Shown: piece by piece, positions 1 through 64,000 of the stretch
How positions within the stretch are numbered: the stretch's first letter is position 1
Layout: each line of letters opens with the position of its first letter
Source: Chloroflexota bacterium
GTDB taxonomy: Bacteria; Chloroflexota; Anaerolineae; Anaerolineales; Villigracilaceae
Length of the DNA: 64,000 nucleotides
Direction: 5' to 3'
NCBI GenBank assembly: GCA_037440925.1
Contig: JBBITF010000006.1
Location: 1-64,000, forward strand
The notes under the pieces: model-generated
The model's input: only the letters and a program-made list of their open reading frames with translations
What the model was told of the DNA's origin: nothing
Database searches by the model: none
Translations under genes and position numbers: made by a program

Positions 1-194
1 GATTTGTCGTATTTCGGTTCGTTTTTAAGGTTCAACGCCTTTGGCGAAACTACAGGATGTAAGTTTGGGTAAATGCTTTCGAGCGCTCCGCCAGCAAGGG
101 GCTTGGATTTGGCAATCCAAGCCAGCGGTTTCCAAGCCGCCATTTTTTTGCTCGTGCGGGTTGCCAAATCCGCACATGCCTCCCTTGTGGGCAA

Positions 195-1346
195 TCACCA
201 ATTTAGCAGGATGACGCCCTGCGCCTGCAAAGATTCGATTTCTTGCTGGCTGAGGCCTATTTCCATCAGCAGCGCGCGCGTGTCGGCGCCCAGGGCCGGC
301 GCTGGGGCGCGCTGCGGGCGGGAGAAGACGAAGGGCGAGTTCATGCCGGCCGCACGTCCTTCCACGCACGAGACATGGCCGCGCGCTTGTACCTGCGGGT
401 GCGAAAGCGCCTGTTCGACGGTGTTGAGCGGCTCGATACACACGTCATGCTCTTTGAACGCTGCCAGCCATTCCGCTTGCGTTTTCTGGCGGAAGATGTC
501 TGCCAGCGTCTCGCCCAAATTGGCCTCGAACTGGCGTCCAATCAAGTCGGGGCGCCCTATCGTTTTACAGAAATCTCCCCAAAAGTTCGGTTCCAGGGCT
601 GCCAGGCTGAGGTATTTGTGGTCGGCTGTTTCGTAGATGTTGAAGCAGGCTTGCCCGCCCAGTAAAGGGTGGCTGCCGGCCGTTACTTCCAGCCCGCTGA
701 AATAGGCGCTAAAAGCCAGCGGCGTCATCCAGGAGAGGACGCCATCCAGCAAGGCGATATCGAGGTACAGGCCTCCCCGCCCGCGTTCGCGGCCGAGCAG
801 CGCGCTCAGGATGGCGATGGCCGCCAGCATTGCGCCGCTCAAGTCGGCCACCGGCAGGCCATAGGGAAGGGGCTTTTCGGCGGGGTGGGCGTTCAAAGCA
901 AGCGCCCCGCCAATCGCCATGTAGTTCAAGTCATGTCCGGCGCGCTGACGGTAGGGGCCTTCTTGTCCGTAGCCGGAGAGCGAGCAATAGACAATGTCTT
1001 CTTTAACCTTTCGCACCGCCTGGTAGCCAATTCCATATTTATCGGCCACGCCGGGGCGGAATCCCTCTAGCACCACATCGGCTGTGGCCGCCAATTGCAA
1101 GAACAGGCGGCGTCCGTGCGGATTACGGTAGTTCAGCGCCAGGCTTTTCTTGCCGCGGTTGAGCGTCTCGTACAGGTTGCCCAGTCCCAGTTCGGGAGGC
1201 GCCAGGCGGGCGTAATCGCCGGCCAGCGGCGTTTCGACTTTGATGACCTCTGCGCCCAAATCGGACAACAATTGCGTGAGATACGGTCCCGGCAGCAAGC
1301 GCGACAGGTCGAGGATGCGAAAGCCGGTCAGGGGAAAGGCGGGCAT
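195..1346 (-). CDS. Family III CoA-transferase (CaiB/BaiF-type)
   Basis: ORF 195..1421. The N-terminal FRILDLSRLLPGPYLTQLLSDLGAEVIKVE is the family III CoA-transferase signature. Start moved to the internal ATG at 1346 (MPAFPLTGF...), 8 nt after the stop of the upstream GNAT gene. Confidence 0.85.
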   Translation of the reverse strand: MPAFPLTGFRILDLSRLLPGPYLTQLLSDLGAEVIKVETPLAGDYARLAPPELGLGNLYETLNRGKKSLALNYRNPHGRRLFLQLAATADVVLEGFRPGVADKYGIGYQAVRKVKEDIVYCSLSGYGQEGPYRQRAGHDLNYMAIGGALALNAHPAEKPLPYGLPVADLSGAMLAAIAILSALLGRERGRGGLYLDIALLDGVLSWMTPLAFSAYFSGLEVTAGSHPLLGGQACFNIYETADHKYLSLAALEPNFWGDFCKTIGRPDLIGRQFEANLGETLADIFRQKTQAEWLAAFKEHDVCIEPLNTVEQALSHPQVQARGHVSCVEGRAAGMNSPFVFSRPQRAPAPALGADTRALLMEIGLSQQEIESLQAQGVILLNW

Positions 1347-1354
1347 GTTTGGGC

Positions 1355-1783
1355 TTACATCTCCAGCGGCTGCGACATGGTAATCAATTCTACGCGTTGC
1401 TGCCAACCGAGGCTTTTCCAAAACGCCAGGCCGGGTTGATTATCGCCCAGGACGAACAAATGACAGCGGTGAATGCCCTGACGCATGAGCGCAAACATGC
1501 AGCGACCTACCAGCGATTTGCCAATGCCTTGCCGGCGGTGAGATTTGCGCACTGCCAGGTTGTGGATGTAACCGTGCCGTCCATCGCTGCCGCATAAGGC
1601 CGCGCCGACGATTTCTCCCTTATCCAATGCTACGAAACTCAGGTCGGGGTTATGCTCCAAAAAGCGTTTGACGCTCTCGCGCGAGTCGTCTTCGCTGTTC
1701 AACTTCAGGCCTTCGCTTTCCTTCCAGAGCGCGTAGACAACATCGTAGTCGTGAATGCTCATTTCACGCAATTCGACTTTCAT
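1355..1783 (-). CDS. GNAT family N-acetyltransferase
   Basis: ORF 1355..1840. The motif RRQGIGKSLV matches the acetyl-CoA-binding Q/RxxGxG/A motif. The internal ATG at 1783 (MKVELREMSI) is preceded by AAGGAGGG. Confidence 0.8.
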   Translation of the reverse strand: MKVELREMSIHDYDVVYALWKESEGLKLNSEDDSRESVKRFLEHNPDLSFVALDKGEIVGAALCGSDGRHGYIHNLAVRKSHRRQGIGKSLVGRCMFALMRQGIHRCHLFVLGDNQPGLAFWKSLGWQQRVELITMSQPLEM

Positions 1784-1937
1784 GCTGCCCTCCTTTAACT
1801 TGAGACGAAAGGTACCTCTCTGCACGCTTGCCCAAAGCACAGCAACAAGTAAGAAGTTTGGCTAACCAAACAGACACAGGGTCCATCCCAAAGGTTGAGA
1901 GCAAAAGCGGCCTTGATTTCCCAGAACCTTCGGGACG

Positions 1938-2786
1938 TTACTGATAGACGTAGAAACCTCTTCCCGATTTCCTGCCCAGATAGCCTGCATCTACCATCTT
2001 TTTCAACAAGTAGGCGGGGCGGTATTTGTCATCGCCCAGGTCGCGCTGCAAGATTTCCATCACGTTCAACACTACGTCTAGCCCAATCAGGTCGGCCAGG
2101 GTGAGGGGACCCATGGGGTGATTCATGCCTAGCTTCATTACCTGGTCAATGGCTTCGGGCGTGCCAATGCCTTCTTGCAAGGCGAAAATGGCTTCATTGA
2201 TCATCGGGCAAAGGATACGGTTAGAGATGAAACCGGGGGCGTCGTTGGCTTCGACGGGCGTCTTCCCCAGGCGTTGACAGACCTGGAAGACGGTATCGCG
2301 CGTTTCATCGCTGGTGGCCAGGCCGCGGATGACCTCTACCAGTTTCATCAGCGGCACCGGGTTCATAAAGTGCATCCCAATCACTTTATCGGGGCGGGCG
2401 GTGGCGGCAGCCAGTTTGGTGATGCTGATGGAGGAGGTATTGCTCGCCAGGATGACCCCTGCGCGCGCCTTTTCGTCCAATTCTCTGAAGAGGCGGAATT
2501 TCAATTCTGGGTTCTCGCTGGCGGCTTCAATGACCAGGTCGGCCTCGCCGACTGTCGCCAGGTCTGAAACGAAGGCGATTTGTTCTGTCGCCGCCTTTTG
2601 CTCTGGGGTCAGGCTGCCTTTTTCGAGCAGTTTAGCGGTGGACTTGGCAATGGCGGCTTTGGCTTTTTCGAGAGCCGCCGGCAAGATGTCCATGCATGTG
2701 ACGCGGTAGCCGCAGGTGGCTGCGGTTTGAGCAATGCCGTTTCCCATCGTACCGGCGCCCACCACGAAGATGTGTTCGATTGTCAT
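1938..2786 (-). CDS. hbd: 3-hydroxybutyryl-CoA dehydrogenase
   Basis: Rossmann motif [13 protein letters not shown] at the N-terminus and full-length similarity in style to the Hbd/HADH family. ATG at 2786 ([12 protein letters not shown]) lies behind GGGAGA. Confidence 0.9.
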
Positions 2787-2850
2787 GTCTTCTCCCGTTG
2801 GGTAGTTCAATCGTCCTATGGCCGGAAGAGTCGGATAGCCGCAAGCCTGC

Positions 2851-4050
2851 CTATTCGACTTCTATCGCCATGGCTACGGCCTCTGCCCCGCCCAGGCAGA
2901 GCGAGGCAATGCCGCGCTTCAGGCCGCGGTCTTTGAGCGCATAGATGAGGGTGGTCAGCACGCGCGCGCCGCTGGCCCCGATGGGGTGCCCCAGGGCGAT
3001 TGCGCCGCCATGCACGTTGACCTTGTTCCAGTCCCAGCCCAGGTCTTTCAAGGCGTAACCGTCTGCCAAAACCTGGGCGGCAAAGGCCTCGTTCAGCTCG
3101 ATGAGGTCTACTTCCTTCAGCGTCCAGTTGACCTTTTTCAGCAATTTGGGAATTGCCAGGGCCGGCGCGCGGAACAGATATTTCGGCTCGTCTGCGGCTT
3201 GATCGTAGCCAACGATGCGCGCCAGCGGCTTTAGGTCCTTCTCTTCGGCGTATGCGCGGCTGGCAACGACGAGCGCCGCTGCGCCGTCATTGAGGCCGGG
3301 CGCGTTGCCGGCCGTGACTTTGCCGTCCTTTTGGAAGGCGGGTTTCAGAGCGGCGAGAGTCTCCGGCGTGGTATCGCGGCGAGGCGTCTCATCGGTGTCG
3401 AAGAGGGTCGTCCCTTTCTTGCTGACCAGTTCCACCGGAACGATCTCGGCCTTGAACTTACCACTATCTATGGCGGCAATGGATTTTTGGTGGCTTTGAT
3501 AGGCAAACTGATCCATCGCTTCGCGGGAGACGCTATACTCTTGGGCGATGAATTCCGCCGAGTCACCCATGCTCCAATCTTCGAAGGGGTCCCACAAGCC
3601 ATCGTATTGCAGCGCGTCCACCAGGGTTACGTTGCCAAAACGCAACTCGCCGCTGCGGCCGCGAAGCAGGAAGGGAGCGCGGCTCATGCTTTCCATCCCG
3701 CCTGCCACAAAGAGACGGCCATCCCCCGCGCGGATGGCTTGGGCGGCCAGCATCACCGCTTTCAGCCCCGAGCCGCATACCTTGTTCAAGGTGGTAGCGC
3801 CCACAGAGACCGGCAGGCCGGCAAAAATGGCTGCCTGACGAGCCGGGTTTTGTCCCAAGCCGGCCGAAACCACGTTGCCCATCAGCACTTCATCTATCTC
3901 AGCCGCATTGGGAATGTTTGCTCGTTCGACCGCAGCCTTGACCACAATGGCCCCCAACTTTGGCGCAGTGAGTCCAGACAAACTGCCCTGAAAGCGCCCG
4001 CTGGGCGTGCGCACAGCAGAAAGAATGACGGCTTCCTTCTCTTTACTCAT
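2851..4050 (-). CDS. Acetyl-CoA acetyltransferase (thiolase II)
   Basis: ORF 2851..4251. Thiolase motifs are [11 protein letters not shown] (active-site Cys), [19 protein letters not shown] and CLGGAEAVA. The real start is taken at ATG 4050 ([16 protein letters not shown]); the 67 codons upstream look non-coding. Confidence 0.9.
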
Positions 4051-4351
4051 GTGTCTCTCCTTGGGAAAATGCTGGATTACATCATTTATTATAGCGTGAA
4101 TTGTGAAAAAAACGTAATTGCTGTGGCTCTCTTCCTTGTAATCTCTCATCACACAAGCCAAAACCCTTGGGTTGCGTCTGTCAGAATCAAAAAGGCTCCA
4201 ACCCCAGAGATGCAAAATCTTTTTAACACAAAGGAACGGCGGAAGAGCCAAAAATTTGCGACTCTGCGTCTCTGGGTGAGCCTAATTTCTTCTTACTTGC
4301 CTGCGCTGTATGCAGGCGCATGTGTGCAAGAAGGTATCTCTGCCTGCCTGA

Positions 4352-4909
4352 TTACTCCTCGCTTCCTTTCGGCACGAAATACACATCCGTTGGCTTCAAC
4401 TTGGAATTACGCAGGAAGCGCGGGCGTACCTCCATGCCGATCCAATCCAGCGAGGGGGCGGCAGGATCCACGCCCATCAAGCGTGTCAGCAGCAGCGTGT
4501 TCACGCCCTCGAATTCGATGAGGGCCAGCACAAACGGCGTCTCGGGCAGGAACTCCTCCGAACCGAAGTAGCAGACGGTGAAGGCGTGAATCTTGGCAGG
4601 CACATTCGTGATGTCAACCCATTTGGTCTCTACACCCGAATACATGTCGTGGCCGCGCGGGTTGGCGTAGGTATAGCCGCTTTGGGGGTCGCGCGAAGCC
4701 AGCAGTCGCTTGTTGGTCAGCGCCGCGAACCAGGGGCTGTCTTGTCCGTAAGAGTGCAAATAGGTAATTTTATATTCCTGCTCGATTTGAATGGGCGCCA
4801 TCTTCTTCAGAAATTCCAGCGCCTCCTCGTCCGTGCTAAGCGGGAACGGTACACCGTGAACGATGTAGCCGCCCAGAGCCTCTTGGCGTTGTGTTGGTAG
4901 TTTAGCCAT
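4352..4909 (-). CDS. DUF35/OB-fold acyl-CoA-associated protein (partner of SCP-x-type thiolase)
   Basis: The C-terminal part (KIHAFTVCYFG...PFVLALIEFEGV...IGMEVRPRF) fits the DUF35 OB-fold. AGGAG RBS. It lies immediately downstream of the thiolase-like gene. No CxxC zinc-ribbon cysteines are visible. Confidence 0.7.
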   Translation of the reverse strand: MAKLPTQRQEALGGYIVHGVPFPLSTDEEALEFLKKMAPIQIEQEYKITYLHSYGQDSPWFAALTNKRLLASRDPQSGYTYANPRGHDMYSGVETKWVDITNVPAKIHAFTVCYFGSEEFLPETPFVLALIEFEGVNTLLLTRLMGVDPAAPSLDWIGMEVRPRFLRNSKLKPTDVYFVPKGSEE

Positions 4910-4976
4910 GTGAGTTTTCTCCTTACGCTTTACCCATTACGTTTTACTGCCATAAAGCGTGAAATGTGAAACGAAA

Positions 4977-6341
4977 CTAACCTTCTCTTTCCAGCACCGA
5001 AACGGTGACATACGTCCCCGTCCCCGCGTGGCTGTGGATCGCGCCCCGCTTCGCGTCCTTGACTTGAAGCGCGTCGTCGTTGAAATGTTTTTTGATTGCC
5101 CCCTGGAGTTGCCAGATGGCGAACACGGCCTGCATCAGTCCCGTCGCGCCGACGGGGTGTCCGCAGGCGATCAACCCACCGGACGGATTCACCGCACACC
5201 GACTCTTCTCTTTCAACTTCAAGCCATAGTCAATGTTCGGGAGGAAGGCTTTACCCGACGCGGCGAACGGTCCGCCCTCACCGTAGCGGCAGAGACCGAG
5301 GTCTTCGTAGGTCTGGATTTCGGACGATGTGTAGGCGTCGTGCAATTCCACGAAGTCGAGTTCGTTCAGCGGGTCTTTGATGCCCGCGTGTTTCCAGGCC
5401 ATGTTGCCCGCCGTGCGCCCCGCGCGGAACGAGTGAACGCCGGGGTAGCGCGTGCCGTGATCCCAAAGTTTTTTGTAGTAGGCGCGCGTTTCGTCCGAGG
5501 ATTTCTCCTGCTCGGTGGCGTAGTCGCGCATGAAGGTGTCGTAGTCCACGTGCGGACGGTCGGCCATGCGCATGGCGTCGGTGCCGCGGCCGATGCCCGT
5601 CACGCGCACGAGCGGACGCGGAATCTTCGCGCCGGCGGCCTCCAGTTTTTTGAGTCCCTCCTCCGAGACGAGAATGGTCGCGGCCGCGCCGTCGGACATC
5701 ACGCAAATGTCGAGGCGGGTGAGCGGCCAGGCCACCATCGGCGCATTGCGGACATCCGCGATAGTGTAGCGATTACGCTTCTGCGCGTATGGGTTATGGA
5801 AGGCGTTGATGTGATTCTTCACGCTGACGTGCGCCATCTGCTCCACAGTGGTGCCAAACTCCTTCATGTGGCGCGTCACCATCATGGCGTAGTAGCCAGA
5901 ATAAAAACCTCCGACGGGATAGTCAAAAGACACGTCGGAGGCAAGCGCGATGAATTCATTTCCTTTCCACGTTTCCACGTGAGACATGGTCTCGAAGCCG
6001 TAGGCCACACACACGTCCATGTGGCCGCTGGCGACCGACTTCCACGCTTCCTGGAAGCACAGACCGCCTGTCGCGCCGCCGCCCTCCACGCGATGACTGG
6101 GTTTCGGGCAAAGACCGAGGTAGTCCTGCGCCATGATGCCAGCCATCAACTGGCGGGCGAAATGATCCGAGAAGTACGAGGCAACCGAACCATCCACGAT
6201 GCGCGTGAAGGTCGGGAAGTCCAGGCCAATGTCGGCGATGGCATAGTCGTATGCCTCCTTGATGATGGCCTGGAAGGTCTTGTCGGGGCGGGCTTTGGCA
6301 AACTTGGATACCCCCCCTGAGATTGCGTATACGGGTCTCAT
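4977..6341 (-). CDS. Thiolase-like protein (SCP-x / nonspecific lipid-transfer-type thiolase)
   Basis: ORF 4977..6431. C-terminal motif NPSGGLIACGHPVGATGL. Start at ATG 6341 (MRPVYAISGGVSKF) is preceded by AAAGGAGG. Confidence 0.8.
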   Translation of the reverse strand: MRPVYAISGGVSKFAKARPDKTFQAIIKEAYDYAIADIGLDFPTFTRIVDGSVASYFSDHFARQLMAGIMAQDYLGLCPKPSHRVEGGGATGGLCFQEAWKSVASGHMDVCVAYGFETMSHVETWKGNEFIALASDVSFDYPVGGFYSGYYAMMVTRHMKEFGTTVEQMAHVSVKNHINAFHNPYAQKRNRYTIADVRNAPMVAWPLTRLDICVMSDGAAATILVSEEGLKKLEAAGAKIPRPLVRVTGIGRGTDAMRMADRPHVDYDTFMRDYATEQEKSSDETRAYYKKLWDHGTRYPGVHSFRAGRTAGNMAWKHAGIKDPLNELDFVELHDAYTSSEIQTYEDLGLCRYGEGGPFAASGKAFLPNIDYGLKLKEKSRCAVNPSGGLIACGHPVGATGLMQAVFAIWQLQGAIKKHFNDDALQVKDAKRGAIHSHAGTGTYVTVSVLEREG

Positions 6342-6630
6342 CAGCAAACCTCCTTTGGAATGGGAATGGGGGTATTGTAATAGAAAATAGGGGAGATGCA
6401 ACATAAAAATTGTCGAAGATGATATTATCAAGGATGCAAAAAAACACGAAAGAAGAAAAAATAGGCGCAGGTGTGTTCATGAAATATGCCGAGCGGATTT
6501 TGACGGTTCCTTCTGAGATCACGAACGATCCGATTTCGAAAATGGAAGTCTATCGCCTTGCTCTTTTTGTGGGCGACATTGGCTGGCATGATGTTCTCGT
6601 GGCCTCCAAAGAAATATTTATTCACGATGA

Positions 6631-6736
6631 GTCGGCAGGGGATAAATCCCTGCCTCAGTACATGGAAGTCGGCTCAAGCCGACTCGCCCATCAGTCCGAA
6701 GGACTTCCATGAACTGAGCAGGGGCTTCAGCCCCGC
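6631..6736. repeat. Array of nested GC-rich hairpins (REP/MITE-like structured element)
   Basis: Four local hairpins are visible: GGCAGGG-N7-CCCTGCC (6634-6654), GTCGGC-tcaa-GCCGAC (6668-6683), GTCC-gaa-GGAC, and GGGGC-ttca-GCCCC (6721-6734). A roughly 21-bp imperfect long-range inverted repeat joins 6649-6670 to 6702-6722. Confidence 0.5.
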
Positions 6737-6887
6737 GAATATCATCACCAACGCAAAAACGCCATCCGCGAAGAACAAGCCGAATATATCACCTCACTAC
6801 CATCAACCTTCGACATCGATTCAGAAGTGCCAATGCCTTAAAACCTTCTTTCGTCTTTCATCTTTCTTCTCATCAACGGAGACTCCC

Positions 6888-8582
6888 ATGCTCTTCAACC
6901 CCAACAGCCCCTCCCGCTTCTACCCCGACGAAACCTCCCGCCAGATCATGCTCAAAACCATCGCCTTCTTTGAGTCAAAGGGCAAGCAAAAAATCAAAGA
7001 AGACGACCGCAAGCGCGTCTGGTACGCGGACTTCCTCAACTTCCAGAAAAAAGAAAAACTCTTCGCCACGCTCCTCACGCCCACGCCCTACGGCGGCGCG
7101 GACGCGCGCTGGGACACCTGGCGCAACTGCGAGTTCAACGAAATCCTCGGCTTCTATGGCTTGGCGTATTGGTACACGTGGCAGGTGTCCATCCTCGGGC
7201 TGGGACCCATCTGGATGTCCAGCAACGAGGCGCTCAAGCGCAAGGCCGCGCAACTGCTCAGCGACGGGGAAGTCTTTGCCTTCGGTCTCTCGGAGCGCGA
7301 ACACGGGGCGGACATCTACGCCACCGAGATGACCCTCACCCCTCAGCCCGACGGCACGTACCTGGCCAACGGCGAAAAATATTACATTGGCAACGGCAAC
7401 GTCGCGCCGATGGTCTCCACCTTCGGCAAGTTCGCCAACACGGGCGAGTACGTTTTCTTCGCGGCCGATTACCGTCACCGCAACTACAACCTGATCAAGA
7501 ACGTCACCGACAGCCAATCCTACGTCGCCAACTTCGCGCTGACCGACTACCCCATCACCGAAGCGGACATCCTCCACCGCGGACAGGACGCCTGGGACGC
7601 GGCGCTGAACACGGTCAACATCGGGAAGTACAACCTGGGCTGGGCCTCGATCGGAATCTGCACCCACGCCTTTTACGAGGCCATCCACCACGCTTCGCAC
7701 CGACGCCTGTACGGGTTCGCCGTCACCGACTTTCCCCACGTCCGCGGCATGTTCACCGACGCCTGGGCGCGTCTCGTGGCGATGAAACTTTTTACCCTGC
7801 GCGCCGCCGACTACATGCGCGCCGCCTCGCCCGATGACCGCCGCTACCTGCTCTACAATCCGACCGTCAAGATGAAGGTGACCACCCAGGGCGAGGAAGT
7901 CATCAACCTGCTGTGGGACGTGATCGCCGCCAAGGGCTTTGAGAAGGACATGTACTTCGAGATGGCCGCGCGTGACATCCGTGCCCTGCCCAAACTCGAA
8001 GGGACGGTACATGTCAACATCGCGCTCATCGTCAAATTCATGGCCAATTACTTTTTCTCCCCTCGCGAGTATCCGCCCGTGCTGACGCGCAGCGAGGCCG
8101 CCAACGACAACTTCCTCTTCCATCAGGGCCCCGCCAAGGGACTCGGCAAGATCCAATTCCACGATTACAACCTGGCCTACGGACTCTACGACCTGCCCAA
8201 CATCCGTCTCTTCCGCGAGCAGATCGAGACGCTGAAACTCTTCCTCGCCACTGCCACGCCCAGCGACGCCCAGCAAAAGGACACGGATTTCCTCCTCGCT
8301 TTGGGCGAACTTTTCACGCTGGTCGTCTACGGTCAACTCATCCTCGAGAACGCGCGTCTCTATCAAATTGACGACGACATCGTTGACCAGATCTTCGACT
8401 TCATGGTGCGCGACTTCTCCAAGTACGCCCTGGGACTCTACAGCAAACCCAGCGCCACGCCTCAACAGATGGACTTGTGCCTCAAGATGATCCACAAGCC
8501 CGTGGTCGCCATGTCCCGCTTCGAACGCGTTTGGCAGAACTCCGTGTTCTCATTGTGCGACGCGTACGAGATGAAATCGTAA
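6888..8582 (+). CDS. Acyl-CoA dehydrogenase family protein (long, about 564 aa)
   Basis: ORF 6558..8582. ACAD-like segments include GLSEREHGADI, GEKYYIGNG and FEMAARDIRALPKLEGTVHVN. The first plausible start is ATG 6888 (MLFNPNSP); upstream ORF codons run through the hairpin element. Confidence 0.8.
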   Translation: MLFNPNSPSRFYPDETSRQIMLKTIAFFESKGKQKIKEDDRKRVWYADFLNFQKKEKLFATLLTPTPYGGADARWDTWRNCEFNEILGFYGLAYWYTWQVSILGLGPIWMSSNEALKRKAAQLLSDGEVFAFGLSEREHGADIYATEMTLTPQPDGTYLANGEKYYIGNGNVAPMVSTFGKFANTGEYVFFAADYRHRNYNLIKNVTDSQSYVANFALTDYPITEADILHRGQDAWDAALNTVNIGKYNLGWASIGICTHAFYEAIHHASHRRLYGFAVTDFPHVRGMFTDAWARLVAMKLFTLRAADYMRAASPDDRRYLLYNPTVKMKVTTQGEEVINLLWDVIAAKGFEKDMYFEMAARDIRALPKLEGTVHVNIALIVKFMANYFFSPREYPPVLTRSEAANDNFLFHQGPAKGLGKIQFHDYNLAYGLYDLPNIRLFREQIETLKLFLATATPSDAQQKDTDFLLALGELFTLVVYGQLILENARLYQIDDDIVDQIFDFMVRDFSKYALGLYSKPSATPQQMDLCLKMIHKPVVAMSRFERVWQNSVFSLCDAYEMKS

Positions 8583-8592
8583 AGGAAACCCT

Positions 8593-9495
8593 ATGCCTAC
8601 CTATCCCCTCTACCAGGTGGATGCCTTCACCACTCGCCCCCTCGGCGGGAACCCCTGCGCGGTAGTCTTCGACTGCGCAGACCTGGACGACGCTACCATG
8701 CTGGCAATCGCCAGGGAGATGAACCTGTCGGAGACGGCTTTCGTCTGGCGCAAAGCGGACGGTCGCTTTCGGGCGCGCTACTTCACCCCGGCCGAGGAGA
8801 TTCCCCTGGCCGGGCATCCCACCATTGCCACCCTCTACGCGCTGGTGGATTCGGGACGCCTGGCGCTGGGCGGCGACTATCTCAAGATGCCGCTCGACTT
8901 GCGGGATGGCCCGATTGACGTGGAAATCTTTGCAAAAGGCGGCAAAGTGGAACGCATCGTCATGTCGCAGCGCAAGCCGCAGTTCCTGTCCACGCATCCT
9001 CCTGCCGATGTTTTGCCTGCTTTTGGCCTTGACGAATCTGACTTGCTGCCCGGCGCCGTCATCCAGACCGTCAGCACCGGCACGCCCCAGATCATGATCC
9101 CGCTCAAAGGACACGCCTCCCTGCGCAAAGCCGTGCTGGATGTCGAGAAGTACACCGCCCTGCGCGCCAGCAGCGACTTCTTCAGCCCCCACCTGTTCTG
9201 CCTGGCAGGTGTGGAGCAGGGCGCAACCTTCGCCCGTCACTTCGGCGTGCCGCCCGACACCCCCGAAGACCCCTTCACCGGCTCGGCCACCGGCGGCATG
9301 GCGGCCTACCTGTGGCGTTACGGCTTGATCGCTTCCCCGACCTTCCTGGCCGAGCAGGGACATTGGATGGGACGCCCCGGCCGGGCGTATGTCGAAGTGA
9401 TTGGTCCGCGCAATGCGATCGAAACGGTCAAGGTTGGCGGCAGCGCCGTCACCGTGTTGCGAGGCGAACTCACGCTTCCCACAGCCAATGCCTGA
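8593..9495 (+). CDS. PhzF family isomerase
   Basis: The N-terminal LYQVDAFTTRPLGGNPCAVVFD and the internal ETAF motif are typical of the PhzF/YddE family. Confidence 0.85.
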   Translation: MPTYPLYQVDAFTTRPLGGNPCAVVFDCADLDDATMLAIAREMNLSETAFVWRKADGRFRARYFTPAEEIPLAGHPTIATLYALVDSGRLALGGDYLKMPLDLRDGPIDVEIFAKGGKVERIVMSQRKPQFLSTHPPADVLPAFGLDESDLLPGAVIQTVSTGTPQIMIPLKGHASLRKAVLDVEKYTALRASSDFFSPHLFCLAGVEQGATFARHFGVPPDTPEDPFTGSATGGMAAYLWRYGLIASPTFLAEQGHWMGRPGRAYVEVIGPRNAIETVKVGGSAVTVLRGELTLPTANA

Positions 9496-9563
9496 CGGCC
9501 TCGCGAGGAAAATGGAATGGGTGCTTACACCTGCGCAGATGTATAATTCTGGTAGAGGTGACG

Positions 9564-11207
9564 ATGTCCCAAAGACATAAATACCGCGCCCAGATCCTGC
9601 TCAAGCCGCAGCAACACAAACAACTGGCAAAGATCGCTGCCCGCGAGAAGCGTAGCATCTCCGCCGTGGTGCGCGAGGCGGTGGCGGAATATGTGACGGC
9701 GCAAATGAAGGATGGACTCGCCTCTGATCTGGCCTTTTTGTTGCTTGTACTCATGGGCATGATGCTGCGCCTGTGGCAGTACGCCGCCAACCGCTCGCTG
9801 TGGGCCGACGAGGCCAGCCTGGCCTATAACCTAGTAAACCGCTCCTTCACGGAACTGACCCAATTGTTGGATTATCACCAGGCCGCGCCCATCGGCTTCC
9901 TGTTCATCGAAAAGTTCTTCGTGGTGATATTAGGCAATCACGATTACGTCATGCGCATCTTCCCGTTGTTGGCTGGTTTGCTAGCCACCGTCCTGGTCTA
10001 CCGAATCGCGCGGGAACATTTCGGATGGGCGGGGCTGTTCGCTTTGGCGATGTTCTCAGTGGGGTACTGGCTAGTGTACTACGCTTCGGAGCTCAAGCAA
10101 TATTCTAGCGACGTGATGGCGGCGGTGTTGTTGGTCTACTTGGCAAGCCGGTGTTTGCGGAAAGAAGCGCAAGGGCGGGACTTCTTTTGGCTGGGCATGG
10201 CGGGGACGATTCTTATCTGGATCTCGCATCCGTCCGTGTTCATTCTGGCGGGCGTTGGGCTGGCGCTACTGCTTGAAGTGCTGACCGGCCAGGGACGCGC
10301 GCCTCTGTCCTGGCTGGCAGGCATGGGACTGGCCTGGCTGGCCTCCTTCGGGCTAGAATATCTTGTCTCCCTGCAGCACATAATTGCGGACGAATACCTG
10401 ATTGACTATTGGCGCCGGACGTATATGCCCATGCCGCCCTGGAGCAATCTGGGTTGGTTTCTGAAGACTTACCATTCCTTTTTGTTTATCTGCCTGCATC
10501 GCACCGATTGGGTGATGTCTGGCATTTTTCTCACCCTGGCGGGGATTGGTATAGCCTGCTTGCTTTTGAGGAACCGCAACATGGCGCTGTTGGTCATCTC
10601 ACCGTTTGTGATGGCCCTGGTCGCCTCAGCCTTGCAGCGCTATCCGCTCCAGTATCGTTTCATGCTGTTCTTGATCCCTTTCGCGTTCTTCCTGATGGCG
10701 GCTGGGTTGCAGGGCCTGTACTGGTTGGTTGTAAAACTGAACCGCATGCTGGCGCTGGCTGTGTGCAGCATACTTGCACTGGCAGCCTTCTGGATGATTG
10801 CGCCTCACACGTTCAGCATGGTTGCCAACCCAGAAAAGGACGACATCAAGCCTGCCCTGGAATATATTGCAACCCACAGAATGGAGGGCGATACCCTCTA
10901 CGTTTTCCATGCCGCCGACCCTGTGTTCCGTTACTACGCTCCCTTTTACGGCCTGGAGGTGGGAGAGGTTATCATTGGCTTCGACACCCCCCGGAAAAAA
11001 CGGGCGCTTCAAGGATTCCAAGATGATGTTAAAGCGCTGTGGGGAAAGGACAGGGTCTGGTTCCTGTTTGCCGAAATCGTAGACTGCCCCGGCTGCGAGA
11101 GCGACCAGCAGGCTTTTTACCTGGAATATCTCAATCAGTTTGGCGTAATGTTGGACAGTTTTGATGGGACTGGTGGGAATGCCTACCTGTACGACTTGAA
11201 CCCTTAA
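9564..11207 (+). CDS. Ribbon-helix-helix domain fused to a GT-C (ArnT/PMT-like) polytopic membrane glycosyltransferase-like protein
   Basis: ORF 9312..11207, start taken at ATG 9564. The first ~45 aa (KYRAQILLKPQQHKQLAKIAAREKRSISAVVREAVAEYV) have a CopG/RHH pattern. They are followed in frame by about 10 predicted TM helices with LWADEASLAYN, and a C-terminal soluble domain. Confidence 0.7.
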   Translation: MSQRHKYRAQILLKPQQHKQLAKIAAREKRSISAVVREAVAEYVTAQMKDGLASDLAFLLLVLMGMMLRLWQYAANRSLWADEASLAYNLVNRSFTELTQLLDYHQAAPIGFLFIEKFFVVILGNHDYVMRIFPLLAGLLATVLVYRIAREHFGWAGLFALAMFSVGYWLVYYASELKQYSSDVMAAVLLVYLASRCLRKEAQGRDFFWLGMAGTILIWISHPSVFILAGVGLALLLEVLTGQGRAPLSWLAGMGLAWLASFGLEYLVSLQHIIADEYLIDYWRRTYMPMPPWSNLGWFLKTYHSFLFICLHRTDWVMSGIFLTLAGIGIACLLLRNRNMALLVISPFVMALVASALQRYPLQYRFMLFLIPFAFFLMAAGLQGLYWLVVKLNRMLALAVCSILALAAFWMIAPHTFSMVANPEKDDIKPALEYIATHRMEGDTLYVFHAADPVFRYYAPFYGLEVGEVIIGFDTPRKKRALQGFQDDVKALWGKDRVWFLFAEIVDCPGCESDQQAFYLEYLNQFGVMLDSFDGTGGNAYLYDLNP

Positions 11208-11347
11208 GCGGCGGCGCCTTTCCCCGCCTTGAAATCGGAGTAAAAGGTCATATTTCCTCTGTGACCTCCATCACTTGCTTTGTCGCAAATCTCACAATAA
11301 AATCACTATAACTGATAAAAATTACCTGCATTGTAAGAGAGGTTGCT

Positions 11348-11761
11348 ATGCAAATCACCCGCCAAGCCGATTATGCTGTCCGCGCTGTGTTATATCTTGC
11401 GCGCATGAAAGGAAATCAGCGCGCCGCTACCAGCGCGATTGCCAAAGAGCAAGACATCCCCCCTTCCTTCTTGGCAAAGATCATTTCGCAACTTTCGATT
11501 GCAGGTCTATTGCATACCTCACGCGGTGCGCGCGGCGGCGTCACTTTGGCGCGTGAGCCGAAAGATATTACGCTTTTGGAAGTCATTGAAGCCATTGATG
11601 GCCCCATTATGCTGAATGAATGTGTGGGCGATAGCGCTACCTGCACGTTCAATGAGAATTGCCCGCTCAAGCCGGTGTGGTGTGATGCGCAGAATGAACT
11701 GGTGACGCGGCTGAAAGGCACCAACTTTGCTCAATTGCTGAACCATAAAGCCGCTGCATGA
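11348..11761 (+). CDS. Rrf2 family transcriptional regulator (three-Cys, probably Fe-S binding)
   Basis: MQITRQADYAVRAVLYLA...SRGARGGVTLAR is the Rrf2 wHTH signature. The C-terminal cysteines are CVGDSATCTFNENCP. Confidence 0.9.
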   Translation: MQITRQADYAVRAVLYLARMKGNQRAATSAIAKEQDIPPSFLAKIISQLSIAGLLHTSRGARGGVTLAREPKDITLLEVIEAIDGPIMLNECVGDSATCTFNENCPLKPVWCDAQNELVTRLKGTNFAQLLNHKAAA

Positions 11762-12013
11762 CGATAGAAAGTCGTCCCCATTTTCTTGCCGGCTCTCTGA
11801 GAATGGCAGTGACGCTTGGCTGGATTGACGAATCCAGCCGCCAGAAGGCAGCGCAAGCCAGCGTTCTGCCTGTATTTTCGGGATTGGCAATACCCGTTAC
11901 GGCGGTGAGGGGGAAACAAGGATTTCACTTGTAAGGCACGAATTCTCTTCATCGCGTATAATAGCGGGGAGATGGATGTACAGCCGTTTGAGCGGCTGGA
12001 ATTTCGAGGCGCT

Positions 12014-12745
12014 ATGCACAAGCGAGTCATCTTTCCCTGTCTGGCCTTGACGCTGGCGGCCCTGGCTTGCAGTCTGTCTGATTACCTGCCTGCGCCGGCG
12101 CCGGTCATCGAGCCATCTCCTTTGCCTACCTTTGCGATCCCTAGCGAGACGCCCATCCCAACCGAGACGCCCCTGCCGACGATCACGCCGACGCCGCAAA
12201 AGCCGGTCGCCTGGCCGAAGGACCAAGGCGTCCACTGCCGCTACGGGCCGGGGAAGGAATGGGAAGCGGTTAGCGCCGTGCCGGCCGGCACAACGGTCGA
12301 AATCTTGGGGCGGGTGTCGGAAACGACCTGGTGGTATGTGACAGACCCGCTGCACGAAGGGGACGCTTGCTGGGTAGCCTTCGATGTGATGGATACCGCC
12401 GGGGATTTGAGAATCATCCCCATCGTCGAGCCGCCAACCGCGCGAGTCACGCAGGTTAAGGTGGAAGCAACTGTTTCCTTCGTAACTTGCGGGGGACCCA
12501 ACCCGGTCACGTTCAGCGGGAAGATCACCGCCAACGGGCCGACGACGGCCACCTATCATTGGGAGATAGGCGGCGAAAAGCAGAGCGTCACCGGCGACCA
12601 AACGCTGACGTTTGCCGAAGCCGGCACGCAAAAATTGACCTTCGACGCCTACGACGCCGATTGCGGGAACTATTTCGTCGTCCTGTCGGTCACCAGCCCG
12701 AACGAGATGACGGCGCAGCAGGACTTCTCGATCAAAGCGCCGTAA
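12014..12745 (+). CDS. Secreted lipoprotein with SH3b-like domain
   Basis: Signal peptide with lipobox LAALAC-S, a Pro/Thr-rich linker, and an SH3b-like segment (CRYGPGKEWEAVSAVPAGTTVEILG). An alternative start at 11972 lies 10 nt after a TATAAT (11957-11962). Confidence 0.65.
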   Translation: MHKRVIFPCLALTLAALACSLSDYLPAPAPVIEPSPLPTFAIPSETPIPTETPLPTITPTPQKPVAWPKDQGVHCRYGPGKEWEAVSAVPAGTTVEILGRVSETTWWYVTDPLHEGDACWVAFDVMDTAGDLRIIPIVEPPTARVTQVKVEATVSFVTCGGPNPVTFSGKITANGPTTATYHWEIGGEKQSVTGDQTLTFAEAGTQKLTFDAYDADCGNYFVVLSVTSPNEMTAQQDFSIKAP

Positions 12746-12772
12746 AGCGGCATATCGGGTACAATTCGCCGC

Positions 12773-13393
12773 ATGTCCAAACGCCTTTCCTACTCATTGC
12801 TCTTCCTGGGTGCGTTGGCGGCCATTGCCATTTTGGCCTTCTTCGGGCCGGAGGAACAATCGCTCGGCTCCAACGTGCGCATCGTGTACCTGCACGGCGC
12901 CTGGGTGCTGGCGGCAGAAGCCGCCTTCGCCGCCGCCGCCCTGACCGGGCTGCTGGGCCTGGCCCTGCGCCGCGAAAGATTGCATCACTGGTCTGCGGCG
13001 CTGGGGCGGGCTGGCATCCTCTTCTGGCTGACCTACCTGCCGCTCTCGCTGTGGGCCATGCAGGCCAATTGGAACGGCTTGTTCCTGGCTGAGCCGCGTT
13101 TCCGCCTGGCGTTGACCTTTGCCATCGTGGGCGCGCTGCTGCAAATCGGGCTGTGGCTGACCGGCAAAGCATGGCTGACCTCGCTGGCGAACCTGGCCTT
13201 TTTCATCGTCCTGCGCGTGGCCTTTTCCACCGCCTCCAACGTCATGCACCCGCCGCCTTCTCCCATCTTTTCTTCCGGCTTGTGGGACGTCATCTTGTTC
13301 TTCATCGCCTTGAATGTATTGGCCTGGGCAGCCGCCTACTTTTTGGCAAGAGTTTTTTTGCAGCCCCAGTCGTTCAAGGAAAAAAGCGGCTAA
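12773..13393 (+). CDS. Polytopic membrane protein, function unknown (weak CcmC/haem-exporter-like motifs)
   Basis: About six hydrophobic helices. VRIVYLHGAWV and WAMQANWNGLFLAEPRF faintly recall CcmC-type motifs, but this is not sufficient for a call. Confidence 0.55.
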   Translation: MSKRLSYSLLFLGALAAIAILAFFGPEEQSLGSNVRIVYLHGAWVLAAEAAFAAAALTGLLGLALRRERLHHWSAALGRAGILFWLTYLPLSLWAMQANWNGLFLAEPRFRLALTFAIVGALLQIGLWLTGKAWLTSLANLAFFIVLRVAFSTASNVMHPPPSPIFSSGLWDVILFFIALNVLAWAAAYFLARVFLQPQSFKEKSG

Positions 13394-13493
13394 GGCCGCC
13401 ACAAGAGCGGCTAAAGCCGCCACTACCGATTATCCGACTACCGACTATCTGACTCGCCAATCCTTGCCTATCTCCATCCAACTCCTCATCGTC

Positions 13494-14627
13494 ATGGCGC
13501 TGCGCACCGTTCTCAACACGGCGCACCGCATGGTCTACCCCTTCCTGGCGGTCTTTGCGCGCGGGCTGGGCGTGGACATTACCGCCCTGTCGCTGGCGCT
13601 CACGGGACGCTCGGTGGCCGGGGCGTTTGTTCCCTTCGTCTCTTCGGTGGCCGATCAGCGCGGGCGGCGCTTTGGGATGCTGGCGGGGGTTGCCTTGTTC
13701 ACCTTCGGGGTGGCACTGGTCGCGCTTGCGCCCTCGCTGTGGACGATGACGGCGGCCCTCATCCTGGCTATGCTGGGCAAGTACCTGTTCGACCCGGCCA
13801 TGCAGGCTTACTTCGGCGACCGCATCCCCTACCGGCGGCGCGGACTGGCGCTGGCCGTGACCGAGATGAGTTGGTCGCTGGCCTTCATCGTCGGCGTGCC
13901 GCTCATGGGTTTCTTGATTGCGCGCTACGGCTGGTCGGCGCCTTTCCCGCTGCTGGCGCTGCTGGGCGTGGGCATGTTCGCCGTCCTGTGGTGGATGACG
14001 CCGCGCCGCGACCCGAACCACGCGCCCGCAAGCAGTCCCTGGGCGAACTTTGGGATCGTATTGCGCAACGTCCCGGCGCTGGCGGGCATCTCGGTGGCGT
14101 TGTGGGCCAGCGCCGCCAATGAACTGGTTAATCTCATCTTCGGCGTGTGGCTGGAGGATTCGTTTGGCCTGCAAATCGCCGCGCTGGCGGGCGCTTCGGC
14201 GGTCATCGGCCTTTCAGAATTGAGCGGCGAGGGGCTGGTGGCGCTGCTGACCGACCGCCTGGGCAAGCCGCGTGCGCTGGCCTTCGGCTTGACCGGCAAC
14301 GCGCTGGCCTGCCTGCTTCTTCCTTTCATTGGGCGGACACAGGCCGGCGCCCTGCTGGGATTGACGCTGTTCTACATCACCTTCGAGTTCATCATGGTCA
14401 GCCACATCCCGTTGATGACGGAGATCATGCCGGGCGCGCGCGCCACGATGCTCTCCTTCAACCTGACCGGCCATTCGCTGGGACGTGCGCTGGGCGCCTT
14501 CCTGGCGGCTTTCGTTTACCGGCAGTTCGGTTTCTTCGCCGTGACCCTGCTGGCGCTGGTTTTCAATCTCTTTGGACTGTTGGCGCTGCGCAGGCTGGGA
14601 CAGGATGCCCGCTTGCGGGAGGCGTGA
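13494..14627 (+). CDS. MFS transporter
   Basis: About 12 TM helices and the MFS loop motif ADQRGRRFGM. The first ATG is 13494; a TTG at 13464 would add a more complete TM1. Confidence 0.8.
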   Translation: MALRTVLNTAHRMVYPFLAVFARGLGVDITALSLALTGRSVAGAFVPFVSSVADQRGRRFGMLAGVALFTFGVALVALAPSLWTMTAALILAMLGKYLFDPAMQAYFGDRIPYRRRGLALAVTEMSWSLAFIVGVPLMGFLIARYGWSAPFPLLALLGVGMFAVLWWMTPRRDPNHAPASSPWANFGIVLRNVPALAGISVALWASAANELVNLIFGVWLEDSFGLQIAALAGASAVIGLSELSGEGLVALLTDRLGKPRALAFGLTGNALACLLLPFIGRTQAGALLGLTLFYITFEFIMVSHIPLMTEIMPGARATMLSFNLTGHSLGRALGAFLAAFVYRQFGFFAVTLLALVFNLFGLLALRRLGQDARLREA

Positions 14628-14630
14628 GAC

Positions 14631-15179
14631 GTGCAATGGGGAGGCGTGCAATGGGGAGACGTGCAAGACATCTCCCTGCTGGTGTTGGCGGCCCTCTTCC
14701 TGCTGGGCAGCGGACTGTGGCTGCTCGTGCCGGCATGGTATGGCGTCCCCTGGGTGCCGGCGCGCAGGGAGCGCATCCGCAGGGCGCTGCAACTGGCGAA
14801 TTTGCGGCCTGGCGAAACGCTCTACGATCTGGGCGCGGGCGATGGGCGCGCGCTGTTGATAGCCGCTGAGGAGTTCGGCGCCCAGGCGGTGGGCATCGAG
14901 ATCGGCCCGATGCAATGCCTGTGGGGGCGGCTGAAATGTCTGTTTAGCGGGAGCAGGCACAGGGTCCGGCTGCGATGCGGGAATTTCTACCGCGCTGACC
15001 TGTCGGCGGCGGATGTCGTTTTCGTGTATCTGCTCTCGGCCCAGACCGCCCGTCTCGCAGGGAAGTTGAAACGCGAACTGCATCCCGGCGCGCGCGTGGT
15101 CAGCCTGGCGGCAGATTTCCCTGCCTGGCAGCCAGCGGCGGTGGATCGGGAGAATCTCATCTTTTTGTATGTGATGTAA
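14631..15179 (+). CDS. Class I SAM-dependent methyltransferase with N-terminal TM helix
   Basis: SAM motif I is LYDLGAGDGRALLIAA. The start is GTG 14631, with in-frame alternatives GTG 14646 and 14661 inside a 15-bp tandem repeat. Confidence 0.75.
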   Translation: MQWGGVQWGDVQDISLLVLAALFLLGSGLWLLVPAWYGVPWVPARRERIRRALQLANLRPGETLYDLGAGDGRALLIAAEEFGAQAVGIEIGPMQCLWGRLKCLFSGSRHRVRLRCGNFYRADLSAADVVFVYLLSAQTARLAGKLKRELHPGARVVSLAADFPAWQPAAVDRENLIFLYVM

Positions 15180-15187
15180 GGAGGATT

Positions 15188-16351
15188 ATGTCGAACACAG
15201 CAGATGTCATCATCATCGGCGCGGGCGTGCATGGCGCAAGTCTGGCCTTCCACCTGGCCGAGCGCGGCGTGAAGGCGCTGGTGCTGGAAAAGAGTTTCGT
15301 GGCGGCCGGCGCGACCGGGCGCTCCAGCGGCCTGGTGCGGATGCACTACGACGTGCGCCAGGACTCGCAACTGGCCTGGATTTCGTTCGGTTATTTCCGA
15401 AACTGGGCCGAAAGGGTGGGCGGGGAATGCGGCTTCACCCGCACGGGCTTCATCCAGATTGTAGCGCGCGAAAGCGAGGCAGCGCTGCGGGCCAATACCG
15501 CCATGCATCAGGAAATCGGTATTCCTGCCTTCCTGGTCTCTGCGGCGGATGTGGGACGGCTGGCGCCCTCCTTCACGACGGGCGACTTCGACCTCGCTTC
15601 TTACGAACCCGAATCCGGCTACGCGGACCCAAGCGCTACTGCCGCCTCGTTCTTTTCCGCCGCCCGCGACAGGGGCGCGCGCCTCATCCAGGATTGCGCC
15701 GTGACGGGCGTGATCGTGCAGGGCGGCCAGGTCAAAGGCGTGCAGACCAGGCAGGGCGATTTTTACGCGCCGGCCGTGGTCAACGCCGCCGGGCCGTGGG
15801 CCGATCAAATCAATGCGATGGTCGGGCTGGACCTGCCCTTCACCACCTGGCGGCACGATACGATGTTCGTAGGGCGTCCCAGGGAAATGGGACCCAGCCA
15901 TCCGGTGGTGATTGATTTCCCCAACGAGATGTACTTCCGCCCGGAGACCGGCGGGTTGACGCTGGTGGGCCTGGAAGACGGCAACCCGCTGGGCGATTCG
16001 CCCGACGGCGACGCCGATCACCCGCTCAAAGGCTTCGTGGAACGCGCCGTGGAACGCATCTGCCGCCGCATCCCGGCCATGGAAAACAGTTACCTGCACA
16101 CCGCGCACGGCGGCTACGACGGCTTGACCCCCGACCAACATCCCCTGCTAGGGCAGGCCGGGCCAGACGGCTTCTACCTGCAATGCGGCATGAGCGGCAC
16201 CGGCTTCAAGATCGCCCCGGCGGTGGGATTGTGCATGTCTGAGTTGATCCTGGACGGCGCAGCCAAGAGCGTGGACATCTCCATTTACCGCCCGCAGCGC
16301 TTTGCCGAAGGGAAGGAAATCAAGGGAAATTACCAGAGCATCTGGCGTTGA
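15188..16351 (+). CDS. FAD-dependent oxidoreductase (DAO/sarcosine-oxidase-beta-like)
   Basis: Dinucleotide-binding motif DVIIIGAGVHGASLAFHLA and an AAGGAGG RBS. Confidence 0.85.
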   Translation: MSNTADVIIIGAGVHGASLAFHLAERGVKALVLEKSFVAAGATGRSSGLVRMHYDVRQDSQLAWISFGYFRNWAERVGGECGFTRTGFIQIVARESEAALRANTAMHQEIGIPAFLVSAADVGRLAPSFTTGDFDLASYEPESGYADPSATAASFFSAARDRGARLIQDCAVTGVIVQGGQVKGVQTRQGDFYAPAVVNAAGPWADQINAMVGLDLPFTTWRHDTMFVGRPREMGPSHPVVIDFPNEMYFRPETGGLTLVGLEDGNPLGDSPDGDADHPLKGFVERAVERICRRIPAMENSYLHTAHGGYDGLTPDQHPLLGQAGPDGFYLQCGMSGTGFKIAPAVGLCMSELILDGAAKSVDISIYRPQRFAEGKEIKGNYQSIWR

Positions 16352-16381
16352 TGGATTTGTGATAAAATTGCGCCTGCAATT

Positions 16382-16453
16382 GCCCCCGTAGCTCAGTGGA
16401 TAGAGCGTCGGCCTCCGGAGCCGAAGAGGACAGTTCGAGTCTGTCCGGGGGTA
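16382..16453 (+). tRNA. tRNA-Arg (anticodon CCG)
   Basis: Manual cloverleaf: acceptor GCCCCCG/CGGGGGT, D-arm GCTC-AGTGGATA-GAGC, anticodon arm TCGGC-CTCCGGA-GCCGA (anticodon CCG), T-arm GACAG-TTCGAGT-CTGTC, discriminator A. CCA is not encoded. Ends are +/-1 nt. Confidence 0.85.
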
Positions 16454-16617
16454 TTCCCATCACGGGGTTGTCCGCCAGCAGTGATCCTGCTGGCGTAATC
16501 ATTAGACCTTGTCGGAAATAACATGCAAGCATCGTTCCGAAGGCTGATTCATCTGACGGCAACCTTCGAGAGGTTTTTCCCCAGGCTGGCGCTTGAAAGA
16601 GAGAAAACCCGGCGCTG

Positions 16618-16626
16618 TGCTATAAT
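16618..16626 (+). promoter_or_regulatory. Extended -10 promoter element (TGcTATAAT) upstream of secA
   Basis: TGCTATAAT lies 18 nt before the secA ATG. No good -35 is present at 17 nt spacing. Confidence 0.4.
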
Positions 16627-16644
16627 CTCGTCAGAAAGGTAAGT

Positions 16645-19600
16645 ATGCTGCAAAAATTCGTCAAATGGTTTGGGGGCGACCCCAACAAACGCCAAATTGA
16701 GAATTTGAGCGAACTGGTTGAAGTCATCAATGCTTTCGAACCAACGTTGGAAGCGTTGAGCGATGAAGCCTTGCGCGCCAAAACGGAGTCGTTCCGCGCC
16801 AGATTACGTCAGGCTACGGATGGCATCGAAGAGGATGACAAACGCTTCCAGGTGGAACAGGAAGTTTTAGAAGAAATCCTGCCCGAAGCCTACGCTGTAG
16901 TGCGCGAAGCCTCCAAACGCACCATTGGCTTGCGGCACTATGACGTGCAGATGATCGGCGGCATCGTTCTGCATCACAATTCCATCGCCGAGATGCGTAC
17001 CGGCGAGGGCAAAACGTTGGTCGCCACGCTGCCGCTCTATCTGAATGCGCTGGCCGGCCATGGCTGCCACCTGGTCACGGTCAACGATTACCTGGCGCGC
17101 CGCGATGCGCGCTGGATGGCGCCTATTTTCAATTTCCTGGGGCTGTCGGTGGGCGTCTTGCAAATGGCGGTGGTAACCGAAAACGGCAAGAAGGCCTTCC
17201 TGGTGGACCTGGAAAAAGACTCCCCGCATGAAGATCAACACCAGTTGCGTATGGTGGAGCGCGCTGAGGCCTATCGCGCCGACATCACTTATGGTACCAA
17301 CTCTGAATTCGGCTTCGATTACTTGCGCGACAATATGGCCATGCGTCTGGAAGACCGCGTTCAACGCGGTCACCATTACGCCATCGTAGACGAAGTGGAC
17401 AATGTGCTGATTGACGAGGCGCGCACGCCGCTCATCATCTCTGGCCCGGCTTCGGGCGACCTGGAATGGTATGGCAAGATGGCGCAACTCGTCAAGCAGT
17501 TGCAGCCAGAAGACTACGAAGTCAGCGAGAAAGACCGCACCGTTTCTTTGACCGAGATTGGCATTGCGCATGTCGAGCAATTGCTCGGTCAGCCGCTGCA
17601 AGACCCTGACCGCCCCGAAGATGTGACCCCCGAGCAGGCGCGTTTACTTGGCTACCTGGAACAGGCTTTGCGCGCTCAGCACCTTTTTAAGCGCAACAAA
17701 GACTACCTCGTTCAAGGCGGAAAGGTCGTCATCGTAGACGAGTTCACCGGGCGCTTGATGCCCGGCCGCCGCTGGAGCGACGGCTTGCATCAGGCGGTAG
17801 AAGCCAAAGAAGGCGTGCGGGTCGAACCAGAAAGCGTCACGTATGCCACGATTACCCTGCAAAACTACTTCCGCATGTACAGGAAACTGGCCGGCATGAC
17901 CGGCACCGCCCTGACCGAAGCGGAAGAATTCAACAAAATCTACAAACTGGAAGTGACGCCCATCCCTACCAACCTGGAATATCAGGCCTTTGGCAAGGAT
18001 GCGCCGCTGGTCGAGCGGAAGGCAAAAGATGAGGACGGTTACGAATACACCTATTACGTGCGGCGCGATGCGCTCTCTCCCACAGGGCAAGGGCAGGGCG
18101 AAATTGTGCTATGGAAGCGCAAGGATTATCCCGATGTCATCTACCGCACGGTAGAAGCCAAGTTGCGCGCTATCGTCAAGGAGATTGTGCGTTTGCACGT
18201 CATGGGCAGGCCTCAATTGGTAGGCACCACCTCGGTCGAGTCATCCGAGAGGCTATCGGAGCGGCTGAAAGCGGACATGGTACGCCGCTTGATGCAAATC
18301 CTGCTGGTACGCCATCTCTGGCTGAAAGCCAACGACCGTGTGGAGGACGGCCGCCTCATCGAAGAATTTGTCCCCTTCAATGCGCCGTTGGAAAAGATTG
18401 ACATCAGTCAACTGCGCAAGTTTGCCCAGCCTTTAGGAATCTCCAGCCTCAATCCCGATGACGCTTCTAACCTGCCCGTCCTGCTGGAGGTTCTCAACCT
18501 GCCGGACGAATACGCTGACCGCCTGAAGGCGGTGTTACAGGCGGGCGTGCCGCACCAGGTTTTGAACGCTCGCAAGCATACCGAAGAAAGTCAGATTATT
18601 GCCGGGGCGGGGGCGTTTGGCGCTGTGACGATTGCCACCAACATGGCCGGGCGCGGCGTAGACATCAAACTGGGCGGCGAACTGGCCGAGGAAGTCATCG
18701 CTGTCGTCAACCGCGTCTTGCGCCGCCTGGGCATTCCTGACCCTTACGACCTGCCGCTGGAAGAAAAACGCCAGGCGCTGCTCAAAGCCGATCCATCTGC
18801 CTTTGGCATCTACGAGGGCGAGGTCAAATTCTTCCTGACGTACTTTGAAGACAGGGAGCGCGTCAAGGCGCTGGGCGGCCTGCACGTCATCGGTTCTGAG
18901 CGCCACGAGGCCCGCCGTATAGATAATCAGTTGCGTGGACGCGCCGCCCGCCAGGGCGACCCCGGCTCCTCGCGCTTTTACCTCTCGCTCGAAGACGATT
19001 TGATGCGCCTGTTCGCCGGTCAACAGGTAGGCGCGCTGATGGAGCGCCTCAAAGTGGACGATTCGCTCCCGCTCGAAAGCCGCCTGGTGAGCAGCCTGGT
19101 CGAGCAGTCTCAGCACCGCGTCGAAGGCGCTAACTTTGACGTGCGCAAGCACCTGCTCGAATACGACGATGTCCTCAACAGCCAGCGCGAGCGCATCTAT
19201 GGCCAACGCGATCGCGTCTTCACCAAAGAAGACCTGCGCGACGACATCCAGGCCATGCTGCGCACCGAAGTGGAAGCGCGCGTGCCGGCCGGGCTGGAGG
19301 ACGAAGAAGGCCCTTGGAAGTTGATGGCCTGGTTGGAACAGGTCCAGCCGCCTTTTTCCTACGCCGACGAGCGCATCTTTCCCAGTTTTGGCCTACGCCT
19401 GCTCCTCGAGCGTCTCGGCGACCCGCCGGATATCCGCTCTGCTGCCCTGGAGTTGGTGCGCGAGGCGGTCGAAGCCGAACACGCCCACACCCTGCGCGCC
19501 ATCCAGCGCCTGCTCGAACGCAGCGCCGAAAGTCTCGACCAGCAGATCGAAGAACGTTACGATGCGCTGGACGCATTCCTCGAGGGTCTGAGCGACAGCG

Positions 19601-20619
19601 AAGAACAGCGCCGCCCGCAGCAAATCCTGGAAGAATTGCAGGGCGTCGTTCGCTTGTCGCTGAAACTGTCCAACGAGCAGATGCGCAGCCTGGCAAGCGA
19701 CCCGTCCGACCTGGAAGACGACCTCAAACAGGCCATTGCTACGCAATTGACCGCCCTGAGCGCCATGCGCGTTTCTGCCGCCATCGAGAACCGCCTGGGC
19801 GAATCGCTGAACCTGGACAGGGGCGTCTTTCAAACCGACGATTGGGACGGGCTGGCTGCGCTCATCCTGGAGACCACCGAAGTCTTGTTGCAGAAACAGC
19901 GCGAGCGCCTGGTTGGGTCAAACGGTCAAATCCAGCGTGACATCGAGGCCAGCCTCGAGCGCGAGCCTGCGCACGACGAGAGCGCCAAACTGCGTTTGCT
20001 CTTGGCCCTCTCGCAAGGCGTCCGCACTGCCTTCGATGCCAGGACCCACCGACAGGTGAAGCAGGTTTTTAGCCGCTTTAGTTATGTCTTTCTGACGGCG
20101 CGTTACCTGCAAGACCGCCCGGCGGAAGAGGTGGTCGAAGAAGTGTTGGATCACCTGGCGCAAGCCGAAGAGGCCCTCGCGCTGGCCTGGGGGCAGGGAG
20201 AACTTGCGAAACGGGCATCGTCCCCGCAGGAGGGGCGGGCTGAGGTCCAGGACGAAGCGTATGTCCGTCAAATCGGGCGGCAGGTTCTTAATCAAATCTA
20301 TCGCCAGTTGTTGCTGCAAGCCATCACCGAGCAATGGGTGGAATACCTGACGCGCGTCGAAGCCCTGCGCGTGTCCATTGGCCTGGAGGCTTACGCCCAA
20401 CGCGACCCGCTGGTACAATACAAAAGCCAGGCGTCCGAAATGTTCCAGGGATTAATGGCCGACATCCGCGCGCTGGTCGTCAGCCGCATCTTTGCCTATC
20501 GCCCGCGCCAGATCCGCCTCACGATTACCGACATGAGCGAGGCGCGTCCGGTTGCTGGCAGAGAGACAGGCCCGGCGGCGCCCTCCGAAAAAAAGAAAAA
20601 GAAACGCAAGCGGCATTGA
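16645..20619 (+). CDS. secA: Preprotein translocase ATPase SecA (1324 aa, unusually long)
   Basis: Motifs: [14 protein letters not shown] (Walker A), [63 protein letters not shown]. Confidence 0.95.
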
Positions 20620-21665
20620 AATTGGCATCCAACTTAACCATTCCCCTGAACCCGTACAAGGCCTTGCCCAAGGTGGAATTGCACCGCCACCTGGAAGGGT
20701 CGTTGCGCCTGCAAACCATGCTGGATATTGCCCGCGCGCATGGCGTGACCGTGCCGGCCAGCGTTTTACGCTTGAGCGGTATGGTGCAAGTGCAAGACGA
20801 AGACCCGCTAACGTTTCAGAACTTTCTGGCCAAGTTCAATACCCTGCGGCTGTTCTATCGCTCGCCGGAGGTCATTCATCGTGTGACGCGCGAGGCGGTA
20901 GAAGATGCGGCGCACGACAACATCAAGTACCTGGAATTGCGTTTCACCCCAGTTGCCCTCAGCCGCGCTGAGCGTTTTCCCTTACATGATGTGATGGATT
21001 GGGTTTGTTCCAGTGCGGCTCAAGCGGCGCAGGAGTTTGGGATTACGGTGCGACTGATTGCCTCGGTCAACCGCCATGAGAGCGCCGAACTGGCTGAGCA
21101 GGTGGCCTGGCTGGCGGCCTCCCACATCGAGCGCGGCATCGTAGGGATGGATCTGGCCGGGAACGAGGCCGAATTTTCGGCCAAGCCGTTTGCGCCCATC
21201 CTGGCAGAAGCCAGCCAGGCCGGCTTGAAACTCACCATCCATGCCGGCGAATGGGGCGGCGCGGAGAATGTGCGCGAAGCCATCGAAGTCCTCGGCGCCG
21301 ACCGGATCGGTCATGGCGTGCGCGTGATGGAAGACGAGAACGTGGTGGCGCTGGCGCGCGAGCGCGGCACGATTTTTGAGGTCTGCCCTACCAGCAATTA
21401 TCAAAGCGGCGTTGTCCCTGCGCTAGGCGTCCACCCCTTGCCGCGTATGTTGCAGGCCGGCTTGAATGTGACGGTCAACACCGACGACCCCAGCGTCTCG
21501 CGCATTGACTTGAGTCATGAGTACAAACTCGTTTGCGAAGACCTCGGCTTACCGCTCGACATTCTGCACCGCCTCGTTTTGGCGGCAGCCCAGGCAGCGT
21601 TCTTACCGCCGGCTCAGAAGGAGGCGCTGGTTGCCAGGCTGCAAAAAGAACTATCAAGGCGGTAA
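20616..21665 (+). CDS. add: Adenosine deaminase
   Basis: Metal and catalytic motifs are [22 protein letters not shown] and VNTDDP. The first ATG would delete the HxH motif, so the start is probably TTG 20616 (a 4-nt TTGA overlap with the secA stop) or TTG 20622. Confidence 0.85.
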
Positions 21666-21691
21666 ACATATTCGACCCGAAGGAGACCAGT

Positions 21692-24430
21692 ATGCAAGAT
21701 TTTTTTGGTGCGCGTGATACCTTGAAAACCAGACATGGGACATACGTTTTCTATCGGCTGGATGCGCTCGAAAAGGCCGCTCTGACCACCCTGAAGCGGC
21801 TTCCGTTTTCGATTCGTATCCTGCTCGAAGCGGCTCTGCGCCAATGCAACGAGCGCGAGATCACGCAAGAAGATGTGAAAAATATTGCTGCATGGATGCC
21901 TGCCCCTCCCTCTCCCGCCGGGAAAGGGGAAGGGGTGAGAGTAGGCATTCCCTTCCTGCCCTCGCGGGTGGTGATGCAAGACTTTACCGGCGTGCCGGCG
22001 GTTGTGGATTTGGCTGCCATGCGCGCGGCAGTGGCCCGCCTGGGCGGCGATCCCAAGAAAATCAATCCGCTCGTGCCGGTAGACCTGGTCATTGACCACT
22101 CGGTGCAGGTGGATTTCTTTGCCACCCCCGATGCCCTCCAGCGCAACGCCGAAGTCGAATTTCAGCGCAATCGCGAGCGTTACGAATTTCTTAAGTGGGG
22201 ACAAAAGGCCTTCTCCAACTTCCGGGTTGTCCCGCCGATGACCGGCATCGTTCATCAGGTCAATCTGGAATATCTTGCCAGCGTAGTGGCTGTCCGAGAG
22301 GTGGAAACGCCGCAATCTGGCTCGGAACGGATAGCCTTTCCCGATACGCTGGTCGGTACCGATTCGCATACCACCATGATCAACGGCCTGGGCGTTCTTG
22401 GCTGGGGCGTGGGCGGCATCGAGGCCGAGGCCGTGATGCTCGGCCAGCCCATGGATATGTTGCTGCCAGAGGTGGTGGGCTTCAAACTGTATGGGAAACT
22501 GTCGGAGGGCGTCACTGCGACCGATTTGGTGCTGACCGTTACCCAAATGCTGCGCCAGAAAGGCGTGGTAGGCAAATTCGTCGAATTCTACGGCCCCGGC
22601 CTGGATGGAATGCCGCTGCCCGACCGCGCTACCATTGCCAACATGGCGCCCGAATATGGCGCTACCATAGGCTTTTTCCCCGTAGACAACGAAACTCTGC
22701 GCTATTTGCGTTTGACCGGCCGCCCGGCCGAACAAGTGGAACTGGTGGAAGCCTATTGCCGCGCCCAGGGCTTGTTCCGCGACGCAGATACCCCCGACCC
22801 GCAATTCACCGACACGCTCGAACTAGACCTGGGGGCTGTTGTCCCCTCCCTGGCGGGGCCCAAGCGCCCTCAGGACCGCGTGCCGCTTGCGGCTATGAAA
22901 GAAACCTTCCGGGCGGCGCTCAAAGCCCCGGTCAAAGAACGCGGTTTCGAGTTGAGTCCTGAAGCGTTGCAGCGTCGAGGCAAGATTGGCGTCAACGGCG
23001 GGTCATACTTCATCGGGCATGGGGCCGTCGTGCTTGCCGCCATCACATCTTGTACCAACACCAGCAACCCATCGGTCTTGATTGCAGCCGGGCTGGTGGC
23101 GAAGAAAGCGGTCGAAAAGGGCCTGAGGGTCAAGCCTCACGTCAAGACTTCGCTGGCGCCCGGCTCGCGCGTGGTGACCGAATATCTGAGTCAGGCCGGC
23201 CTGCTGGAGCCGCTGGGGCAATTGGGATTTAATGTAGTGGCGTATGGTTGCACGACCTGTATCGGCAACTCGGGTCCCCTGCCCGGAGAAGTGGCCAAGG
23301 CCGTTTCCAGCGAGGACCTGGTAGCGGCTGCCGTTATTTCGGGCAATCGCAACTTCGAGGGGCGGGTACATCCATTGGTGAAAGCCAACTACCTGGCCTC
23401 GCCGCCGCTGGTGGTGGCCTACGCTTTGGCTGGGACGGTGGATATTGACTTGCTCCATGAGCCGCTTGGAACAGGCGCAGACGGTCAGCCTGTGTACCTG
23501 AAAGACATCTGGCCGACCACGCAAGAAGTGAGCGAGTCGGTGGCTGCCAACGTCAAAGCAGAAATGTTCCGCCAAAAATATGCCGATGTATTCTCTGGCT
23601 CTGAGATGTGGCAAAACGTGGAAGTGAGCGGCGGCGACCTGTACGAGTGGGATGCAGCCTCGACTTACATTCAGCATCCTCCTTTCTTCCAAGATTTGAC
23701 CCTTGAAACGCCCAAAATCAGCGACATTCGGGGCGCGCGCGTCTTGTGCCTGTTTGGAGATTCGATTACCACCGATCACATCTCGCCGGCCGGCTCAATT
23801 GCTCCCGACAGTCCGGCCGGCAAATTCTTGCTGGCTTATGGCGTGCAACAGCGTGACTTCAACTCGTATGGCTCACGACGCGGCAATGACCGTGTGATGG
23901 CGCGCGGCACGTTCGCCAACATCCGCCTGAAGAATCAACTGGTTGCGCCCAAAGAAGGCAATTGGACCAAACACATGCCGTCGGGCGAGGAAATGGCCAT
24001 CTATGATGCGGCTATGAGGTATAAAGAAGAGGGCGTTCCTTGTATCGTCATTGCCGGTAAGGAGTATGGCACCGGCTCCAGCCGCGATTGGGCCGCCAAG
24101 GGCCCTCTACTGCAAGGGGTGAAAGCCGTCATTGCCGAATCGTTCGAGCGCATTCACCGCTCTAACCTGGTCGGCATGGGAATCCTGCCTTTGCAGTTCG
24201 TGGACGGGCAAAACGCCGAATCGCTTGGCTTGCGAGGCGATGAAGTGTACGATATCGAGTGTCTGCACGACGATATGCCGCCGCGTGCGCGGGTCAATGT
24301 GCGTGTACATCGAGCGAACGGTCGCAAAGATATGTTCGAGGCCGAGGCTTTGCTCAATACTGAAGTGGAGGTCAATTATTACCGCAATGGCGGCATTTTA
24401 CATACGGTTTTGAGGCATTTGGTGAAATGA
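21692..24430 (+). CDS. acnA: Aconitate hydratase A
   Basis: ORF 21533..24430. ATG 21692 lies behind AAGGAG. Motifs: [45 protein letters not shown]. Confidence 0.95.
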
Positions 24431-24470
24431 ACAGAGACCGGCGGTGAGCCGGTCTCTGTTCATTTATTTC
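24429..24470. terminator. Hairpin terminator between convergent acnA and the SPFH gene
   Basis: A 14-bp perfect stem GAACAGAGACCGGC-ggtga-GCCGGTCTCTGTTC is followed by ATTTATTTCTT on the + strand. Confidence 0.6.
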
Positions 24471-26455
24471 TTCGGTTCGGGTTTCTTTTCCATATCTTTG
24501 CGGATTTGCTGGCGCAGCGTCTCGGCTTGCTCCGAGCGAGGCCTCTGGGCGGCCTCGTTTGCCAGCGCGCCGAAGCGGTCGGAAAGCAGCATGGTGAGCA
24601 GAGCTTCCATGATGCTGCTGTTGGCCGTTCCGCCTTCGCCTTCGCCTTTGCCGCCATTGACGACCACGCGCGGCACCACGTCTACGCCGGATTGCTGGAT
24701 GGCCTCTGCAAAGCGGTTAAGCACCTGCTGCGTCACCTGGAATTGCGGTCCGCCATACGCGCGCACCTGCTCTTCCGTTGCCAGCGCCTGGGCGATACCC
24801 ACGCGGGCAATCTTTTCCGCTTCGGCCTCCGCCAGGGCGCGGATCTGGGCTGCTTGCTGGATGGAACGCTGGTACTCGGCTTTGCCCTGGTCGGCCTGGA
24901 TATTGATGTTCAACTCTGCTTCGGTCATTCTCGTTTGCATCTCGGCGCGCGCTTGAGCCTCGCGCAGTTCACGCTCTTTAATTGCCGCTTGTTGTTGCCG
25001 CGCGTAGGTTTCCACCTGTTCGGTGGCAATTTGGCGAGAGCGCAACTGAGTCAAGATGGTTTCGATTTGGCTGTCATCCTCTGGCGAGGAAGGCGTGCCA
25101 ATCAGCACCTCTTCCAATTCCAAATTGTAGTGCGCAAATTTCTCCTTCATCTCGCTACTGGCCTGTTGTTGGATAGCGCTGCGTTCCTGTAAAAGTTGAA
25201 TTAAGGTGCGCGTCTGTCCAATGTTTTTGAAGTAAGCCGATACCATTGGGTCGAGGGTCTGTTCAACCAGGCGTTTGATATCTCCAAAACGCTGGATCAC
25301 AAGCGGGGCTTTCTGATAGTCAATATGAACAACCACTGAGAGCGGCAGTGACGGCTCAAAGGCGTCTTTGGTGATGAGCGAGACCTCGGTCAGGTTTTCA
25401 TCGAAGCGGTGCGCGCCAACCTCAGTCCGAATCCATTTCAAGATGATGTTGGTAGTGGGGACAGGAATCACTTTGCCAGCATAAGTATTGAAAGCATATT
25501 TACCGGGCAGAAGCGGCTCATTCCAAACACCGCGTTGGCCTTTTGAGACCAGTTCGCCGTGCCGGTATTCTGCCCCTGAAAGATCGGCGCCGGTTTCACC
25601 GGTGTATGATACAACCACGCCTACATTGCCGACTTCGATGACGGTCTTGGGTATCATTTCGACTGTGGCAAACAAGCGGTTGATATAGTAAGTGCCTTCT
25701 ACAAGAACCTGCAACTGACGGCCGCGATAGCCGCCTGCTGCCAAAAAGCGGTCAGCATCTTGGAAGTTGTTATGATAGGTGTCGGGCTTTTCAGGGTCAT
25801 CGCCCACGATGGGGGCAATGATCTCGCCCTGCACCAGGGACGGGCCATCATGCACGGTAACGATCCCCACTGTGTCGTCGGTATCCTTGATCACCACCGG
25901 GCGGAAGCCTCCGCGCTGGGCGATCACCTCGGCCATGTTGCGGATGGTCTCGGCTTCTTCCTTGCTGAGCGAGATGGTGTAGATCCGCTCTTCAGTGATG
26001 ACGATGAACTGCACCAGGTTGATGGCGTACGTACCTTCGCGCAGGATGCGGCGCTGCGGGCCGCGCTGTCCGCCGTTTTTCAGGAAGCCTTCTACATCCT
26101 GGAAATCCTGGACCACCGCATTGGACGCCAGCACCTGGGCCGGTTCCAACTGCTTGCCGTCGCGGGCAAAGACGTAGCCGATCTTGCCCTGGGAGATGGT
26201 CACCAGGGGCATGGTGTGGACGACATATTGGATCGGCATCAAGTAATGCAGGCCGCCGCGCAAAATCCGGGGTTGGTAACCGGCCTCGCCGTTCAGGGCG
26301 ATCAGGCCCGATTTCACCGAGCCCCTGCCGCTGAAGCGTTTCTCGACGATGCCGATACGGTTGTTGGGGATAAAGCGTATCCCGGATAGGATGATGAGGA
26401 ACAGGATTCCCAGCAGCATCACCCAAAACAGTGAGGATAACGTTATTGCAAACAT
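24464..26455 (-). CDS. SPFH/band-7 domain protein, flotillin (YqiK)-like
   Basis: N-terminal TM helix, an SPFH-like core, and a long Ala/Glu/Gln-rich coiled-coil (flotillin-type) segment. GGAGAAAAA RBS. Confidence 0.8.
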   Translation of the reverse strand: MFAITLSSLFWVMLLGILFLIILSGIRFIPNNRIGIVEKRFSGRGSVKSGLIALNGEAGYQPRILRGGLHYLMPIQYVVHTMPLVTISQGKIGYVFARDGKQLEPAQVLASNAVVQDFQDVEGFLKNGGQRGPQRRILREGTYAINLVQFIVITEERIYTISLSKEEAETIRNMAEVIAQRGGFRPVVIKDTDDTVGIVTVHDGPSLVQGEIIAPIVGDDPEKPDTYHNNFQDADRFLAAGGYRGRQLQVLVEGTYYINRLFATVEMIPKTVIEVGNVGVVVSYTGETGADLSGAEYRHGELVSKGQRGVWNEPLLPGKYAFNTYAGKVIPVPTTNIILKWIRTEVGAHRFDENLTEVSLITKDAFEPSLPLSVVVHIDYQKAPLVIQRFGDIKRLVEQTLDPMVSAYFKNIGQTRTLIQLLQERSAIQQQASSEMKEKFAHYNLELEEVLIGTPSSPEDDSQIETILTQLRSRQIATEQVETYARQQQAAIKERELREAQARAEMQTRMTEAELNINIQADQGKAEYQRSIQQAAQIRALAEAEAEKIARVGIAQALATEEQVRAYGGPQFQVTQQVLNRFAEAIQQSGVDVVPRVVVNGGKGEGEGGTANSSIMEALLTMLLSDRFGALANEAAQRPRSEQAETLRQQIRKDMEKKPEPKK

Positions 26456-26638
26456 TTTTTCTCCTTTGTTCGTTACATGGGCAATACAACTTTATATACG
26501 TAGATTTCAATCCTGTGTTGCGCAATAGGCCCTGGTGTTCGATTGTATCAGCAGGAGGCGAAAAGGGTATAGGGTTGGCTGGCAATTTGTTACCGAGTTG
26601 GTGGGTTCCTGTTAGCCAAAGTCTTTTCCATCCCGCTG

Positions 26639-26854
26639 TTGGGCGCGTACATGCGCAAAATGCGCCAGATCGAGGTGATTCCCGGAAAAGGGGAGCAGGT
26701 CCTCGGTCAGGCAAAAGAGGCGCTGGAGGCGGGCCGCTCGGTGACCATCTTCCCAGAGGGCGCGATCAGCCCGGCAGATGGCTTTGCTCCCGTCCGATCT
26801 GGCGTGGCGCGTTTGGCGCTGGAAAGCAAGACCAGGATGCAAGTATGTGCTTGA
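26639..26854 (+). pseudogene. Remnant of a PlsC-type 1-acylglycerol-3-phosphate acyltransferase (C-terminal half only)
   Basis: The 71-codon ORF contains the acyltransferase block III FPEG (VTIFPEGAIS) and a downstream G-A-RLA block. It lacks the N-terminal HxxxxD catalytic block, and its only start is TTG. Confidence 0.5.
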
Positions 26855-26866
26855 GTTGAGACAGGG

Positions 26867-27454
26867 TTACGTCCCTTGTGAGTTGGCAGGCTCGGCAGCG
26901 GTTAACTGCTCCAGGCATTGTAAGGCAGTTTCCTTTTCGCCCGGCGACAGGATGGCATTCCCATCGAGCAGGGATTGAATGTGCGGTATGGCTGGGAGCA
27001 TTGCCTGCCGGGCGGTCTGCGCAACCCGGCCAATAGCCCACAGCGTCCCGGCGCGGAAGCGCGGCGCGTCCTCTTCCTCGAGGTCCAACAGGGAGATCAG
27101 CATGGGGAAGAATTGGTCGAATTGCGGGCAATGGTATAGAATTTCCCCAATCAGTTCGGGCGCTCGCCAGCCAATACCGCCCGATTCGTCGTTGACCAGC
27201 CAGAACAAACGCAGCAGGGTATTGCGAATGAATTCTGAGTCGCGCTCGGCAATGATTTTGGCGGCCAGGCCTGCGACCTCAATGGCGCGTTGGCTGACGG
27301 TGGCATCTTCATCATAGGTCAGCGCGGTCAATTGGCTTAGAATGTGCTTTTTGTGTTTGGCAAGGCTCAGGATGGCCTGGTATTGGCCTTCTAGCAGCCA
27401 TTGGCGGATGGTAGGCAGGTTCGCGGCGTGAGGTTCCATAGGAGGATGTGGCAC
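26867..27454 (-). CDS. HEAT/armadillo-like helical repeat protein, function unknown
   Basis: All-helical repeat pattern. Start is GTG 27454 or ATG 27439. A TATAAT on the - strand (27465-27460) lies only 6 nt upstream of the GTG, so the mRNA may be leaderless. Confidence 0.6.
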   Translation of the reverse strand: MPHPPMEPHAANLPTIRQWLLEGQYQAILSLAKHKKHILSQLTALTYDEDATVSQRAIEVAGLAAKIIAERDSEFIRNTLLRLFWLVNDESGGIGWRAPELIGEILYHCPQFDQFFPMLISLLDLEEEDAPRFRAGTLWAIGRVAQTARQAMLPAIPHIQSLLDGNAILSPGEKETALQCLEQLTAAEPANSQGT

Positions 27455-27558
27455 TTTCGATTATACTTTGTTTGTAATGCGCGGAGCAATTCCTGGCGTT
27501 AGGCGCTTGAGGGATACTGCACCTGCGCTGTACGATTTCTTGATACGCGGAGTACAAC

Positions 27559-27969
27559 ATGACGAAGAAGATTGCTCAAAAAAGTAAGAAAACAACCTCT
27601 ATGGAGCGCCGTTCCCCGGCTCAGAATGTATTGCTTGCCCTTACTTTGGTGCCGTTGGTGATTGGTATCATCTTGGTTGGCGCCTGGGTGTTAGATTTAG
27701 AAGTGTTGGAGGATTCTCAGTCTCAGGTCATTGTCGGCGTCTTCTTTTTTCTTCTGGCTTTCACGGCATCCAATCTCATTCAAAAGCGTTGGCGGCTAGC
27801 GGCCGGGTGGGGGTTGCTGGCAGTGGCTGACCTTGTTACGCTGGGTTGGCTGAATCTGGCTGCTCAAATCGTGGCGCTGATGGCCGGCTTGTGTGGCGTT
27901 GTTTTGCTGGCTTTGGAGTTCTATCGGCAATATAAGTTGAACCAGGCTGGGCAGAAAAAGAGTAGATAA
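27559..27969 (+). CDS. Small membrane protein (about 4 TM), function unknown
   Basis: Lys-rich N-terminus followed by hydrophobic helices. GGAG lies 6 nt before the ATG. Confidence 0.55.
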   Translation: MTKKIAQKSKKTTSMERRSPAQNVLLALTLVPLVIGIILVGAWVLDLEVLEDSQSQVIVGVFFFLLAFTASNLIQKRWRLAAGWGLLAVADLVTLGWLNLAAQIVALMAGLCGVVLLALEFYRQYKLNQAGQKKSR

Positions 27970-27974
27970 GGACT

Positions 27975-28014
27975 CCGAAGTCTCAAGACTTCGGGCGAAA
28001 TCGGGAGATTTCGC
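27975..28014. repeat. Tandem GC-rich hairpins (same style as 6631-6736 and 62389-62457)
   Basis: CCGAAGTC-tcaa-GACTTCGG (27975-27994) and GCGAAATC-ggga-GATTTCGC (27995-28014), directly after the stop codon. No T-tract follows. Confidence 0.5.
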
Positions 28015-28088
28015 ACTCCAGAAACGTTATCTAAACAGTATTGGGGCTAAGAGGAAATCCAGCCTTTCTACTTTGTGCTATTTTGCAC

Positions 28089-28123
28089 TAAGACTTTTCT
28101 TAAGGGGATTAAGACTTGTCTTA
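28089..28123. promoter_or_regulatory. Two operator-like palindromes TAAGAC-N2-(G/T)TCTTA spaced 21 bp centre to centre
   Basis: TAAGACTTTTCTTA (28089-28102) and TAAGACTTGTCTTA (28110-28123) sit in an AT-rich region upstream of the transporter-dsr array. A TATAAT lies at 28147-28152, and a further inverted repeat AATTGACT-N8-AGTCAATT at 28161-28184. Confidence 0.35.
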
Positions 28124-28380
28124 GATTCCTTTCTTTGCAATTTTCTTATAATGAATTTGGAATTGACTGTTTATATAGTCAATTTATTTGCTCTTACTGT
28201 TTACTGTTTTTTACGGTTGAGAGAAAATTTCTTGTAAAGGAGGTGAAAATCGTCAAGGCTCTGCAAAGCCAAAAAAGGGGAAGGGGTGTTGGCAGGCAGG
28301 CTGTAAGAGAATGCGTTCATCTTGAGTTTGTTTGCTCGTTCATAATACCCTATTCGATTGTGAATGCAAGGAGAGAAACA

Positions 28381-28485
28381 ATGAATGTCAAAATTAATGA
28401 GGATTGGCTTGCAACTATCCTGGCCTTCGTGTTGCTGATTCTGGCCTTAGTCAATGTCATCCAGCCCGGCTGGGTTAAATTCTAG
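28381..28485 (+). CDS. 34-aa single-TM peptide upstream of the YeiH-like transporter
   Basis: MNVKINEDWLATILAFVLLILALVNVIQPGWVKF. AAGGAGAG lies 7 nt before the ATG, and the stop is 11 nt before the transporter start. Confidence 0.45.
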   Translation: MNVKINEDWLATILAFVLLILALVNVIQPGWVKF

Positions 28486-28496
28486 GAGGAATCGAG

Positions 28497-29612
28497 ATGA
28501 CTACTACTGCTGCAAAACAAGAAAAGGCTGCCGGTTCGGGAGTATTGAACTTCCTGGTCGGTCTCGTGATCGTTGTGGTGCTGTCCTTCCTGGCACGCTG
28601 GTTCAAAGATCAGGTCTATGGAATCAAAGACCTTTTCGGCTGGGGCATTCCGGGTAAAGTGTTGGAATTCCCGCTCTGGGCTGCGCTGTTGGGTTTGATT
28701 TTCAATCCCATTCTGAAAGCGCTCAAGATCTATGAGTATGCCAAATCTGGCTTTCGCACCGAATTGTTCCTGAAGATTGGTCTGGTATTGCTCGGCGCAG
28801 GCATCAGTTTTAAGGTGATTGTCACCGCTGCGGCGGGCGCCATCATTCAGGGCATCATCATGGTCACTGCGGTGTACTTCTTCTCGTGGTGGCTAGGCGG
28901 TAAGTTTGGTCTGTCCGATTCCCTGCGCGCAGTTATGTCCACGGCTATTTCGATCTGCGGCGTCTCGGCTGCGATCGCTGCTGCTGGCTCAGTGTTGGCT
29001 AAGAAGGAAGAGATCACTTACGTGACCGCTCTCGTCATCATCACCGCGCTGCCTCTAATGGTGATTGCTCCGTTACTGGCAGGCGCAATGCACATGCCCG
29101 AGCCGGTAGCAGGCGCCTGGTTTGGCGGCAACGTAGATACGACGGCTGCAGTCGTGGGCGCAGGTACGATCTATGGCGAGACGGCTCAAAAGATCGCCAG
29201 TATCGTCAAGCAGACCCAGAATGCCTTGATTGGTGTGGTGGCCTTCCTGCTGGCGCTGTACTTCTCGACCGTGGTTGAAGGCAAGAAGGAAAAGCCCAGC
29301 GCCGCCATTATTTGGCAGCGCTTCCCCAAATTTGTGTTGGGTTTCATCATCACTTCGTTGCTTTTCACCTTTGCCGTGATCCCCGGACCCGGCAAAGACA
29401 CTCCTACGGCTGGCAACACAATTTCTAGCATGAAGGATTGGGCCTTCTGCCTGGCCTTTGTGTGCATGGGCCTGGAACTGTCGGTGAGCGGCCTCAAGAA
29501 GATGGGCTGGCCGCCGGTCATTGTATATCTCATCGTGACCGTGTTCAACACCCTGTTGGCCCTGGTGGTGTCTTGGCTGATCTTCGGCTGGTTATTCCCT
29601 GCAAGCCTGTAA
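28497..29612 (+). CDS. YeiH/UPF0324 (putative sulfate-exporter, PSE) family membrane transporter
   Basis: About 10-11 TM helices with the overall YeiH-like architecture. AGGAGG RBS. The family assignment comes from sequence style only. Confidence 0.7.
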   Translation: MTTTAAKQEKAAGSGVLNFLVGLVIVVVLSFLARWFKDQVYGIKDLFGWGIPGKVLEFPLWAALLGLIFNPILKALKIYEYAKSGFRTELFLKIGLVLLGAGISFKVIVTAAAGAIIQGIIMVTAVYFFSWWLGGKFGLSDSLRAVMSTAISICGVSAAIAAAGSVLAKKEEITYVTALVIITALPLMVIAPLLAGAMHMPEPVAGAWFGGNVDTTAAVVGAGTIYGETAQKIASIVKQTQNALIGVVAFLLALYFSTVVEGKKEKPSAAIIWQRFPKFVLGFIITSLLFTFAVIPGPGKDTPTAGNTISSMKDWAFCLAFVCMGLELSVSGLKKMGWPPVIVYLIVTVFNTLLALVVSWLIFGWLFPASL

Positions 29613-29668
29613 GAGAATCTGCTCTGAGACGTAAAGAACATTTTCTGTGACCGTCTGAAAAGATAGAG

Positions 29669-29699
29669 GAGGGGAAAGCAAAGAGCATGCTTTCCCCTC
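29669..29699 (+). other. Stem-loop in the transporter-dsrA spacer
   Basis: An 11-bp stem GAGGGGAAAGC/GCTTTCCCCTC with a 9-nt loop. No T-tract follows, so this is not a canonical terminator. It may be an mRNA processing or stability element. Confidence 0.35.
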
Positions 29700-29740
29700 T
29701 GCATAAAAACGGACTTCAGCGGTCGCATGGAGGTAAAAAT

Positions 29741-30928
29741 ATGGCTAAGGACTCCAAAACCCCTATGCTGGATCAACTTGAAACAGGGCCCTGGCCGAGT
29801 TTTGTAAAAGAGATTAAGCGCGCTGCTGCCAAAAAAGACACAGCCAAGGATTTGCTGGGGCAGTTGGAGCGTTCTTATCGTGACAAAATCGGTCACTGGA
29901 AACATGGCGGTATCGTTGGCGTGAAGGGCTACGGCGGCGGCGTGATCGGGCGTTATTCCGACCTGCCAGAGGAATTCCCGTCTGTGGCTGAGTTTCACAC
30001 CTTGCGCGTCAATATGCCGGCCGGGTGGTTCTATACTACCGAGAAATTACGCCAATTATGTGATGTGTGGGACAAACATGGCAGCGGCCTGACCAACATG
30101 CACGGCGCCACCGGCGACATCATCCTGCTCGGCGCGCCCTCGGATGCGTTGCAGCCCTGCTTCGACGACTTGAGCGAAATTGACTTCGATTTGGGCGGTT
30201 CCGGCAGCGATATGCGCACGCCTTCCGCTTGTGTGGGACCTGCCCGCTGCGAGTATGCCTGCATCGATACCCTGGATATCCTTCGTGAGGTTACCCTGGA
30301 ATTCCAGGATGAGTTGCACCGCCCGATGTTCCCCTATAAATCCAAGATCAAGATTTCGGGCTGCCCGAACGATTGCGTGGCTTCGGTAGCGCGCTCGGAT
30401 TTCTCGGTCATTGGTACCTGGCGGGACAAAATCCTGATTGACCCTGCCGAGGTTGTCAATTATGCCAACAGCGGTCTGGATATCCAGGACGAAGTGGTCA
30501 ACCTTTGCCCGACGAACTGCATGAAATGGGATGCAGCCGCGAAGAAACTGAGCATCGATGACGCAGAATGCAACCGCTGTATGCACTGCATCAACCTGAT
30601 GCCTAAGGCGCTGCGCCCCGGCAAAGACAAGGGCGCGACCATCCTGGTCGGCGGCAAGGCCCCCATTGTGCATGGCGCGTTGATGTCTTGGGTGGTTGTT
30701 CCTTTCATGAAAATGGAGCCGCCATACGATGAACTGAAAGAATTCATCCGCAAGGCTTGGGAATGGTGGGACGAGAATGGCAAGATGCGCGAGCGCTTGG
30801 GTGAACTGATTCACCGCATGGGCATGCGTTCGTTCTTGAAAGCCATGGGCCTGCCGCCCGTGCCGCAGATGATTCGCACACCGCGTGCAAACCCCTATTA
30901 CTTCTGGGATCCTGAGGAGGTGAAATAA
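29741..30928 (+). CDS. dsrA: Dissimilatory sulfite reductase alpha subunit
   Basis: ORF 29687..30928. ATG 29741 lies behind GGAGG. DsrA-type N-terminus [18 protein letters not shown], sirohaem/FeS cysteines [11 protein letters not shown] and GCPNDCVAS, and a ferredoxin insert CPTNC...CNRCMHC. Confidence 0.95.
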
Positions 30929-31986
30929 TGGCCCGCACTGACTTTGGCCCTCCGAACTATAAAGACATGCTTCCGCCTGTCATTGCAAAGAACTATGGAC
31001 AGTGGAAGTATCACGAGCGTGTCAAACCAGGCGTTTTGAAGCATGTTGCCGAATCTGGCGATGAGTTGTATACCGTCCGCGTCGGTTCTTGCCGCCTGGT
31101 CAGCACCGACTGGATCCGCGATGTGTGCCAGATTGCCGACAAATATTGCGGCGGCCACCTGCGGTTTACCAGCCGCCACAACCTAGAGTTTCTGGTTTCT
31201 GACAAGAATCAGGTTGAACCTCTGCTGGCTCATCTCAAGCAAGAAGGCTACGCCGTAGGCGGCACCGGCCATGCCATCAGCAACCCGGTGCATACTCAGG
31301 GGTGGATTCACTGCCATACGCCCGCCACCGACGCCTCCGGCATTGTCAAGGCCGTGATGGACGATTTGTTCGAGTATTTCACAGATTGGAAGTTGCCGGC
31401 CTATTGCCGCATTTCTCTGGCTTGTTGTTTGAACATGTGCGGCGCGGTGCATTGCTCCGACATCGCCATCCTGGGTATCCATCGCAAGCCGCCGCACATC
31501 AATCACGATACGGTGCGCGCTAAATGCGAAATCCCCAACGTGATTGCGGCTTGTCCTACTGGCGCCATTCGTCCTGACCCCAAGGAAAAATCGCTGACGG
31601 TCAATGAAGAGAAGTGTATGTACTGTGGCAACTGCTATACCATGTGCCCGGGCATGCCGTTGGCCGATCCAGAGGGCGATGGCGTATCCATTTGGGTGGG
31701 CGGCAAGATTTCGAGCGCGCGCACAGCCCCCAAATTCTCTCGTCTGGTCATCCCTTACTTGCCCAACAATCCGCCGCGCTGGCCCGAAGTGACCGCGGCC
31801 GTGCGCAACATTGTTGAGACTTGGGCAAGCCATGCCCGCAAGCACGAGCGCATGGGCGAGTGGATTGACCGTATTGGTTGGGAACGATTCTTCGATCTGA
31901 CAGGCATTCCGTTCACTGTCCAACTCATTGACGACTTCACTCTGGCTACTGAAACCTTCCGGTCAACGCCTGCCTTCAAGTGGTAA
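30928..31986 (+). CDS. dsrB: Dissimilatory sulfite reductase beta subunit
   Basis: N-terminus TDFGPPNYKDMLPPVIAKNYGQWKYHE. Cysteine motifs are HCHTPATD, CCLNMCGAVHC, CPTGAI and CMYCGNCYTMCP. The start shares one base with the dsrA TAA. Confidence 0.95.
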   Translation: MARTDFGPPNYKDMLPPVIAKNYGQWKYHERVKPGVLKHVAESGDELYTVRVGSCRLVSTDWIRDVCQIADKYCGGHLRFTSRHNLEFLVSDKNQVEPLLAHLKQEGYAVGGTGHAISNPVHTQGWIHCHTPATDASGIVKAVMDDLFEYFTDWKLPAYCRISLACCLNMCGAVHCSDIAILGIHRKPPHINHDTVRAKCEIPNVIAACPTGAIRPDPKEKSLTVNEEKCMYCGNCYTMCPGMPLADPEGDGVSIWVGGKISSARTAPKFSRLVIPYLPNNPPRWPEVTAAVRNIVETWASHARKHERMGEWIDRIGWERFFDLTGIPFTVQLIDDFTLATETFRSTPAFKW

Positions 31987-31997
31987 AGAGGTGAAGC

Positions 31998-32207
31998 ATG
32001 AGCGACGAAGTGACGGAGGAACTGAAGAATCAAATCGTTGAATTCTTCAAACAAAAAGGGAAGATGATGACCCATCGTGATGTTGCCAAAGGCCTTGACC
32101 TGGATCAAAAACTGGTCAAGAAGGCGCTGACAGAATTAGTCAATGCCGGCACATTGGAATTTACTTCCTTTGGCGGCGCCACGTTCATCAAACTCCCCGG
32201 CACATGA
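31998..32207 (+). CDS. dsrD: DsrD (small winged-helix protein of reductive dsr operons)
   Basis: 69 aa, located directly after dsrB. KKALTELVNAGTLEFTSFGGATF matches the DsrD KKxLxxLVxxxxLE(Y/F) pattern. Confidence 0.85.
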   Translation: MSDEVTEELKNQIVEFFKQKGKMMTHRDVAKGLDLDQKLVKKALTELVNAGTLEFTSFGGATFIKLPGT

Positions 32208-32251
32208 CAGACCGAAGCGCTTTGTAAGATATTCTTTTTGAGGAGGTAGAT

Positions 32252-32569
32252 ATGCCTGTAGTCGAACTGAATGGGATACAGGTAAGTGTGGACGAGGATG
32301 GTTTCATTGAAGACCCTTCCGTATGGAATGAGGAATTGGCGGCTGCCATTGCCAAAACCGAGGAAGTCAATGAATTGACCGAGGATCATTGGAAGGTAGT
32401 CAAGTATCTGCGGGAATATTACCTGCAATTTGGCATTGCGCCCATGATCCGTAAACTCTGCAAAGAGACCGGTTACGACCTCAAAACCATTTACGAGTTA
32501 TTTCCAAGCGGTCCAGCCAAAGGCGCCTGCAAGATTGCTGGCTTGCCCAAGCCCACTGGCTGCGTCTAG
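32252..32569 (+). CDS. dsrC: DsrC (TusE/DsrC/DsvC family) with both C-terminal arm cysteines
   Basis: The C-terminus GACKIAGLPKPTGCV has the two conserved Cys residues 10 residues apart. GAGGAGG RBS. Confidence 0.95.
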   Translation: MPVVELNGIQVSVDEDGFIEDPSVWNEELAAAIAKTEEVNELTEDHWKVVKYLREYYLQFGIAPMIRKLCKETGYDLKTIYELFPSGPAKGACKIAGLPKPTGCV

Positions 32570-32602
32570 TCCGTTTAGCGCGAGGTTACATTCTCCACAC
32601 TG

Positions 32603-32668
32603 GGGATAGGGGGGAGCAGATGTGCAAATCAGCCGTCTTCCTGCCCCCTATCCCTTGTTGTTTCTTTG
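32603..32668 (+). terminator. Possible attenuator or partial intrinsic terminator between dsrC and dsrM
   Basis: An 11-bp stem GGGATAGGGGG/CCCCCTATCCC plus CAG/CTG is followed by TTGTTGTTTCTTT. It sits in the only gap over 100 nt inside the array. Confidence 0.45.
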
Positions 32669-32675
32669 AGGCACT

Positions 32676-33422
32676 ATGAGCACAAGCGATATTTTGTGGA
32701 CCCTGCTTTCCCTCTTTTTCATTGGTCTGGCTTATTTTGCAGCCTTTTCTTTCGTGGCAGGTTTGCTGTGGAAATTCTACGGTTACTTGCGCACTCCCAT
32801 GCCTTTACCTCATGCTGTGACACCTGCTCCTAAGACAGAAGGGGGAGCCGTCTTACGCGTGTTAGGAGATGTCACCCTCTTCTCCAACCTGTTCAAAGCC
32901 GATAAATGGTTGTGGGGAGGTGCGTGGCTCTTCCATGTTGCCTTGGCTGCGGTTTTATTCCGTCACTTGCGTTATTTTACTTACCCCGTGCCTGGACTGG
33001 TCCTATACATGGAATCGGTGGCGCTATTCTTTGGCAGTTTGCTGGGGGCGGCTGCCTTGTTCCTGTTTTGGCGGCGGCTGGCTTTGCCGCGCACACTCTA
33101 TATTTCTAATATCCCCGATTATTTTGCCCTGGCTTTGTTGGGCGTGATTGCCGGCAGTGGCCTGATGGTGAATTACTGGTTGCGCGTCAATATCGTAGAT
33201 GTCAAAGGCTTTATTTTGGGATTGATGACTTTCCATCCTGTCGAAGTACCTCATCATCCCTTGTTCCTCTTGCATTTACTGGCCGTCCTGATTTTGATGA
33301 TTTACTTCCCTTTCAGCAAGTTGCTCCATGCAGGCGGTCTGATTTTCAGCCCCTCGCGTCATCAGCCTTTTCAGGTGCAGGTGCGCGGCAAGCGTTATAT
33401 CAATCCAGTTGACCGTTATTGA
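32676..33422 (+). CDS. dsrM: DsrM (NarI/HdrE-like dihaem b membrane subunit)
   Basis: Five to six TM helices with conserved His residues (LFHVA, FRHLRY, PHHPLFLLH, LLHAGG). It lies immediately upstream of dsrK. Confidence 0.85.
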   Translation: MSTSDILWTLLSLFFIGLAYFAAFSFVAGLLWKFYGYLRTPMPLPHAVTPAPKTEGGAVLRVLGDVTLFSNLFKADKWLWGGAWLFHVALAAVLFRHLRYFTYPVPGLVLYMESVALFFGSLLGAAALFLFWRRLALPRTLYISNIPDYFALALLGVIAGSGLMVNYWLRVNIVDVKGFILGLMTFHPVEVPHHPLFLLHLLAVLILMIYFPFSKLLHAGGLIFSPSRHQPFQVQVRGKRYINPVDRY

Positions 33423-33433
33423 GAGAATAACCT

Positions 33434-34879
33434 ATGTCGAAATTCGATGAGACTCCGATTGTCAAAGACCCGGCAGTAAATGGCGTCTTGCGCCCGCCCA
33501 AACTCCGCGAACACGCTTCGGCAGAGGTGCAGTGTTATCCGAGCAAGCCCAAAGATACTTCGGCCATTGATTTGCCGACCGAATTGGTGCCGGATTGGAA
33601 AGAGCGTGCCATTGCCAGATTGGGCGAGTTGTTGGAAAAGAACCAGGCCTTGCGCGTCTACATGGACATCTGTGTGCGCTGCGGCGCCTGCACCGACAAA
33701 TGCCAGTTCTTCCTGGGGACGGGCGACCCGCAGAACTTCCCGGTGGCGCGCGCGGAACTGCTGCGAAAAGTCTATCGCCGCTACTTTACGCCGGCCGGTC
33801 TCTTCCCAGACCTGGGAGAGGCCGCCGATTTAGACGAAGAGATGCTCCAGAAGTGGTACACCTACTTCTACCAATGCTCCGAATGCCGCCGCTGTTCGGT
33901 CTTTTGCCCGTATGGCATAGATACTGCCGAAATTACCATTGCCGCGCGCGAGATCATGGCCTCGATTGGTGTCTCGACCAAATACATCACGGAAGTTGTG
34001 GCAAAGGTCTATGCTACTGGCAACAATCTGGGCATTCCGCCGGCTGCCTGGAAGGACAACTGCGAATTTCTCGAAGAGGATGTGCAGGCGGATACCGGCC
34101 TGCCTATCCGCTTCCCAGTCGATGAGAAAGGCGCCGAAGTTCTGCTGGTGCCGCCCTCGGCCGATAACTTTGCCAATACTGACACCATGATTGGCTATGG
34201 CAAACTCTTCCATTTCTTGGGCGTCAGTTGGACAACCAGCACCTACTGTAATGAAGGCGGTAACTTTGGCCTGTTCTTGAATTTTGCCAACTTGAAAAAA
34301 GTCAACCGCCGCATTCTGGATGCCGCCCGCGAATTGGGCGTCAAGACCATTATCTGGGGTGAGTGTGGACATGCCTGGCGGGCAGGCATTATGACGCCTT
34401 CGCTCAATGGCCCGATGGATGATTTCGATCCGCCTTATCCGTACCATATTAGCCAGTATATCGTTGACATGCTGCACAAAGGCGCTTTCGAGGGCCACAT
34501 AGACAAGTCGGCCAATGACCAGTATCTTGTCACCTATCATGACCCGTGCAATTCTGCGCGCGCGGGCTACCTCATCGAAGAACCGCGTGAGATCATCCGC
34601 GCCGTTTGTAACCGCTTTGTCGAAATGCCAGAAGGCACCATCCGCGAAAAGACTTTTTGCTGCGGCGCAGGCAACGGCCTGTTGACGGATGAGATTATGC
34701 CCATCCGCATGGCGGGCGGCAAACCGCGCGCCATGGCCGTCAAGCACACCGGCGCCAATTACCTGGCCACTGTATGTGCAATTTGCAAGGCGCAATTGCC
34801 CGAATCCATGCACTATTGGCAGGTGCCGGTCAAGGTGGGTGGCGTGATTGACTTGCTGGCGAACGCTCTCAAATTCTAG
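33434..34879 (+). CDS. dsrK: DsrK (HdrD-like Fe-S / CCG-domain catalytic subunit)
   Basis: Motifs: CVRCGACTDKC, CSECRRCSVFCPYGID, CGHAWR, HDPCNSAR, FCCGAGNG, CAICKAQL. Confidence 0.9.
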   Translation: MSKFDETPIVKDPAVNGVLRPPKLREHASAEVQCYPSKPKDTSAIDLPTELVPDWKERAIARLGELLEKNQALRVYMDICVRCGACTDKCQFFLGTGDPQNFPVARAELLRKVYRRYFTPAGLFPDLGEAADLDEEMLQKWYTYFYQCSECRRCSVFCPYGIDTAEITIAAREIMASIGVSTKYITEVVAKVYATGNNLGIPPAAWKDNCEFLEEDVQADTGLPIRFPVDEKGAEVLLVPPSADNFANTDTMIGYGKLFHFLGVSWTTSTYCNEGGNFGLFLNFANLKKVNRRILDAARELGVKTIIWGECGHAWRAGIMTPSLNGPMDDFDPPYPYHISQYIVDMLHKGAFEGHIDKSANDQYLVTYHDPCNSARAGYLIEEPREIIRAVCNRFVEMPEGTIREKTFCCGAGNGLLTDEIMPIRMAGGKPRAMAVKHTGANYLATVCAICKAQLPESMHYWQVPVKVGGVIDLLANALKF

Positions 34880-34894
34880 CCCTTGGAGACAGCC

Positions 34895-35197
34895 ATGCGC
34901 AAAGTAGCCTTGTCTCTCGTTGTATTCGGAATTCTGCTCTTGACGGTCCTCTTTTATCCGCGCTATGTGGAGAAACCCGTCAAGGACGGTGAAGGGCCGT
35001 TGGCGATTTACCTTGACCCCAGCCTGCCGGCGCCTGAATATCACAGCCCCTTAGACTGGTGGAAACGGAATCACAAGACGATCGTCAATCGCGGCGACCT
35101 GGACAGGCGCGATTGCCTGCAATGCCATGACCCGGCCACCTCTTGCAACAATTGTCACGCTTATGTGGGCGCGGCTGAGATTGTCGTTGCCCCCTAA
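34895..35197 (+). CDS. Membrane-anchored dihaem cytochrome c (occupies the dsrJ position but is not a trihaem DsrJ)
   Basis: N-terminal TM helix VALSLVVFGILLLTVLF and two CxxCH motifs (CLQCH, CNNCH). ATG 34895 lies behind GGAG; the track ORF begins at TTG 34883. Confidence 0.75.
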   Translation: MRKVALSLVVFGILLLTVLFYPRYVEKPVKDGEGPLAIYLDPSLPAPEYHSPLDWWKRNHKTIVNRGDLDRRDCLQCHDPATSCNNCHAYVGAAEIVVAP

Positions 35198-35659
35198 ATG
35201 GTGAGCGCTATGACGGATACTTCTGTTTCCTCTCCTAAACCTTCCATTTTCTCCCGCCGCCGCCAGTTTATTCAACTGGGCTTCTTGACGGTGGCAGCCG
35301 CCTGGCTGGGAACATGGCTGCAAGCGCGTCTCTTCCCGGCCGCCAGCGCCAGCCAGGAAGCTGCGCCGGTCTCTTTTCCATTGAGCGACTTGCCGGTTGG
35401 CGGAGCCAAAGCCATTACGTATGGCGGCATTCCTGTATTGGTATTGCGCACCCCGCAGAGTCTCCGCGCCTTCTCGTTGATTTGCACGCACCTGGGCTGT
35501 ATTGTGGAATGGCAAGATAACAAGAAGGAATTTTATTGCCCTTGTCACGATGGCCGCTATGATGAATTTGGCGATGTGTTGGCCGGCCCCCCGCCCATTC
35601 CGTTGGAGCAATTTGCCGTGCGCATCGAGGGCGAACAAGTCATCGTCGGCGAGGCTTGA
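35198..35659 (+). CDS. Tat-exported Rieske [2Fe-2S] protein
   Basis: Twin-arginine motif SRRRQFIQLG plus a hydrophobic anchor. Rieske boxes are CTHLGC and CPCHDGRY. Its ATG abuts the stop of the upstream gene. Confidence 0.9.
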   Translation: MVSAMTDTSVSSPKPSIFSRRRQFIQLGFLTVAAAWLGTWLQARLFPAASASQEAAPVSFPLSDLPVGGAKAITYGGIPVLVLRTPQSLRAFSLICTHLGCIVEWQDNKKEFYCPCHDGRYDEFGDVLAGPPPIPLEQFAVRIEGEQVIVGEA

Positions 35660-35674
35660 GGCAGGAGAATGAAC

Positions 35675-36049
35675 ATGAAACGTTTTCTAATTTTCTTCGG
35701 TTCACTGCTTGTGACTGTGGCGTTGCTGTTGGCCCTCTTGCCCGCTGCTACGGCCCAAGCCCTTCCCGAATATTCAGCGCAGACCGGGGAACCCTGCGCC
35801 TCTTGTCACATCAGCCCCTCGGGCGGCGGCCCCCGCGGCCCGCGCGGGCAGGCCTGGGTAGCCTCCGGCAAACCCGGCGCCGTGCCGGATACGCTCCAGG
35901 CGCTCGAATTGCTGGGCGTCGAATTGAGCGTGGATCCGGCCTATTTTACGGCAACAGGTTTCGAGGTCCAGGAACCGGAAGCGCTGCAGGTCGCTCCGGC
36001 CCAGAGCGTGCGCTTGTACCGTTGGTTGAGTCAATATGATGGCAATTAG
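35675..36049 (+). CDS. Secreted monohaem cytochrome c
   Basis: Sec signal peptide (LLALLPAATAQA) and a single CASCH. AGGAG lies 8 nt before ATG 35675; the alternative start is ATG 35669. Confidence 0.75.
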   Translation: MKRFLIFFGSLLVTVALLLALLPAATAQALPEYSAQTGEPCASCHISPSGGGPRGPRGQAWVASGKPGAVPDTLQALELLGVELSVDPAYFTATGFEVQEPEALQVAPAQSVRLYRWLSQYDGN

Positions 36050-36080
36050 TCGTCGTGCGTTGATCGGTAAAGGATAGCCT

Positions 36081-38450
36081 ATGGAAAACTTCCCCTCTCA
36101 GACTCCTCCCTCAGAACTTTCCCGTCGTGATTTCATCAAATTTGGCGCCGCTGCCGCCATCGCCGGCGTTGGACTGAACGCTTTGCAGCCAGCGCAGCAG
36201 GCTACCTCGGTGCAAGCGGCGGTGGGTGAAGAGACGATTGTTAAAACGACATGCGCCTTGTGCCCCTCAGGCTGCGGCCTGGATGTGCGCGTGGTGAACG
36301 GCAAGGCGGTGAAAGTGGAAGGCAACCCGCTGCACCCGCTCAACCAGGGCGTATGCTGCCTGCGGGGACAGACCTCGTTGGAGGTGCTGTATAGCCCAGA
36401 GCGCATCCAACGCCCGCGCGTCCAGATGGGCGAGCGCGGTTCGGGCGATTGGAAAGAAATCTCGTGGGACGAGGCGCTTGAACTGGCGGCTGGCAAACTC
36501 GGTGAACTGCGCGCCGCTGGAAAGCCTCATAGCGTTGCGCTCATGCATGGCGAACTGCGCGGGCAAATGCGCCAGACGGTGCAGCGTTTCATGCGCGCCT
36601 ATGGCTCGCCGAATGTCATTTCGCGCGAGAGTTTGGGCGAAGGCGCGGCCCGTATGGCTTTATGGCTTTCACAAGGCGTAAACGCGCTGCCGGTCTACGA
36701 CATCAACAACGCCAATTATGTGTTGACCTTTGGGGGCAACCTGCTCGAATCCAGCCGCAACTTGATTGGCTATCTGGGCGCGACGGCTTTCATGCGGCGC
36801 GGACGCCCACAGCGCGGCAAACTGGTGGCCGTCCACCCGCGCCTTTCTCTGACCGGCATCAAGGCCGACGAGTGGGTGCCAATCCGCCCTGGCACGTATG
36901 GCGCGCTGGCTTTGGGCATGGCCAATGTCATCATCAACAGCAAACTATATGACGAAGCCTTCGTGCGCGACTTTACCTTTGGCTTCGAGGATTTCGAGGA
37001 CGCCGAGGGGACGTTGCACAAAGGCTTCAAGTCGCTGGTGTTGGAAACCTATACCCTCGAGCGCGTCTCGGCTATTACGGGCGTCTCTACCGATAAGATT
37101 GCCCGCATTGCGGGCGAATTTGCCACCAACCGCCCGGCGGTCGCCATGCTGCCCACCGAGGCGGGCGAACTCTCTAGCGGCAATGCGCTGTACACGGCGC
37201 TGGCCGTCCATGCCTTGAATGCCCTGGTTGGCTCGATAGACGTCAAGGGCGGCGTCCTCTTGCAGCGCTTCCCTAAATTGGCCGACTGGCCTGACTACAC
37301 CCTCGATGCGACAGCCCGCCTGGGAGAAAGCCGCGAGCGCATAGACGGGGCCGGCTCCCAATTCCCCTTGGCGCTATCGGCCTATCAGAATGTGCCAGAG
37401 CGCATCCTGGAGGGCAAGCCTTACCCCATCGAGGCCCTCTTCTTGCTGAACGCCAACCCGCTCTACGACCTGCCCAATGGCGGGCGTACCCTGGAAGCCT
37501 TGCAAAAAGTACCTTTTGTGGTCAGTTTTGCCTCCACCCTCGACGAAAGCGCGGCCTATGCCGACCTGATTTTGCCGGCCAGCACCTTCCTAGAAGTGTG
37601 GGGCGACGATTACCTGGAAGGCACGGGCTATGCGGGCATCTCCCTGCGCCAGCCGGCTGTTGCGCCGCTCCACGATACGCGCAATCCCGGCGACGTGCTG
37701 CTCGACCTGGCGCACCGCATCGGAGGTAATCTGGCAAAAGCCTTCCCCTGGGAAACCTACCAAGACCTGATCATGCAGCGCCTGTCTACCCTGGATTGGG
37801 AGAAATTGCAGGCCAACGGCAACTGGTCCGAACTGGTCTATTTCAACGCCCAACCCGGCAGCCCCGCCTGGAGCGAGGTGGTCGGACGTGACCGCTTGAA
37901 CGCTCCCAAAGATGGACGCTTCGACTTCTTCTCGCGCGAACTCTTCGCCCTGCTCGCTTCGGACTCGGACTTGGCCTGCTTGCCCCACTTCGAGATTCCC
38001 CCCGCCCTGGCCGACACTGCCGAGGGCGCCCTCGACTATCCTTTCCTGCTGGTCGTACAGCCGCTCATCACCCAGTCGCAGCAATGGCAAGGCATCGTCC
38101 CCACCTTGCAGGAGAGTTACGGCTTGCAAGGGCATGTCAAGTGGGACAGTTGGGTAGAAATCAGCCAGAAGGCAGCCGAAGCCCTCCACCTCGAGGATGG
38201 GCAGCGCGTGTGGGTAGAATCGCCGCTCGACCGCGTGCAGGCCACCGTTAGGGTATATGCTGGCATCTGGCCGAATGCCGTCTTCCTGCCGCCTGGACAG
38301 GGCCATCACACCTTTGTGCGCTGGGGCCGCAAATCTGAGCAGAACATGGTCGTCGGCGCCAACCCGAATGTTCTGAGTTTGTTTACGAGCGAGCCGTTGA
38401 GCGGACTGGCCGTAGCCGGCCCCACCCGCGTCCGTATTTATCCGGTTTGA
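36081..38450 (+). CDS. Tat-exported molybdopterin (Mo-bisPGD) oxidoreductase-family large subunit (PsrA/PhsA/QrcB/ActB1-like)
   Basis: Tat signal SRRDFIKFGAAAAIAG. The FS0 motif is CALCPSGC-x26-C(C)LRG. Length is 789 aa. FeS and NrfD subunits follow. Confidence 0.9.
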   Translation: MENFPSQTPPSELSRRDFIKFGAAAAIAGVGLNALQPAQQATSVQAAVGEETIVKTTCALCPSGCGLDVRVVNGKAVKVEGNPLHPLNQGVCCLRGQTSLEVLYSPERIQRPRVQMGERGSGDWKEISWDEALELAAGKLGELRAAGKPHSVALMHGELRGQMRQTVQRFMRAYGSPNVISRESLGEGAARMALWLSQGVNALPVYDINNANYVLTFGGNLLESSRNLIGYLGATAFMRRGRPQRGKLVAVHPRLSLTGIKADEWVPIRPGTYGALALGMANVIINSKLYDEAFVRDFTFGFEDFEDAEGTLHKGFKSLVLETYTLERVSAITGVSTDKIARIAGEFATNRPAVAMLPTEAGELSSGNALYTALAVHALNALVGSIDVKGGVLLQRFPKLADWPDYTLDATARLGESRERIDGAGSQFPLALSAYQNVPERILEGKPYPIEALFLLNANPLYDLPNGGRTLEALQKVPFVVSFASTLDESAAYADLILPASTFLEVWGDDYLEGTGYAGISLRQPAVAPLHDTRNPGDVLLDLAHRIGGNLAKAFPWETYQDLIMQRLSTLDWEKLQANGNWSELVYFNAQPGSPAWSEVVGRDRLNAPKDGRFDFFSRELFALLASDSDLACLPHFEIPPALADTAEGALDYPFLLVVQPLITQSQQWQGIVPTLQESYGLQGHVKWDSWVEISQKAAEALHLEDGQRVWVESPLDRVQATVRVYAGIWPNAVFLPPGQGHHTFVRWGRKSEQNMVVGANPNVLSLFTSEPLSGLAVAGPTRVRIYPV

Positions 38451-38477
38451 TTGGAATTTTATATTTGGAGGTAGAAC

Positions 38478-39164
38478 ATGCCCCGCTGGGGAATGGTCAT
38501 TGACCTGGACAAATGCTTTGCCTGCCAGAGCTGCACCGCAGCCTGCCGCATGGAAAACAACACGCCTGTGGCCGGAAAGAACCAGGCCGATATGGGGCGC
38601 GCCATCCTGTGGAACGAGGTCTTGCCGTTCATAGAAGGCGAGTATCCCAATATCCACACCACCATGTTGCCGCGCCCGTGTATGCACTGCGACAACCCAC
38701 CCTGCGTTAAAGTCTGCCCGGTGCAGGCGACTTACAAAAACGAAGAAGGCATCGTGCTGGTGAACTACGATCGCTGTATTGGCTGCCGCATGTGCACTGT
38801 GGCTTGCCCTTATGCCGTGCGTTACTTCAACTGGTACCCCCCCGAATGGCCCGAGGAACTGAAAGCGCACTTGAATCCAGAACCGGAAGTGCAGCCTCGT
38901 CCTAAAGGCGTGGTCGAAAAATGTACCTTCTGCTTCCAGCGTTTGCGCAAAGCGCGTGAAGAAGCCGATGCAGAAGGTCGTCCTTTCAACGCCACTGACT
39001 ACACCCCTGCCTGCGTGCAAACCTGCACCGGCCACGCCCGCTACTTTGGCGACCTGGATGACCCGAACAGCCTGGTCTCTAAACTGGCGCATAGCCCGCG
39101 CGCCTTCCGTATGTTCGAAGAACTTGGCACACAGCCCAAAGTCTATTACTTGAAGCAAGGGTGA
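38478..39164 (+). CDS. 4x[4Fe-4S] ferredoxin-type electron-transfer subunit (PsrB/DsrO/QrcC/ActB2-like)
   Basis: Four Cys clusters: CFACQSCTAAC, CMHCDNPPCVKVCP, CIGCRMCTVACP, CTFC...CVQTC. It has no signal peptide of its own, so it would need to be co-exported with the Tat subunit. GGAGG RBS. Confidence 0.9.
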   Translation: MPRWGMVIDLDKCFACQSCTAACRMENNTPVAGKNQADMGRAILWNEVLPFIEGEYPNIHTTMLPRPCMHCDNPPCVKVCPVQATYKNEEGIVLVNYDRCIGCRMCTVACPYAVRYFNWYPPEWPEELKAHLNPEPEVQPRPKGVVEKCTFCFQRLRKAREEADAEGRPFNATDYTPACVQTCTGHARYFGDLDDPNSLVSKLAHSPRAFRMFEELGTQPKVYYLKQG

Positions 39165-39168
39165 TGAT

Positions 39169-40497
39169 ATGGAACCCAAGAATCAAAACGTACAGCAAAT
39201 CCTTGCTCCCGTGCGCCGCGTTTCGGCTGGCGATTACCTGCTGTGGGGCGTCTTGCTTGCCTTGTTGTTGACCGGCCTGGGCGCCTGGACGTGGCAATTC
39301 ATCGAGGGCTTGGGCATCACCGGCATGAACCGCCCGGTCTATTGGGGCGTATACATTACCAACTTCGTTTTCTTCATCGGCCTGGCGCATTCCGGCACCT
39401 TCATCTCGGCCATCTTGCGCATCGCCGGGCAGAGTTGGCGCGCCCCGCTCACCCGCGCTGCCGAAGCCATCACGCTTTTCAGCCTGCCCTTCGGTGCTGG
39501 CTCCATCATTATTGATATGGGGCACCCCGAGCGCATCCTCAATGTCATTTTCTATGGACGTTACCAGTCGCCCATCCTGTGGGATGTGACAGCCGTCAGC
39601 CTGTATATGCTCTCCAGCATCATCTTCTTCTACTTCTCGCTCATCCCCGACATTGCGATTTGCCGCGACCGCCTCACCGACGCTCCGCGCTGGCAGCGCC
39701 GCATGTACCAAATCCTGGCTCTGGGTTGGAAGCACCATCCTGAGCAATATCGCCGTCTGGAAAAAGTGCTGGATGGTATGGCCGTTTTCATGACCATGTT
39801 GGTCGTCACCGTTCACACTGTGGTTTCCTGGCTGTTTGGCATGACCGTCCAACCTGGCTGGCATACCGCCTTGATCGGGCCGTTCTTCCTGTTGGGCGCC
39901 ATCCTATCGGGAACGGCGGCGGTGGTGATCACCTTGGCCATCCTGCGCAAGGTCTATCATCTGGAAAATGTCTTGCATGTCGGCCTGTTCAACTCTTTGC
40001 GCAAACTGTTGATTACCTTTGTCCTGGGCTGGCTGTACATGATGATCGCCGAGCATCTCACCATTGGTTATAGCAGCATGACCGAAGAGATGGTCGTCCT
40101 CAACGACAAATTCAGCGGCACCTTCTCGTTGATTTTCTGGAGCATGGCTACCTTCGTGTTTGGTCTTCCTTTGCTCATCTTCCTCTTCAAAGGCAAGAAC
40201 AATATCGGTTGGATGGTGTTTGCCTGTGTCCTCATCAATATTGGCATGTGGCTGGAGCGTTACATTGTCATCATCCCTACCGAGGTTAGCCCGCGCATGT
40301 TGCATGTCATGGGACAGGGACACTACCTCCCCCAACTGCCTGAAATCCTCATCACGATTGCCTGTTTCGCTGGCCTCATCCTGCTCTACGCGGTCTTTAC
40401 TCGTTTCTTCCCCATTGTTCCCATCTGGGAGACGGCTCAGGAACTGCCCGGCCACGCGCATTCTCAGCCGGCTCCGGCAGCCGCAGCCAGCGATTAG
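39169..40497 (+). CDS. NrfD-family quinone-interacting membrane subunit (ActC/QrcD/DsrP-like, 442 aa)
   Basis: About 10 TM helices. WGVYITNFVFFIGLAHSGTFISAILR, SPILWDV, GWHTALIGPFFLLGAILSG and GMWLERYIVIIP resemble the ACIII ActC/ActF and Qrc style of NrfD proteins. Confidence 0.9.
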   Translation: MEPKNQNVQQILAPVRRVSAGDYLLWGVLLALLLTGLGAWTWQFIEGLGITGMNRPVYWGVYITNFVFFIGLAHSGTFISAILRIAGQSWRAPLTRAAEAITLFSLPFGAGSIIIDMGHPERILNVIFYGRYQSPILWDVTAVSLYMLSSIIFFYFSLIPDIAICRDRLTDAPRWQRRMYQILALGWKHHPEQYRRLEKVLDGMAVFMTMLVVTVHTVVSWLFGMTVQPGWHTALIGPFFLLGAILSGTAAVVITLAILRKVYHLENVLHVGLFNSLRKLLITFVLGWLYMMIAEHLTIGYSSMTEEMVVLNDKFSGTFSLIFWSMATFVFGLPLLIFLFKGKNNIGWMVFACVLINIGMWLERYIVIIPTEVSPRMLHVMGQGHYLPQLPEILITIACFAGLILLYAVFTRFFPIVPIWETAQELPGHAHSQPAPAAAASD

Positions 40498-40515
40498 CCC
40501 CTTCAGGAGGTTGAC

Positions 40516-40704
40516 ATGAACATTGGCGGTTTGGTTCACGCATATTTCGACAATGCCGGCCCGGGCGGAGTCTTTGTCTTGCTGGTTGTCGGCGTTGCCT
40601 GCACTACCTACTACCTCCTGGCCCGCTGGTTCGTAGCCGGCGGTAGAACAGAGAGCCAGGCAGTTCCTTCTACCGATGAACAACCTGTGAGCATGGACGA
40701 ATGA
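40516..40704 (+). CDS. 62-aa single-TM protein (ActD-like position)
   Basis: AGGAGG RBS, one TM helix (VFVLLVVGVACTTYYLL), and a 4-nt ATGA overlap with the next gene. Confidence 0.55.
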   Translation: MNIGGLVHAYFDNAGPGGVFVLLVVGVACTTYYLLARWFVAGGRTESQAVPSTDEQPVSMDE

Positions 40705-42791
40705 AACGACGAATTCTGCTTCCCTCCCTGGTCTTCCTGGCGGTCCTGACGCTGGCCGTCGGCTCCGTCTCCGCTTCCTCCCTCGACTTCAGCCTGCCTG
40801 CCTCGGCCGAAGGAGAGACTCTCGTCTCCGGCAATTACTGCGCCTCCTGTCATCTGACCGATGACCCGCGCCTGGCGTCTGCCACGGCTTGGAAAGGCGG
40901 CATCCAAAGCAAAGTCAACTCGCCCTGCCCGGCAGCCATCAAAATACACGAAGAACTATATTACACCGAACGGTTGCTGCTCATGATCGAACGCGCCGAA
41001 AACGCAGTTGGCCCCTTGCCCGAAAAGAGCCAGGCTCGTTTGGAGGACTATACCCAGCGTTACAGCCGTATGCTCGATACGCCTGTCGGCAGCCTGGACG
41101 CTTTCGTCAGTGAAGCCCAGTCAACTCGTTATCAGTTGAACAAGGCCTATGCTGCGCTCAATCAAATGGCGCAAGACGCCAAACAGCGCACAATCTTGAC
41201 GTATGCGGCGGCGATTACCTTGATTGTGCTTGGCTCATTGGCCTGGGGCGTGTACAACTCCCGCGCGCTGGCCTCTGGAAAGGTGAGCCGATCTTGGGGG
41301 CTATTCTGGCGTGTGCTGTTTATCGTGGCTGTTGTGGCGTTCTTTACCTTGCCTTTCTTCCGTGTGCCGGCCGAAGAGGTGGTGATGACCACTGCCGAAC
41401 AGCAGGAAGCCCAGGCAACCCTCGATGCCGCTCAACGCGCAGCCGACGCTGCCGACCGTTCGCAGGCGCGCGCCTGGATGTTAGCCCGCGTTGCGGCTGC
41501 CTATGCCGAAATGGACGCCGCCCAAGCCCAGGCTATCCTGGATGAAGCGCTGACCTCGCTCGACGTAGCCCGCAAGAACGAAGAAGCCCTGTGGGGGCAA
41601 AGCCTGGTCGTGCAAGAAGTGACGGTTGGCACCAAAATCGAAATGGAATCGGCCGGCCTCATCACCGCCGACCTGAACGCTGCCCGCGCCCGCGCCTGGG
41701 CCTTGCCGCTGGTTGCCCGGCAGTGGAACGCCCTCGATCCAATCAAAGCCGCCGCCCTCTTACAGGCCGAACAGGACGCCCTGATTGGCCAAGAAGGCCT
41801 CTACCGTGATTTACAATTGCGCGCCCTATCGCTGGCCTGGGTCGAAGTGAATCCTTCCAAGGCCGCCCCTGCTGCCGCCCAAATACAGGACGCTTCCCTG
41901 CGCGCCTGGACCTTCCGTGAACTGGCGGACCTGACCCACAACCCCTCACTCTATGACAAAGCCCTCCAGGCTGCGCGTGAAATCACGGACCCTGTCCAGA
42001 AAGCGCGCGCCCTGCGAGAGATTGCCCACTCTTCTGGCAAGAGCGCCCTTTTCGAGGAAGCCCTGACCGCGCTAGATGGCGTGACCGACCCCGCTTTGGC
42101 CTATGCCCTCAGCGACCTGGCCGCTGCCTGGGGCAACGCTTCTCTGGTCGAAAGAATCGCCTACCCCGATGCCCGCGCCAGCGCCTTGCTGCGCATGGGA
42201 GAATACCCCTCCGCTTGGGAGGCGGCGGCAGGCATCGCTGATCCTTACGAACAGGCGCGCGCCCAAGCCGCCATTGCTTCTGCCTGGGGCAATGCCGATG
42301 CCGCCATGCAGATTGCTGTCCCCTTATACCGCGATTTGGCATTGCGCGATGTCATCCGAAAAACGGGAAATACGTCACTGGCAGAGGCAATTACCTCCAA
42401 GTACTATAAAGTCCAGGCTCTAACTGCTCTAGGCGAGACCGAATCTGCCCTCCAAGTAGCCGCCGACCTGGGCGAAACCTACCCCTTGGTTGATTTGGCT
42501 GTCCATTTGTCCGCCTCCAATCCGCAGGCGGCGTTGGCCTTGGTCGAGCAGATGAAGCGCGAAAGCGACAAAGCCATTGCCTTGCAGGCTATTGCTGTTG
42601 CCTCGCAGGACCCGTCGCTCATCGAACAGGCGCAGGGCATGGCACTGGCCGCCCGCGTGCGCGGCGACTCGCTGGCCCCGGCCCAGGCTTTGCTCGATCT
42701 TGCAAATGCCCTTCTGGAAGTAGATGTCAAATACGCAGAAGCAGCCTTTCGTCAGGCGTATGAAGCGGCGCAGCGCATTGCAACCAAATGA
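40701..42791 (+). CDS. Monohaem cytochrome c domain + two TM helices + ~450-aa Ala-rich helical-repeat (HEAT/TPR-like) domain protein
   Basis: Signal peptide, a single CASCH, two TM helices (ILTYAAAITLIVLGSLAWGVY and LFWRVLFIVAVVAFFTLPFF), then repeated ~30-aa units of the form D-x-x-x-(R/K)A-x-AL-x-x-IA-x-x-W. Confidence 0.75.
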   Translation: MKRRILLPSLVFLAVLTLAVGSVSASSLDFSLPASAEGETLVSGNYCASCHLTDDPRLASATAWKGGIQSKVNSPCPAAIKIHEELYYTERLLLMIERAENAVGPLPEKSQARLEDYTQRYSRMLDTPVGSLDAFVSEAQSTRYQLNKAYAALNQMAQDAKQRTILTYAAAITLIVLGSLAWGVYNSRALASGKVSRSWGLFWRVLFIVAVVAFFTLPFFRVPAEEVVMTTAEQQEAQATLDAAQRAADAADRSQARAWMLARVAAAYAEMDAAQAQAILDEALTSLDVARKNEEALWGQSLVVQEVTVGTKIEMESAGLITADLNAARARAWALPLVARQWNALDPIKAAALLQAEQDALIGQEGLYRDLQLRALSLAWVEVNPSKAAPAAAQIQDASLRAWTFRELADLTHNPSLYDKALQAAREITDPVQKARALREIAHSSGKSALFEEALTALDGVTDPALAYALSDLAAAWGNASLVERIAYPDARASALLRMGEYPSAWEAAAGIADPYEQARAQAAIASAWGNADAAMQIAVPLYRDLALRDVIRKTGNTSLAEAITSKYYKVQALTALGETESALQVAADLGETYPLVDLAVHLSASNPQAALALVEQMKRESDKAIALQAIAVASQDPSLIEQAQGMALAARVRGDSLAPAQALLDLANALLEVDVKYAEAAFRQAYEAAQRIATK

Positions 42792-42812
42792 ACGATTCTG
42801 CGAGGTCATGCG

Positions 42813-43196
42813 ATGTTGAATGAATATACCGGTAAGCGCGTTCTTGTGATTGCCACCTTTGGTTCTGCTAACCCAGAGCGCGGCCCCGGTCCATTTGTCT
42901 TTGCCGGCGAAGCCGCCAGGGGCGGCGCTGAAGTCATGCTCATCTTTGTCTTGCAAGCGCCGCTGCTCCTCAAGCGGGGCGTTGCGGAGAAATTGTATGC
43001 CAAACAAGGCGGGCGTACCATCCGCGAATTCATTGATGATGCCCTGCGGCTTGGGGTAAAATGCTATGTGTGTGATACGGCGTTGCAACTTTGCGACATG
43101 ACGCCCGAAGACTTGATTGAAGAAGTGGACGAACTGGTCGGCCCCAGTTTCTTGATCAAACAAGGATTACAGGCTGATCTGGTTCTCTCTTTCTAA
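42813..43196 (+). CDS. DsrE/DsrF-like family protein
   Basis: 127 aa with a DsrE-fold pattern: KRVLVIATFGS..., central cysteines VKCYVCDTALQLC, and C-terminal FLIKQGLQADLVLSF. Confidence 0.65.
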   Translation: MLNEYTGKRVLVIATFGSANPERGPGPFVFAGEAARGGAEVMLIFVLQAPLLLKRGVAEKLYAKQGGRTIREFIDDALRLGVKCYVCDTALQLCDMTPEDLIEEVDELVGPSFLIKQGLQADLVLSF

Positions 43197-43215
43197 AAAA
43201 CCATTTGGAGGTAGT

Positions 43216-43416
43216 ATGTTCATCGTAACCATTGATATCCAAAAATGTAAAGCCTGCGGTGATTGCGTGGAAAATTGCCCTCAACAGGCCATTGCCATCA
43301 CCGAAGAAGGCGGCAAAAAGTATGCCATGTTTACCGGTAGTCCCGATGATTGTATTGGCTGCTTATCCTGCGAATCTTCTTGTGAAGAAGGCGCCATTAC
43401 CGTTACCGAGTACTAA
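43216..43416 (+). CDS. 2x[4Fe-4S] ferredoxin
   Basis: CKACGDCVENCP and CIGCLSCESSC. GGAGG RBS. Confidence 0.85.
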   Translation: MFIVTIDIQKCKACGDCVENCPQQAIAITEEGGKKYAMFTGSPDDCIGCLSCESSCEEGAITVTEY

Positions 43417-43463
43417 TCGCGCTGTTTTCTCCTCTTACGCTAACGGCTGGATGTATTCCCCTG

Positions 43464-44888
43464 ATGACTGCTCGAACCCGTCATGCGCCTCGTCTGGTCA
43501 TTGCGGCGCCCCAGGGTCGAAGTGGAAAAACCACCCTGACCTTGGGATTGTGCGCCGCATTCAAAGCGCGCGCGCTGACCATCCAGCCCTACAAAAAAGG
43601 ACCCGATTACATTGATCCCTCCTGGCTGAGTGAAGCCGCTGGAACCCTCTGCCGTTCCCTAGACCCTTTCTTTTACGAAAAGCCCGAAGAACTCTTACGG
43701 GCTTTTCTGCGCTCTGCTCCTCAAGATGGGGTGAGCCTGATCGAAGGCAATCACGGCTTGTTTGACTCCTTCGATGAAAGCGGACGAGGTAGCACGGCTG
43801 CGGTTGCGCGCACGTTGCAGGCTCCCCTCCTGTTGGTGATCAATGCCGCCCGCATGGGGCGCAGCGCCGCGGCCATCGTGCATGGCTGTCAAACCTTCGA
43901 GCCAGAAACGAACATCGCCGGCGTGGTTCTGAACAACGTAGCGCAAGGTCGCCACGAGGCCCGTATGCGCCAGGCCATTGAAAGTCGCTGCGGTGTGCCT
44001 GTATTGGGCGCCATTCCACGCGACGAAACCCTGACCATCCCCGACCGTCACCTGGGATTGGTGCCTCGCGCCGAACAAGACGCGCTTCTTCCCGCCATCA
44101 CAGCCTGCCGGCAGACTATCGAGCGCTACCTCGACCTCGATGCTGTCCTGGCTATAGCCCGGGCTGCGCCTGCTTTACCCGCTCCCTCTCCGGCCTCCTC
44201 CGCGGCCCAGCCGGTCTCGCATCGGCCGCTCATCGGCGTCCTGCGCGACCGTGCCTTTACCTTCTACTACCCTGAAAATTTAGAAGCCCTGGAAGAAGCC
44301 GGTGCCGACCTGCTCTTCCTGGACGCTTTGCGTGACGCCGAATTGCCCCCTGTAGACGCCCTCTACATCGGCGGCGGCTTCCCCGAAATATTCATGGACG
44401 AGTTGTCTGCCAACGTTTCTCTGCGCCGCGCCATCCGCGAAGCCATCGAAAACGACTTGCCGGTCTACGCCGAATGCGGCGGCCTGATGTACCTCTCCCA
44501 GCGCATTGTGTGGGGCGAAAAATCGGCCGAGATGGTGGGCGCCTTGCCCTGCGAAATCGAAATGACCTCCAAACCCCAGGGACATGGCTACGTAACTGCC
44601 CAGGTGGAGGCCGAGAATCCTTTTTTCTCGCCGGGCCTGCTCTTGCGTGGACATGAGTTCCACAACTCGCGGCTTGTAATGCTCCCTGGCAACCGCCTTG
44701 CAACGGCTTATCGCCTCTTGCGCGGCAATGGAGTAGGCGATGGCCGCGATGGGCTTCTTTACCGTAACACATTGGCTTCTTACACTCATTTGCATTCTGG
44801 CGGAGCGCCTGACTGGGCCGTTGGCCTGGTTCATCGGGCGCAGGTTTATCGAGAAAACCGCCTACAAGCAGAAATGGATAACAGATGA
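43464..44888 (+). CDS. dsrN: Cobyrinic acid a,c-diamide synthase family protein, DsrN (sirohaem amidase) by context
   Basis: P-loop APQGRSGKTTLTLGL with KKGPDYIDPSW, and a C-terminal glutamine-amidotransferase part (YAECGGLMYL, GHEFHNS). Located in the dsr operon. Confidence 0.85.
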   Translation: MTARTRHAPRLVIAAPQGRSGKTTLTLGLCAAFKARALTIQPYKKGPDYIDPSWLSEAAGTLCRSLDPFFYEKPEELLRAFLRSAPQDGVSLIEGNHGLFDSFDESGRGSTAAVARTLQAPLLLVINAARMGRSAAAIVHGCQTFEPETNIAGVVLNNVAQGRHEARMRQAIESRCGVPVLGAIPRDETLTIPDRHLGLVPRAEQDALLPAITACRQTIERYLDLDAVLAIARAAPALPAPSPASSAAQPVSHRPLIGVLRDRAFTFYYPENLEALEEAGADLLFLDALRDAELPPVDALYIGGGFPEIFMDELSANVSLRRAIREAIENDLPVYAECGGLMYLSQRIVWGEKSAEMVGALPCEIEMTSKPQGHGYVTAQVEAENPFFSPGLLLRGHEFHNSRLVMLPGNRLATAYRLLRGNGVGDGRDGLLYRNTLASYTHLHSGGAPDWAVGLVHRAQVYRENRLQAEMDNR

Positions 44889-46015
44889 GGCTGCCTCTCC
44901 TTTCCAATATTGGTAATTTTTTCCCAAAATTGCGCTCGAAACCGGATGTCCAGGCCTCCAAAAAACGGCCGTTTAACGTCGTGCAAATCGAAATCACCAG
45001 TCGCTGCAGCACCGGCTGTGTCTTCTGCCCGCATGATGCTTTGTCTGACAAATGGATAGACGGGGACCTGTCGCCGCTCATGTATGAAGAATATATCGTC
45101 CCGCATCTGGATTTGTTCGATTTGGTGTACCTGCAAGGCTGGGGCGAACCTATGCTGCACCCCAACCTGTGGGATATGCTGGCCTCGGCTCAAGACAAGG
45201 GTTGCCGCACCGGCTTCACCACCAACGGCGCCTGGCTGCAAAGCGAACAAAATCAGCGTCTGGTAGAGATGGGTGTGGATATGATTTCCGTCTCTTTTGC
45301 CGGGACGGCTGCTCCCATTCACGAATCGCTGCGTACCAATTCTCAGTTTGCCGAACTGTGTAGCAATTTCGAGAGCCTGGCCAACCTCAAGAAACAACGC
45401 GGCGTGACCAAACCCTGGCTCGAATTGCATTTCCTGATGACCCGCGCCAATTTGAAAGAATTCCCTGGCCTGGTCGAACTGGCTGCCTCCCTAGGCGCGG
45501 ATGAAGTAGTCGCCACCAACCTCACCTATTCCCCGAGCCTGGCGCTAGACCGGATGCACATCTTTGGCGAACAGCCTCTGCCTGAAGATGTCGAACTGAT
45601 TCAGCGCGCCCAAGCCAACGCTGAACGGCTGAACATTCCGCTGCGCGTTTACCCGCTCCAAACCGAACCCAATACCCTGGTCTGTGACGCTGACCCGCTC
45701 AATACCGTGTACGTCAACCATCGCGGCGAGGTCTCCCCTTGTGTCTATCTGGGGCTAACAGTGCAGGGAAGGGTTCCGCGCTTCTATCAGGGCGAAGCTC
45801 ACCCATTTGACGCCCTTTCCTTTGGAAATATTCAGACAGGTTTCTTGAAGGCGCTTCATGGAAAAGAGCGCGAGACCTTCCTGTCTGCTTTCAAACAACG
45901 CAATATGACCAGCGGCCCTCTGGCGATGCTTACCTACATGTCCGAACCAGGCCAGGCTGAATTGCCGCCTCCGCCTGTCCCTTGTCAGCATTGCTACAAA
46001 ATGTTGGGCGTGTGA
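44885..46015 (+). CDS. Radical SAM enzyme with C-terminal SPASM/twitch-like Cys region (NirJ/Ahb/MoaA-like style)
   Basis: CSTGCVFC (Cx3Cx2C) follows VVQIEITSRC. The GWGEPML motif is present. C-terminal cysteines are CDADP...SPCVYL...PCQHC. There is a 4-nt ATGA overlap with dsrN. Confidence 0.85.
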   Translation: MRLPLLSNIGNFFPKLRSKPDVQASKKRPFNVVQIEITSRCSTGCVFCPHDALSDKWIDGDLSPLMYEEYIVPHLDLFDLVYLQGWGEPMLHPNLWDMLASAQDKGCRTGFTTNGAWLQSEQNQRLVEMGVDMISVSFAGTAAPIHESLRTNSQFAELCSNFESLANLKKQRGVTKPWLELHFLMTRANLKEFPGLVELAASLGADEVVATNLTYSPSLALDRMHIFGEQPLPEDVELIQRAQANAERLNIPLRVYPLQTEPNTLVCDADPLNTVYVNHRGEVSPCVYLGLTVQGRVPRFYQGEAHPFDALSFGNIQTGFLKALHGKERETFLSAFKQRNMTSGPLAMLTYMSEPGQAELPPPPVPCQHCYKMLGV

Positions 46016-46085
46016 ACGATCATGATCGCTCAACTCCCTACTTTTCTTTTGAGAGGACCTAAAATTTTTGTTGAAGAGGTTTCCA

Positions 46086-48944
46086 ATGCCAAACGATGCA
46101 CAAAATAAGACAGCCAAGAACCAAGAGCAAGCCTGGCACGCGCTGCCTGTCGAGGAAGTGCTTCGCCACCTCGAAGTGCAGGAAAATGGATTGAGCGCCG
46201 AACAGGCTGCCCAACGTTTGAAACAATATGGACCGAACCAATTGCAGGAAGCGCCGCGCCCCACCTTTTGGCACATGCTGTGGGAGCAGTTGAACAACTT
46301 TGTGGTCATCCTGCTCATCGTGGCATCCATTATTTCTGCCCTCTTGGGCGATTACGTGGAAGCCGCTGCCATCATGGCCATCGTCGCGCTGAATGCCGTT
46401 CTCGGCATCATTCAGGAACAGCGCGCCGAAGAAGCCCTGGCGGCATTGAAAAAATTGGCCGCGCCCGATGCCCAGGTGCTGCGCGATGGCCGCCGGCAGA
46501 CCATCCCGGCGCGCGACCTGGTGCCCGGCGACATCGTCTTCCTGGAAGCAGGCAATTTCGTCCCGGCGGATGTGCGCCTGCTCGAGGCGGTCAACCTGCG
46601 CATCGAAGAGGCCTCCCTCACCGGCGAGTCCCTGCCGGTGCAGAAGAGCGCCGTTTCCATCATTGACAAGGATGTGCCGATTGGCGACCGCAAGAACACC
46701 GCCTTCATGGGGACGACCGTTTCCTACGGGCGCGGACGCGGCGTGGTGGTCAGCACCGGGATGCGCACCCAGTTGGGCCTGATCGCCACCATGCTCCAGA
46801 CCGTGGAAACAGAGGAAACCCCGCTCCAGCGTCGCCTCGATCAGTTGGGCAAGACCTTGAGCATCGCCTCGCTCATCCTGGTTGCCATCGTCTTCGTGGT
46901 GGCTTTGCTCGATTACACCAATATCAATTTGCTTTTCAGCGGGCCGCTGGATTACTTCAAATCCTATAGCCGCGAGATTACGGATGTGTTCATCATCGCG
47001 GTCAGTCTGGCGATTGCAGCCGTGCCAGAGGGCCTGCCGGCCGTTGTGACTATCAGCCTGGCGCTGGGTATGCGCGAGATGATCCGCCGTCACGCCCTCA
47101 TCCGCAAACTGGCCTCTGTGGAGACGCTTGGCTCGGCCACCGTCATCTGTTCCGATAAGACCGGCACCCTGACTCAGAACGAGATGACCGTTACGCGCCT
47201 GTGGGCCGACGGCCAGTTCTTGCATGTCACCGGCACGGGCTACGTTCCGCAAGGAGAGTTTCAGGTGGATGGGAAGACAGTGGACATCAAGAACTATCCC
47301 GCCATCCTGACCTCCCTGTGGCTGGGCGTGCTGAACAACGACGCCGACATCGAGATTACCGGCGAGACTGAGGACGAAAAGACCTACCGCATCGTGGGCG
47401 ATCCCACCGAGGGCGCGTTACTTGTGGCGGCGGCCAAAGCAGGCGCCTTCCACGTCGAGGTGAAGCAGGCCTACCCGCGTGAGAACGAAGTGCCGTTCGA
47501 CTCGGAACGCAAGCGTATGATCACCATCCACGATGTAAGCCAACCGCGCCCGGAGGATATTTCCCCCTTTTATGACAACAAGATGAAGGATTGGGAGGTG
47601 ATTGCCGTCAAAGGCGCGCCCGACATCGTGCTGGGATTGTGTTCCCATTACCAGACGATGGATGACAAATCGAAACCGCTGACCGAAGAACAGCGCCAGC
47701 GCATCTTAGCCGCCAACGACGAGATGACGAAAGATGCTCTGCGCGTGCTGGGCGTGGCTTACCGCATCGTAAAAGAAGTGCCACAGACGGCTGACGGCTT
47801 GAAACCCGAAGAACTGGAAAAAGACCTGGTCTTCGTCGGCCTCTTGGGCATGATTGACCCGGCGCGTTTAGAAGTCAAACCTGCGCTCGAACAGGCGCGC
47901 CAGGCCGGCATCCGCACCGTCATGATCACCGGCGACTATCCTAACACCGCGCGCGCCATCGCCGAATCCATCGGCCTGATGAAGCGCCGCACGCGCGTGC
48001 TGACCGGCGCCGAAGTAGACAAAATGTCTGACGATGGGTTGCGCGACGTCATCGAGGAGACGGCCGTCTTTGCGCGCGTCTCGCCGGAACACAAGATGCG
48101 CATCGTGGACGCGCTGCAAGCCAATGGCGAAGTGGTCGCCATGACCGGCGACGGCGTCAACGATGCCCCGGCCATCAAGCGCGCCGACATCGGCGTAGCC
48201 ATGGGCATCACCGGCACCGACGTGGCCAAGGAAACCGCCGACATGGTGTTGACCGACGACAATTACGCCAGCATCGTCTCGGCGGTCGAGCAGGGACGCA
48301 TCATTTACAGCAACATCCGTAAATTTGTATATTATCTGCTTTCCTGCAATGTGGCAGAAATCCTGGTCATCTTCCTGGGTACGCTCATCTCGAAGAGCTC
48401 TCCTCTCACGGCTATCCAATTGCTCTGGCTCAACTTGGTGACCGACGGCGCCCCTGCTTTGGCCCTGGCCACGGAAAAGGGAGATCCAGACATTATGTCT
48501 CGTTTACCCCGTCCAAAGAATGAACCCATTATCAATCGTTTCATGCAATTGGGCATTCTTGTCCAAACGCTTGCCATTACCAGCGTGACGCTGGGGGCCT
48601 ACTTCTTGGGGTTGAAACTTCACCCCGAACAGCCCGAGTTTGCAGAAGCCATGGCGTTCGTTACCTTGTCACTCTCTGAACTGGCGCGCGCTTTTACGGC
48701 TCGCTCGGAATACTACCCCTTGTTCAAAATCGGGGTGTTCACGAACCGCAATATGAACCTGGCGATTCTACTTTCGGCCGCTTTGATCTTTGCGGTCATC
48801 TACATCCCATTCTTCAACCCCATTTTCAATACCGTTCCGCTAGGCTGGCAACAATGGGAAGTGTTGCTGCCTTTGCTCCTGGTGCCATCCCTGGCTGCTG
48901 AGATACTCAAGTATATCCATCAAAAAACTCGGAAACAGGATTGA
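46086..48944 (+). CDS. P-type cation-transporting ATPase (P2, Ca2+/Mg2+-type)
   Basis: Motifs: TGES, CSDKTGTLTQN, MITGD, GDGVNDAPALKRADIGVAMG-type (GDGVNDAPAIKRADIGVAMG). About 10 TM helices. Confidence 0.95.
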   Translation: MPNDAQNKTAKNQEQAWHALPVEEVLRHLEVQENGLSAEQAAQRLKQYGPNQLQEAPRPTFWHMLWEQLNNFVVILLIVASIISALLGDYVEAAAIMAIVALNAVLGIIQEQRAEEALAALKKLAAPDAQVLRDGRRQTIPARDLVPGDIVFLEAGNFVPADVRLLEAVNLRIEEASLTGESLPVQKSAVSIIDKDVPIGDRKNTAFMGTTVSYGRGRGVVVSTGMRTQLGLIATMLQTVETEETPLQRRLDQLGKTLSIASLILVAIVFVVALLDYTNINLLFSGPLDYFKSYSREITDVFIIAVSLAIAAVPEGLPAVVTISLALGMREMIRRHALIRKLASVETLGSATVICSDKTGTLTQNEMTVTRLWADGQFLHVTGTGYVPQGEFQVDGKTVDIKNYPAILTSLWLGVLNNDADIEITGETEDEKTYRIVGDPTEGALLVAAAKAGAFHVEVKQAYPRENEVPFDSERKRMITIHDVSQPRPEDISPFYDNKMKDWEVIAVKGAPDIVLGLCSHYQTMDDKSKPLTEEQRQRILAANDEMTKDALRVLGVAYRIVKEVPQTADGLKPEELEKDLVFVGLLGMIDPARLEVKPALEQARQAGIRTVMITGDYPNTARAIAESIGLMKRRTRVLTGAEVDKMSDDGLRDVIEETAVFARVSPEHKMRIVDALQANGEVVAMTGDGVNDAPAIKRADIGVAMGITGTDVAKETADMVLTDDNYASIVSAVEQGRIIYSNIRKFVYYLLSCNVAEILVIFLGTLISKSSPLTAIQLLWLNLVTDGAPALALATEKGDPDIMSRLPRPKNEPIINRFMQLGILVQTLAITSVTLGAYFLGLKLHPEQPEFAEAMAFVTLSLSELARAFTARSEYYPLFKIGVFTNRNMNLAILLSAALIFAVIYIPFFNPIFNTVPLGWQQWEVLLPLLLVPSLAAEILKYIHQKTRKQD

Positions 48945-48951
48945 CTTAACG

Positions 48952-48995
48952 AACGTCCCGAAGGTTCCAAAACCTTCGGGACGTTTTATTTTGTT
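48952..48995 (+). terminator. Rho-independent terminator after the ATPase gene (shared spacer with the convergent operon)
   Basis: A 15-bp perfect stem AACGTCCCGAAGGTT-ccaa-AACCTTCGGGACGTT is followed by TTATTTTGTT. Confidence 0.8.
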
Positions 48996-49014
48996 CGGGA
49001 AATCCCCGGCTATT

Positions 49015-50820
49015 CTACTCGCCCGTCAAACCGGCCAGCGTCCCATTCAGGTCTTCCTGGTAGGTGGTGTGACAGGTGCTGCAAAGCGCCAGTTGGGGCT
49101 TGTTTTGTTCGACGGCTTGCTGTTGGTGGCAGGTCAGGCAGCGGCCGTGCATGGCGTCTTTGTAACCGGGCGCCATGGCTTCAAATACAGTTTGGCCTTC
49201 GGCAGGCGTCATGGTCTCATGGCAATCCTGGCAGATCGCTGACGTTAACCGAATGTGTTCCTGTGCATGGCATTCCTGGCAACTTGCGTTCCCGCCCAGT
49301 TCCTGCTGGTGCAGGCTGTGATCGAAGATCGAAGCCGGGCGATAATAATCGGTGTGACAGGCCGAACATGCCGTCGCTTCATCGTTTGGGCGGTCCAGGT
49401 GATGGCAAACCTGGCAGTTGCTCTCGCCGGTGGCCTTATTCATCAAACGTTCCTGGTGCTCCAGATGGGGAAAATTGACTACATAGCCGCTGCGGTTGCC
49501 GTCTATTTGCAGCGGTTCCCAGCCTCTAGCCTCCATGACCGGCGTGGCAGGCGGCTGCGCTTTGACAATCAACACCGGCACCGCCAGCGCCATGACGAAG
49601 ACGGCCAGACGGCTGCGATGCGCGACGATGGCCCTCAGCCACGAGCCTTGACCGGCCAACCAGGTCGCCCTGGCGGGCGCCGCCGCTTCTTCCTCCGCTT
49701 CGGCCTGCTTGCCGAACAATTGCAGATTCTCGGCGAAGAACAGGTACAGCAAGAACGCCGCCGACGGGATGGCGAAGGCGATGGCCGTTTCGCCCAGCGA
49801 AGGGGTATAGGCTGTACCCGCCGCCCGGTACATGGTGAACATGCTCAGCGACATGCGCTGGCTCATGATGCCCAGAATGCCCAGCACGGCGCCGGTCAGC
49901 AGGCCCTCGCGCCTCTCTCGTGTCTTTTTGATGCTGAACAGGACAATGGGAAGCACCCCGCACAACAGGATTTCGGCCAGGAATAAAATGCTTTGCCAGG
50001 AACCATCCAGCGCGCCGGGCAGCACCCCGCGCAGAACCTGGTCGCCCAGGCGCAGCAGCAAGTACAGTCCCAGCGGCAGGGGCGTCCACTTTCCCAAAGT
50101 GGTCAGGATGTCGAAGTGCATCCCGCGTTTGAACCAGCGCTCGACAAAGAAGCCTTCTACAATTAACGCCATCATGCCGGCTGCAATGGCGCTGGTGAAG
50201 AACAGGTAAGGCAGCCAGGGACTATACCACAGCGGGTGGACGCGATGCGGCATGATGAGGAACAGCGATCCCAGCGAGGACTGGTGCAAAGTAGATAGAA
50301 CGATGCCGGCAATCACCAGCGGCAGGGTGAACTTGTGAAGCCAGTGCAGCAGGGTCTTGAAGAGCGGGTGGCGGAACCAGGGATGTTCCAGGATGACCGG
50401 AGAAAACTCCAGCACCAGCACCGAGAAATACAGCATCACACACCAGGCAATCTCGAACATGACCGAGTGATGCTGCCAACTGATGATGGGCATGTAAATG
50501 TGCCAGGGCAGGCCCAGGTCGAAAATCAGGGAGACGATGAATGAGCCGTAGCCCAGCAGAGCCACCAAAATCGCCCGCCGCAAGATGGGGCGGAAGAATT
50601 CCAGGTGGAAAATGTACACCAGTGCCGCCAGGGTGAAGCCGCCGCCGGCGATGGCGACGAACACCAGTTTGAAAGCGATCCACAGCCCCCAGGGGGCAGA
50701 GTCATTGAGTCCGGTAGCGGCCCCAAGTCCGGCAGCGAAGCGAATGATAGAGGCCACCAGGCCCGCCAGGGCGATGGCCCACAATCCATCTTTGATCCAA
50801 GTGCGCGTAGTCGTGTTCAC
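49015..50820 (-). CDS. NrfD/HybB-like membrane subunit fused to a C-terminal hexahaem cytochrome c3-like domain
   Basis: N-terminal ~400 aa polytopic NrfD/HybB-like region (PWGLWIAFKLVFVAIAGGGF), an extra TM helix, then six CxxCH motifs: CQVCH, CSACH, CQECH, CQDCH, CLTCH, CSTCH. Confidence 0.85.
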   Translation of the reverse strand: MNTTTRTWIKDGLWAIALAGLVASIIRFAAGLGAATGLNDSAPWGLWIAFKLVFVAIAGGGFTLAALVYIFHLEFFRPILRRAILVALLGYGSFIVSLIFDLGLPWHIYMPIISWQHHSVMFEIAWCVMLYFSVLVLEFSPVILEHPWFRHPLFKTLLHWLHKFTLPLVIAGIVLSTLHQSSLGSLFLIMPHRVHPLWYSPWLPYLFFTSAIAAGMMALIVEGFFVERWFKRGMHFDILTTLGKWTPLPLGLYLLLRLGDQVLRGVLPGALDGSWQSILFLAEILLCGVLPIVLFSIKKTRERREGLLTGAVLGILGIMSQRMSLSMFTMYRAAGTAYTPSLGETAIAFAIPSAAFLLYLFFAENLQLFGKQAEAEEEAAAPARATWLAGQGSWLRAIVAHRSRLAVFVMALAVPVLIVKAQPPATPVMEARGWEPLQIDGNRSGYVVNFPHLEHQERLMNKATGESNCQVCHHLDRPNDEATACSACHTDYYRPASIFDHSLHQQELGGNASCQECHAQEHIRLTSAICQDCHETMTPAEGQTVFEAMAPGYKDAMHGRCLTCHQQQAVEQNKPQLALCSTCHTTYQEDLNGTLAGLTGE

Positions 50821-50821
50821 G

Positions 50822-51613
50822 TTATTGCTCCTCGGTGGGTTGACTCTGGCGCGCTTTTTGCGCCGCCTGTGCCTGCATACGCCGTTCGATAATCCAGAAC
50901 AGTCCGGTCATCAAACCCGCGGTGCCAATGGTAATGGCGGGTACCTTGCTTAGCCACTCCCAGGTCAGTTCTGGCATGGGCTTCTGGATAGGAGCGCCGT
51001 GATAGCCCAGGAAATCTAACGGAACGTGGGAAATGTACATTACGGCTGTGCCGCCGACTTCCTGCGCGCCATAGACGATGGGCAGATATTTGTGCGGGGC
51101 TTCCTGGATGCGCTGGTTGGCGATTTCGAGCAGTTCGCTCCTTTCGCCAAAGGTCAGCACCTTTTCAGGGCAGGTTTCTACACAGGCGGGCAGTTGTCCC
51201 TGTTGGATGCGGCCATAGCATAACGTACATTTCTGCACCAACGGCGCGGGGGAGTCCCATTCGTAGCGCGGAATGCCAAAGGGACAGGCCATCATGCAAT
51301 AGCGGCAGCCCATACACTTTTGGCTATCGTAGATCACTGCCCCTTCGGGCGTGCGGTACATGGCGCCGACCGGGCAGGCCGAGACGCAGGCCGGTTCCAG
51401 ACAGTGGCGACAGAATTTTCGCACGAAGCCGCCTTCGGGGCTTTCGACAATGGACGACCAGCGGCGCGCCGACAAGCCATCGGGAGATTGCTGCGGCAGG
51501 TATTCGAGCGCGCCCAGGTGGTTGACTTCGGCGCAGGCCTCCACGCATTGATTACAACCCGTACAGCGGGTGACATCCACTAAAATACCAACTTGTTTTA
51601 TCGTGCCGCTCAT
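50822..51613 (-). CDS. 4x[4Fe-4S] protein with C-terminal TM anchor (HmcB/DsrO/HybA-like)
   Basis: Motifs: CTGCNQCVEAC, CRHCLEPACVSACP, CMGCRYCMMACP, CTLC...CVETCP. C-terminal helix ITIGTAGLMTGLFWII. No N-terminal Tat or Sec signal is visible. Confidence 0.9.
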   Translation of the reverse strand: MSGTIKQVGILVDVTRCTGCNQCVEACAEVNHLGALEYLPQQSPDGLSARRWSSIVESPEGGFVRKFCRHCLEPACVSACPVGAMYRTPEGAVIYDSQKCMGCRYCMMACPFGIPRYEWDSPAPLVQKCTLCYGRIQQGQLPACVETCPEKVLTFGERSELLEIANQRIQEAPHKYLPIVYGAQEVGGTAVMYISHVPLDFLGYHGAPIQKPMPELTWEWLSKVPAITIGTAGLMTGLFWIIERRMQAQAAQKARQSQPTEEQ

Positions 51614-52314
51614 ATTTTCCTCCCTTCGGGGCCATGAAGCGCTTGCACGGCTTTGCTGCCGGCTTGTGGGACGAAGTGCCAGGCAATTTCTGTGCTGAGG
51701 CGGATGAGGGGGAAGAGGACACAGTGGGCGATTTTGGTGAATGGCGTGACGAGCAGAAGAGCCATTCCATTCAGCGTGTGGAACAGCATTAGGCCGTTGT
51801 AAGGGATGGGGTTCCAGGGCTGCCCGGCAATGTAGCCGGAGAGGAAGATGTTGAAAATGAGTAACAACAGCACATAGTCGGCTGTCTTGCTCAAACGCCG
51901 CGAGGCCGGAACATACAGCCTGAACAGCAGCAACAGGCTGACCCCGACGATGCTGATGAGGGTCAGCACGTCTAGCACCGGCTTCGAGATGGCAAACCAG
52001 GCAATCCCGATGTTGTCCTTCAGAATGTCCAGGTGATTACGCAGGAAGAGGGACACAACCAGGATGCCGACGTGTAAGCCAAAAGAGGCAAAACTATAAG
52101 CGGCGCGGTTACGGTGCAGGCGGTTGAAGGGGAACAGCCATGAGAATGTCTGCACGACGATCTGCCGCATAGGAAGGCGGCGATCGCCGGCGCGGCGGAT
52201 GGCTGTAACCATATCCCAAACGGTCAAGGCAACCAGCCGCAGCAATGCCAGCGCGACCAGCGTCGCTACAAAGAAAAAGGCAGGGCCTTTGGCAAGCATC
52301 AACCAGGTTGGCAT
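51610..52314 (-). CDS. NarI/HdrE/DsrM/HmcE-like membrane cytochrome b subunit
   Basis: Five TM helices with conserved His residues (RLHRN, GLHVG, LFHTLNG, KIAHC). There is a 4-nt overlap with the downstream FeS gene. Confidence 0.8.
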   Translation of the reverse strand: MPTWLMLAKGPAFFFVATLVALALLRLVALTVWDMVTAIRRAGDRRLPMRQIVVQTFSWLFPFNRLHRNRAAYSFASFGLHVGILVVSLFLRNHLDILKDNIGIAWFAISKPVLDVLTLISIVGVSLLLLFRLYVPASRRLSKTADYVLLLLIFNIFLSGYIAGQPWNPIPYNGLMLFHTLNGMALLLVTPFTKIAHCVLFPLIRLSTEIAWHFVPQAGSKAVQALHGPEGRKI

Positions 52315-52349
52315 ATCGAAAAGAGCCTCCTACTCATTAAAGTTGGATA

Positions 52350-53726
52350 TCAGGAAAGGTCAATGGCGCGCAACACCAGGTCATGCACGCCGACGATTTG
52401 AACGGGCAGTTTGTGATAATCTACCAATTCTCGCAGTTGTTTCTTGCAGTTGGCGCAGGGCGAGGCCACGATCTGCGCCCCGCTGGCGCGGATTTGTTCG
52501 GCTTTGGTTTTTCCTGAGACTTGCATACGGAAGTCGAAAGTTTCATCCAGTGAGACCAGGCCGCCGCCTCCGCCGCAGCAATAGTTTTCGCGGCCACGAG
52601 GCGTCATTTCGACAAAGTCGGAAACGAAACTGCGCAACAATTGGCGCGGCTGTTCGATGATCCAGCCCGAGCGGGCAATGTTGCAGGGGTCATGATAAGT
52701 GACGCGCTCGGTAATCACATCCTTTTTCAGCCGCAATTTTCCTTCTTGCGCCGCCTGCGCAGTCAATTCCAGAATGCTGACTACCGGCAACGCGCGTTCC
52801 CCGGCAAAGGCAGGGACGAATTGACGCGCCGAACGGGCGGCGTGACCGCACTCCCCGATCAAAATTTTTTGCGCTTTCAAGCGATGCGCTTCTTCGACCA
52901 GTTTTTCGATGATGCGTTCCAGCACCCAATCGTTGTAGAACAAGCCGTAGTTGATGCCATCGAAGTATTTCGAGCCAATCGTCCAGGAGACGCCGGCTGC
53001 ATAGAGTGCAGCGGCATTGCCCATGAGCGTGTCCGCTTCCATGAGGTAGTCGCTGACGGCCGGGAAGAAGATGTACTCGGCGCCTTCCTGGTCAACCGGG
53101 AATTTGATTTCTTTGCCGGTGGTGTCTTTCAATTCCTCTTCCAGGAACTCGATGTTGTCCATCAAGGCTGGTAGCGGAATGGCCGAGGTGTTGGCGGTTG
53201 CGCCTTCCAATTGTTCGCGTACTGAAACAACCAGGCCTTTGGGCGCGATGCCCGCTTCACTGAGAACATAGCGCCCCAGATGGGCAATCAGGCCGTGATC
53301 AATGCCCAGCGGGCAATCCAGCGTGCAGCGCCGGCAGGCGTTACAGCGATAGAAGAATTCGGCCATTTCGTCTATTTTTGCGTTGCTCAGACTATCTTTG
53401 GGAGTAGCCCAACCCAGCCAATTTCTATCGTCCGAAAAGTATTGCTTATATACGTCCAGCAGCAAATTGGTGCGATAGCAGGGTACATCATAAGGGTCAT
53501 TTGTAGTCTGGTAGACCTGGCAACTAGACGCACAGCGCCCGCATTTGGCGCTGGTTTTGGCATACAGTTCGATTAGAAAACGGTAGTTGCTGTTACGCAA
53601 AATGGCTTCAAAAGCCGCCAGAAAGCGTTCTGCCCGCTTGTCTAGTTCAGGCAGCGTGCTGGATTCGAGATGGTAAAAATAAGGTTGGGATAAAGCGTCG
53701 GTCTTCTTTTCGGCGGGAGTCGTCAT
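52350..53726 (-). CDS. HdrD/DsrK/HmcF-like Fe-S CCG-domain protein
   Basis: Motifs: CGRCASSC, CNACRRCTLDCPLGID, CGHAARS, HDPCNIAR, YCCGGGGG, CANCKKQL. GAGGTG RBS. Confidence 0.9.
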   Translation of the reverse strand: MTTPAEKKTDALSQPYFYHLESSTLPELDKRAERFLAAFEAILRNSNYRFLIELYAKTSAKCGRCASSCQVYQTTNDPYDVPCYRTNLLLDVYKQYFSDDRNWLGWATPKDSLSNAKIDEMAEFFYRCNACRRCTLDCPLGIDHGLIAHLGRYVLSEAGIAPKGLVVSVREQLEGATANTSAIPLPALMDNIEFLEEELKDTTGKEIKFPVDQEGAEYIFFPAVSDYLMEADTLMGNAAALYAAGVSWTIGSKYFDGINYGLFYNDWVLERIIEKLVEEAHRLKAQKILIGECGHAARSARQFVPAFAGERALPVVSILELTAQAAQEGKLRLKKDVITERVTYHDPCNIARSGWIIEQPRQLLRSFVSDFVEMTPRGRENYCCGGGGGLVSLDETFDFRMQVSGKTKAEQIRASGAQIVASPCANCKKQLRELVDYHKLPVQIVGVHDLVLRAIDLS

Positions 53727-53738
53727 ATCATCACCTCG

Positions 53739-54296
53739 TTAAAGATTTTGAGAATGGGATGGAGGAAGCATCAATACTGCGATGCCGGTCGAGTCGCCGG
53801 TGTTGCGCCAGCGGTGGTAAGCGTCGCTGTTGAAAGCCAGGCTGTCGCCGGGGTTCAGGGTATAGGTTTGTCCGTCCAGTTCCAGTTCAACCTGGCCACA
53901 CAGGCATAAAATCGAGTGCCGGCGAGACGCCAGCGTTTCAGAGGGCGCAGCCGCTTTGGGCGCCGCAATCATACAGCCTGTGGTTTGAGGGGCGGTGGCC
54001 AGCAGTTGGAATGTCTGCCCGGCAATGTCGGCTTTGGCGGTGGCCTCATCTGCCCGCTGTAAGACCACAGCCGGCTTGCAAATTTCCAAAAATAGGGAAC
54101 TGGGCGTTACGCCCAGGGCGTGCGCAATTTTGCACAGGGTTTCGATACTTGGGGACACCTCGCTTCGCTCTACCATGCTGATGGTATTTGCAGACAGGTC
54201 GCACCCCCGCGCCAGTTGTTTGAGCGTCAGGCCATTTGCCTTGCGCAAGTAGCGGATCTTGTTACCTACATTGAGCCAGGTTTCGTGCGTTTTCAT
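53739..54296 (-). CDS. XRE-family HTH + cupin domain transcriptional regulator
   Basis: ORF 53739..54404, start ATG 54296 (MKTHETW). The HTH is LTLKQLARGCDLSANTISMVERSE. The C-terminal cupin is LNPGDSLAFNSDAYHRWRN. The stop is 12 nt before the HdrD-like gene. Confidence 0.85.
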   Translation of the reverse strand: MKTHETWLNVGNKIRYLRKANGLTLKQLARGCDLSANTISMVERSEVSPSIETLCKIAHALGVTPSSLFLEICKPAVVLQRADEATAKADIAGQTFQLLATAPQTTGCMIAAPKAAAPSETLASRRHSILCLCGQVELELDGQTYTLNPGDSLAFNSDAYHRWRNTGDSTGIAVLMLPPSHSQNL

Positions 54297-54460
54297 CGTT
54301 AAGACCTGAAAGAACAAGAACAATTTTCTTCTGTATCTTCTCGAAAGAGGCAGAACAGCCCTCTCGCTATTGAGAGGATACTTCTTCGACCTTTTCGGGA
54401 GCAAATTCGACTAAAGGGAGGCCTCGAAAAGAGCGTATTGTGCAAAAAAACACTATCTTT

Positions 54461-54489
54461 AATCTACCAAATTGTTGACAGGTCGTCAA
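54461..54489 (-). promoter_or_regulatory. Sigma-70-type promoter (TTGACG-N17-TAGATT) with an overlapping palindrome
   Basis: The - strand reads cTTGACGacctgtcaacaatttggTAGATTaaag. The -35 sits inside the palindrome TTGAC-aggtc-GTCAA (54475-54489). This is about 160 nt upstream of the regulator ATG. Confidence 0.45.
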
Positions 54490-54652
54490 GTATTTTGTGT
54501 ATTTTGGTTGAAATTAAGTGACAAACAACAAAAAAATTGGTTATTTTTATCCCCCCTCCTCGGCAAACTCTACAGCCGCCAGATCAGGCGCTGTTTGCAA
54601 TGGTTTGTAACTATCTTGACAATGTCACATTAAACATTTGTTCTGGTAAATC

Positions 54653-54770
54653 GCCCTCACCCGGCCCTCTCCCGGCGGGAGAGGGGGCAAATCACTTGAA
54701 TTTTCGCGTTATTGCCTCTCCCTTTGGTGGTCGAGCTTGTCGAGACCTAGGAGAGGGTTAGGGTGAGGGC
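54653..54770. repeat. Nested palindromic GC-rich element (CCCTCACCC / CCTCTCCC family)
   Basis: Outer inverted repeat GCCCTCACCC (54653-62) / GGGTGAGGGC (54761-70). Inner hairpins are CCCTCTCCC-ggc-GGGAGAGGG (54665-85) and CCTCTCC...GGAGAGG (54715-56). The 13-mer CCTCTCCCTTTGG recurs at 62272-62284. Confidence 0.5.
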
Positions 54771-54861
54771 CAAACTACCTACCCGTTGATGAAGGATTGC
54801 TAAGCAAAACGCCAAATTTATCCACAGATGATGCAGATTTCGCCGATTTTTTTCTTCAATT

Positions 54862-55043
54862 GTAACTGCCTACCTCTAACATCGGTTTGGTTTTTGGGTG
54901 AGAAAACCATCCACGAATAAACCACGAATGCTCGAATGACGGCGTGATTCGTGTATTCGTGCAGTATTCGTGGACGGTTTGCGCTCGAATATAGGCAGGG
55001 TACGACATCTGCGGATGGTTTCCGAAGCCAGGTAGGCAGTTAC
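54862..55043. mobile_element. MITE-like non-coding element with 14-bp perfect terminal inverted repeats
   Basis: GTAACTGCCTACCT (54862-75) and AGGTAGGCAGTTAC (55030-43) flank ~150 bp. The interior holds inverted CCACGAAT x2 / ATTCGTG x3 modules. No transposase is present. Confidence 0.5.
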
Positions 55044-55206
55044 CCGCTTTTTGTGTTTCGGCGGTTGATTGCACAAAAGTCAGGCTAGCAGTCTGTCGGA
55101 GAATACTTGAAAATCGCCCCAGGGGAAGTGCAGGCGCCCGACAGTGTTACTATCGGACAACGAACCGCATGGGGGTTGCGGTGAGCAAGCAGGCGTTCTG
55201 GCGCCG

Positions 55207-55926
55207 TTAGTTTGCTAAATCGAATGTAAATTCCCAGGGGCCGCTCACCGTAAAGAATTCATCGCTGAACACGATTTGCTCGGCCTCTTCCTGACTCATT
55301 GTCTCTGGCTTAGATACGATTTGCATACTTTCAGCGCCATTCACTGTTTGACATTCCAGGGTAATGGCAATGCCGCGTTCGAGAAGCGCCTGTTGAATTT
55401 TGGGCATGTAAATCGAGCAATCTTCCTCTTCGCGTGGATAGGCGGCCAACGCCTGGATGCTGACGGCGACGACGTCGAGGTTGGCGTCTGGCGGGACGTA
55501 GAATTCCAGCATGTCACAGCGCAAACCGGGTTGCCCGTCTGCGCCTGGCTCTTGCAGGCTGATGAGTGTAGTGCCATATTCTTGCACCGTCTGATCGGCA
55601 TATTTCAGGCTGGCTTTCCAAATCGTCCAATCGGAGGCGTCGGGCAGGGTGAAACACACCTCGGCATAGACTTGTTTACCTTCCTGCCAGGCGCGCGTGA
55701 TGTTGACCTGAATGCCTCCTACCGCCTGCGGGGGCGAAATCTCGGCCGCCTCGGCAGTAGGATAGGAGGCTGCAATGAATGGGGTGGCCGAAGGTTGCAT
55801 GACGATGGCCGGTAGGAGGGTCGGGGAGGGTACAGGGGCAGCCGTTTGGGATGCAGCAGTCAACGGCCCGCAGGCCAATGCGGTCAGCAGAATGCCTGCC
55901 GCAGCCAGGAAGAGTTTTTTTTCCAT
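55207..55926 (-). CDS. Lipoprotein, function unknown
   Basis: Signal peptide with lipobox LTALAC-G. TAGGAG RBS. Confidence 0.7.
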   Translation of the reverse strand: MEKKLFLAAAGILLTALACGPLTAASQTAAPVPSPTLLPAIVMQPSATPFIAASYPTAEAAEISPPQAVGGIQVNITRAWQEGKQVYAEVCFTLPDASDWTIWKASLKYADQTVQEYGTTLISLQEPGADGQPGLRCDMLEFYVPPDANLDVVAVSIQALAAYPREEEDCSIYMPKIQQALLERGIAITLECQTVNGAESMQIVSKPETMSQEEAEQIVFSDEFFTVSGPWEFTFDLAN

Positions 55927-56004
55927 GTTCTACTCCTAAAAATATTTTCTCGAAAGGTGGGGGGAGAGGTAGATGAACGCGACGCGCCTCACCCTCGCCC
56001 CAAT

Positions 56005-56913
56005 TTATTGAGGTGCGACCTTGAAAATATCTTGCAAGGCTTCTGGAAGGGTTGGGAAGCGGAAAGTATAGCCTAGTTCGAGCAGGCGGCGGGGATGGGC
56101 AAAACGCCCCTCCAGCACCAGGTTGCTCATCTCTCCCAGGGCCAGCCGCATCAAGAAGGCCGGCGCAGGCAGCCAGTAAGGACGGTGTAGGGTTTGCGCC
56201 AGTGTGCGCATGAATTCGGCGTTGGAGGTGGGCTGGGGCGCAATGAGATTGTAGGCGCCGCTGGCCTGGGGGTTGTCCATTAGGAAGCGAATAGCGCCAA
56301 TCTGGTCTGCAATGTGAATCCAGGGCAGGGCTTGCTTTCCGCTGCCCAGCGGGCCGCCTGCAAACAGGCGTACCGGCAGGGCCATCAATCGCATCAGGCT
56401 GGCATCCTGGGCCAGCACTACCGCCGTGCGGCAGATGACGCGCCGTACCCCCCATTCTTCGACGCTGCGGGTGGAATCTTCCCAGGCAACGGTCAGTTGC
56501 GCCAGATAATCGTCCGCTGCGGGCGTCGTTTCGTCGGCCGGCTGGCCGCGCAGGCCGTAATGGTTGATACCGGAGATTTGCACGAACACGCCCGGGCGGC
56601 GGTCAGCGCTGGCGATAGCGGAAGCAAGCGCCCGTCCGGGAATGACGCGCGAGTCCAGGAAGCGTTGTTTGTTGGCCTTTGTCCAGGGCCAATGATTCAA
56701 ACTGAAGCCGGTCAAATTGATTACGGCGTCCATTTCTCCTAGCAGGCGGCTCCAATCGCCCGTCGAGCGTCCATCCCAAGGGACTATTTGGGGACCCGCA
56801 GGCGTTTGTTGCGGCCGGCGCGATAGGATCCAAATTTGGTGATGATCGGTCAGTAAGGATTGGGTAAGGTGGCGGCCCAAAAAGCCGTTGCCGCCAGCAA
56901 GCAGTACTTTCAT
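56005..56913 (-). CDS. TIGR01777/YfcH-type NAD-dependent epimerase family protein (with DUF1731-type C-terminus)
   Basis: ORF 56005..56973. ATG 56913 (MKVLLAGGNGFLGRHL, Rossmann GxxGxxG) lies behind CAGGAG. Confidence 0.85.
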   Translation of the reverse strand: MKVLLAGGNGFLGRHLTQSLLTDHHQIWILSRRPQQTPAGPQIVPWDGRSTGDWSRLLGEMDAVINLTGFSLNHWPWTKANKQRFLDSRVIPGRALASAIASADRRPGVFVQISGINHYGLRGQPADETTPAADDYLAQLTVAWEDSTRSVEEWGVRRVICRTAVVLAQDASLMRLMALPVRLFAGGPLGSGKQALPWIHIADQIGAIRFLMDNPQASGAYNLIAPQPTSNAEFMRTLAQTLHRPYWLPAPAFLMRLALGEMSNLVLEGRFAHPRRLLELGYTFRFPTLPEALQDIFKVAPQ

Positions 56914-56937
56914 CGCAGAGTCTCCTGAATTCGAGTG

Positions 56938-56946
56938 TGCTATAAT
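56938..56946 (+). promoter_or_regulatory. Extended -10 promoter element TGcTATAAT upstream of the HNH gene
   Basis: TGCTATAAT ends 21 nt before ATG 56968, which implies a very short leader. Confidence 0.4.
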
Positions 56947-56967
56947 GAGCGCTATTGTGGAGTCGCC

Positions 56968-57471
56968 ATGCAAGAGCCGGTGCTGGTCTTGAATGCCAAT
57001 TTCGAGCCAATCAACGTGTGTTCCACGCGGCGGGCCATTGGCCTGATCCTTTCGGGGAAGGCCGATATGGTCGTCAATGGCCGCGGCTCTATTCGCACGG
57101 TGCGACAGGTTTTACCGCGCCCTTCGGTCATACGGCTGGAGCAGATGGTGCATCGTCCGCGCCCGCGCGTCAAGTTGACGCGCCGCGAGGTCTTTCGGCG
57201 CGATAATTATACCTGCCAGTATTGCGGACGCCGCGACCTTCCCTTGACGGTTGATCATGTGCTGCCCAAGCATTTGGGCGGGGAACATACCTGGACGAAT
57301 GTCGTAACGGCTTGCCCGGCTTGCAATCACCGCAAAGGGGGGCGCAGGTTGGAAGAAGCGCACATGACACTATTGCGCGCGCCTGAAGAACCGCCCGCCA
57401 GCGCCGCTTATTTGTATGGGCGGCATTTGACCGAGAACCTCGAATGGGCGACTTATATTTCCGGCTGGTAA
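56968..57471 (+). CDS. HNH endonuclease family protein
   Basis: CQYCGRR...VDHVLPKHLGGEHTWTNVVTACPACNHRKG is the HNH/zinc-finger motif. Confidence 0.85.
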   Translation: MQEPVLVLNANFEPINVCSTRRAIGLILSGKADMVVNGRGSIRTVRQVLPRPSVIRLEQMVHRPRPRVKLTRREVFRRDNYTCQYCGRRDLPLTVDHVLPKHLGGEHTWTNVVTACPACNHRKGGRRLEEAHMTLLRAPEEPPASAAYLYGRHLTENLEWATYISGW

Positions 57472-57496
57472 TAGGCAGGCTAGATCACCGCCAGCC

Positions 57497-58351
57497 TCAA
57501 GCCTTTTTCAGCACGGCCGCCGCTGCATAGCCTACTACCGCGGCGTAATCGCCGGTGACGTCGCCAGAGGTAGCATGGCGTAGTATTTGCACTGTATCTG
57601 CGCCCAGTTCACGCGCCGCCCACAACACCGCCGCCATGGCGGCATGACCGCAAGCAAAGCCTTTGCCGCTGCGCTCGGCCTGGAAAATGCCTTCTGGAGA
57701 AAAGGCCTCCACCTCTGCCAACATGGTTCGATCGAGGTGCAGGGCTGCCTTCTGGTCGTAGAAGTGGGAAAGGTCAGTGCTGGCGACCAGCATGGCATTC
57801 TTGCCACGCAATATTGCGGCCAACGCCTTCCCCAATGCCTGCGAGACGTCCTGTTGTTGAGAACGCACCATCACCGGCAGTAAGCGGAAATTTCCGCTCA
57901 GCGCGCGCTGTAAGAACGGCAGTTCGATTTCCAGCGAATGCTCCGGGTCATTCGACACGGCGCTCAGGCCAAAGCCTACGCTGACTTGTAAGGTTTGATT
58001 CAATTGTTCCACCGCTTCTCTGTCCACCGGTACAAGGCCTAACGGCGTGGCGTAGGCGGCGTGAGCGGTGGTGAGCAACGGCTCTCGGTAGGGGTGGTGC
58101 ATGGGCGCAATCACGGCAACCACGTCGAAGGAGCGGCCGCGCAGGGCGGCAAAGGCATAGCCCGCTACGGGGCCAGAATAGCGGTGACCGGCATGAGGCG
58201 CAATGACAGCCACCACTTCGCCGGGTAAATCTGGCAGGTGGGCTTCGTCCATGTAAGTATCCACGCTGTGCGCCAGGGACTGAGGGTCGCCCTCATACCA
58301 GGTCCCGGCAATGGGCGAGGGGCGCGCACTAGAAATAACTTGCATAGACAT
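57497..58351 (-). CDS. MEMO1/AmmeMemoRadiSam system protein B family
   Basis: AGTWYEGDP, IAPHAGHRYSGPVAGYAF and STDLSHF are Memo-family motifs. ATG 58351 is preferred because GGAGG lies 10 nt upstream; the ORF begins at 58366. Confidence 0.85.
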   Translation of the reverse strand: MSMQVISSARPSPIAGTWYEGDPQSLAHSVDTYMDEAHLPDLPGEVVAVIAPHAGHRYSGPVAGYAFAALRGRSFDVVAVIAPMHHPYREPLLTTAHAAYATPLGLVPVDREAVEQLNQTLQVSVGFGLSAVSNDPEHSLEIELPFLQRALSGNFRLLPVMVRSQQQDVSQALGKALAAILRGKNAMLVASTDLSHFYDQKAALHLDRTMLAEVEAFSPEGIFQAERSGKGFACGHAAMAAVLWAARELGADTVQILRHATSGDVTGDYAAVVGYAAAAVLKKA

Positions 58352-58405
58352 TTCTAAAGCCTCCATCTCTATTATACGACTGCGGGGCTTATTTTAGATT
58401 GGCAA

Positions 58406-58434
58406 TTGACGAGGTTTTCGAGCCATGCTATCAT
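58406..58434 (+). promoter_or_regulatory. Sigma-70-type promoter TTGACG-N17-TATCAT with a TGc extended -10
   Basis: aTTGACGaggttttcgagccaTGcTATCATg. This predicts a ~140-nt leader before the PIN/TRAM-cysS genes. Confidence 0.5.
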
Positions 58435-58583
58435 GCAGGCATTATTCTCTCTCATTATATTCGGTTCTTTACCAAAGCGATCTTCTCAAAGAGAATGGGC
58501 GAAGCAGAATTTTTGGGTGTGCCAGGCGCGCCGAAAACATCTGCACCCCAATTGATTGAGAGGATCCCCAAAGGAGTTATTCT

Positions 58584-59657
58584 ATGAGTATTGAATTTGT
58601 TTTACGTATTATCGGAATGATTGTCTTTGCAATCATGGGCGGCTACGGAGGAGACATCCTAGGGCGCGTTGATCCTCGCCAGAGATTATTCTACATTGTA
58701 CTACTTGGGTTAGTAGGGGCGCTGGCCGGTCTCATCTTAACTCCCTATCTTACCACGCGCCCGGCGCGCGCCATGCGCGCTCGGCTGGGACGCCTGGCCG
58801 CAGAGACCTTGTTTGCCGGCTTGATTGGGTTGGTGGTCGGTTTGTTGATCGCGGCGCTGCTGGCCTTTCCGCTTTCGCTCCTGCCTGACCCTTTTGGCAG
58901 TATCCTGCCTTTTGTGGGGGTGGTTGTCTTTGGCTACCTGTCGGTGTCCCTGTTTATCATGCGCCAAGGCGACATCATGAGCCTGATCAGCGCCCTGGGG
59001 GGGCGCAACGAAGGCGGCGGCTCTTCTGCCTGGACAAACTTGAACCGCACCATCCTGCTCGATACCAGCGTTATCATTGATGGGCGCGTAGCCGATATTG
59101 TCAAATCGGGTTTCCTGCCTGGCACCTTGTTGATTCCCCGCTTTGTGCTGAACGAATTGCAATATATCGCCGACTCGCCCGACGGCCTGCGTCGTCAGCG
59201 TGGACGGCGCGGCATGGAAGTGTTGGCCGAATTGCAAAAACAGCCCAACATCCTGACGCGCGTCAGCGACATAGACGTGGAAGGGATGCGCGAGGTGGAC
59301 GACAAACTGGTCGTTTTGGCGCGCCAGTTGAAATGTCCCATCCTGACCAATGACTACAACCTGAACCGTATTGCCGAATTGCAGGGCGTCACCATTTTGA
59401 ACATCAACGAACTGGCCAATGCCGTCAAATCGGTGGTGCTGCCTGGCGAGATTTTGCGCATCAACGTCATCCAGGAAGGCAAAGAACGCGACCAGGGCGT
59501 TGGCTACATGGACGACGGCACAATGGTGGTGGTCGAGAATGGCCGCGATTGTATCGGCGAATACTGCGAAGTCAGCGTCACCAAGGTCTTGCAGACCGCC
59601 GCCGGCCGCATGATCTTTGCCAGGGTGGAGGAAGAAAAGAACAACAAGAAGAAATAA
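58584..59657 (+). CDS. PIN + TRAM domain membrane-associated protein (YacL-like)
   Basis: N-terminal TM helices, a PIN core ([12 protein letters not shown]...TNDYNLN) and a C-terminal TRAM region ([14 protein letters not shown]). AAAGGAG RBS. Confidence 0.85.
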
Positions 59658-59661
59658 TCCT

Positions 59662-61059
59662 ATGATCCGTGTCTACAACACCCTCACCCGTCAAAAAGAA
59701 GACTTTGTGACTATTGAACCGGGCAAGGTCCGCATGTACGTATGCGGACCCACCGTCTACAGCGACGCGCACGTCGGCCATGCTATGTCGGCGTTGGTGT
59801 TCGACATCATTCGCCGCTACCTCGAATATCGCGGCTACCAGGTCAAGCACGTCATGAACTATACCGACGTGGACGATAAAATCATCAAACGCGCCAACGA
59901 AATGGGCGTTGACCCTTTCCAACTCTCCCAAAAATACATCCAAGATTTCGACCGCAGCCTCGAAGACCTCAACATCCTGCCTCCCAGCGCCAAGCCGCAG
60001 GTCAGCAAGACCATGCCGCAAATCATCGCCTTTGTGCAGGGCCTCATCGAAAAAGGCTATGCCTATGCGGCTCCCAATGGCGATGTGTACTTCCATGTCA
60101 CGCGCGACGAAGACTATGGCAAATTGTCGGGCCGCAAATTAGACCAAATGCAGGCCGGCGCGCGTATCGAAATCGGCGAACAAAAAGAACACCCGATGGA
60201 CTTTGCCCTGTGGAAAGCCGCCAAACCCGGCGAACCGGCCTGGGATTCACCCTGGGGTAAAGGCCGCCCCGGCTGGCACATCGAATGCTCCGCCATGAAC
60301 CTGGCCGAACTGGGCGAACAAATTGACATTCACGGCGGCGGCAACGACCTCATCTTCCCACACCACGAAAACGAAATCGCCCAGACCGAATGCTACACCG
60401 GCAAACCCTTTGCCCGCTATTGGATACACAACGGCATGTTACAACTGGGCGGCGAGAAAATGTCCAAATCACTTGGCAACATCATCAGCATCCAAGAATT
60501 CCTCCGCCAGCGAGACGCAGATGTGATGCGGATGCTGGTGTTGAATGGCGCCTACCGCGCCCCGCTTCTGTTCACGGACGAGACGCTGGACGCTGCCGAA
60601 AACGGCCTCGCCCGCCTCAAAACCGGACTTCGACCCGCTCTGCCCAACTCAAAGGGAATCTCCGCCGCAAGCGCCGCTGAACTTGCCTCCCAGGCCGAAT
60701 CTGCAAAAGCAGCCTTCATCGCCGCTATGGACGACGACTTCAACACTGCCGGCGCCCTGGCCCCGCTGTATGAACTGGTCAAAGCCATCAACACCGCCCG
60801 CGATGCCGGCGCCGCGCCTGAACAACTTGCCCCCGCCCAAACCATCTTGCGCGAACTCACTGCTGTACTCGGCCTGCGCCTCACCCAAAAGACCGCTGCC
60901 GGCGAGGCCGACAAATTCATCGAACTGTTGCTCGAAGTGCGCAGCGAAGCGCGCAAACAAAAACTATGGGCTTTGTCAGATATGATTCGCGATAGGCTCA
61001 AAGACCTGGGCGTGATCGTCGAGGACGGCAAAGAAGGAACGATATGGAGATGGGGATAA
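59662..61059 (+). CDS. cysS: Cysteine--tRNA ligase
   Basis: HIGH-type motif HVGHA, KMSKS present, WHIECSAM zinc-site motif. Confidence 0.95.
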
Positions 61060-61070
61060 CTGACTCCACC

Positions 61071-61814
61071 ATGAAAAAACAACGAGAATTTCTCAAAGCC
61101 TATCGCTGGGACAGGTTTGCAAGCGAGCAAACCCCTCAGCGCCAGAACGTGCCTCCGCCTCCACTCCAAAAGCCCTACCCTAAGGATGCAGAACGCATTG
61201 ATCTGGTGACACCGGACGATTTTCAGGTAGGAAAAGCGCCCCTGCTGGAGGTCATCCGCTCCCGCAAGAGCCACAGGGCCTACACAGACGATCCCCTCTC
61301 ACTGGAAGAATTGTCGTTCTTGCTGTGGGCCACCCAAGGCATACGGGAGGTATCACAAGACGGCAAATATACCAGGCGGACGGTGCCATCGGGCGGAGCG
61401 CGCCATTCGTTCGAAACGTACCTGCTGGTGAGTCGCGTAGAACGCCTGGCGCCCGGCTTGTATCGCTACCTGCCTATCGAGCATAAGTTACTTTTTCTCC
61501 ATCCTGTGAACAACCTGGCTGAACAAGTTAGCGCAGGCTGCCGCGACCAGAAGTTTGTTGGCAATGCAGCGGTGGTATTCGTGTGGACAACCCTCCCTTA
61601 CCGGGCAGAGTGGCGCTATGGTCTGGTTGCGCACAAGATGATTGCCATGGATGCCGGCCATGTATGCCAAAACCTGTACCTGGCTTGCGGCGCAATTGGG
61701 GCTGGCGCCTGCGCCGTGGATGCCTATAACCAGGACAAAATGGACGCCCTGGTAGATGTGGATGGAGAAGATGAATTTGTAGTCTACGTTGCGCCGGTAG
61801 GGAAGGTCAGGTGA
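61071..61814 (+). CDS. SagB/ThcOx-type nitroreductase-family dehydrogenase
   Basis: RSRKSHRAY, LSFLLWATQG and PSGGARHSFETYL are typical of SagB-type nitroreductase-fold proteins. ATG 61071 was chosen because ATG 61044 would overlap cysS. Confidence 0.8.
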   Translation: MKKQREFLKAYRWDRFASEQTPQRQNVPPPPLQKPYPKDAERIDLVTPDDFQVGKAPLLEVIRSRKSHRAYTDDPLSLEELSFLLWATQGIREVSQDGKYTRRTVPSGGARHSFETYLLVSRVERLAPGLYRYLPIEHKLLFLHPVNNLAEQVSAGCRDQKFVGNAAVVFVWTTLPYRAEWRYGLVAHKMIAMDAGHVCQNLYLACGAIGAGACAVDAYNQDKMDALVDVDGEDEFVVYVAPVGKVR

Positions 61815-61820
61815 ACGGCG

Positions 61821-62309
61821 ATGAACGCTACGCACGGCACATACATCCTCTTGCTGCACAACCAGGCGCAAATCAAAGTTCAAGTGGGCCGTTTGCGAGA
61901 GATTGTGTTCGAACCAGGCTACTACCTTTATGTGGGCAGCGCATTCGGGCCGGGGGGCGTGCGTGCGCGGGTGCTGCGTCATTGCCGCCGTCATAAGCCC
62001 CTTCACTGGCACATAGATTACCTGAGCGCAGTGACTACTCCTTTGGGCGCATGGTACTGTCATGCAGCGACGCCGCTCGAACATGACTGGGCTGGCGCCT
62101 TACAGAAAATGGACGGTTTTTTGCCCATTTTGGGGTTTGGATGCAGCGATTGCAAGTGCGCTTCACATCTCTTTCATACACTTACCCCACCAGACCTGGC
62201 GCAATTTCCAGGCGTTGCAGGGCAAGAAGACCCTAAAGGTTTGCCTTACTATCGCAACCTCTATCTGCCCGCCTCTCCCTTTGGGAGAGTGTTGGTACCT
62301 TACAACTGA
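61821..62309 (+). CDS. DUF123 / GIY-YIG-like (Uri superfamily) protein
   Basis: GTYILLL...GYYLYVGSA...HWHIDYL is the DUF123 pattern. The last ~15 codons run into the CCTCTCCCTTTGGGAGAG hairpin, so the native C-terminus is uncertain. Confidence 0.7.
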   Translation: MNATHGTYILLLHNQAQIKVQVGRLREIVFEPGYYLYVGSAFGPGGVRARVLRHCRRHKPLHWHIDYLSAVTTPLGAWYCHAATPLEHDWAGALQKMDGFLPILGFGCSDCKCASHLFHTLTPPDLAQFPGVAGQEDPKGLPYYRNLYLPASPFGRVLVPYN

Positions 62310-62326
62310 AATTCTTGTTTTTTGGT

Positions 62327-62480
62327 CACTGCCTACCCTCGCGCCTATTTTGATGTTGAGAAGAGGCAACGGTTGTAGGACGGTTGTAGGACAGACCTTT
62401 GGTCTGTCCAGGACAGGTCGGAGACCTGTCCTACGGTTGGTTGCGGCTGGAAGCCGCGCTATGGTGAGGCTAGGCAGTTA
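62327..62480. mobile_element. MITE-like element sharing its terminal inverted repeat with 54862-55043
   Basis: ACTGCCTACCCTC (62328-40) pairs with GAGGCTAGGCAGT (62466-78), 12 of 13 matching. The interior has an 11-bp direct repeat CGGTTGTAGGA x2. Three hairpins follow: GGACAGACC-ttt-GGTCTGTCC, GGACAGGT-cggag-ACCTGTCC and GCGGC-tggaa-GCCGC. Confidence 0.5.
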
Positions 62481-62559
62481 TCATTAACCTGAATTTGCTA
62501 TGCATAGGAGGGTGGGGCATCAGAGTATAATTTACATATCCTATTGCCTGGAGGATGAG

Positions 62560-63729
62560 ATGAGCGATCTTGCCTTGTTTCCTTTGACCGATGAACACAA
62601 GATGATTCGCGACACAGCGCGCGATTTTGCCCAAAAAGAAATTGCTCCCATTGCAGCAGAATTCGATGAGAGCGGAGAGTTTCCCAATAAGACCATCCAA
62701 AAGATGGGCGCCATGGGCTTCATGGGCATCGAAGTCCCTGAAGCCTACGGCGGCGCGGGCATGGACACCTTGTCTTATGTGCTGGCGCTGGAGGAAATCT
62801 CCAAAGTGGATGCAGCGCATGGCGTCATCATGTCTGTCAATAATTCTCTCTACTGTCACGGCATTCTCAAATTTGGGACAGAAGAACAGAAGAAGAAATA
62901 TCTACCGCCTGTCGCCTCTGGCCGCAGTATCGGCGCGTATTCGCTCACCGAGCCGATGTCGGGTTCGGATGCCGGCTCGATGCGTACCCGCGCTGTGCGG
63001 GATGGCGATTTTTACATCTTGAATGGACGCAAGTCCTGGGTCACGAGCGGACCGGTGGCCGACTATGTAGTTGTCTTTATGATGACCGATCCGGCCAAGA
63101 AACAAAAGGGCATTAGCGCCTTCATCGTCGAAGCCAATACGCCCGGCTTTGTGCGCGGCAAGAAAGAGCCTAAACTCGGCATCCGCGCCTCGGCTACCAG
63201 CGAATTGGTCTTCGAGGATTGCCGCGTGCCAGTCGAAAACCGCTTGGGCGAGGAAGGCGAAGGCTTCAAAATTGCGATGACGGTGTTGGATGTGGGGCGC
63301 ATTGGCATTGCGGCGCAAGCGTTGGGCATTGCCGAGGCCGCGTATGAGGCTGCCCTGGCTTACGCCCGCGAGCGCGAGGCTTTTGGTCAGAAGATCGGCG
63401 AATTTCAGGGTATTTCTTTCAAATTAGCCGATATGAAGACGCGCATCGAGGCCTCCCGCCTGCTGATTTACAATGCCGCCATGGCTAAAGAGAGGTCCAA
63501 GACAAGCGGTGAACGCTTCACACTTCAATCCTCGACGGCAAAATTGTTTGCCTCCGAGACGGCCATGTTCTGCGCCCATGCCGCCGTCCAGATTCACGGC
63601 GGCATCGGCTACAGCAAGGAATACCCCGTCGAACGCTACTTCCGCGACGCTAAGATTACCGAAATCTACGAAGGCACCAGCGAGATTCAACGCCTGGTCA
63701 TCAGCCGCAGCGAATTGGGATTGAAATAG
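62560..63729 (+). CDS. Acyl-CoA dehydrogenase (short-chain/butyryl-CoA dehydrogenase-like)
   Basis: ORF 62500..63729. ATG 62560 lies behind GGAGG. Motifs: YSLTEPMSGSDAGS, IHGGIGYSKEYPVERYFRDAKITEIYEGTSEIQ. Confidence 0.9.
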   Translation: MSDLALFPLTDEHKMIRDTARDFAQKEIAPIAAEFDESGEFPNKTIQKMGAMGFMGIEVPEAYGGAGMDTLSYVLALEEISKVDAAHGVIMSVNNSLYCHGILKFGTEEQKKKYLPPVASGRSIGAYSLTEPMSGSDAGSMRTRAVRDGDFYILNGRKSWVTSGPVADYVVVFMMTDPAKKQKGISAFIVEANTPGFVRGKKEPKLGIRASATSELVFEDCRVPVENRLGEEGEGFKIAMTVLDVGRIGIAAQALGIAEAAYEAALAYAREREAFGQKIGEFQGISFKLADMKTRIEASRLLIYNAAMAKERSKTSGERFTLQSSTAKLFASETAMFCAHAAVQIHGGIGYSKEYPVERYFRDAKITEIYEGTSEIQRLVISRSELGLK

Positions 63730-63754
63730 AGAAAAGCCGCCACACTGAAACTGT

Positions 63755-64000
63755 ATGACCAAACCGATGCGCACACAGCAGATGACCTGGCTCAAACACC
63801 GCTGGTTGGCCGGGGTGATTGGCCTGGTTTTGATGGTCAGCGGGCAGGCTTGGGTGAGTCTCGATACGCTGCCGCCTCGTCCCCCGCTCAAGTTGGGCAT
63901 CTGGCTGACCGAAGAAATCCATCTTGCCATTCCCAGTATAGACAATGTCTTGTATGGCCTGCCGTTGTTGCTGATGGGGGGCGCGCTGTTGGCGTGGACG
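63755..64000 (+). CDS. 5' part of a membrane protein gene (runs off the window)
   Basis: An open frame runs from ATG 63755 to the window end (MTKPMRTQQMTWLKHRWLAGVIGLVLMVSG...) with hydrophobic segments. It is not in the ORF track because it is open-ended. Confidence 0.4.
   Translation, partial: MTKPMRTQQMTWLKHRWLAGVIGLVLMVSGQAWVSLDTLPPRPPLKLGIWLTEEIHLAIPSIDNVLYGLPLLLMGGALLAWT

Follow-up and report, generated by a model that had tools for sequence, protein, structure and literature searches.

Anaerolineales dsr operons are widespread, and they carry a conserved eight-gene variant in which a Rieske protein and an ACIII-like module stand instead of canonical DsrJOP. In the stretch of DNA analysed here (64,000 nucleotides in all, hereafter the window), this variant includes a gene for a 789-residue protein of the Mo-bisPGD fold from which the metal-ligand cysteine has been lost. 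We conclude, with a probability of roughly 0.7, that this B-like protein is a non-catalytic, FS0-carrying subunit with electron-transfer, scaffold and export roles in a variant Dsr membrane complex. Because the ligand Cys and the active-site residues of Psr and Arr have gone, the protein is not expected to reduce thiosulfate, polysulfide or tetrathionate. The variant bears on how sulfite reduction is coupled to the quinone pool, and on energy conservation, in bacteria that are abundant in sediment and wastewater; we found no paper describing it.

A Mo-bisPGD-fold subunit that keeps FS0 and has lost its metal ligand

The gene under study and the parts of its product on which the argument depends are as follows.

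36081..38450, + strand: target gene, coding for the 789-aa Mo-bisPGD-fold ("B-like") subunit, FS0 kept, no Mo ligand (Pfam, NCBIfam, solved structures)
36081..36221, + strand: Tat signal peptide of the target, residues 1 to about 47, with SRRDFIK at residues 14-20 (Pfam and sequence)
36252..36365, + strand: FS0 [4Fe-4S] motif of the target, C58-x2-C61-x3-C65-x26-C92-C93-L-R95 (sequence)
36603..36653, + strand: former metal-ligand loop of the target, Gly175 to Arg191 (G175-SPNVISRESLG186EGAAR191), with Gly186 in place of the Cys ligand (ArrA and PsrA alignments)

The gene is real, with more than 120 homologues at 67-91% identity, and annotation pipelines label it 'molybdopterin-dependent oxidoreductase' or 'anaerobic selenocysteine-containing dehydrogenase'. 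Its product has the Pfam domains Molybdop_Fe4S4, Molybdopterin and Molydop_binding (PF04879, PF00384, PF01568) and only six cysteines (58, 61, 65, 92, 93 and 633), of which C58, C61, C65 and C93 are the FS0 ligands. An earlier note on this DNA had read from the sequence a Tat signal and a complete FS0 motif (CALCPSGC-x26-CC), and both are present, the FS0 motif exactly as it described; the Pfam TAT_signal model reaches 22.6 bits, just below its cut-off of 22.7, and the motif (S/T)RRDF(L/I)K is conserved among the orthologues shown. That note had also taken loss of the FS0 ligands in orthologues as the mark of a pure scaffold. Our orthologue set comprised the 62 sequences and loci of the dsr-linked clade, alongside a wider set of 120 close homologues, and the four FS0 cysteines proved invariant across all complete orthologues, with K or R at residue 95.

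The NCBIfam scores of the target are 336 bits for PhsA (cut-off 694), 293.5 for QrcB (cut-off 440; genuine QrcB representatives reach 501-508), 274 for ArrA (cut-off 1600) and 130 for TtrA (cut-off 1750). The arsenite_ox_L model gives 27 bits (cut-off 359) in a match confined to the FS0 region, and a NuoG/Nqo3 match of 46 bits reflects a distant relation. Among solved structures, ArrA (2.5e-70) and PsrA (4e-60) are closest by sequence, and ActB matches at about 1e-22 to 1e-24 over part of the protein. ArrA is also the top Foldseek match (TM 0.77) of the AF2 model, which has a pTM of 0.83 and low confidence in the cofactor-proximal loops. In both sequence and fold, the target is nearest to catalytic proteins of solved structure (ArrA, PsrA, Ahy) and not to ActB.

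Loss of the metal ligand had been inferred by eye, from a cysteine missing about 94 residues past FS0, and it survives alignment to ArrA and PsrA. In HMMER alignments, the Mo-ligand Cys of ArrA (6cz7, 'SSVC') and that of PsrA (2vpw, Cys173, numbered by counting along the printed chain) both fall on Gly186 of the target, which reads NVISRESLGEGAARMALWLSQG from residue 178; Gly186 lies 93 residues past C93, and the equivalent spacing in PsrA is 94. Residues 94 to 632 of the protein include no Cys at all. Against two formate dehydrogenases, the local alignment is offset by two and puts their Cys on Ser184, a residue that is not invariant in the orthologues. The ligand column holds, among others, 39 Gly, 10 Asp, 8 Ala and 2 Glu in the 62 dsr-linked sequences, and over the 120 close homologues and 62 loci its residues are G, A, D, N or E, with C and S absent throughout; across the 62 orthologues, no substitute ligand (Cys, Ser, Asp or Sec) is conserved.

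The surroundings of the former ligand have changed as well. The PsrA residues Arg332 and His145, which are active-site residues in the literature numbering and were located by counting along the printed 2vpw chain, align with Glu360 (in 'PTEAG') and Glu158, respectively. The (R/K)GRY motif of ArrA is absent, 'LLRGRYSH' being aligned with 'LMHGELRG', and the Asp of 'DPR', kept in all five aligned catalytic structures (ArrA, PsrA, Ahy and two Fdh), stands in a column that is His in 54 of the 62 orthologues. In domain IV, the basic pattern K...EGR...N is replaced by P...SQQ...I. At the former cofactor and active-site positions, where the cofactor contacts are presumed from how residues are conserved and from what is generally known of the fold, variability exceeds the protein background (1.51 vs 1.00 bits; permutation P ~0.015), indicating relaxed constraint. 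These sequence features suggest that the pterin, too, is probably absent from the target. Still retained are 15 of the 28 positions that are invariant in the catalytic set and lost by QrcB, including R226, R245, R747 and N763, so the target may bind some nucleotide or pterin.

Bootstrapping of an NJ tree separates the Psr/Arr group, which bears the Cys, from the rest in 37 of 41 replicates, and the family placement that the earlier note had called for puts the target family with genuine QrcB on the ligand-less side of this split. FS0 is kept and the ligand loop is without Cys in 101 of 141 full-length representatives (50% identity) among the top matches. Since the QrcB and ActB proteins studied so far are without FS0, these counts suggest that Mo-bisPGD-fold proteins with FS0 alone form a large radiation that has been little studied. 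The nearest non-dsr relatives, at 44-51% identity, belong to cytochrome c / B / FeS / NrfD modules, apparently without substrate-type partners, and some of these modules adjoin large multihaem cytochromes.

The dsr gene cluster and the partner subunits

The target gene lies within a dsr cluster, whose other members are listed here in order.

29687..32569, + strand: dsrA, dsrB, dsrD (about 31998-32207) and dsrC (NCBIfam, reading frame)
32676..34879, + strand: dsrM (32676-33422) and dsrK (33434-34879) (NCBIfam, DsrK 526 with cut-off 400, DsrM 142 with cut-off 300)
34883..35197, + strand: 104-aa membrane-anchored dihaem cytochrome c (CLQCH, CNNCH), in the dsrJ position (sequence)
35198..35659, + strand: bc1/b6f-type Rieske [2Fe-2S] protein (CTHLGC...CPCH), membrane-anchored, N-terminus of Tat type with RRRQF (Pfam Rieske)
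35669..36049, + strand: 126-aa monohaem cytochrome c with a Sec signal and a single CASCH (sequence)
38478..39164, + strand: four-cluster Fe-S subunit, like DsrO, QrcC and the ActB C-terminus, without signal peptide (NCBIfam and structures)
39169..40497, + strand: NrfD-family quinone-interacting membrane subunit, ActC/DsrP-like (Pfam NrfD, NCBIfam, structures)
40701..42791, + strand: 696-aa protein (c696) whose N-terminal haem domain has CASCH and whose long C-terminal part is rich in Ala; it also has hydrophobic stretches (sequence)
42813..44888, + strand: DsrE-like protein (42813-43196) and dsrN/CobB-type amidase (43464-44888), end of the cluster (models and synteny)

The NCBIfam scores of dsrA (579), dsrB (526) and DsrC (124) are each over the respective cut-off; dsrD was called by reading frame here, and the syntenic loci L001 and L002 have a DsrD Pfam match. 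The gene order is fixed (dsrABDC-dsrMK, dihaem, Rieske, cytochrome c, target, FeS, NrfD, 696-aa cytochrome, dsrN) and nearly every dsr-linked locus with sufficient flanking sequence keeps it (about 50 of the 62), the sole exception being L038, a locus with assembly gaps. Canonical dsrJOP was not detected in the dsr-linked loci, and the target's own cluster has no trihaem protein, no pentahaem protein and no second NrfD gene. A check for Moco-synthesis genes and for a chaperone like TorD or DmsD, proposed together with the ligand loss, found none, either in the window or in the gene calls surrounding L001 and L002.

The Fe-S subunit scores 267 against QrcC (cut-off 400) and 192 against DsrO (cut-off 200). 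Its match to the DsrO model begins at position 43, and the protein begins straight at its first cluster motif; with the first 42 model positions missing it has no signal peptide, and its export must therefore depend on the Tat signal of the target. The best solved match is the C-terminus of ActB (4.9e-55), above ArrB or PsrB, but the subunit reads CIGCRMC where ActB reads CIGTRYC and thus has four Cys at the [3Fe-4S] site of ActB, as do DsrO and PsrB. For the NrfD subunit, DsrP gives 108 bits (cut-off 350) and the solved matches are ActC (6f0k_C, 4.4e-63; 6btm_C, 7e-58), with ActF weak; at E<=0.01 there is no match to PsrC among solved structures and none to QrcD in NCBIfam.

The 126-aa cytochrome has no conserved sixth haem ligand. 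Dsr-linked and non-dsr clades alike have a cytochrome c gene directly 5' of the B-like gene, whereas genes for the Rieske, dihaem and c696 proteins are restricted to the dsr-linked clade. The best solved match of the Rieske protein is 8hn2 (2.6e-21), and although the arsenite oxidase small subunit is among the families matched, weakly, bc1/b6f is closer than AioB. The dihaem protein has two CxxCH motifs and a weak paired-CXXCH match; its H54 and H64 are conserved, and its gene is kept in dsr-linked loci. The c696 protein has no Pfam or NCBIfam match, and its gene is conserved 3' of NrfD, in dsr-linked loci only.

Proposed working and alternative explanations

We propose that these proteins form a periplasm-facing, quinone-linked module of the Anaerolineae Dsr membrane complex, at the usual place of DsrJOP. 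In the current model of DsrMKJOP, quinol is oxidised at DsrP and electrons pass to DsrO, DsrJ and DsrM, then to DsrK and on to the DsrC trisulfide (bioRxiv 10.64898/2026.08.25.746951). By analogy, menaquinol would be oxidised at the ActC-like NrfD subunit, electrons would run along the four [4Fe-4S] clusters of the Fe-S subunit, and perhaps through FS0 as well, and the c-haems and the Rieske centre would then carry them to DsrM and DsrK. The B-like subunit may have three roles: exporting the Fe-S subunit, which has no signal of its own, by Tat hitch-hiking, serving as a docking scaffold for the small cytochrome(s), and holding FS0, which might relay electrons on the path or, like N7 of complex I, have a structural role. 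We infer both the electron path and the physical association of the subunits, the latter from the gene order conserved in about 50 loci. The potential of a Rieske centre is normally too high for a path to DsrK, which makes a linear electron path uncertain.

A more elaborate form of this arrangement, which we consider unlikely, would have DsrJOP replaced in the Anaerolineae by an ACIII/Qrc-like module whose Moco-less, FS0-bearing B subunit is not inert. FS0, flanked by C92 and C633, would then be where electrons from a partner-ligated haem enter or leave, or a site of thiol or persulfide chemistry, and menaquinol could have its two electrons split between the Rieske centre and the low-potential Fe-S chain in the manner of a bc1-type Qo site, which would help to drive DsrC trisulfide reduction.

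Catalysis could be preserved if Mo- or W-bisPGD were bound either with no protein ligand, as in AioA, or via a carboxylate (Glu187, Glu360), the B-like subunit then carrying out a periplasmic sulfur conversion that feeds or relieves DsrAB, with the Rieske protein as redox partner as in AioAB. We regard this as quite improbable, even though AioA provides a precedent for activity without a ligand (PMC10100899), the Rieske gene with its weak arsenite oxidase match lies two genes upstream, FS0 and K/R95 are strictly kept, about half of the positions lost by QrcB are retained and catalytic enzymes are the closest matches in sequence and fold. Against these points, the arsenite_ox_L match is far below its cut-off and FS0 has four Cys and is not of the 3Fe type; the possible substitute ligands S184, E187, E360 and H252 all vary within the 62 orthologues, in which the canonical column itself shifts between G, D, A and E. 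Moreover, the site has become more variable and no longer has the 'DPR' Asp or the domain IV basic residues, neither a chaperone nor a Moco-synthesis gene accompanies the cluster in the regions named above, and NrfD and Fe-S partners of the ACIII type are companions of non-catalytic B subunits (PMC6303296). Candidate substrates of such a conversion would be thiosulfate, polysulfide, tetrathionate or sulfite.

The non-catalytic reading of the target matters for genome surveys. Those based on homology may count the target gene as psrA, phsA or sreA and so credit dsrAB-bearing Anaerolineae with thiosulfate or sulfur respiration, against which our analysis argues. Genes under the names psrA/phsA/sreA are listed for a Black Sea MAG group that includes 'Ca. 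Desulfolinea nitratireducens' (PMC8359478); if a published survey call rested on a gene of the target type, the inference would have to be re-examined.

Just as improbable as retained catalysis is the view that the Rieske, cytochrome c, B-like, Fe-S and NrfD proteins work on their own as an ACIII-like quinol:cytochrome c oxidoreductase in oxygen or nitrate respiration, their genes being merely co-located with dsr. The membrane and Fe-S subunits are indeed nearest ACIII, the Rieske protein is of bc1/b6f type, the relative 'Ca. Desulfolinea nitratireducens' is reported to have nitrate reductases and terminal oxidases (PMC8359478), and sister-clade modules exist without dsr genes, for example in Litorilinea aerophila. 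However, in essentially all dsr-linked loci whose flanks are long enough, the module keeps its gene order and its place between dsrK and dsrE/dsrN, and canonical dsrJOP is not detected there; the genes for the Rieske, dihaem and c696 proteins are confined to the dsr-linked clade, and the [3Fe-4S] motif of ACIII has all four Cys here.

Two cysteines outside the FS0 ligand set distinguish the dsr-linked clade from its sister: C92 occurs in 62 of 62 sequences (Leu in the sister clade; Cys in 0 of 141 representatives) and C633 in 58 of 62 (F, S, N or Y in the sister clade). They could join FS0 in an Fe-S/thiol site where periplasmic disulfide, persulfide or polysulfide would be reduced or transferred. 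Alternatively, since the monohaem cytochrome itself offers no conserved sixth ligand, one of them could bind its haem on the distal side, thereby recreating the His/Cys haem of DsrJ, a protein in which one haem receives a His ligand from DsrO (bioRxiv 10.64898/2026.08.25.746951). Fe-S/thiol analogues are ferredoxin:thioredoxin reductase and the CCG clusters of DsrK and HdrB. We hold this to be very improbable, because the spatial closeness of C92 and C633 is hypothetical, their joint origin on a single branch is weak evidence of coupling, they could form a plain structural disulfide of a periplasmic protein, and the DsrJ Cys-ligand mutant of N. vulgaris has no growth phenotype (bioRxiv 10.64898/2026.08.25.746951).

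Comparison with known systems

The proposed non-catalytic, FS0-carrying subunit of a variant Dsr complex resembles several known systems and equals none of the Mo-bisPGD-type candidates that we tried. The QrcB- or ActB-like scaffold envisaged in the earlier note stands in respect of the lost ligand and the ACIII/Qrc-type partners, but not as a bare scaffold, since FS0 is kept and the subunit carries Fe-S. QrcB, of the QrcABCD menaquinone reductase of Desulfobacterota, is a periplasmic, Tat-exported, ligand-less Mo-bisPGD homologue, and it shares with the target a signal-less four-cluster partner, a 10-helix NrfD-type subunit and a c-type cytochrome partner (PMC6303296); no cofactor is listed for it in Table 1 of PMC8076601. 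Unlike the target with its full set of FS0 cysteines, the QrcB representatives P0218 and P0270 read CGV..S and SGI..S. In addition, the cytochrome partner of the target has one haem vs six in QrcA, its Fe-S partner has all four Cys where ActB has a 3Fe cluster, QrcC also carrying one [3Fe-4S] (PMC8076601), and its genes stand inside a dsr operon that also codes for a Rieske protein. Identity with QrcB in the strict sense was rejected on the score (293.5 bits, below 440) and on the retained FS0.

The likeness to ACIII lies in the NrfD and Fe-S partners, closest to ActC and the ActB C-terminus among solved structures, and in a Mo-bisPGD-like domain without catalytic role that has haem c partners (PMC10100899). 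Nevertheless, the B-like and Fe-S parts are separate ORFs here and fused in ActB, the target is far less degenerate than ActB, which is without FS0, and the system has a Rieske protein and is without the [3Fe-4S] motif and, from the ACIII set of ActA, ActD, ActE and ActF, without the pentahaem ActA and the second NrfD protein (ActF). A strict ActB was rejected on FS0, on the separate ORFs and on the missing ActA.

With PsrA, PhsA and ArrA the target shares the Tat signal, the C-x2-C-x3-C-x26-C spacing of FS0 followed by R/K, and the four-domain fold. It differs in the change of ligand Cys to Gly, in the loss of the equivalents of Arg332, His145, RGRY, the 'DPR' Asp and the domain IV basic residues, in scores of about half the PhsA and one-sixth the ArrA cut-off, and in a membrane partner that is ActC-like, not PsrC-like. 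The catalytic option, a Psr/Phs/Ttr-type reductase of thiosulfate, polysulfide or tetrathionate, is thus unsupported, the ligand being lost and the partners being of ACIII/Qrc type.

AioA, which binds Mo-bisPGD with no protein ligand, so that a ligand is not strictly required, is likewise a ligand-less Mo-bisPGD-type subunit, and its Rieske partner is Tat-targeted (PMC10100899), as a Rieske protein is encoded near the target; AioA, however, has an intact cofactor pocket, is catalytic and has an FS0 of the 3Fe type, whereas the target has a four-Cys FS0 and its system also has four-cluster and NrfD partners. A precedent for keeping the cluster after the cofactor is gone is cluster N7 of NuoG/Nqo3, which retains the FS0-equivalent cluster and a conserved salt bridge between Arg and Glu at the surface (PMC5123574). 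At motifs taken as equivalent the target has kept R108 and E505, but NuoG is cytoplasmic, distant and part of another complex, in which N7 is off-pathway.

DsrMKJOP offers a match in genomic position. The trihaem DsrJ with its His/Cys haem is replaced by the dihaem, monohaem, Rieske and 696-aa haem proteins and the B-like subunit, the Fe-S subunit is without the signal peptide that DsrO has of its own, and the DsrM (142) and DsrP-like (108) scores are far below the model cut-offs. Nonetheless, the module follows dsrMK directly, DsrK is over its cut-off, the Fe-S subunit is just below that of DsrO, and the NrfD-type subunit is DsrP-like, with c-type haems facing the periplasm.

Former metal-ligand site and cofactor residues

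The subunit considered here has the fold of the Mo-bisPGD enzymes:

36081-38450, + strand, target subunit, 789 residues, with the Pfam domains Molybdop_Fe4S4, Molybdopterin and Molydop_binding

Comparison of its sequence with characterized enzymes suggests, at a probability of about 0.7, that the target is a non-catalytic subunit. The ORF check recovered the Tat signal (twin-arginine motif S14-RRDFIK) and the complete N-terminal [4Fe-4S] motif (FS0; C-x2-C-x3-C-x26-CC) described in the earlier note, and the cysteines of the protein are C58, C61, C65, C92, C93 and C633 in total. In HMMER alignments to solved structures, the Mo-ligand Cys of both ArrA (6cz7) and T. thermophilus PsrA (2vpw) falls on Gly186, within the loop GSPNVISRESLG186EGAAR and 93 residues after the last FS0 cysteine (C93), compared with 94 in PsrA. 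These two alignments, much closer than those to formate dehydrogenases (Fdh), run without gaps from the GSPN motif onwards; the two Fdh alignments are locally shifted and place the Fdh Cys on Ser184. The comparison thus confirmed that the metal-ligand Cys is replaced by Gly186, as the earlier note had suspected on finding no Cys there. Among other active-site residues, PsrA Arg332 and His145 both align to Glu, and the RGRY motif of ArrA is missing; the PsrA numbers, including C173 for the ligand, follow a count along the printed 2vpw chain.

The ligand position has drifted. Among 120 homologues from Chloroflexota and Anaerolineales MAGs, all closely related to the target (67-91% identity), it is Gly in 99, Ala in 12, Asp in 6, Asn in 2 and Glu in 1, and a scan of species-representative genomes, which gave 62 loci at at least 53% identity and 17 at 45-49%, found mainly Gly (39), Asp (10), Ala (8) and Glu (2) in the 62. 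This drift agrees with the suggestion of the earlier note that the Mo ligand may be lost, which would leave an electron-transfer complex. Possible substitute ligands near this column were considered in the 62 orthologues: Ser184 (51/62; a DMSO-reductase-like ligand, an idea arising from the Fdh alignments), the carboxylates Glu187 (53/62) and Glu360 (54/62), and His252 (54/62). Because none of Ser184, Glu187 and Glu360 is invariant, these three were rejected as conserved ligands.

A catalytic set was compiled from PsrA, ArrA and eight representatives that carry the ligand Cys. Of the residues invariant in this set, the target family has replaced D105, R158, C186, Y203, D252, D273, R359/G360, K661, E666/G667/R668 and N672, and has kept K/R95, R108, E505, R226, R245, R747 and N763. 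From the beta-alpha-beta layout, we infer that the Asp of the 'DPR' motif (D252) is the ribose-binding acidic residue of a nucleotide-binding fold; the five catalytic structures in the alignment (ArrA, PsrA, acetylene hydratase and two Fdh) all carry it, and the 54 orthologues already counted have His instead. The 'PGTD' Asp (D273, Tyr in the target) was dropped as a diagnostic loss, since the two catalytic Fdh have His and Asn there. The replaced cofactor and active-site positions show more variability than the protein as a whole (1.51 versus 1.00 bits; permutation P ~0.015) and the entropy of the FS0 cysteines is zero, a pattern that would be expected after loss of a cofactor site.

The degeneration is nevertheless intermediate: the target retains 15 of the 28 catalytic-set-invariant positions lost in bona fide QrcB, against 55 of 68 core positions, so that absence of the pterin is likely rather than proven. 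The retained positions would also suit an Aio-like Mo/W enzyme without a protein ligand, for which the arsenite oxidase large subunit AioA, where the protein ligand to the metal is dispensable, offers a precedent (PMC10100899); with the raised variability of the replaced positions on the other side, we consider such an enzyme improbable. Less probable still is a new Fe-S or thiol site formed by C92 (window 36354-36356), which adjoins the FS0 ligand C93, and C633 (window 37977-37979), found in 62/62 and 58/62 sequences of the dsr-linked clade; non-dsr relatives (the sister clade) have Leu at residue 92 and F/S/N/Y at residue 633, column 92 is Cys in 0 of 141 wider-family representatives, and ArrA has Phe at column 633. 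The pair could provide a disulfide, haem ligation or a thiol site next to FS0.

Place in the wider family

All NCBIfam scores of the target lie under their cut-offs: PhsA 336 (694), QrcB 293 (440) and ArrA 274 (1600). The top hits from 1.84 billion cluster representatives comprise 150 relatives (32-51% identity), 141 of them full length; 101 of these 141 (50%-identity representatives) combine a complete FS0 with a ligand loop that is free of Cys throughout. Representatives that have the canonical ligand Cys are few, and their top-scoring models are ArrA or PhsA; the two above the QrcB cut-off (P0218 and P0270, genuine QrcB) lack the FS0 cysteines. In rough bootstrapped neighbour-joining (NJ) trees, 37 of 41 replicates separated the Cys-bearing Psr/Arr group from all other sequences, and the target family was monophyletic in 41/41 and grouped with representatives P0121 and P0122 in 38/41. 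This split and grouping place the target, as judged from sequence, in a large ligand-less and mostly FS0-retaining radiation that includes QrcB.

The idea of a cofactor-less scaffold like QrcB or ActB therefore holds in part: the target is ligand-less and lies on the same side of the tree as QrcB, but its QrcB score is sub-threshold and FS0 is kept. The earlier note had also taken FS0 loss in orthologues as the mark of a pure scaffold; the FS0 cysteines are invariant in all 120 close homologues. An AF2 model of the target (pLDDT 76, pTM 0.83) has the expected fold, with ArrA (TM 0.77), acetylene hydratase and PsrA as best Foldseek matches. Elsewhere in the family, Gly or Ser replaces the fourth FS0 Cys in a subgroup (e.g. 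P0132, P0139, P0154 and P0171), which might carry a 3Fe cluster, and some sequences on the 'ligand-less' side have Cys at shifted ligand-loop positions.

The sister clade (L003-L005, L069-L085; about 45-51% identity) consists only of cytochrome c, B-like subunit, Fe-S and NrfD genes, without dsr, Rieske, dihaem or 696-aa genes. Its ligand column is an invariant Asn, and it still has D252, D273, N672 and G746, all of them gone from the dsr-linked clade; it may stand midway in degeneration or have another function. In L003 and L004 (metagenome), the module adjoins large MtrC-like multihaem cytochromes and two-component regulators.

The dsr operon and partner subunits

On the + strand of the window, the order dsrA, dsrB, dsrD, dsrC, dsrM, dsrK, dihaem, Rieske, cytochrome c and target is followed by Fe-S, NrfD, a 696-aa haem protein, dsrE-like and dsrN. 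The neighbours of the target are:

upstream, + strand, 104-aa dihaem protein
upstream, + strand, Rieske protein of bc1/b6f type
35669-36049, + strand, upstream monohaem cytochrome c of 126 aa
38478-39164, + strand, four-cluster Fe-S protein, the next gene after the target
39169-40497, + strand, NrfD subunit, matching ActC of alternative complex III (ACIII) at 4.4e-63
40701-42791, + strand, protein of 696 aa: CASCH haem domain at the N terminus, hydrophobic stretches, long Ala-rich region towards the C terminus

The same order occurs in two metagenome contigs and, where enough flank is available, in nearly all of the 62 orthologous loci, including 'Ca. Desulfolinea nitratireducens' (L009, 82% identity) and a 97%-identical Anaerolineales MAG. 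The sole locus with ample flank and no upstream dsr or Rieske genes is L038 (CP070811.1, an Anaerolineales MAG 'chromosome' with a 67% orthologue); because its upstream 6 kb contains N-masked gaps, it was set aside as an unreliable counter-example, and the lack of these genes may be an assembly artefact. Beside this conserved order, an independent ACIII-like complex merely co-located with dsr genes, to which the ActC match and the dsr-free sister modules could be fitted, seems unlikely.

Among solved structures, the Fe-S subunit is best matched by the Fe-S domain at the C terminus of ActB (4.9e-55), with ArrB and PsrB behind it, and differs from ActB in reading CIGCRMC in place of the ActB 3Fe motif CIGTRYC. 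It begins right at its first cluster motif, its DsrO-model match starts at model position 43, and it is predicted to have no signal peptide; it must then be exported with a Tat-signal-bearing partner, for which the target is the candidate, and this need would alone suffice to explain why the target has kept its Tat signal. The NrfD subunit had no PsrC match in the solved-structure comparison, and ten-helix NrfD proteins like this one are found together with non-standard 'catalytic' partners (PMC6303296). Pfam and NCBIfam gave no match for the 696-aa protein; conservation of its gene downstream of NrfD is confined to dsr-linked loci. Across 60 homologues, the 126-aa cytochrome keeps only CxxCH and the motif ALPEY..QTGEPC..CH.SPSGGG.R..RGQAWV, with no conserved Met, His or Cys as sixth haem ligand, so its haem would be either five-coordinate or ligated from another subunit; the missing ligand suggests the latter, in the way that DsrO donates a haem ligand to DsrJ (bioRxiv 10.64898/2026.08.25.746951).

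No moaA, moeA, mobA or TorD/DmsD-like genes were found within the 64-kb window, a result that is uninformative for the whole genome; such a search would not discriminate anyway, given that Nap and Nar are reportedly encoded by related MAGs (PMC8359478). Other features of the region include a short dsrM (32676-33422, 248 aa; 142 bits to the DsrM model against a cut-off of 300, model positions 110-292), a YeiH-like membrane protein (Cons_hypoth698) directly upstream of dsrA in the window (28497-29612) and in loci L001 and L002, and a radical-SAM gene after dsrN (44885-46015); in L002, a radical-SAM/SPASM gene lies upstream of the cluster. The window also contains a second membrane redox module, of Hmc/Tmc type, at 49015-53726 (- strand):

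52350-53726, - strand, HmcF/DsrK-like CCG protein
51610-52314, - strand, HmcE/TmcC-like membrane protein
50822-51613, - strand, four-cluster Fe-S protein
49015-50820, - strand, HmcC-like NrfD protein carrying a fused cytochrome c3 domain at its C terminus

This module is reminiscent of 'DsrOhPhCyt' complexes (bioRxiv 10.64898/2026.08.25.746951).

Proposed role and comparison with known complexes

We propose that the Anaerolineae cluster encodes a variant of the DsrMKJOP complex, in which DsrJOP would be replaced by a B-C-D module like those of ACIII and the menaquinone reductase Qrc, together with small cytochromes and the Rieske protein, whose centre is normally high-potential. The current DsrMKJOP model has menaquinol oxidation at DsrP, with electrons passing from DsrO through DsrJ and DsrM to DsrK, which then reduces the DsrC trisulfide (bioRxiv 10.64898/2026.08.25.746951). 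In the variant, the target would be the carrier for Tat export, provide a scaffold and hold FS0, a cluster that may lie on the electron path or be structural like N7 of NuoG (PMC5123574).

In dsrAB-bearing Anaerolineae, the target gene should thus not be read as a sign of respiration with thiosulfate, polysulfide or tetrathionate. According to one review, the genes encoded by a Black Sea suboxic-water MAG group that includes 'Ca. Desulfolinea nitratireducens' include psrA/phsA/sreA; if this call rests on the target orthologue at L009, it would be a mis-assignment (PMC8359478). We found no full-text description of a retained FS0 combined with a lost ligand, or of a Rieske and Mo-bisPGD-like module in a dsr operon, and both this combination and a conserved Rieske-containing module inside dsr operons appear to be undescribed; cofactor-less Mo-bisPGD homologues as such are already known from QrcB, ActB and NuoG (PMC6303296, PMC10100899, PMC5123574).

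Follow-up and report, generated by a model that had tools for sequence, protein, structure and literature searches.

A conserved family of predicted membrane-anchored monohaem cytochromes c with a helical-repeat domain in respiratory operons of Chloroflexota and Thermodesulfobacteriota

How electrons pass from the quinone pool to DsrC and DsrAB is a long-standing question in sulfite and sulfate respiration. DsrJ, the trihaem cytochrome c of the dsr system, has His/Cys haem ligation, a point in which it may resemble the protein that we describe here. In another system, E. coli CcmH is a fusion of CcmH and CcmI that belongs to System I of cytochrome c maturation and carries an LRCxxC thiol-redox motif. 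The subunit list of ACIII places ActD and ActE after ActC, and an interaction of DsrJ with thiosulfate has been suggested (PMC8076601).

The dsr operons of some Anaerolineae are not of the plain DsrMKJOP type: they combine DsrMK with a Rieske protein, three small c-haem carriers, an ACIII/Qrc-type module and a protein of 696 aa that is the subject of this study. The Anaerolineae with this module are uncultured, Ca. Desulfolinea nitratireducens among them. The 696-aa protein is an undescribed yet strongly conserved membrane protein and represents a new protein family inside a known kind of system; full-text literature searches on Chloroflexota dsr operons, on Rieske proteins with DsrMK/NrfD and on Desulfolinea found no description of the gene or the module. 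With moderate confidence, we propose that it is the stoichiometric P-side haem-c subunit of an undescribed membrane respiratory complex, in which its haem would act as a relay and its solenoid as a clamp or docking surface.

The gene, its operon and its relatives

The gene lies in a 64,000-nucleotide stretch of DNA from a Chloroflexota bacterium (GCA_037440925.1, JBBITF010000006.1:1-64000; hereafter the window), in a module placed inside the dsrABDC operon, with DsrC, DsrE-like and DsrN genes nearby (Table 1). The ORF begins with ATG and encodes 696 aa, and we regard it as a real gene because a word-indexed search found 233 homologues, nearly all of them full length and with 52-100% identity. 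The initial annotation had read in it a signal peptide, one CASCH motif and two TM helices, which translation and hydropathy reproduce; it had also noted a 4-nt overlap with the preceding gene for a 62-aa TM peptide, and the gene coordinates agree (the peptide gene ends ..GAC GAA TGA at 40704, and its successor starts ATG A.. at 40701). Orthologues of the peptide, with 37-97% identity, occupy the equivalent position in related loci. Scans of the whole 696-aa protein against Pfam and NCBIfam gave no family match, separate Pfam scans of its N-domain and solenoid gave nothing meaningful at E up to 10, and querying PDB sequences with the family profile or the N-domain gave just a weak HEAT-like match (TON_1535) and motif-level noise. 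It and the 62-aa peptide are the two conserved members of the operon without a function-informative library match.

Table 1. Features of the 696-aa protein and its operon in the window
Feature	Position	Strand	Evidence
DsrM-like dihaem b membrane protein and DsrK-like CCG/FeS protein	32676..34879	+	Pfam
104-aa TM-anchored dihaem cytochrome c (CLQCH, CNNCH)	34883..35197	+	
bc-type Rieske [2Fe-2S] protein, RR motif, TM anchor	35198..35659	+	Pfam Rieske; motifs CTHLGC...CPCH
126-aa exported monohaem c (CASCH)	35669..36049	+	Motif; conserved in all related loci
TAT-exported molybdopterin-like subunit without Mo-ligand Cys	36081..38450	+	Pfam, NCBIfam
4x[4Fe-4S]-type FeS subunit, QrcC/DsrO/PsrB-like	38478..39164	+	Pfam/NCBIfam
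NrfD-family membrane subunit, ActC/DsrP-like	39169..40497	+	Pfam NrfD
62-aa single-TM peptide gene, translationally coupled to the next gene	40516..40704	+	4-nt overlap; orthologues in related loci
Gene for the 696-aa protein, predicted membrane-anchored monohaem cytochrome c with extracytoplasmic alpha-solenoid	40701..42791	+	ORF/translation, 233 homologues
Predicted Sec-type signal peptide, aa 1-27	40701..40781	+	KRR n-region, hydrophobic core, VSA/S; conserved in alignment
Predicted haem c attachment motif CASCH, aa 47-51	40839..40853	+	C47, C50, H51 invariant in 224 sequences, three subfamilies
Cys76 (SPCP), third cysteine, candidate distal haem ligand	40926..40928	+	Invariant in 224 sequences
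Antiparallel three-helix bundle stalk, aa 77-164, third helix running on into TM1	40929..41192	+	
TM helix 1, aa ~165-185, out to in	41193..41255	+	Hydropathy KD 1.84; LGSLAWGxYN motif conserved
Cytoplasmic loop, aa ~186-200, short, Arg/Lys-rich	41256..41300	+	Means of 4.2 K+R vs 0.09 D+E, 110 orthologues
TM helix 2, aa ~201-221, in to out	41301..41363	+	Hydropathy KD 2.24; acidic stretch afterwards
Membrane-proximal ectodomain, aa 232-344, two long helical hairpins and shorter helices	41394..41732	+	AF2, alignment
Repeat solenoid, aa 345-696, about 11-12 helix-turn-helix units of 26-33 aa	41733..42788	+	

The upstream genes resemble parts of ACIII and of Qrc. The closest solved structures to the NrfD subunit are of ACIII ActC (E from 4e-63, for 6f0k_C, to 2e-52), and its match to NCBIfam DsrP (E 9e-31) is under the cut-off of that family; the FeS subunit is QrcC/DsrO-like. 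The molybdopterin-like subunit is closest in structure to ArrA and PsrA, and its Gly183, at a position that varies among orthologues, aligns to the Mo-ligand Cys of ArrA, so that it is without a Mo ligand, like ActB of ACIII and QrcB of Qrc. A catalytic reductase of the PsrABC/PhsABC type was considered for these neighbouring genes and downgraded because the Mo-ligand Cys is missing. The gene order (Mo-like subunit, FeS subunit, NrfD, small TM peptide, monohaem protein) parallels ActB-ActC-ActD-ActE. The initial annotation had assigned the 696-aa protein to the ActD/ActE position; this stands as regards its place after an ActC-like NrfD, but not as regards sequence or fold, in which it resembles neither ActD nor ActE, and because no homology was found the analogy is positional only. 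The operon has no ActA pentahaem cytochrome and no second NrfD (ActF), and instead has the bc-type Rieske protein, dihaem c, monohaem c and DsrMK; a Rieske protein and DsrMK distinguish it from both ACIII and Qrc.

To find loci containing the gene we scanned genomes with orthologue alignment A1. NrfD is directly upstream in 32/32 loci with upstream sequence present (loci from GTDB genomes plus L001-L003), and 27 of the 28 with enough upstream flank also have the Rieske protein, dihaem c and DsrMK. This synteny extends to relatives at about 25-30% identity, and in Chloroflexota the gene is always preceded by those for a Mo-pterin-like subunit devoid of the Mo-ligand Cys, an FeS subunit and an ActC-like NrfD. 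Within the dsr operons of Anaerolineae it is invariably the final subunit gene of the proposed complex. One Anaerolineales locus (L040), which has masked stretches, consists of cyc126, Mo-like, FeS and NrfD genes followed by the 696-aa homologue, with no Rieske or DsrMK genes adjoining.

A second genomic context is found in Thermodesulfobacteriota, where paralogues of about 1200 aa are the terminal gene of operons for DsrMK-like proteins, dihaem c, Rieske, cytochrome b and SdhA/C/B (4/4 loci), and overlap sdhB by 4 nt. These operons encode fumarase and succinate dehydrogenase/fumarate reductase but no sulfur enzymes, and their SdhA has no export signal. A Rieske protein accompanies the family in both contexts, homologues of the 104-aa dihaem c adjoin the Rieske gene in both, and the Thermodesulfobacteriota operons contain homologues of the DsrM-like and DsrK-like proteins with 45-65% identity. 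Random occurrence of homologues with respect to respiratory genes had been named as a point that would count against the initial annotation; every context examined was respiratory. Of the two conserved proteins without informative matches, the 696-aa protein alone links the Chloroflexota operons to the unrelated Thermodesulfobacteriota type (Rieske/cytochrome b plus succinate dehydrogenase).

The haem domain and the membrane anchor

The N-terminus of the protein (MKRRILLPSLVFLAVLTLAVGSVSASS) has the n-region KRR, a hydrophobic core with a Kyte-Doolittle value of 2.43, and the c-region VSA/S, where the signal peptide would be cleaved. The protein contains only three cysteines (47, 50 and 76) and a single C..CH motif. 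Conservation of CxxCH in orthologues had been named as a check on the initial annotation, and the motif is retained in all 218 relatives with an intact N-terminus; CxxCH together with one downstream Cys is present in 109/109, 30/30 and 79/79 of the N-terminally intact members of the three subfamilies. Complete (100%) conservation in the 224-sequence alignment is confined to C47, C50, H51 and C76, the third Cys being 22-33 residues past the motif His in relatives. That alignment has no conserved Met or second His, since Met95 and His83 both vary. Met95 was rejected as a distal ligand: it is invariant in close orthologues, but across the family at large the position holds K, A, Q or R instead. 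Because the third Cys is kept and no Met or second His is conserved, the sequences suggest that the haem is His/Cys-ligated, with Cys76 as distal ligand. An exported CxxCH domain conserved among orthologues places the protein with the c-type cytochromes, so haem attachment is predicted. The 126-aa cytochrome of the operon reads ...EPCASCH..., the same CASCH context, as had been pointed out; the position 35675 then given for it is that of its second Met. The invariant third Cys, the link to a Rieske protein and the loss of the Mo-ligand Cys from the Mo-pterin subunit are points that were absent from the initial annotation.

AF2 models the N-domain as a three-helix bundle, with pLDDT 64-77 over aa 48-77; in the full-length model pLDDT is <50 around the haem motif. 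Comparisons with Pfam, PDB and known folds found no sequence or fold likeness between this domain and any known cytochrome c. Like cytochromes c1 and f, the protein has a signal peptide, then a P-side monohaem c domain, then a TM anchor, and is co-encoded with a bc-type Rieske protein (and, in the Thermodesulfobacteriota operons, with cytochrome b). It differs from them in that its haem domain forms a three-helix stalk, not a class I or cytochrome f fold, in that its candidate distal ligand is Cys and not Met or the N-terminal amine, and in having both a large solenoid and a second TM helix; no Pfam or PDB match indicates homology to cytochrome c1 or f. It shares with DsrJ the character of a P-side membrane-anchored c-type cytochrome encoded in a dsr operon with DsrMK and DsrO/DsrP-like genes, but it has one haem motif in place of three, is five times larger, and has no sequence similarity to DsrJ and no NCBIfam or Pfam match to it.

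An invariant unpaired Cys near a haem motif, in a family with no conserved Met or His, would also suit a catalytic His/Cys site that acts on an extracellular inorganic sulfur compound, with the solenoid binding a substrate carrier; in that case it is this subunit that would be the catalytic one in the complex. The substrates envisaged are thiosulfate, polysulfide or a sulfite adduct, on the model of TsdA, SoxXA and the proposed role of DsrJ. The location within a dsr operon, beside DsrC, DsrE-like and DsrN genes, fits this idea, as does the suggested interaction of DsrJ with thiosulfate (PMC8076601), and, since the Mo-pterin subunit lacks the Mo-ligand Cys, no catalytic site is obvious elsewhere in the complex. 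We consider a catalytic role improbable, however, because the Cys is also kept in the Thermodesulfobacteriota paralogues, whose operons have no sulfur enzymes, because the N-domain is unlike the SoxA-TsdA family (PF21342 is unmatched at E up to 10), and because nothing indicates a substrate pocket.

The initial annotation had proposed an out-TM-in-TM-out topology with an external repeat domain, and the charge distribution over 110 orthologues supports this. The inter-TM loop has means of 4.2 K+R vs 0.1 D+E, and the 25 aa past TM2 have means of 1.0 K+R vs 4.65 D+E. Across groups the loop has 4.2-5.3 K+R vs 0.1-0.3 D+E, and acidity after TM2 is seen in both Chloroflexota groups. Only the distant ~1200-aa paralogues carry a lipobox-like [AGS]-C-[ST]; it lies at the end of TM2, which follows the positive loop and thereby resembles an N-in/C-out signal peptide. 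Covalent haem c has to be on the outer side of the membrane. We place the repeats outside because the loop is positive, the sequence after TM2 is acidic and the haem is necessarily outside. The ActE-type lipobox is absent from the 696-aa protein, whose signal peptide has the Cys-free end VSASS: unlike ActE, it is anchored by a TM hairpin rather than by lipid, and has an extra 475-aa solenoid.

If only one of the hydrophobic segments spanned the membrane, the solenoid would be cytoplasmic and might be a scaffold for DsrK, DsrC, DsrAB or SdhAB. This is very unlikely. TM1 of the 696-aa protein is only moderately hydrophobic (KD 1.84), but both segments are strongly hydrophobic family-wide (mean KD 2.0-2.8) and AF2 models them as a helical hairpin. 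Cytoplasmic STAND NTPases do have similar repeats in their C-terminal domains, and the paralogue gene overlaps sdhB in operons whose SdhA is without an export signal; against this, the inter-TM loop is consistently positive, the post-TM2 region is acidic in the two Chloroflexota groups, and TM2 of the paralogues, with its conserved Cys, is arranged in n-, h- and c-regions like a lipoprotein signal peptide.

The succession of an exported small helical CxxC domain, a TM helix, a cytoplasmic loop, a second TM helix and outward-facing helical repeats is also that of E. coli CcmH. The protein might thus be a dedicated assembly or maturation factor that holds and reduces neighbouring apo-cytochromes or the Rieske protein: its domain architecture mirrors CcmH/CcmI, its N-domain is modelled as a three-helix bundle, three other c-type cytochromes in the operon need maturation, and operon position or membership alone cannot tell a structural subunit from an assembly factor. 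On the other hand, CxxCH, with its His present in 224/224 sequences, marks a site of haem attachment, whereas CcmH has LRCxxC; Pfam and PDB comparisons at E up to 10 found no likeness to CcmH or TPR families; no ccm operon surrounds the gene, and ccm/ccs genes never adjoin it in the loci examined. It is, moreover, translationally coupled to structural genes, and the paralogue solenoid (~1000 aa) far exceeds known apocytochrome chaperones. We therefore judge an assembly role to be distinctly unlikely.

The helical-repeat ectodomain

Residues 225-696 consist of 24.6% Ala. The full-length AF2 model has an overall pLDDT of 81.9, exceeding 90 over most of 330-690, and contains 27 helices from 232 to 691. 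Those of the membrane-proximal part span 232-268, 273-307, 312-330 and 334-343. Here W259, W298-G299, E306 and W333 are invariant in alignment A1; when distant relatives are added (alignment A2), invariance is left at W259 and W333 only. This part falls within the region 41-500 that is common to distant paralogues.

In a profile-profile self-comparison the segments 345-428, 429-512, 513-591 and 592-696 matched one another with probabilities of 75-96% (P down to 1.5e-9), and segment 232-344 was unlike the others. An iterated repeat HMM, with the consensus DPAQRAWALRELAAAWGDQSLFEEALEA, detected 8 copies at E<1e-3; shuffled C-domains gave weak hits only. The three repeat examples quoted in the initial annotation are all found, at 429-443, 513-528 and 622-634. 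Its figure of ~14 repeats is right for the helical hairpins, of which there are about 13, but is generous for repeats detectable in the sequence (about 8).

With its tandem helical hairpins the C-domain is an alpha-alpha solenoid, and its fold matches are generic alpha-solenoids only. Residues 225-696 match no Pfam family even at E=10, and the sole sequence-level PDB match of the protein is to HEAT-like TON_1535 (E 0.0014). TM-scores with TON_1535, VPS35, designed toroids and the C-terminal repeats of STAND NTPases are low (0.1-0.3), and none of these TPR/HEAT-like solenoids combines export with fusion to a cytochrome c, as this one is predicted to do.

The charge of the solenoid is not conserved. 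The median pI of the solenoid rises from 4.45 in Anaerolineae to 7.1 in other Chloroflexota and reaches 9.1 in the Thermodesulfobacteriota paralogues, a range that led us to reject a conserved electrostatic docking surface. Since charge varies between subfamilies, the partner is not a single conserved electrostatic interactor; together with the succinate/fumarate context of the paralogues, this variation argues against a conserved role in docking a sulfur carrier. The initial annotation had suggested that the solenoid may recruit a sulfur carrier or a soluble redox partner.

A proposed role in a Rieske/NrfD complex

As a haem-relay subunit, the protein would be exported by Sec and lose its signal peptide, and one haem c would then be attached covalently at the membrane-distal tip of the three-helix stalk, with the invariant Cys76 probably serving as distal ligand (His/Cys ligation). 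The TM hairpin would fix it among other membrane subunits, with the 475-aa TPR-like alpha-solenoid on the outer face of the membrane. In this organism the complex would consist of an ACIII/Qrc-type quinone module (the Mo-pterin-like subunit without Mo ligand, the FeS subunit and the ActC-like NrfD), the bc-type Rieske protein, two small c-type cytochromes and DsrMK. The haem may serve P-side electron transfer linking the Rieske/FeS centres with other c haems, the position taken elsewhere by cytochrome c1, cytochrome f or ActE, and the solenoid may be a structural clamp or a docking surface for outward-facing subunits. Two points count against this reading. The potential of a His/Cys haem is normally very low, a poor fit to a simple cytochrome c1-like acceptor for the Rieske centre. 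SdhA in the paralogue operons is without an export signal, and the solenoid therefore cannot clamp the catalytic module there.

A more far-reaching proposal, which we think unlikely, gives the protein the part of cytochrome c1 and of an architectural clamp in a new class of Rieske-containing respiratory supercomplexes, with a core that accepts swappable modules and an electron-splitting oxidation of quinol. The conserved core would be the DsrM-like dihaem b protein, the DsrK-like CCG protein, dihaem c, Rieske and the 696-aa protein or its homologue, and it would join an ACIII-type NrfD module in the dsr operons of Anaerolineae or a cytochrome b/succinate dehydrogenase module in Thermodesulfobacteriota. 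Oxidation of quinol at the Rieske centre would split the electrons, one of them passing via c haems that include the low-potential His/Cys haem, and the other crossing the membrane from DsrM to DsrK and DsrC. Such a scheme, if true, would offer an explanation for menaquinol-driven reduction of the DsrC trisulfide.

The haem-relay subunit that we favour would be a concrete entry to a Rieske/NrfD hybrid complex, and its gene offers a marker for the module together with a candidate His/Cys haem. Even with no more than a scaffolding role, the protein would represent a new family of exported repeats joined to a cytochrome. On the minus strand, the window also contains a distinct K-M-O-P (c3 fusion) cluster, possibly a closer DsrMKJOP equivalent.

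Anatomy of the protein and its repeats

The reading frame at 40701-42791 on the forward strand encodes 696 residues, and the elements that the initial annotation had listed are present in it. The protein starts with a Sec signal peptide of typical form (KRR, a hydrophobic core and VSA|S), followed by a single CxxCH motif (CASCH, residues 47-51; the upstream 126-aa cytochrome likewise has CASCH), two hydrophobic segments at approximately residues 165-185 and 201-221, and an Ala-rich domain (24.6% Ala in residues 225-696). The start of the gene shares ATGA with the preceding 62-aa gene (40516-40704), a 4-nt overlap. The only cysteines are residues 47, 50 and 76. In an AlphaFold2 model made with an input of 40 homologues (pLDDT 81.9, pTM 0.78) the protein is all-helical, with 27 helices between residues 232 and 691, most of them at pLDDT >90; model confidence is lower around the haem motif than elsewhere. 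Judging from helix order and lengths, the haem motif and Cys76 would lie at the membrane-distal end of a stalk.

The internal repeats are real. By profile-profile comparison, segments 345-428, 429-512, 513-591 and 592-696 are mutually similar (75-96% probability, best P = 1.5e-9), and segment 232-344 does not resemble these later segments. An iterated repeat HMM (consensus DPAQRAWALRELAAAWGDQSLFEEALEA) detects eight copies at E<1e-3; the earlier figure of about 14 repeats holds as a count of helical hairpins, but is slightly generous for repeats detectable in the sequence. Fold matches of the solenoid are to PPR, VPS35, LGN TPR and HEAT-like TON_1535, the last being the sole PDB entry matched by sequence (E = 0.0014), and no Pfam or NCBIfam family covers the protein, whole or in parts. 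Weaker profile matches over multiple stretches are to STAND NTPases of the NB-ARC/NACHT kind, in their C-terminal repeat domains, and because these domains match it, the solenoid unit belongs to a TPR-like type that is widespread and has no Pfam model. Four such bacterial NTPases (P0201, P0211, P0217 and P0225), one of which has a TIR domain, match the unit many times, and Pfam coverage of their C-terminal repeat part is patchy.

Family, haem motif and predicted topology

A word-indexed search found 233 homologues, nearly all of 690-710 aa and mostly named 'hypothetical protein'; every named source is Anaerolineales or Chloroflexota, apart from a single record labelled Bacteroidota. When 1.84 billion cluster representatives were searched exhaustively with a profile, 581 matched with E no higher than 1e-3, and 96 of them with E no higher than 1e-30. 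The matches sort into three groups: A (Anaerolineae, ~700 aa), I (other Chloroflexota, ~745 aa, ~25-30% identity to the window protein) and D (Thermodesulfobacteriota, ~1200 aa, ~18-22% identity). Group D has residues ~41-500 in common with the window protein, and its solenoid is much longer. Median solenoid pI differs widely by group (4.45, 7.1 and 9.1).

Wherever the N-terminus is intact, CxxCH is kept, together with a further Cys 22-33 residues past the His (group A 109/109, group I 30/30, group D 79/79); family members without them are N-terminally truncated. Across 224 aligned N-terminal regions only C47, C50, H51 and C76 are 100% conserved, with R143, K148 and Y150 at ~99%. This alignment contains no conserved Met and no conserved His besides H51 of the motif: Met95, though invariant in close orthologues, gives way to K, A, Q or R in other members, and His83 varies too. 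As read from the sequences, the predicted exported domain combines a haem-attachment motif with an unpaired invariant thiol, and since no Met or other His is conserved, a haem c with His/Cys ligation is the simplest reading. Such ligation is known in DsrJ, TsdA and SoxA. A CcmH/CcmI-like maturation factor would have the same domain order, but three points argue against that role: the His of CxxCH is invariant, no homology was found, and the operon context does not fit.

Because the c haem is predicted to be covalent, the N-terminal domain should be outside. The inter-TM loop has 4.2-5.3 K+R versus 0.1-0.3 D+E, and the 25 residues past TM2 in groups A and I have ~1 K+R versus ~4.6 D+E. In group D, TM2 is preceded by a short basic loop and ends at a conserved Cys with a small residue before it and S/T after it (the strict lipobox pattern in 51/79), the arrangement seen in a lipoprotein signal peptide. 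Both the charge pattern and the lipobox-like TM2 place the solenoid outside the cytoplasm, as the initial annotation had proposed, and contradict a cytoplasmic location. The conserved Cys also suggests internal processing to a lipoprotein in group D.

Two operon types and the proposed role of the protein

In the window, the gene is the last of a co-directional string that begins with DsrA, DsrB, DsrD and DsrC, continues through DsrM-like, DsrK-like, dihaem c, Rieske and monohaem c proteins, and ends with Mo-pterin-like, FeS and NrfD subunits, the 62-aa peptide and the 696-aa protein. A DsrE-like protein, a ferredoxin, a DsrN-like amidase and a radical SAM/SPASM protein follow on its 3' side.

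Features in the window other than the 696-aa protein
Feature	Position	Strand	Remarks
TM-anchored dihaem cytochrome c, 104 aa	34883-35197	+	CLQCH and CNNCH nine residues apart; no Pfam annotation
Rieske protein, bc type	35198-35659	+	RR motif, TM anchor, CTHLGC...CPCH
Monohaem cytochrome c, 126 aa	35669-36049	+	CASCH
TAT-exported molybdopterin-like subunit	36081-38450	+	Closest to ArrA, PsrA
Radical SAM/SPASM protein	44885-46015	+	Adjoins DsrN-like amidase
Second membrane complex genes	49015-53726	-	CCG (DsrK/HdrD-like), DsrM-like, DsrO-like FeS, NrfD fusion

The nearest solved structure to NrfD is ActC of alternative complex III (ACIII; E 4e-63 to 2e-52), and the FeS subunit scores as QrcC/DsrO-like. 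The Mo-pterin-like subunit retains its TAT signal and N-terminal FeS Cys motif. At the position aligned with the Mo-ligand Cys of ArrA it has Gly183, and its orthologues have G, A, D, N or S; it therefore probably carries no cofactor, as is the case for ActB and QrcB, which are known to be without the Mo ligand. The operon of the Rieske gene also encodes an ActC-like NrfD and lacks a cytochrome b gene, a combination for which we found no description in the literature. Past CASCH, the mature 126-aa cytochrome has no Met, His or Cys, so its distal ligand cannot be a usual residue, and another subunit may supply it.

Scanning a single genome for each GTDB species gave 38 loci in 36 assemblies, all Chloroflexota and including Ca. 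Desulfolinea nitratireducens. Among these and three further loci (L001-L003), NrfD is directly upstream of the homologue in 32/32 with upstream sequence, and dihaem c, Rieske and DsrMK are also present in 27 of the 28 with enough flank, all but L040, where stretches are masked. L040 (CP070811.1, Anaerolineales bin12, 4482-11485) has monohaem c, Mo-like, FeS, NrfD and the homologue behind a LuxR-type regulator, and this incomplete locus (masked N stretches) has no adjacent Rieske, DsrMK or dsrAB. Group I proteins are encoded in the same operon type.

Group D proteins (gene 10001 to ~13600) are encoded at the operon end in 4/4 loci examined (L004, L005, L046 and L047), again with a 4-nt overlap with the preceding gene. 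The order is GntR regulator, fumarase, DsrM-like, FeS and CCG proteins (a split DsrK), dihaem c (a homologue of the 104-aa protein), Rieske, cytochrome b (partly fused to a c domain), SdhA, a small Sdh membrane subunit, SdhB and the group D protein. The DsrM-like, DsrK-like, dihaem and Rieske proteins have 40-65% identity to their window counterparts; therefore the constant part is DsrMK-like, dihaem c, Rieske and the solenoid protein. The variable part is the quinone module, either ActC-like NrfD with FeS and Mo-like subunits or cytochrome b with SdhABC. The dihaem c homologue (40-45% identity) adjoins the Rieske gene here too.

The best-supported reading makes the protein a structural subunit, with a haem on the P side, of quinol-interacting complexes that contain a Rieske protein. 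It shares the topology of cytochrome c1/f and ActE, in which a TM anchor comes after the exported haem domain, and adds a second TM helix and a large outward-facing solenoid. This solenoid most likely serves as a scaffold; since SdhA has no export signal, it is not a clamp for the catalytic module in group D. An alternative, that the His/Cys haem is catalytic and acts on sulfur compounds as in TsdA/SoxA, is attractive beside a Mo-like subunit without Mo ligand; it loses weight because the Cys is also conserved in group D, where the context is succinate/fumarate. Family and architecture of the protein are new, and the kind of system it belongs to is known: c-type cytochromes that serve as accessory subunits of respiratory complexes interacting with quinones. 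Neither its gene nor the Rieske/NrfD/DsrMK module is described in the freely accessible literature covered (dsr diversity, NrfD complexes, Chloroflexota sulfur metabolism, Desulfolinea, and DsrMK with Rieske). The main value of the protein is as a marker of a hybrid Rieske/ACIII-type module wired to DsrMK.

Other genes at these loci

Many relatives have an extra gene pair between the homologue and the DsrE-like gene (L001, 12144-14144; L002, 8884-10890), encoding a protein of 213 aa and a DsrK-like CCG/FeS protein of ~450 aa (~33% identity to DsrK); the pair is missing in the window (42791 to 42813) and in some other genomes. The radical SAM/SPASM protein, whose position is kept in nearly all related loci, scores highest, below cut-off, with tungsten-cofactor oxidoreductase maturase and metalloenzyme maturase families. 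In the minus-strand cluster, NrfD and a C-terminal c3-type multihaem domain form one fusion protein (601 aa), and this same cluster is also found beside the operon in L001.

Follow-up and report, generated by a model that had tools for sequence, protein, structure and literature searches.

In the genome of an uncultured sulfite-reducing member of the Chloroflexota, five tightly packed genes occupy positions 49015-54296, on the minus strand, of the 64,000-nucleotide stretch of DNA analysed here (the window). In the order of transcription they encode an XRE-cupin regulator, an iron-sulfur protein of the DsrK/HmcF/TmcB family (K), a NarI-type dihaem cytochrome b (M), a four-cluster iron-sulfur protein (FeS) and an NrfD protein fused to a hexahaem cytochrome c domain (NrfD::c) (Table 1). 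All five open reading frames (ORFs) announced in the preliminary description are present, and the spacers of 1-35 nt, or overlaps, that it gave correspond on measurement to 12 nt, 35 nt, a 4-nt ATGA overlap and 1 nt. A Shine-Dalgarno-like sequence lies upstream of each of the five starts, and neither the ORF list nor the intergenic sequence contains an extra small gene between the four structural genes. The five genes are predicted to be co-transcribed as one operon, comprising a regulator and a four-subunit membrane complex; the hairpin between the operon end and the convergent P-type ATPase gene is a probable bidirectional terminator.

Table 1. Features of the operon and of the neighbouring gene cluster (window coordinates)
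Feature	Position	Strand	Remarks
Canonical dsrC	32228-32569		Same window
dsrMK of the first cluster	32676-34879		Includes the window's true DsrK
CISM-like protein	at 36081		Tat signal; first cluster region
FeS partner of the CISM-like protein	38478-39164		Signal-less
NrfD protein of the first cluster	39169-40497
Exported haem protein of the first cluster	40701-42791
P-type ATPase gene	46068-48944		Convergent; fills the 3-kb gap between the two gene clusters
16-bp GC-rich hairpin	48951..48986	.	Terminator scan
NrfD + class III cytochrome c fusion protein	49015-50820	-	Six CXXCH
Hexahaem class III (c3-type) cytochrome c domain	49015..49551	-	Residues 424-601 + stop codon
Linker + eleventh TM helix	49552..49701	-	Residues 374-423
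NrfD/HmcC/HybB-type quinone-interacting domain	49702..50820	-	Residues 1-373; 10 TM helices
Four-cluster FeS protein (Fer4_11)	50822..51613	-	263 aa; C-terminal TM anchor 224-242, then RRM
NarI-type dihaem cytochrome b	51610..52314	-	234 aa; 5 TM helices, N-terminus out, C-terminus in
Cytoplasmic DsrK/HmcF/TmcB-family iron-sulfur protein	52350..53726	-	CCG + Fer4; 458 aa
XRE-family HTH + cupin regulator	53739..54296	-	185 aa; operon's first gene; HTH_3 58 bits, Cupin_2 41 bits
Promoter-like -35/-10 and conserved box	54438..54489	-	TTGACG-17-TAGATT, TG upstream, then box ATAGTGTTTTTTTGCACAA; consensus scan

The preliminary description proposed two paralogous DsrMK-type units 3 kb apart, one coupled to a Rieske/CISM module and the other to an NrfD-multihaem module, which might serve different electron donors. 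The distance applies to the two gene clusters but not to the K-M pairs, which lie about 16.7 kb apart, and the first cluster additionally holds an NrfD protein and an exported haem protein. The paralogy appears to hold for the K subunit only, which shares 34% identity with the window's true DsrK and looks like a member of the same family; M is of the HmcE/TmcC type.

No TM segment is apparent in the hydropathy profile of K, which carries, besides two ferredoxin-type [4Fe-4S] motifs, the GECGH cysteine C293 and a single CCG motif with cysteines C348, C383, C384, C424 and C427; these Fe-S and GECGH cysteines are 93-100% conserved among 54 orthologues. The GECGH cysteine and the single CCG motif together make up the DsrK catalytic signature (PMC10861901), which K thus possesses; since HmcF and TmcB have it as well, it is not specific to Dsr. 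Among NCBIfam models DsrK scores best with 290.7 bits, which is below the cut-off of 400 of the equivalogue NF045796 (the window's true DsrK reaches 526.5), followed by TmcB with 213.6 (cut-off 735) and HmcF with 192.6 (cut-off 750). The protein, described earlier as HdrD/DsrK-like, can be placed in the DsrK/TmcB/HmcF group by its GECGH cysteine and single CCG motif; it does not resemble LutA/GlcF.

The five helices of M were oriented from hydropathy and the distribution of K/R residues, and across 39 orthologues its haem ligands H81, H94, H179 and H197 show 92-100% conservation. It had been called NarI/DsrM-like: the first half of the name stands, the second does not, the scores being 104.2 bits for HmcE (cut-off 275), 91.5 for TmcC (cut-off 240) and only 19 for DsrM (cut-off 300).

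The fusion of NrfD to a hexahaem domain is borne out by Pfam on both sides. The NrfD domain scores 74.4 bits against PF03916 (gathering 25.8) and, in NCBIfam, 243.2 against HmcC (cut-off 550), 232 against HybB (cut-off 450), 128 against QrcD and 17.6 against DsrP (cut-off 350). With ten helices, cytoplasmic ends and an abutting FeS gene it belongs to the 10-helix NrfD subgroup. Its identity to E. coli HybB is 32%, and it retains most of the residues proposed there for the quinone site and proton path, the conserved HybB-type positions being S97, D101, S119, E123, Y131, E138, E145, H179, S181, S182, R193, H195, R257, D260, E283 and R322; D58 of the HybB quinone site, however, is replaced by an invariant lysine (K51), which counts against the interpretation favoured below. 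An eleventh helix (hydropathy peak 405-423; AF2 helix 387-419) is predicted to bring the C-terminal haem domain to the membrane's outer face, and stand-alone homologues of that domain have an equivalent anchor helix at their N-terminus. Helices number 10+1 in the AF2 model as well, with a strong positive-inside bias over them; the quality of the model is poor in the haem domain and in the loops of the outer face. In a Foldseek comparison the fold of the NrfD part is closest to that of ActC, a subunit of alternative complex III (E 2e-7; TM-score on the target about 0.6). Because the haem domain must be outside, both termini of the NrfD part face the cytoplasm, as they do in ActC and HybB. The likeness to ActC is structural only: ActC, too, has ten TM helices and two cytoplasmic termini, but the sequence identity is 14-16%, and alternative complex III has the further subunits ActA, ActB, ActD, ActE and ActF and lacks a cytochrome b/CCG module. 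As for the predicted haem domain, it scores 50.4 bits against class III cytochrome c (PF02085, gathering 22.9), and its CXXCH motifs at residues 469, 485, 514, 530, 561 and 580 are invariant in 55 sequences together with seven further histidines, enough for bis-His ligation. Its PDB matches are cytochrome c3 (3cao), a 16-haem cytochrome (1z1n) and a nine-haem cytochrome (1duw); scores against the HmcA and TmcA models are 23-28 bits (cut-off 400) and 20.3 bits (cut-off 114), respectively.

All 16 cysteines of the FeS protein are invariant in 59 sequences. The protein scores 243.5 bits against HmcB (cut-off 420), 180 against HybA (cut-off 263) and 122 against DsrO (cut-off 200), and its best PDB match is FdnH (1kqf_B, E 6e-41). 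Its ORF is not extendable upstream and has 16 residues ahead of the first cysteine, and the corresponding figure is 10-16 in 57 of 57 FeS-NrfD-linked orthologues; hence the lack of a Tat or Sec signal, observed in the preliminary description, is real and conserved. Consistently, the alignment to E. coli HybA begins at HybA residue 38, and the N-terminal stretch of the HmcB model (about 30 residues) is missing. The side of the membrane, which had been left unresolved, can be proposed from homology and topology: the FeS protein probably lies outside. As no Tat-signal partner is found beside the module in any phylum (loci inspected in at least four phyla), this location demands an export route that is unexplained, a point against the interpretation favoured here.

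The gene order K-M-FeS-NrfD::c, with genes overlapping or abutting, is kept in about 50 loci of at least four phyla, including Chloroflexota, Acidobacteriota, Methylomirabilota and Armatimonadota; the domain content and this synteny agree with the earlier claim of a K-M-O-P::c arrangement holding every functional piece. Far from being absent in dsr-carrying relatives, the operon recurs, often beside dsr genes: within neighbourhoods of 8 kb these occur in 18 of 65 loci (11/39 in Chloroflexota and 7/26 in other phyla). In one genome whose module is unlinked (L001/L015), a 1.14-Mb contig carries both the module and, at a distance of about 280 kb, dsrABDC-MK. In three loci (L048, L056 and L058) a dsrMK pair and a DsrO-like FeS gene lie directly upstream of the module; L048 holds a full dsrMKJOP, its DsrO bearing a Tat signal, and the module sits there between dsrMKJOP and a gene with a sat-like N-terminus (judged by eye). 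Two kinds of variants occur. A three-gene HdrD-cytb-cytc cluster (L085) encodes K, 55% identical to that of the window, M and an anchored hexahaem cytochrome, without FeS or NrfD. Conversely, loci of Calditrichota, Myxococcota and Fibrobacterota (L038, L040-L042) have no K subunit, so that no cytoplasmic reductase is required for the cytochrome b/FeS/NrfD::c part to work, which again weighs against the favoured interpretation.

No subunit reaches a curated NCBIfam equivalogue cut-off for Dsr, Hmc, Tmc or Hyb, so any function assigned to the module is transferred across clades, and no description of a K-M-FeS-NrfD::c variant of the Hmc, Tmc or Dsr complexes was found in the literature. The label of a Dsr/Hmc-type transmembrane module given previously is sound for the module, but not for its O and P subunits taken as Dsr-type: judging from the scores, FeS and NrfD are HmcBC/HybAB-type proteins, and "Hmc/Tmc-like" appears the better label. 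With Hmc of Desulfovibrio vulgaris (HmcABCDEF) the module shares three subunits for which HmcB, HmcC and HmcE are the best-scoring families; yet K scores nearer DsrK than HmcF, HmcD is absent, HmcA has 16 haems instead of six fused to NrfD, and the order A-B-C-D-E-F contrasts with F-E-B-C::A'. With Tmc (TmcABCD) it shares the layout of a membrane cytochrome b set between an external cytochrome c3 and an internal single-CCG protein, a likeness strengthened by the three-gene cluster mentioned above; TmcA, however, is a tetrahaem cytochrome c3, whereas the cytochrome of the module has six haems and is membrane-anchored or fused, no TmcD-like gene is present, and the window module has an additional FeS-NrfD pair.

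Taken together, the locus is probably an autoregulated operon whose four structural genes encode the subunits of an electron-transferring transmembrane complex akin to Hmc, Tmc and Dsr. This complex most likely links external haems, menaquinone and the cytoplasmic reduction of DsrC-trisulfide or of a disulfide. At the outer face, the six bis-His c-type haems tethered to NrfD would trade electrons with a partner outside; candidates for it are a hydrogenase or formate dehydrogenase, further cytochromes, and extracellular donors or acceptors. From the haems, electrons may follow either of two routes, or both. Along the first, the dihaem cytochrome b would carry them across the membrane to the DsrK-type subunit, whose non-cubane [4Fe-4S] cluster and GECGH cysteine would reduce DsrC-trisulfide or a related protein disulfide. 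Along the second, the tail-anchored FeS protein would hand them on, by way of its four [4Fe-4S] clusters, to an outer-face quinone site in the HybB-like NrfD, coupling the complex to the menaquinone pool, probably in an electrogenic manner (shown for QrcD; proposed for HybB and HmcC). As to its origin, a Tmc-like core of K, M and an anchored hexahaem cytochrome may have received an inserted HybAB-like FeS-NrfD pair, NrfD then becoming fused to the anchor helix of the cytochrome; this reading stems from the occurrence of the hexahaem unit as a separate anchored cytochrome in the three-gene cluster.

The module might instead be a true second DsrMKJOP, namely a terminal reductase dedicated to DsrC-trisulfide, duplicating DsrJOP or taking its place, in which the hexahaem domain would act for DsrJ. 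The two-module build, MK plus cytochrome, FeS and NrfD, is common to both, K has its best score against DsrK and bears the DsrK catalytic signature, the module often adjoins dsr genes, and the dsr cluster of the window contains dsrMK, but no protein above the DsrJ, DsrO or DsrP cut-offs. Such a role is nonetheless unlikely: the DsrM, DsrO and DsrP scores fall far below those of HmcE, HmcB and HmcC, a six-haem c3-type domain is no counterpart of the trihaem DsrJ, the FeS protein lacks the Tat signal borne by DsrO of L048, and a dsrMK pair with its own DsrO-like gene precedes the module in three loci. In L048 at least, where the full dsrMKJOP lies alongside, the module is added and not replacing.

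Quite improbable, in turn, is that the module anchors in the membrane, and drains electrons from, a Tat-exported catalytic enzyme whose genes lie elsewhere, with the FeS protein as its hitchhiker; such an enzyme could be, for instance, the CISM-like protein nearby, a formate dehydrogenase or a periplasmic hydrogenase. FdnH, the closest solved relative of the FeS protein, is a known Tat hitchhiker, and the absence of a signal and the C-tail followed by RRM are conserved in the FeS protein, with no cis partner identified. HybA and HybB of E. coli hydrogenase 2 rank second among the families scored for FeS and NrfD; they share with the module the C-tail anchor, the ten TM helices and the quinone-site and proton-path residues, the FeS proteins being 34% identical. 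Signal-less, tail-anchored FeS and HybB-like pairs adjoin a Tat-bearing FeFe hydrogenase, for which hitchhiking has been proposed (PMC10924467), and the window itself contains the CISM-like protein with its Tat signal. The latter, however, has its own signal-less FeS partner, and the inspected loci encode neither a hydrogenase nor a Tat-signal carrier within the module or next to it, hydrogenase genes being absent from the window flanks and from the related loci examined. Moreover, unlike in HybAB, NrfD bears a haem domain and the FeS-NrfD pair is joined by a cytochrome b/CCG pair; the fused hexahaem wire would be superfluous if a catalytic subunit docked on the FeS protein. Hitchhiking may also coexist with the Hmc/Tmc-like complex favoured here instead of replacing it. 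As for a sulfur-independent quinol:cytochrome c (or cytochrome c:quinone) oxidoreductase devoted to extracellular or interspecies electron transfer, with K in unrelated thiol redox, the K-less variants, the similar FeS/NrfD/multihaem modules of iron reducers, for which a quinol:acceptor reductase role has been proposed (PMC9386147), and the lack of dsr genes within 8 kb of most Chloroflexota loci are set against their strong enrichment beside the module in two or more phyla, their co-occurrence in the genome with the unlinked module and the retention of every DsrK-type catalytic residue in K, which make it very improbable.

More tentatively, the K-M-FeS-NrfD::c6 arrangement of the Hmc/Tmc-like complex might represent a fourth, unnamed family of DsrK-type transmembrane redox complexes beside Dsr, Hmc and Tmc, with Tat-less FeS export, forming the main route between haems or quinone and DsrC in Anaerolineales, Acidobacteriota and Methylomirabilota; this is possible, though doubtful. 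The c6 family would then serve non-classical, uncultured sulfite or sulfate reducers, and its FeS subunit, outside without its own Tat signal or a cis carrier, would either hitchhike on a distantly encoded partner or follow an undescribed mode of export.

The electron route to DsrC and the attendant energy conservation are debated even in model sulfate reducers and, to our knowledge, the route is essentially unknown for many uncultured dsr-carrying lineages. A Hmc/Tmc-like module travelling with dsr genes in several phyla would be a concrete candidate for that link, as well as an added marker for genome-based prediction of sulfur metabolism. Since the fusion fixes the membrane orientation of NrfD, its conserved signal-less FeS partner offers a clean test case for Tat hitchhiking. 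In addition, the three-gene and four-gene forms illustrate the modular assembly of such complexes.

The module also differs from Hmc in its regulator, which is Rrf1/Rrf2 in the latter and an XRE-cupin protein here. The promoter and box block is nearly invariant in three relatives compared (L002, L029 and L066), whose flanks have diverged; box ATAGTGTTTTTTTGCACAA is a candidate operator at which the XRE-cupin protein would control transcription, presumably in response to some signal. The architecture of the latter, an N-terminal HTH_3 and a C-terminal Cupin_2 domain, both above Pfam cut-offs, is confirmed, and the PuuR equivalogue is not reached (53.7 bits, cut-off 211). That the module has a regulator of its own, as initially suggested, is supported by an orthologue that immediately precedes the HdrD-like gene in about 30 loci, all of them in Chloroflexota; C131 is conserved in 97% of the orthologues, C55 and C73 in 88%.

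Judged from its sequence, the set of five minus-strand genes, all present in an ORF check as the preliminary description had them, is a real and conserved operon that would encode an Hmc/Tmc-like transmembrane complex: an XRE-cupin regulator precedes four structural genes, in the order K, M, FeS and NrfD fused to a hexahaem domain (hereafter the module).

Features of the operon, its flanks and the dsr-linked region (window positions unless a homologous locus, L plus number, is named)
Feature	Position	Strand	Basis
XRE HTH + cupin regulator	53739-54296	-	Pfam + NCBIfam
CCG/Fer4 protein (K)	52350-53726	-	Pfam + NCBIfam
NarI-like cytochrome b (M)	51610-52314	-	Pfam + NCBIfam
Fer4_11 four-cluster FeS protein	50822-51613	-	Pfam + NCBIfam
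NrfD + C-terminal class III cytochrome c domain	49015-50820	-	Pfam + NCBIfam
-35/-10 pair and adjoining box	54438-54489		
7-bp hairpin	54360-54377		
Lower-GC stretch	54297-55206		
16-bp hairpin	48951-48986		
dsrC	32228-32569		
dsr cluster: dsrA-dsrB-(dsrD)-dsrC-dsrM-dsrK, Rieske, CISM-like, FeS, NrfD	32676-40497; L087 13215-21194		
CASCH-motif protein	40701-42791	+	
DsrE-like / DsrN-like amidase / radical-SAM-SPASM / P-type cation ATPase block	42813-48944		
~190-aa gene 3' of the fusion gene	L006 9739-10362; L013 9761-10393		

Successive genes are joined by 12 nt, 35 nt, an ATGA overlap and 1 nt, and a Shine-Dalgarno-like sequence is found at every junction. In three relatives, the -35/-10 pair and its adjoining box have hardly changed although the surrounding DNA has diverged; this backs the ATG at 54296 as regulator start and suggests a candidate operator in the box, at 54438-54456. 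Compared with L029 and L066, the window and L002 have a leader between this promoter and the ATG that is ~130 nt longer, and the 7-bp hairpin lies inside the longer form. The lower-GC stretch (~900 nt) contains neither an ORF of at least 80 aa nor an Rfam match, and an Rfam scan of 48800-55400 gave zero matches. At the other end, the 16-bp hairpin separates the operon from a convergent 958-aa ORF, which was considered as a CISM subunit and rejected, as it encodes a P-type cation ATPase outside any redox module.

The structural proteins retain the residues of a redox complex. In K, the two ferredoxin motifs, the GECGH cysteine C293 and the full CCG motif are 93-100% conserved; GECGH with a single CCG motif is a signature common to DsrK, HmcF and TmcB (PMC10861901). 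The cytochrome b has a NarI-like topology of five helices, N-out/C-in, with its histidines H81, H94, H179 and H197 conserved at 92-100%. In the fusion protein, six CXXCH motifs and seven further histidines show no variation among 55 homologues. Ten NrfD helices are predicted from hydropathy, from the distribution of charges and from an AF2 model (usable for the transmembrane helices, of low confidence in the haem domain and outer-face loops), plus an eleventh by which the haem domain reaches the outer face; both NrfD ends are therefore placed in the cytoplasm. The same holds for ActC, the top structural match of the model, and other 10-helix members (review PMC8076601). NrfD is 32% identical to E. 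coli HybB and keeps most of the proposed quinone-site and proton-path residues, the exception being D58, which is replaced by an invariant K51.

The preliminary description had noted that the FeS subunit lacks a Tat or Sec signal, which stands, and had left its membrane side open. Its ORF is not extendable, all 16 cysteines are invariant, and 16 residues precede the first of them; this interval is 10-16 residues in 57/57 FeS-NrfD-linked orthologues, in every phylum, and at the C-terminus all 57 carry a transmembrane helix and, after it, RRM or a similar motif. The alignment to HybA starts at HybA residue 38, past the HybA Tat signal. The closest solved relative is FdnH, a signal-less Tat hitchhiker. 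Given the NrfD orientation fixed by the fusion and the outward quinone-site residues, the FeS domain should be on the outer face of the membrane. The opposite, a SoeABC-like cytoplasmic orientation, was rejected on three grounds: the haem domain forces the NrfD ends into the cytoplasm, as in HybB/ActC; the conserved quinone-site residues lie in outward-facing loops; and the tail anchor is followed by the conserved RRM. No Tat-signal partner was found beside the module in the neighbourhoods inspected; a recent survey describes signal-less HybA-like/HybB-like pairs only beside a Tat-bearing FeFe hydrogenase (PMC10924467).

No subunit of the module reaches the curated cut-offs of the Dsr, Hmc, Tmc or Hyb models. 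The closest models for FeS, NrfD and cytochrome b are HmcB, HmcC and HmcE; for K it is DsrK. The module differs from Hmc in having six fused haems instead of the 16-haem HmcA, no HmcD, another gene order and an FeS protein that lacks a signal peptide; from Tmc in the extra FeS-NrfD pair, the six haems and the lack of TmcD; and from Dsr in lacking DsrJ and in having M, O and P of another type. A library-wide search with the anchor-plus-haem region returned 431 representative clusters, among them stand-alone proteins of ~200 aa that begin with the anchor helix. In L085, a homologous locus, such an anchored cytochrome stands in a three-gene K-M-cytochrome cluster (K 55% and cytochrome b 33% identical to those of the window, with similar family scores). 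On these grounds the module is best read as a Tmc-like core with an inserted HybAB-like FeS-NrfD pair, the NrfD having presumably been fused to the cytochrome anchor. The complex would most likely link haems on the outer face with menaquinone and with a cytoplasmic reductase of DsrK type that acts on DsrC, a role in which substrate, electron direction and quinone coupling are putative. DsrMKJOP of A. fulgidus has been assayed with DsrC-trisulfide and menadiol. No description of the NrfD-hexahaem fusion or of this operon was found in full-text searches of the literature. Hausmann et al. 2018 go no further than dsrM2K2 paralogues and 'syntenic genes of unknown function'.

The fusion is common in metagenomes (>120 clusters at 55-100% identity, the named ones being Chloroflexota or Anaerolineales). 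An identity of 89% to L002 points to an Anaerolineales source for the window. The survey for the gene order that had been proposed recovered K-M-FeS-NrfD::c in about 50 loci of species-representative genomes, spanning Anaerolineales and other Chloroflexota, Acidobacteriota including Thermoanaerobaculia, Methylomirabilota (NC10) and Armatimonadota; presence was scored from a tblastn synteny table, as naive ORF clustering under-calls genes in high-GC loci. The best genomic matches are all MAGs or SAGs. Calditrichota, Myxococcota and Fibrobacterota have a reduced form, M-FeS-NrfD::c. Unfused FeS-NrfD pairs with signal-less FeS proteins (39-47% identity) occur in Acidobacteriaceae and Acidoferrales (L064-L081), with no cytochrome, CCG protein or catalytic subunit encoded nearby; they are followed by a sensor kinase with CXXCH in its outer domain, then a sigma-54 response regulator. 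In 17 of the more distant Chloroflexota loci, a conserved ~190-aa gene of unassigned family lies directly 3' of the fusion gene, where the window has the convergent ATPase. L020 (JASFER010000451.1, a 3.5-kb contig) is labelled Desulfobacteraceae; its module is 56-58% identical to Chloroflexota proteins, far nearer to them than any other non-Chloroflexota match, and the label may be a binning error.

According to the synteny of the loci, the XRE-cupin gene precedes the module in Chloroflexota only, being replaced in other phyla by sigma-54 activators and sensor kinases. The cupin domain is without the usual His-rich metal motif, and cysteines are conserved (C131 at 97%, C55 and C73 at 88%). The signal may be thiol-based. 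In most Chloroflexota relatives there is another XRE-cupin paralogue (~30% identity), transcribed in the opposite direction, away from the regulator of the operon, at about 3.7-4.3 kb in locus coordinates (L003, L004, L006, L007, L013, L017-L019, L021, L022, L025-L028, L030, L036, L039, L054 and L063); none is present in the window, L002, L029 or L066.

The window also carries dsrA, dsrB, dsrC, dsrM and dsrK (526 bits); dsrMK is followed by genes for a Rieske protein, a CISM-like protein with a Tat signal, an FeS protein and NrfD; DsrE-like, DsrN-like and radical-SAM genes come next. None of the proteins in the dsr cluster reaches the cut-off for DsrJ, DsrO or DsrP; the CISM-like protein is QrcB/PhsA-like and the signal-less FeS protein QrcC/DsrO-like, and the layout is repeated in a 65%-related genome (L087). 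Between the NrfD and DsrE-like genes lies a gene for a 696-aa protein with no Pfam/NCBIfam match. Its features are a Sec-type signal, one CASCH haem motif, hydrophobic helices in mid-protein and, at the C-terminus, a long helical region rich in Ala.

The operon recurs in other dsr-carrying relatives: DsrN/DsrE/radical-SAM/ATPase neighbours flank the module in 11/39 Chloroflexota loci, and in 7/26 loci of other phyla either DsrN or dsrMK plus a DsrO-like FeS gene is no more than 8 kb away. In L048, the module stands between dsrMKJOP and a gene whose N-terminus resembles sat by eye. In the genome of L001/L015, the module and dsrABDC-MK share a 1.14-Mb contig but are ~280 kb apart, and no dsr gene lies within 10 kb of the module. 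Among the 120 DsrA matches listed, at least three are on contigs whose lengths (81,817, 61,416 and 1,138,132 bp) equal those of module-bearing contigs. The DsrE/DsrN/radical-SAM/ATPase genes form a conserved block, which adjoins the module in the closest relatives (L002, L003, L004, L009, L010, L029 and L066).
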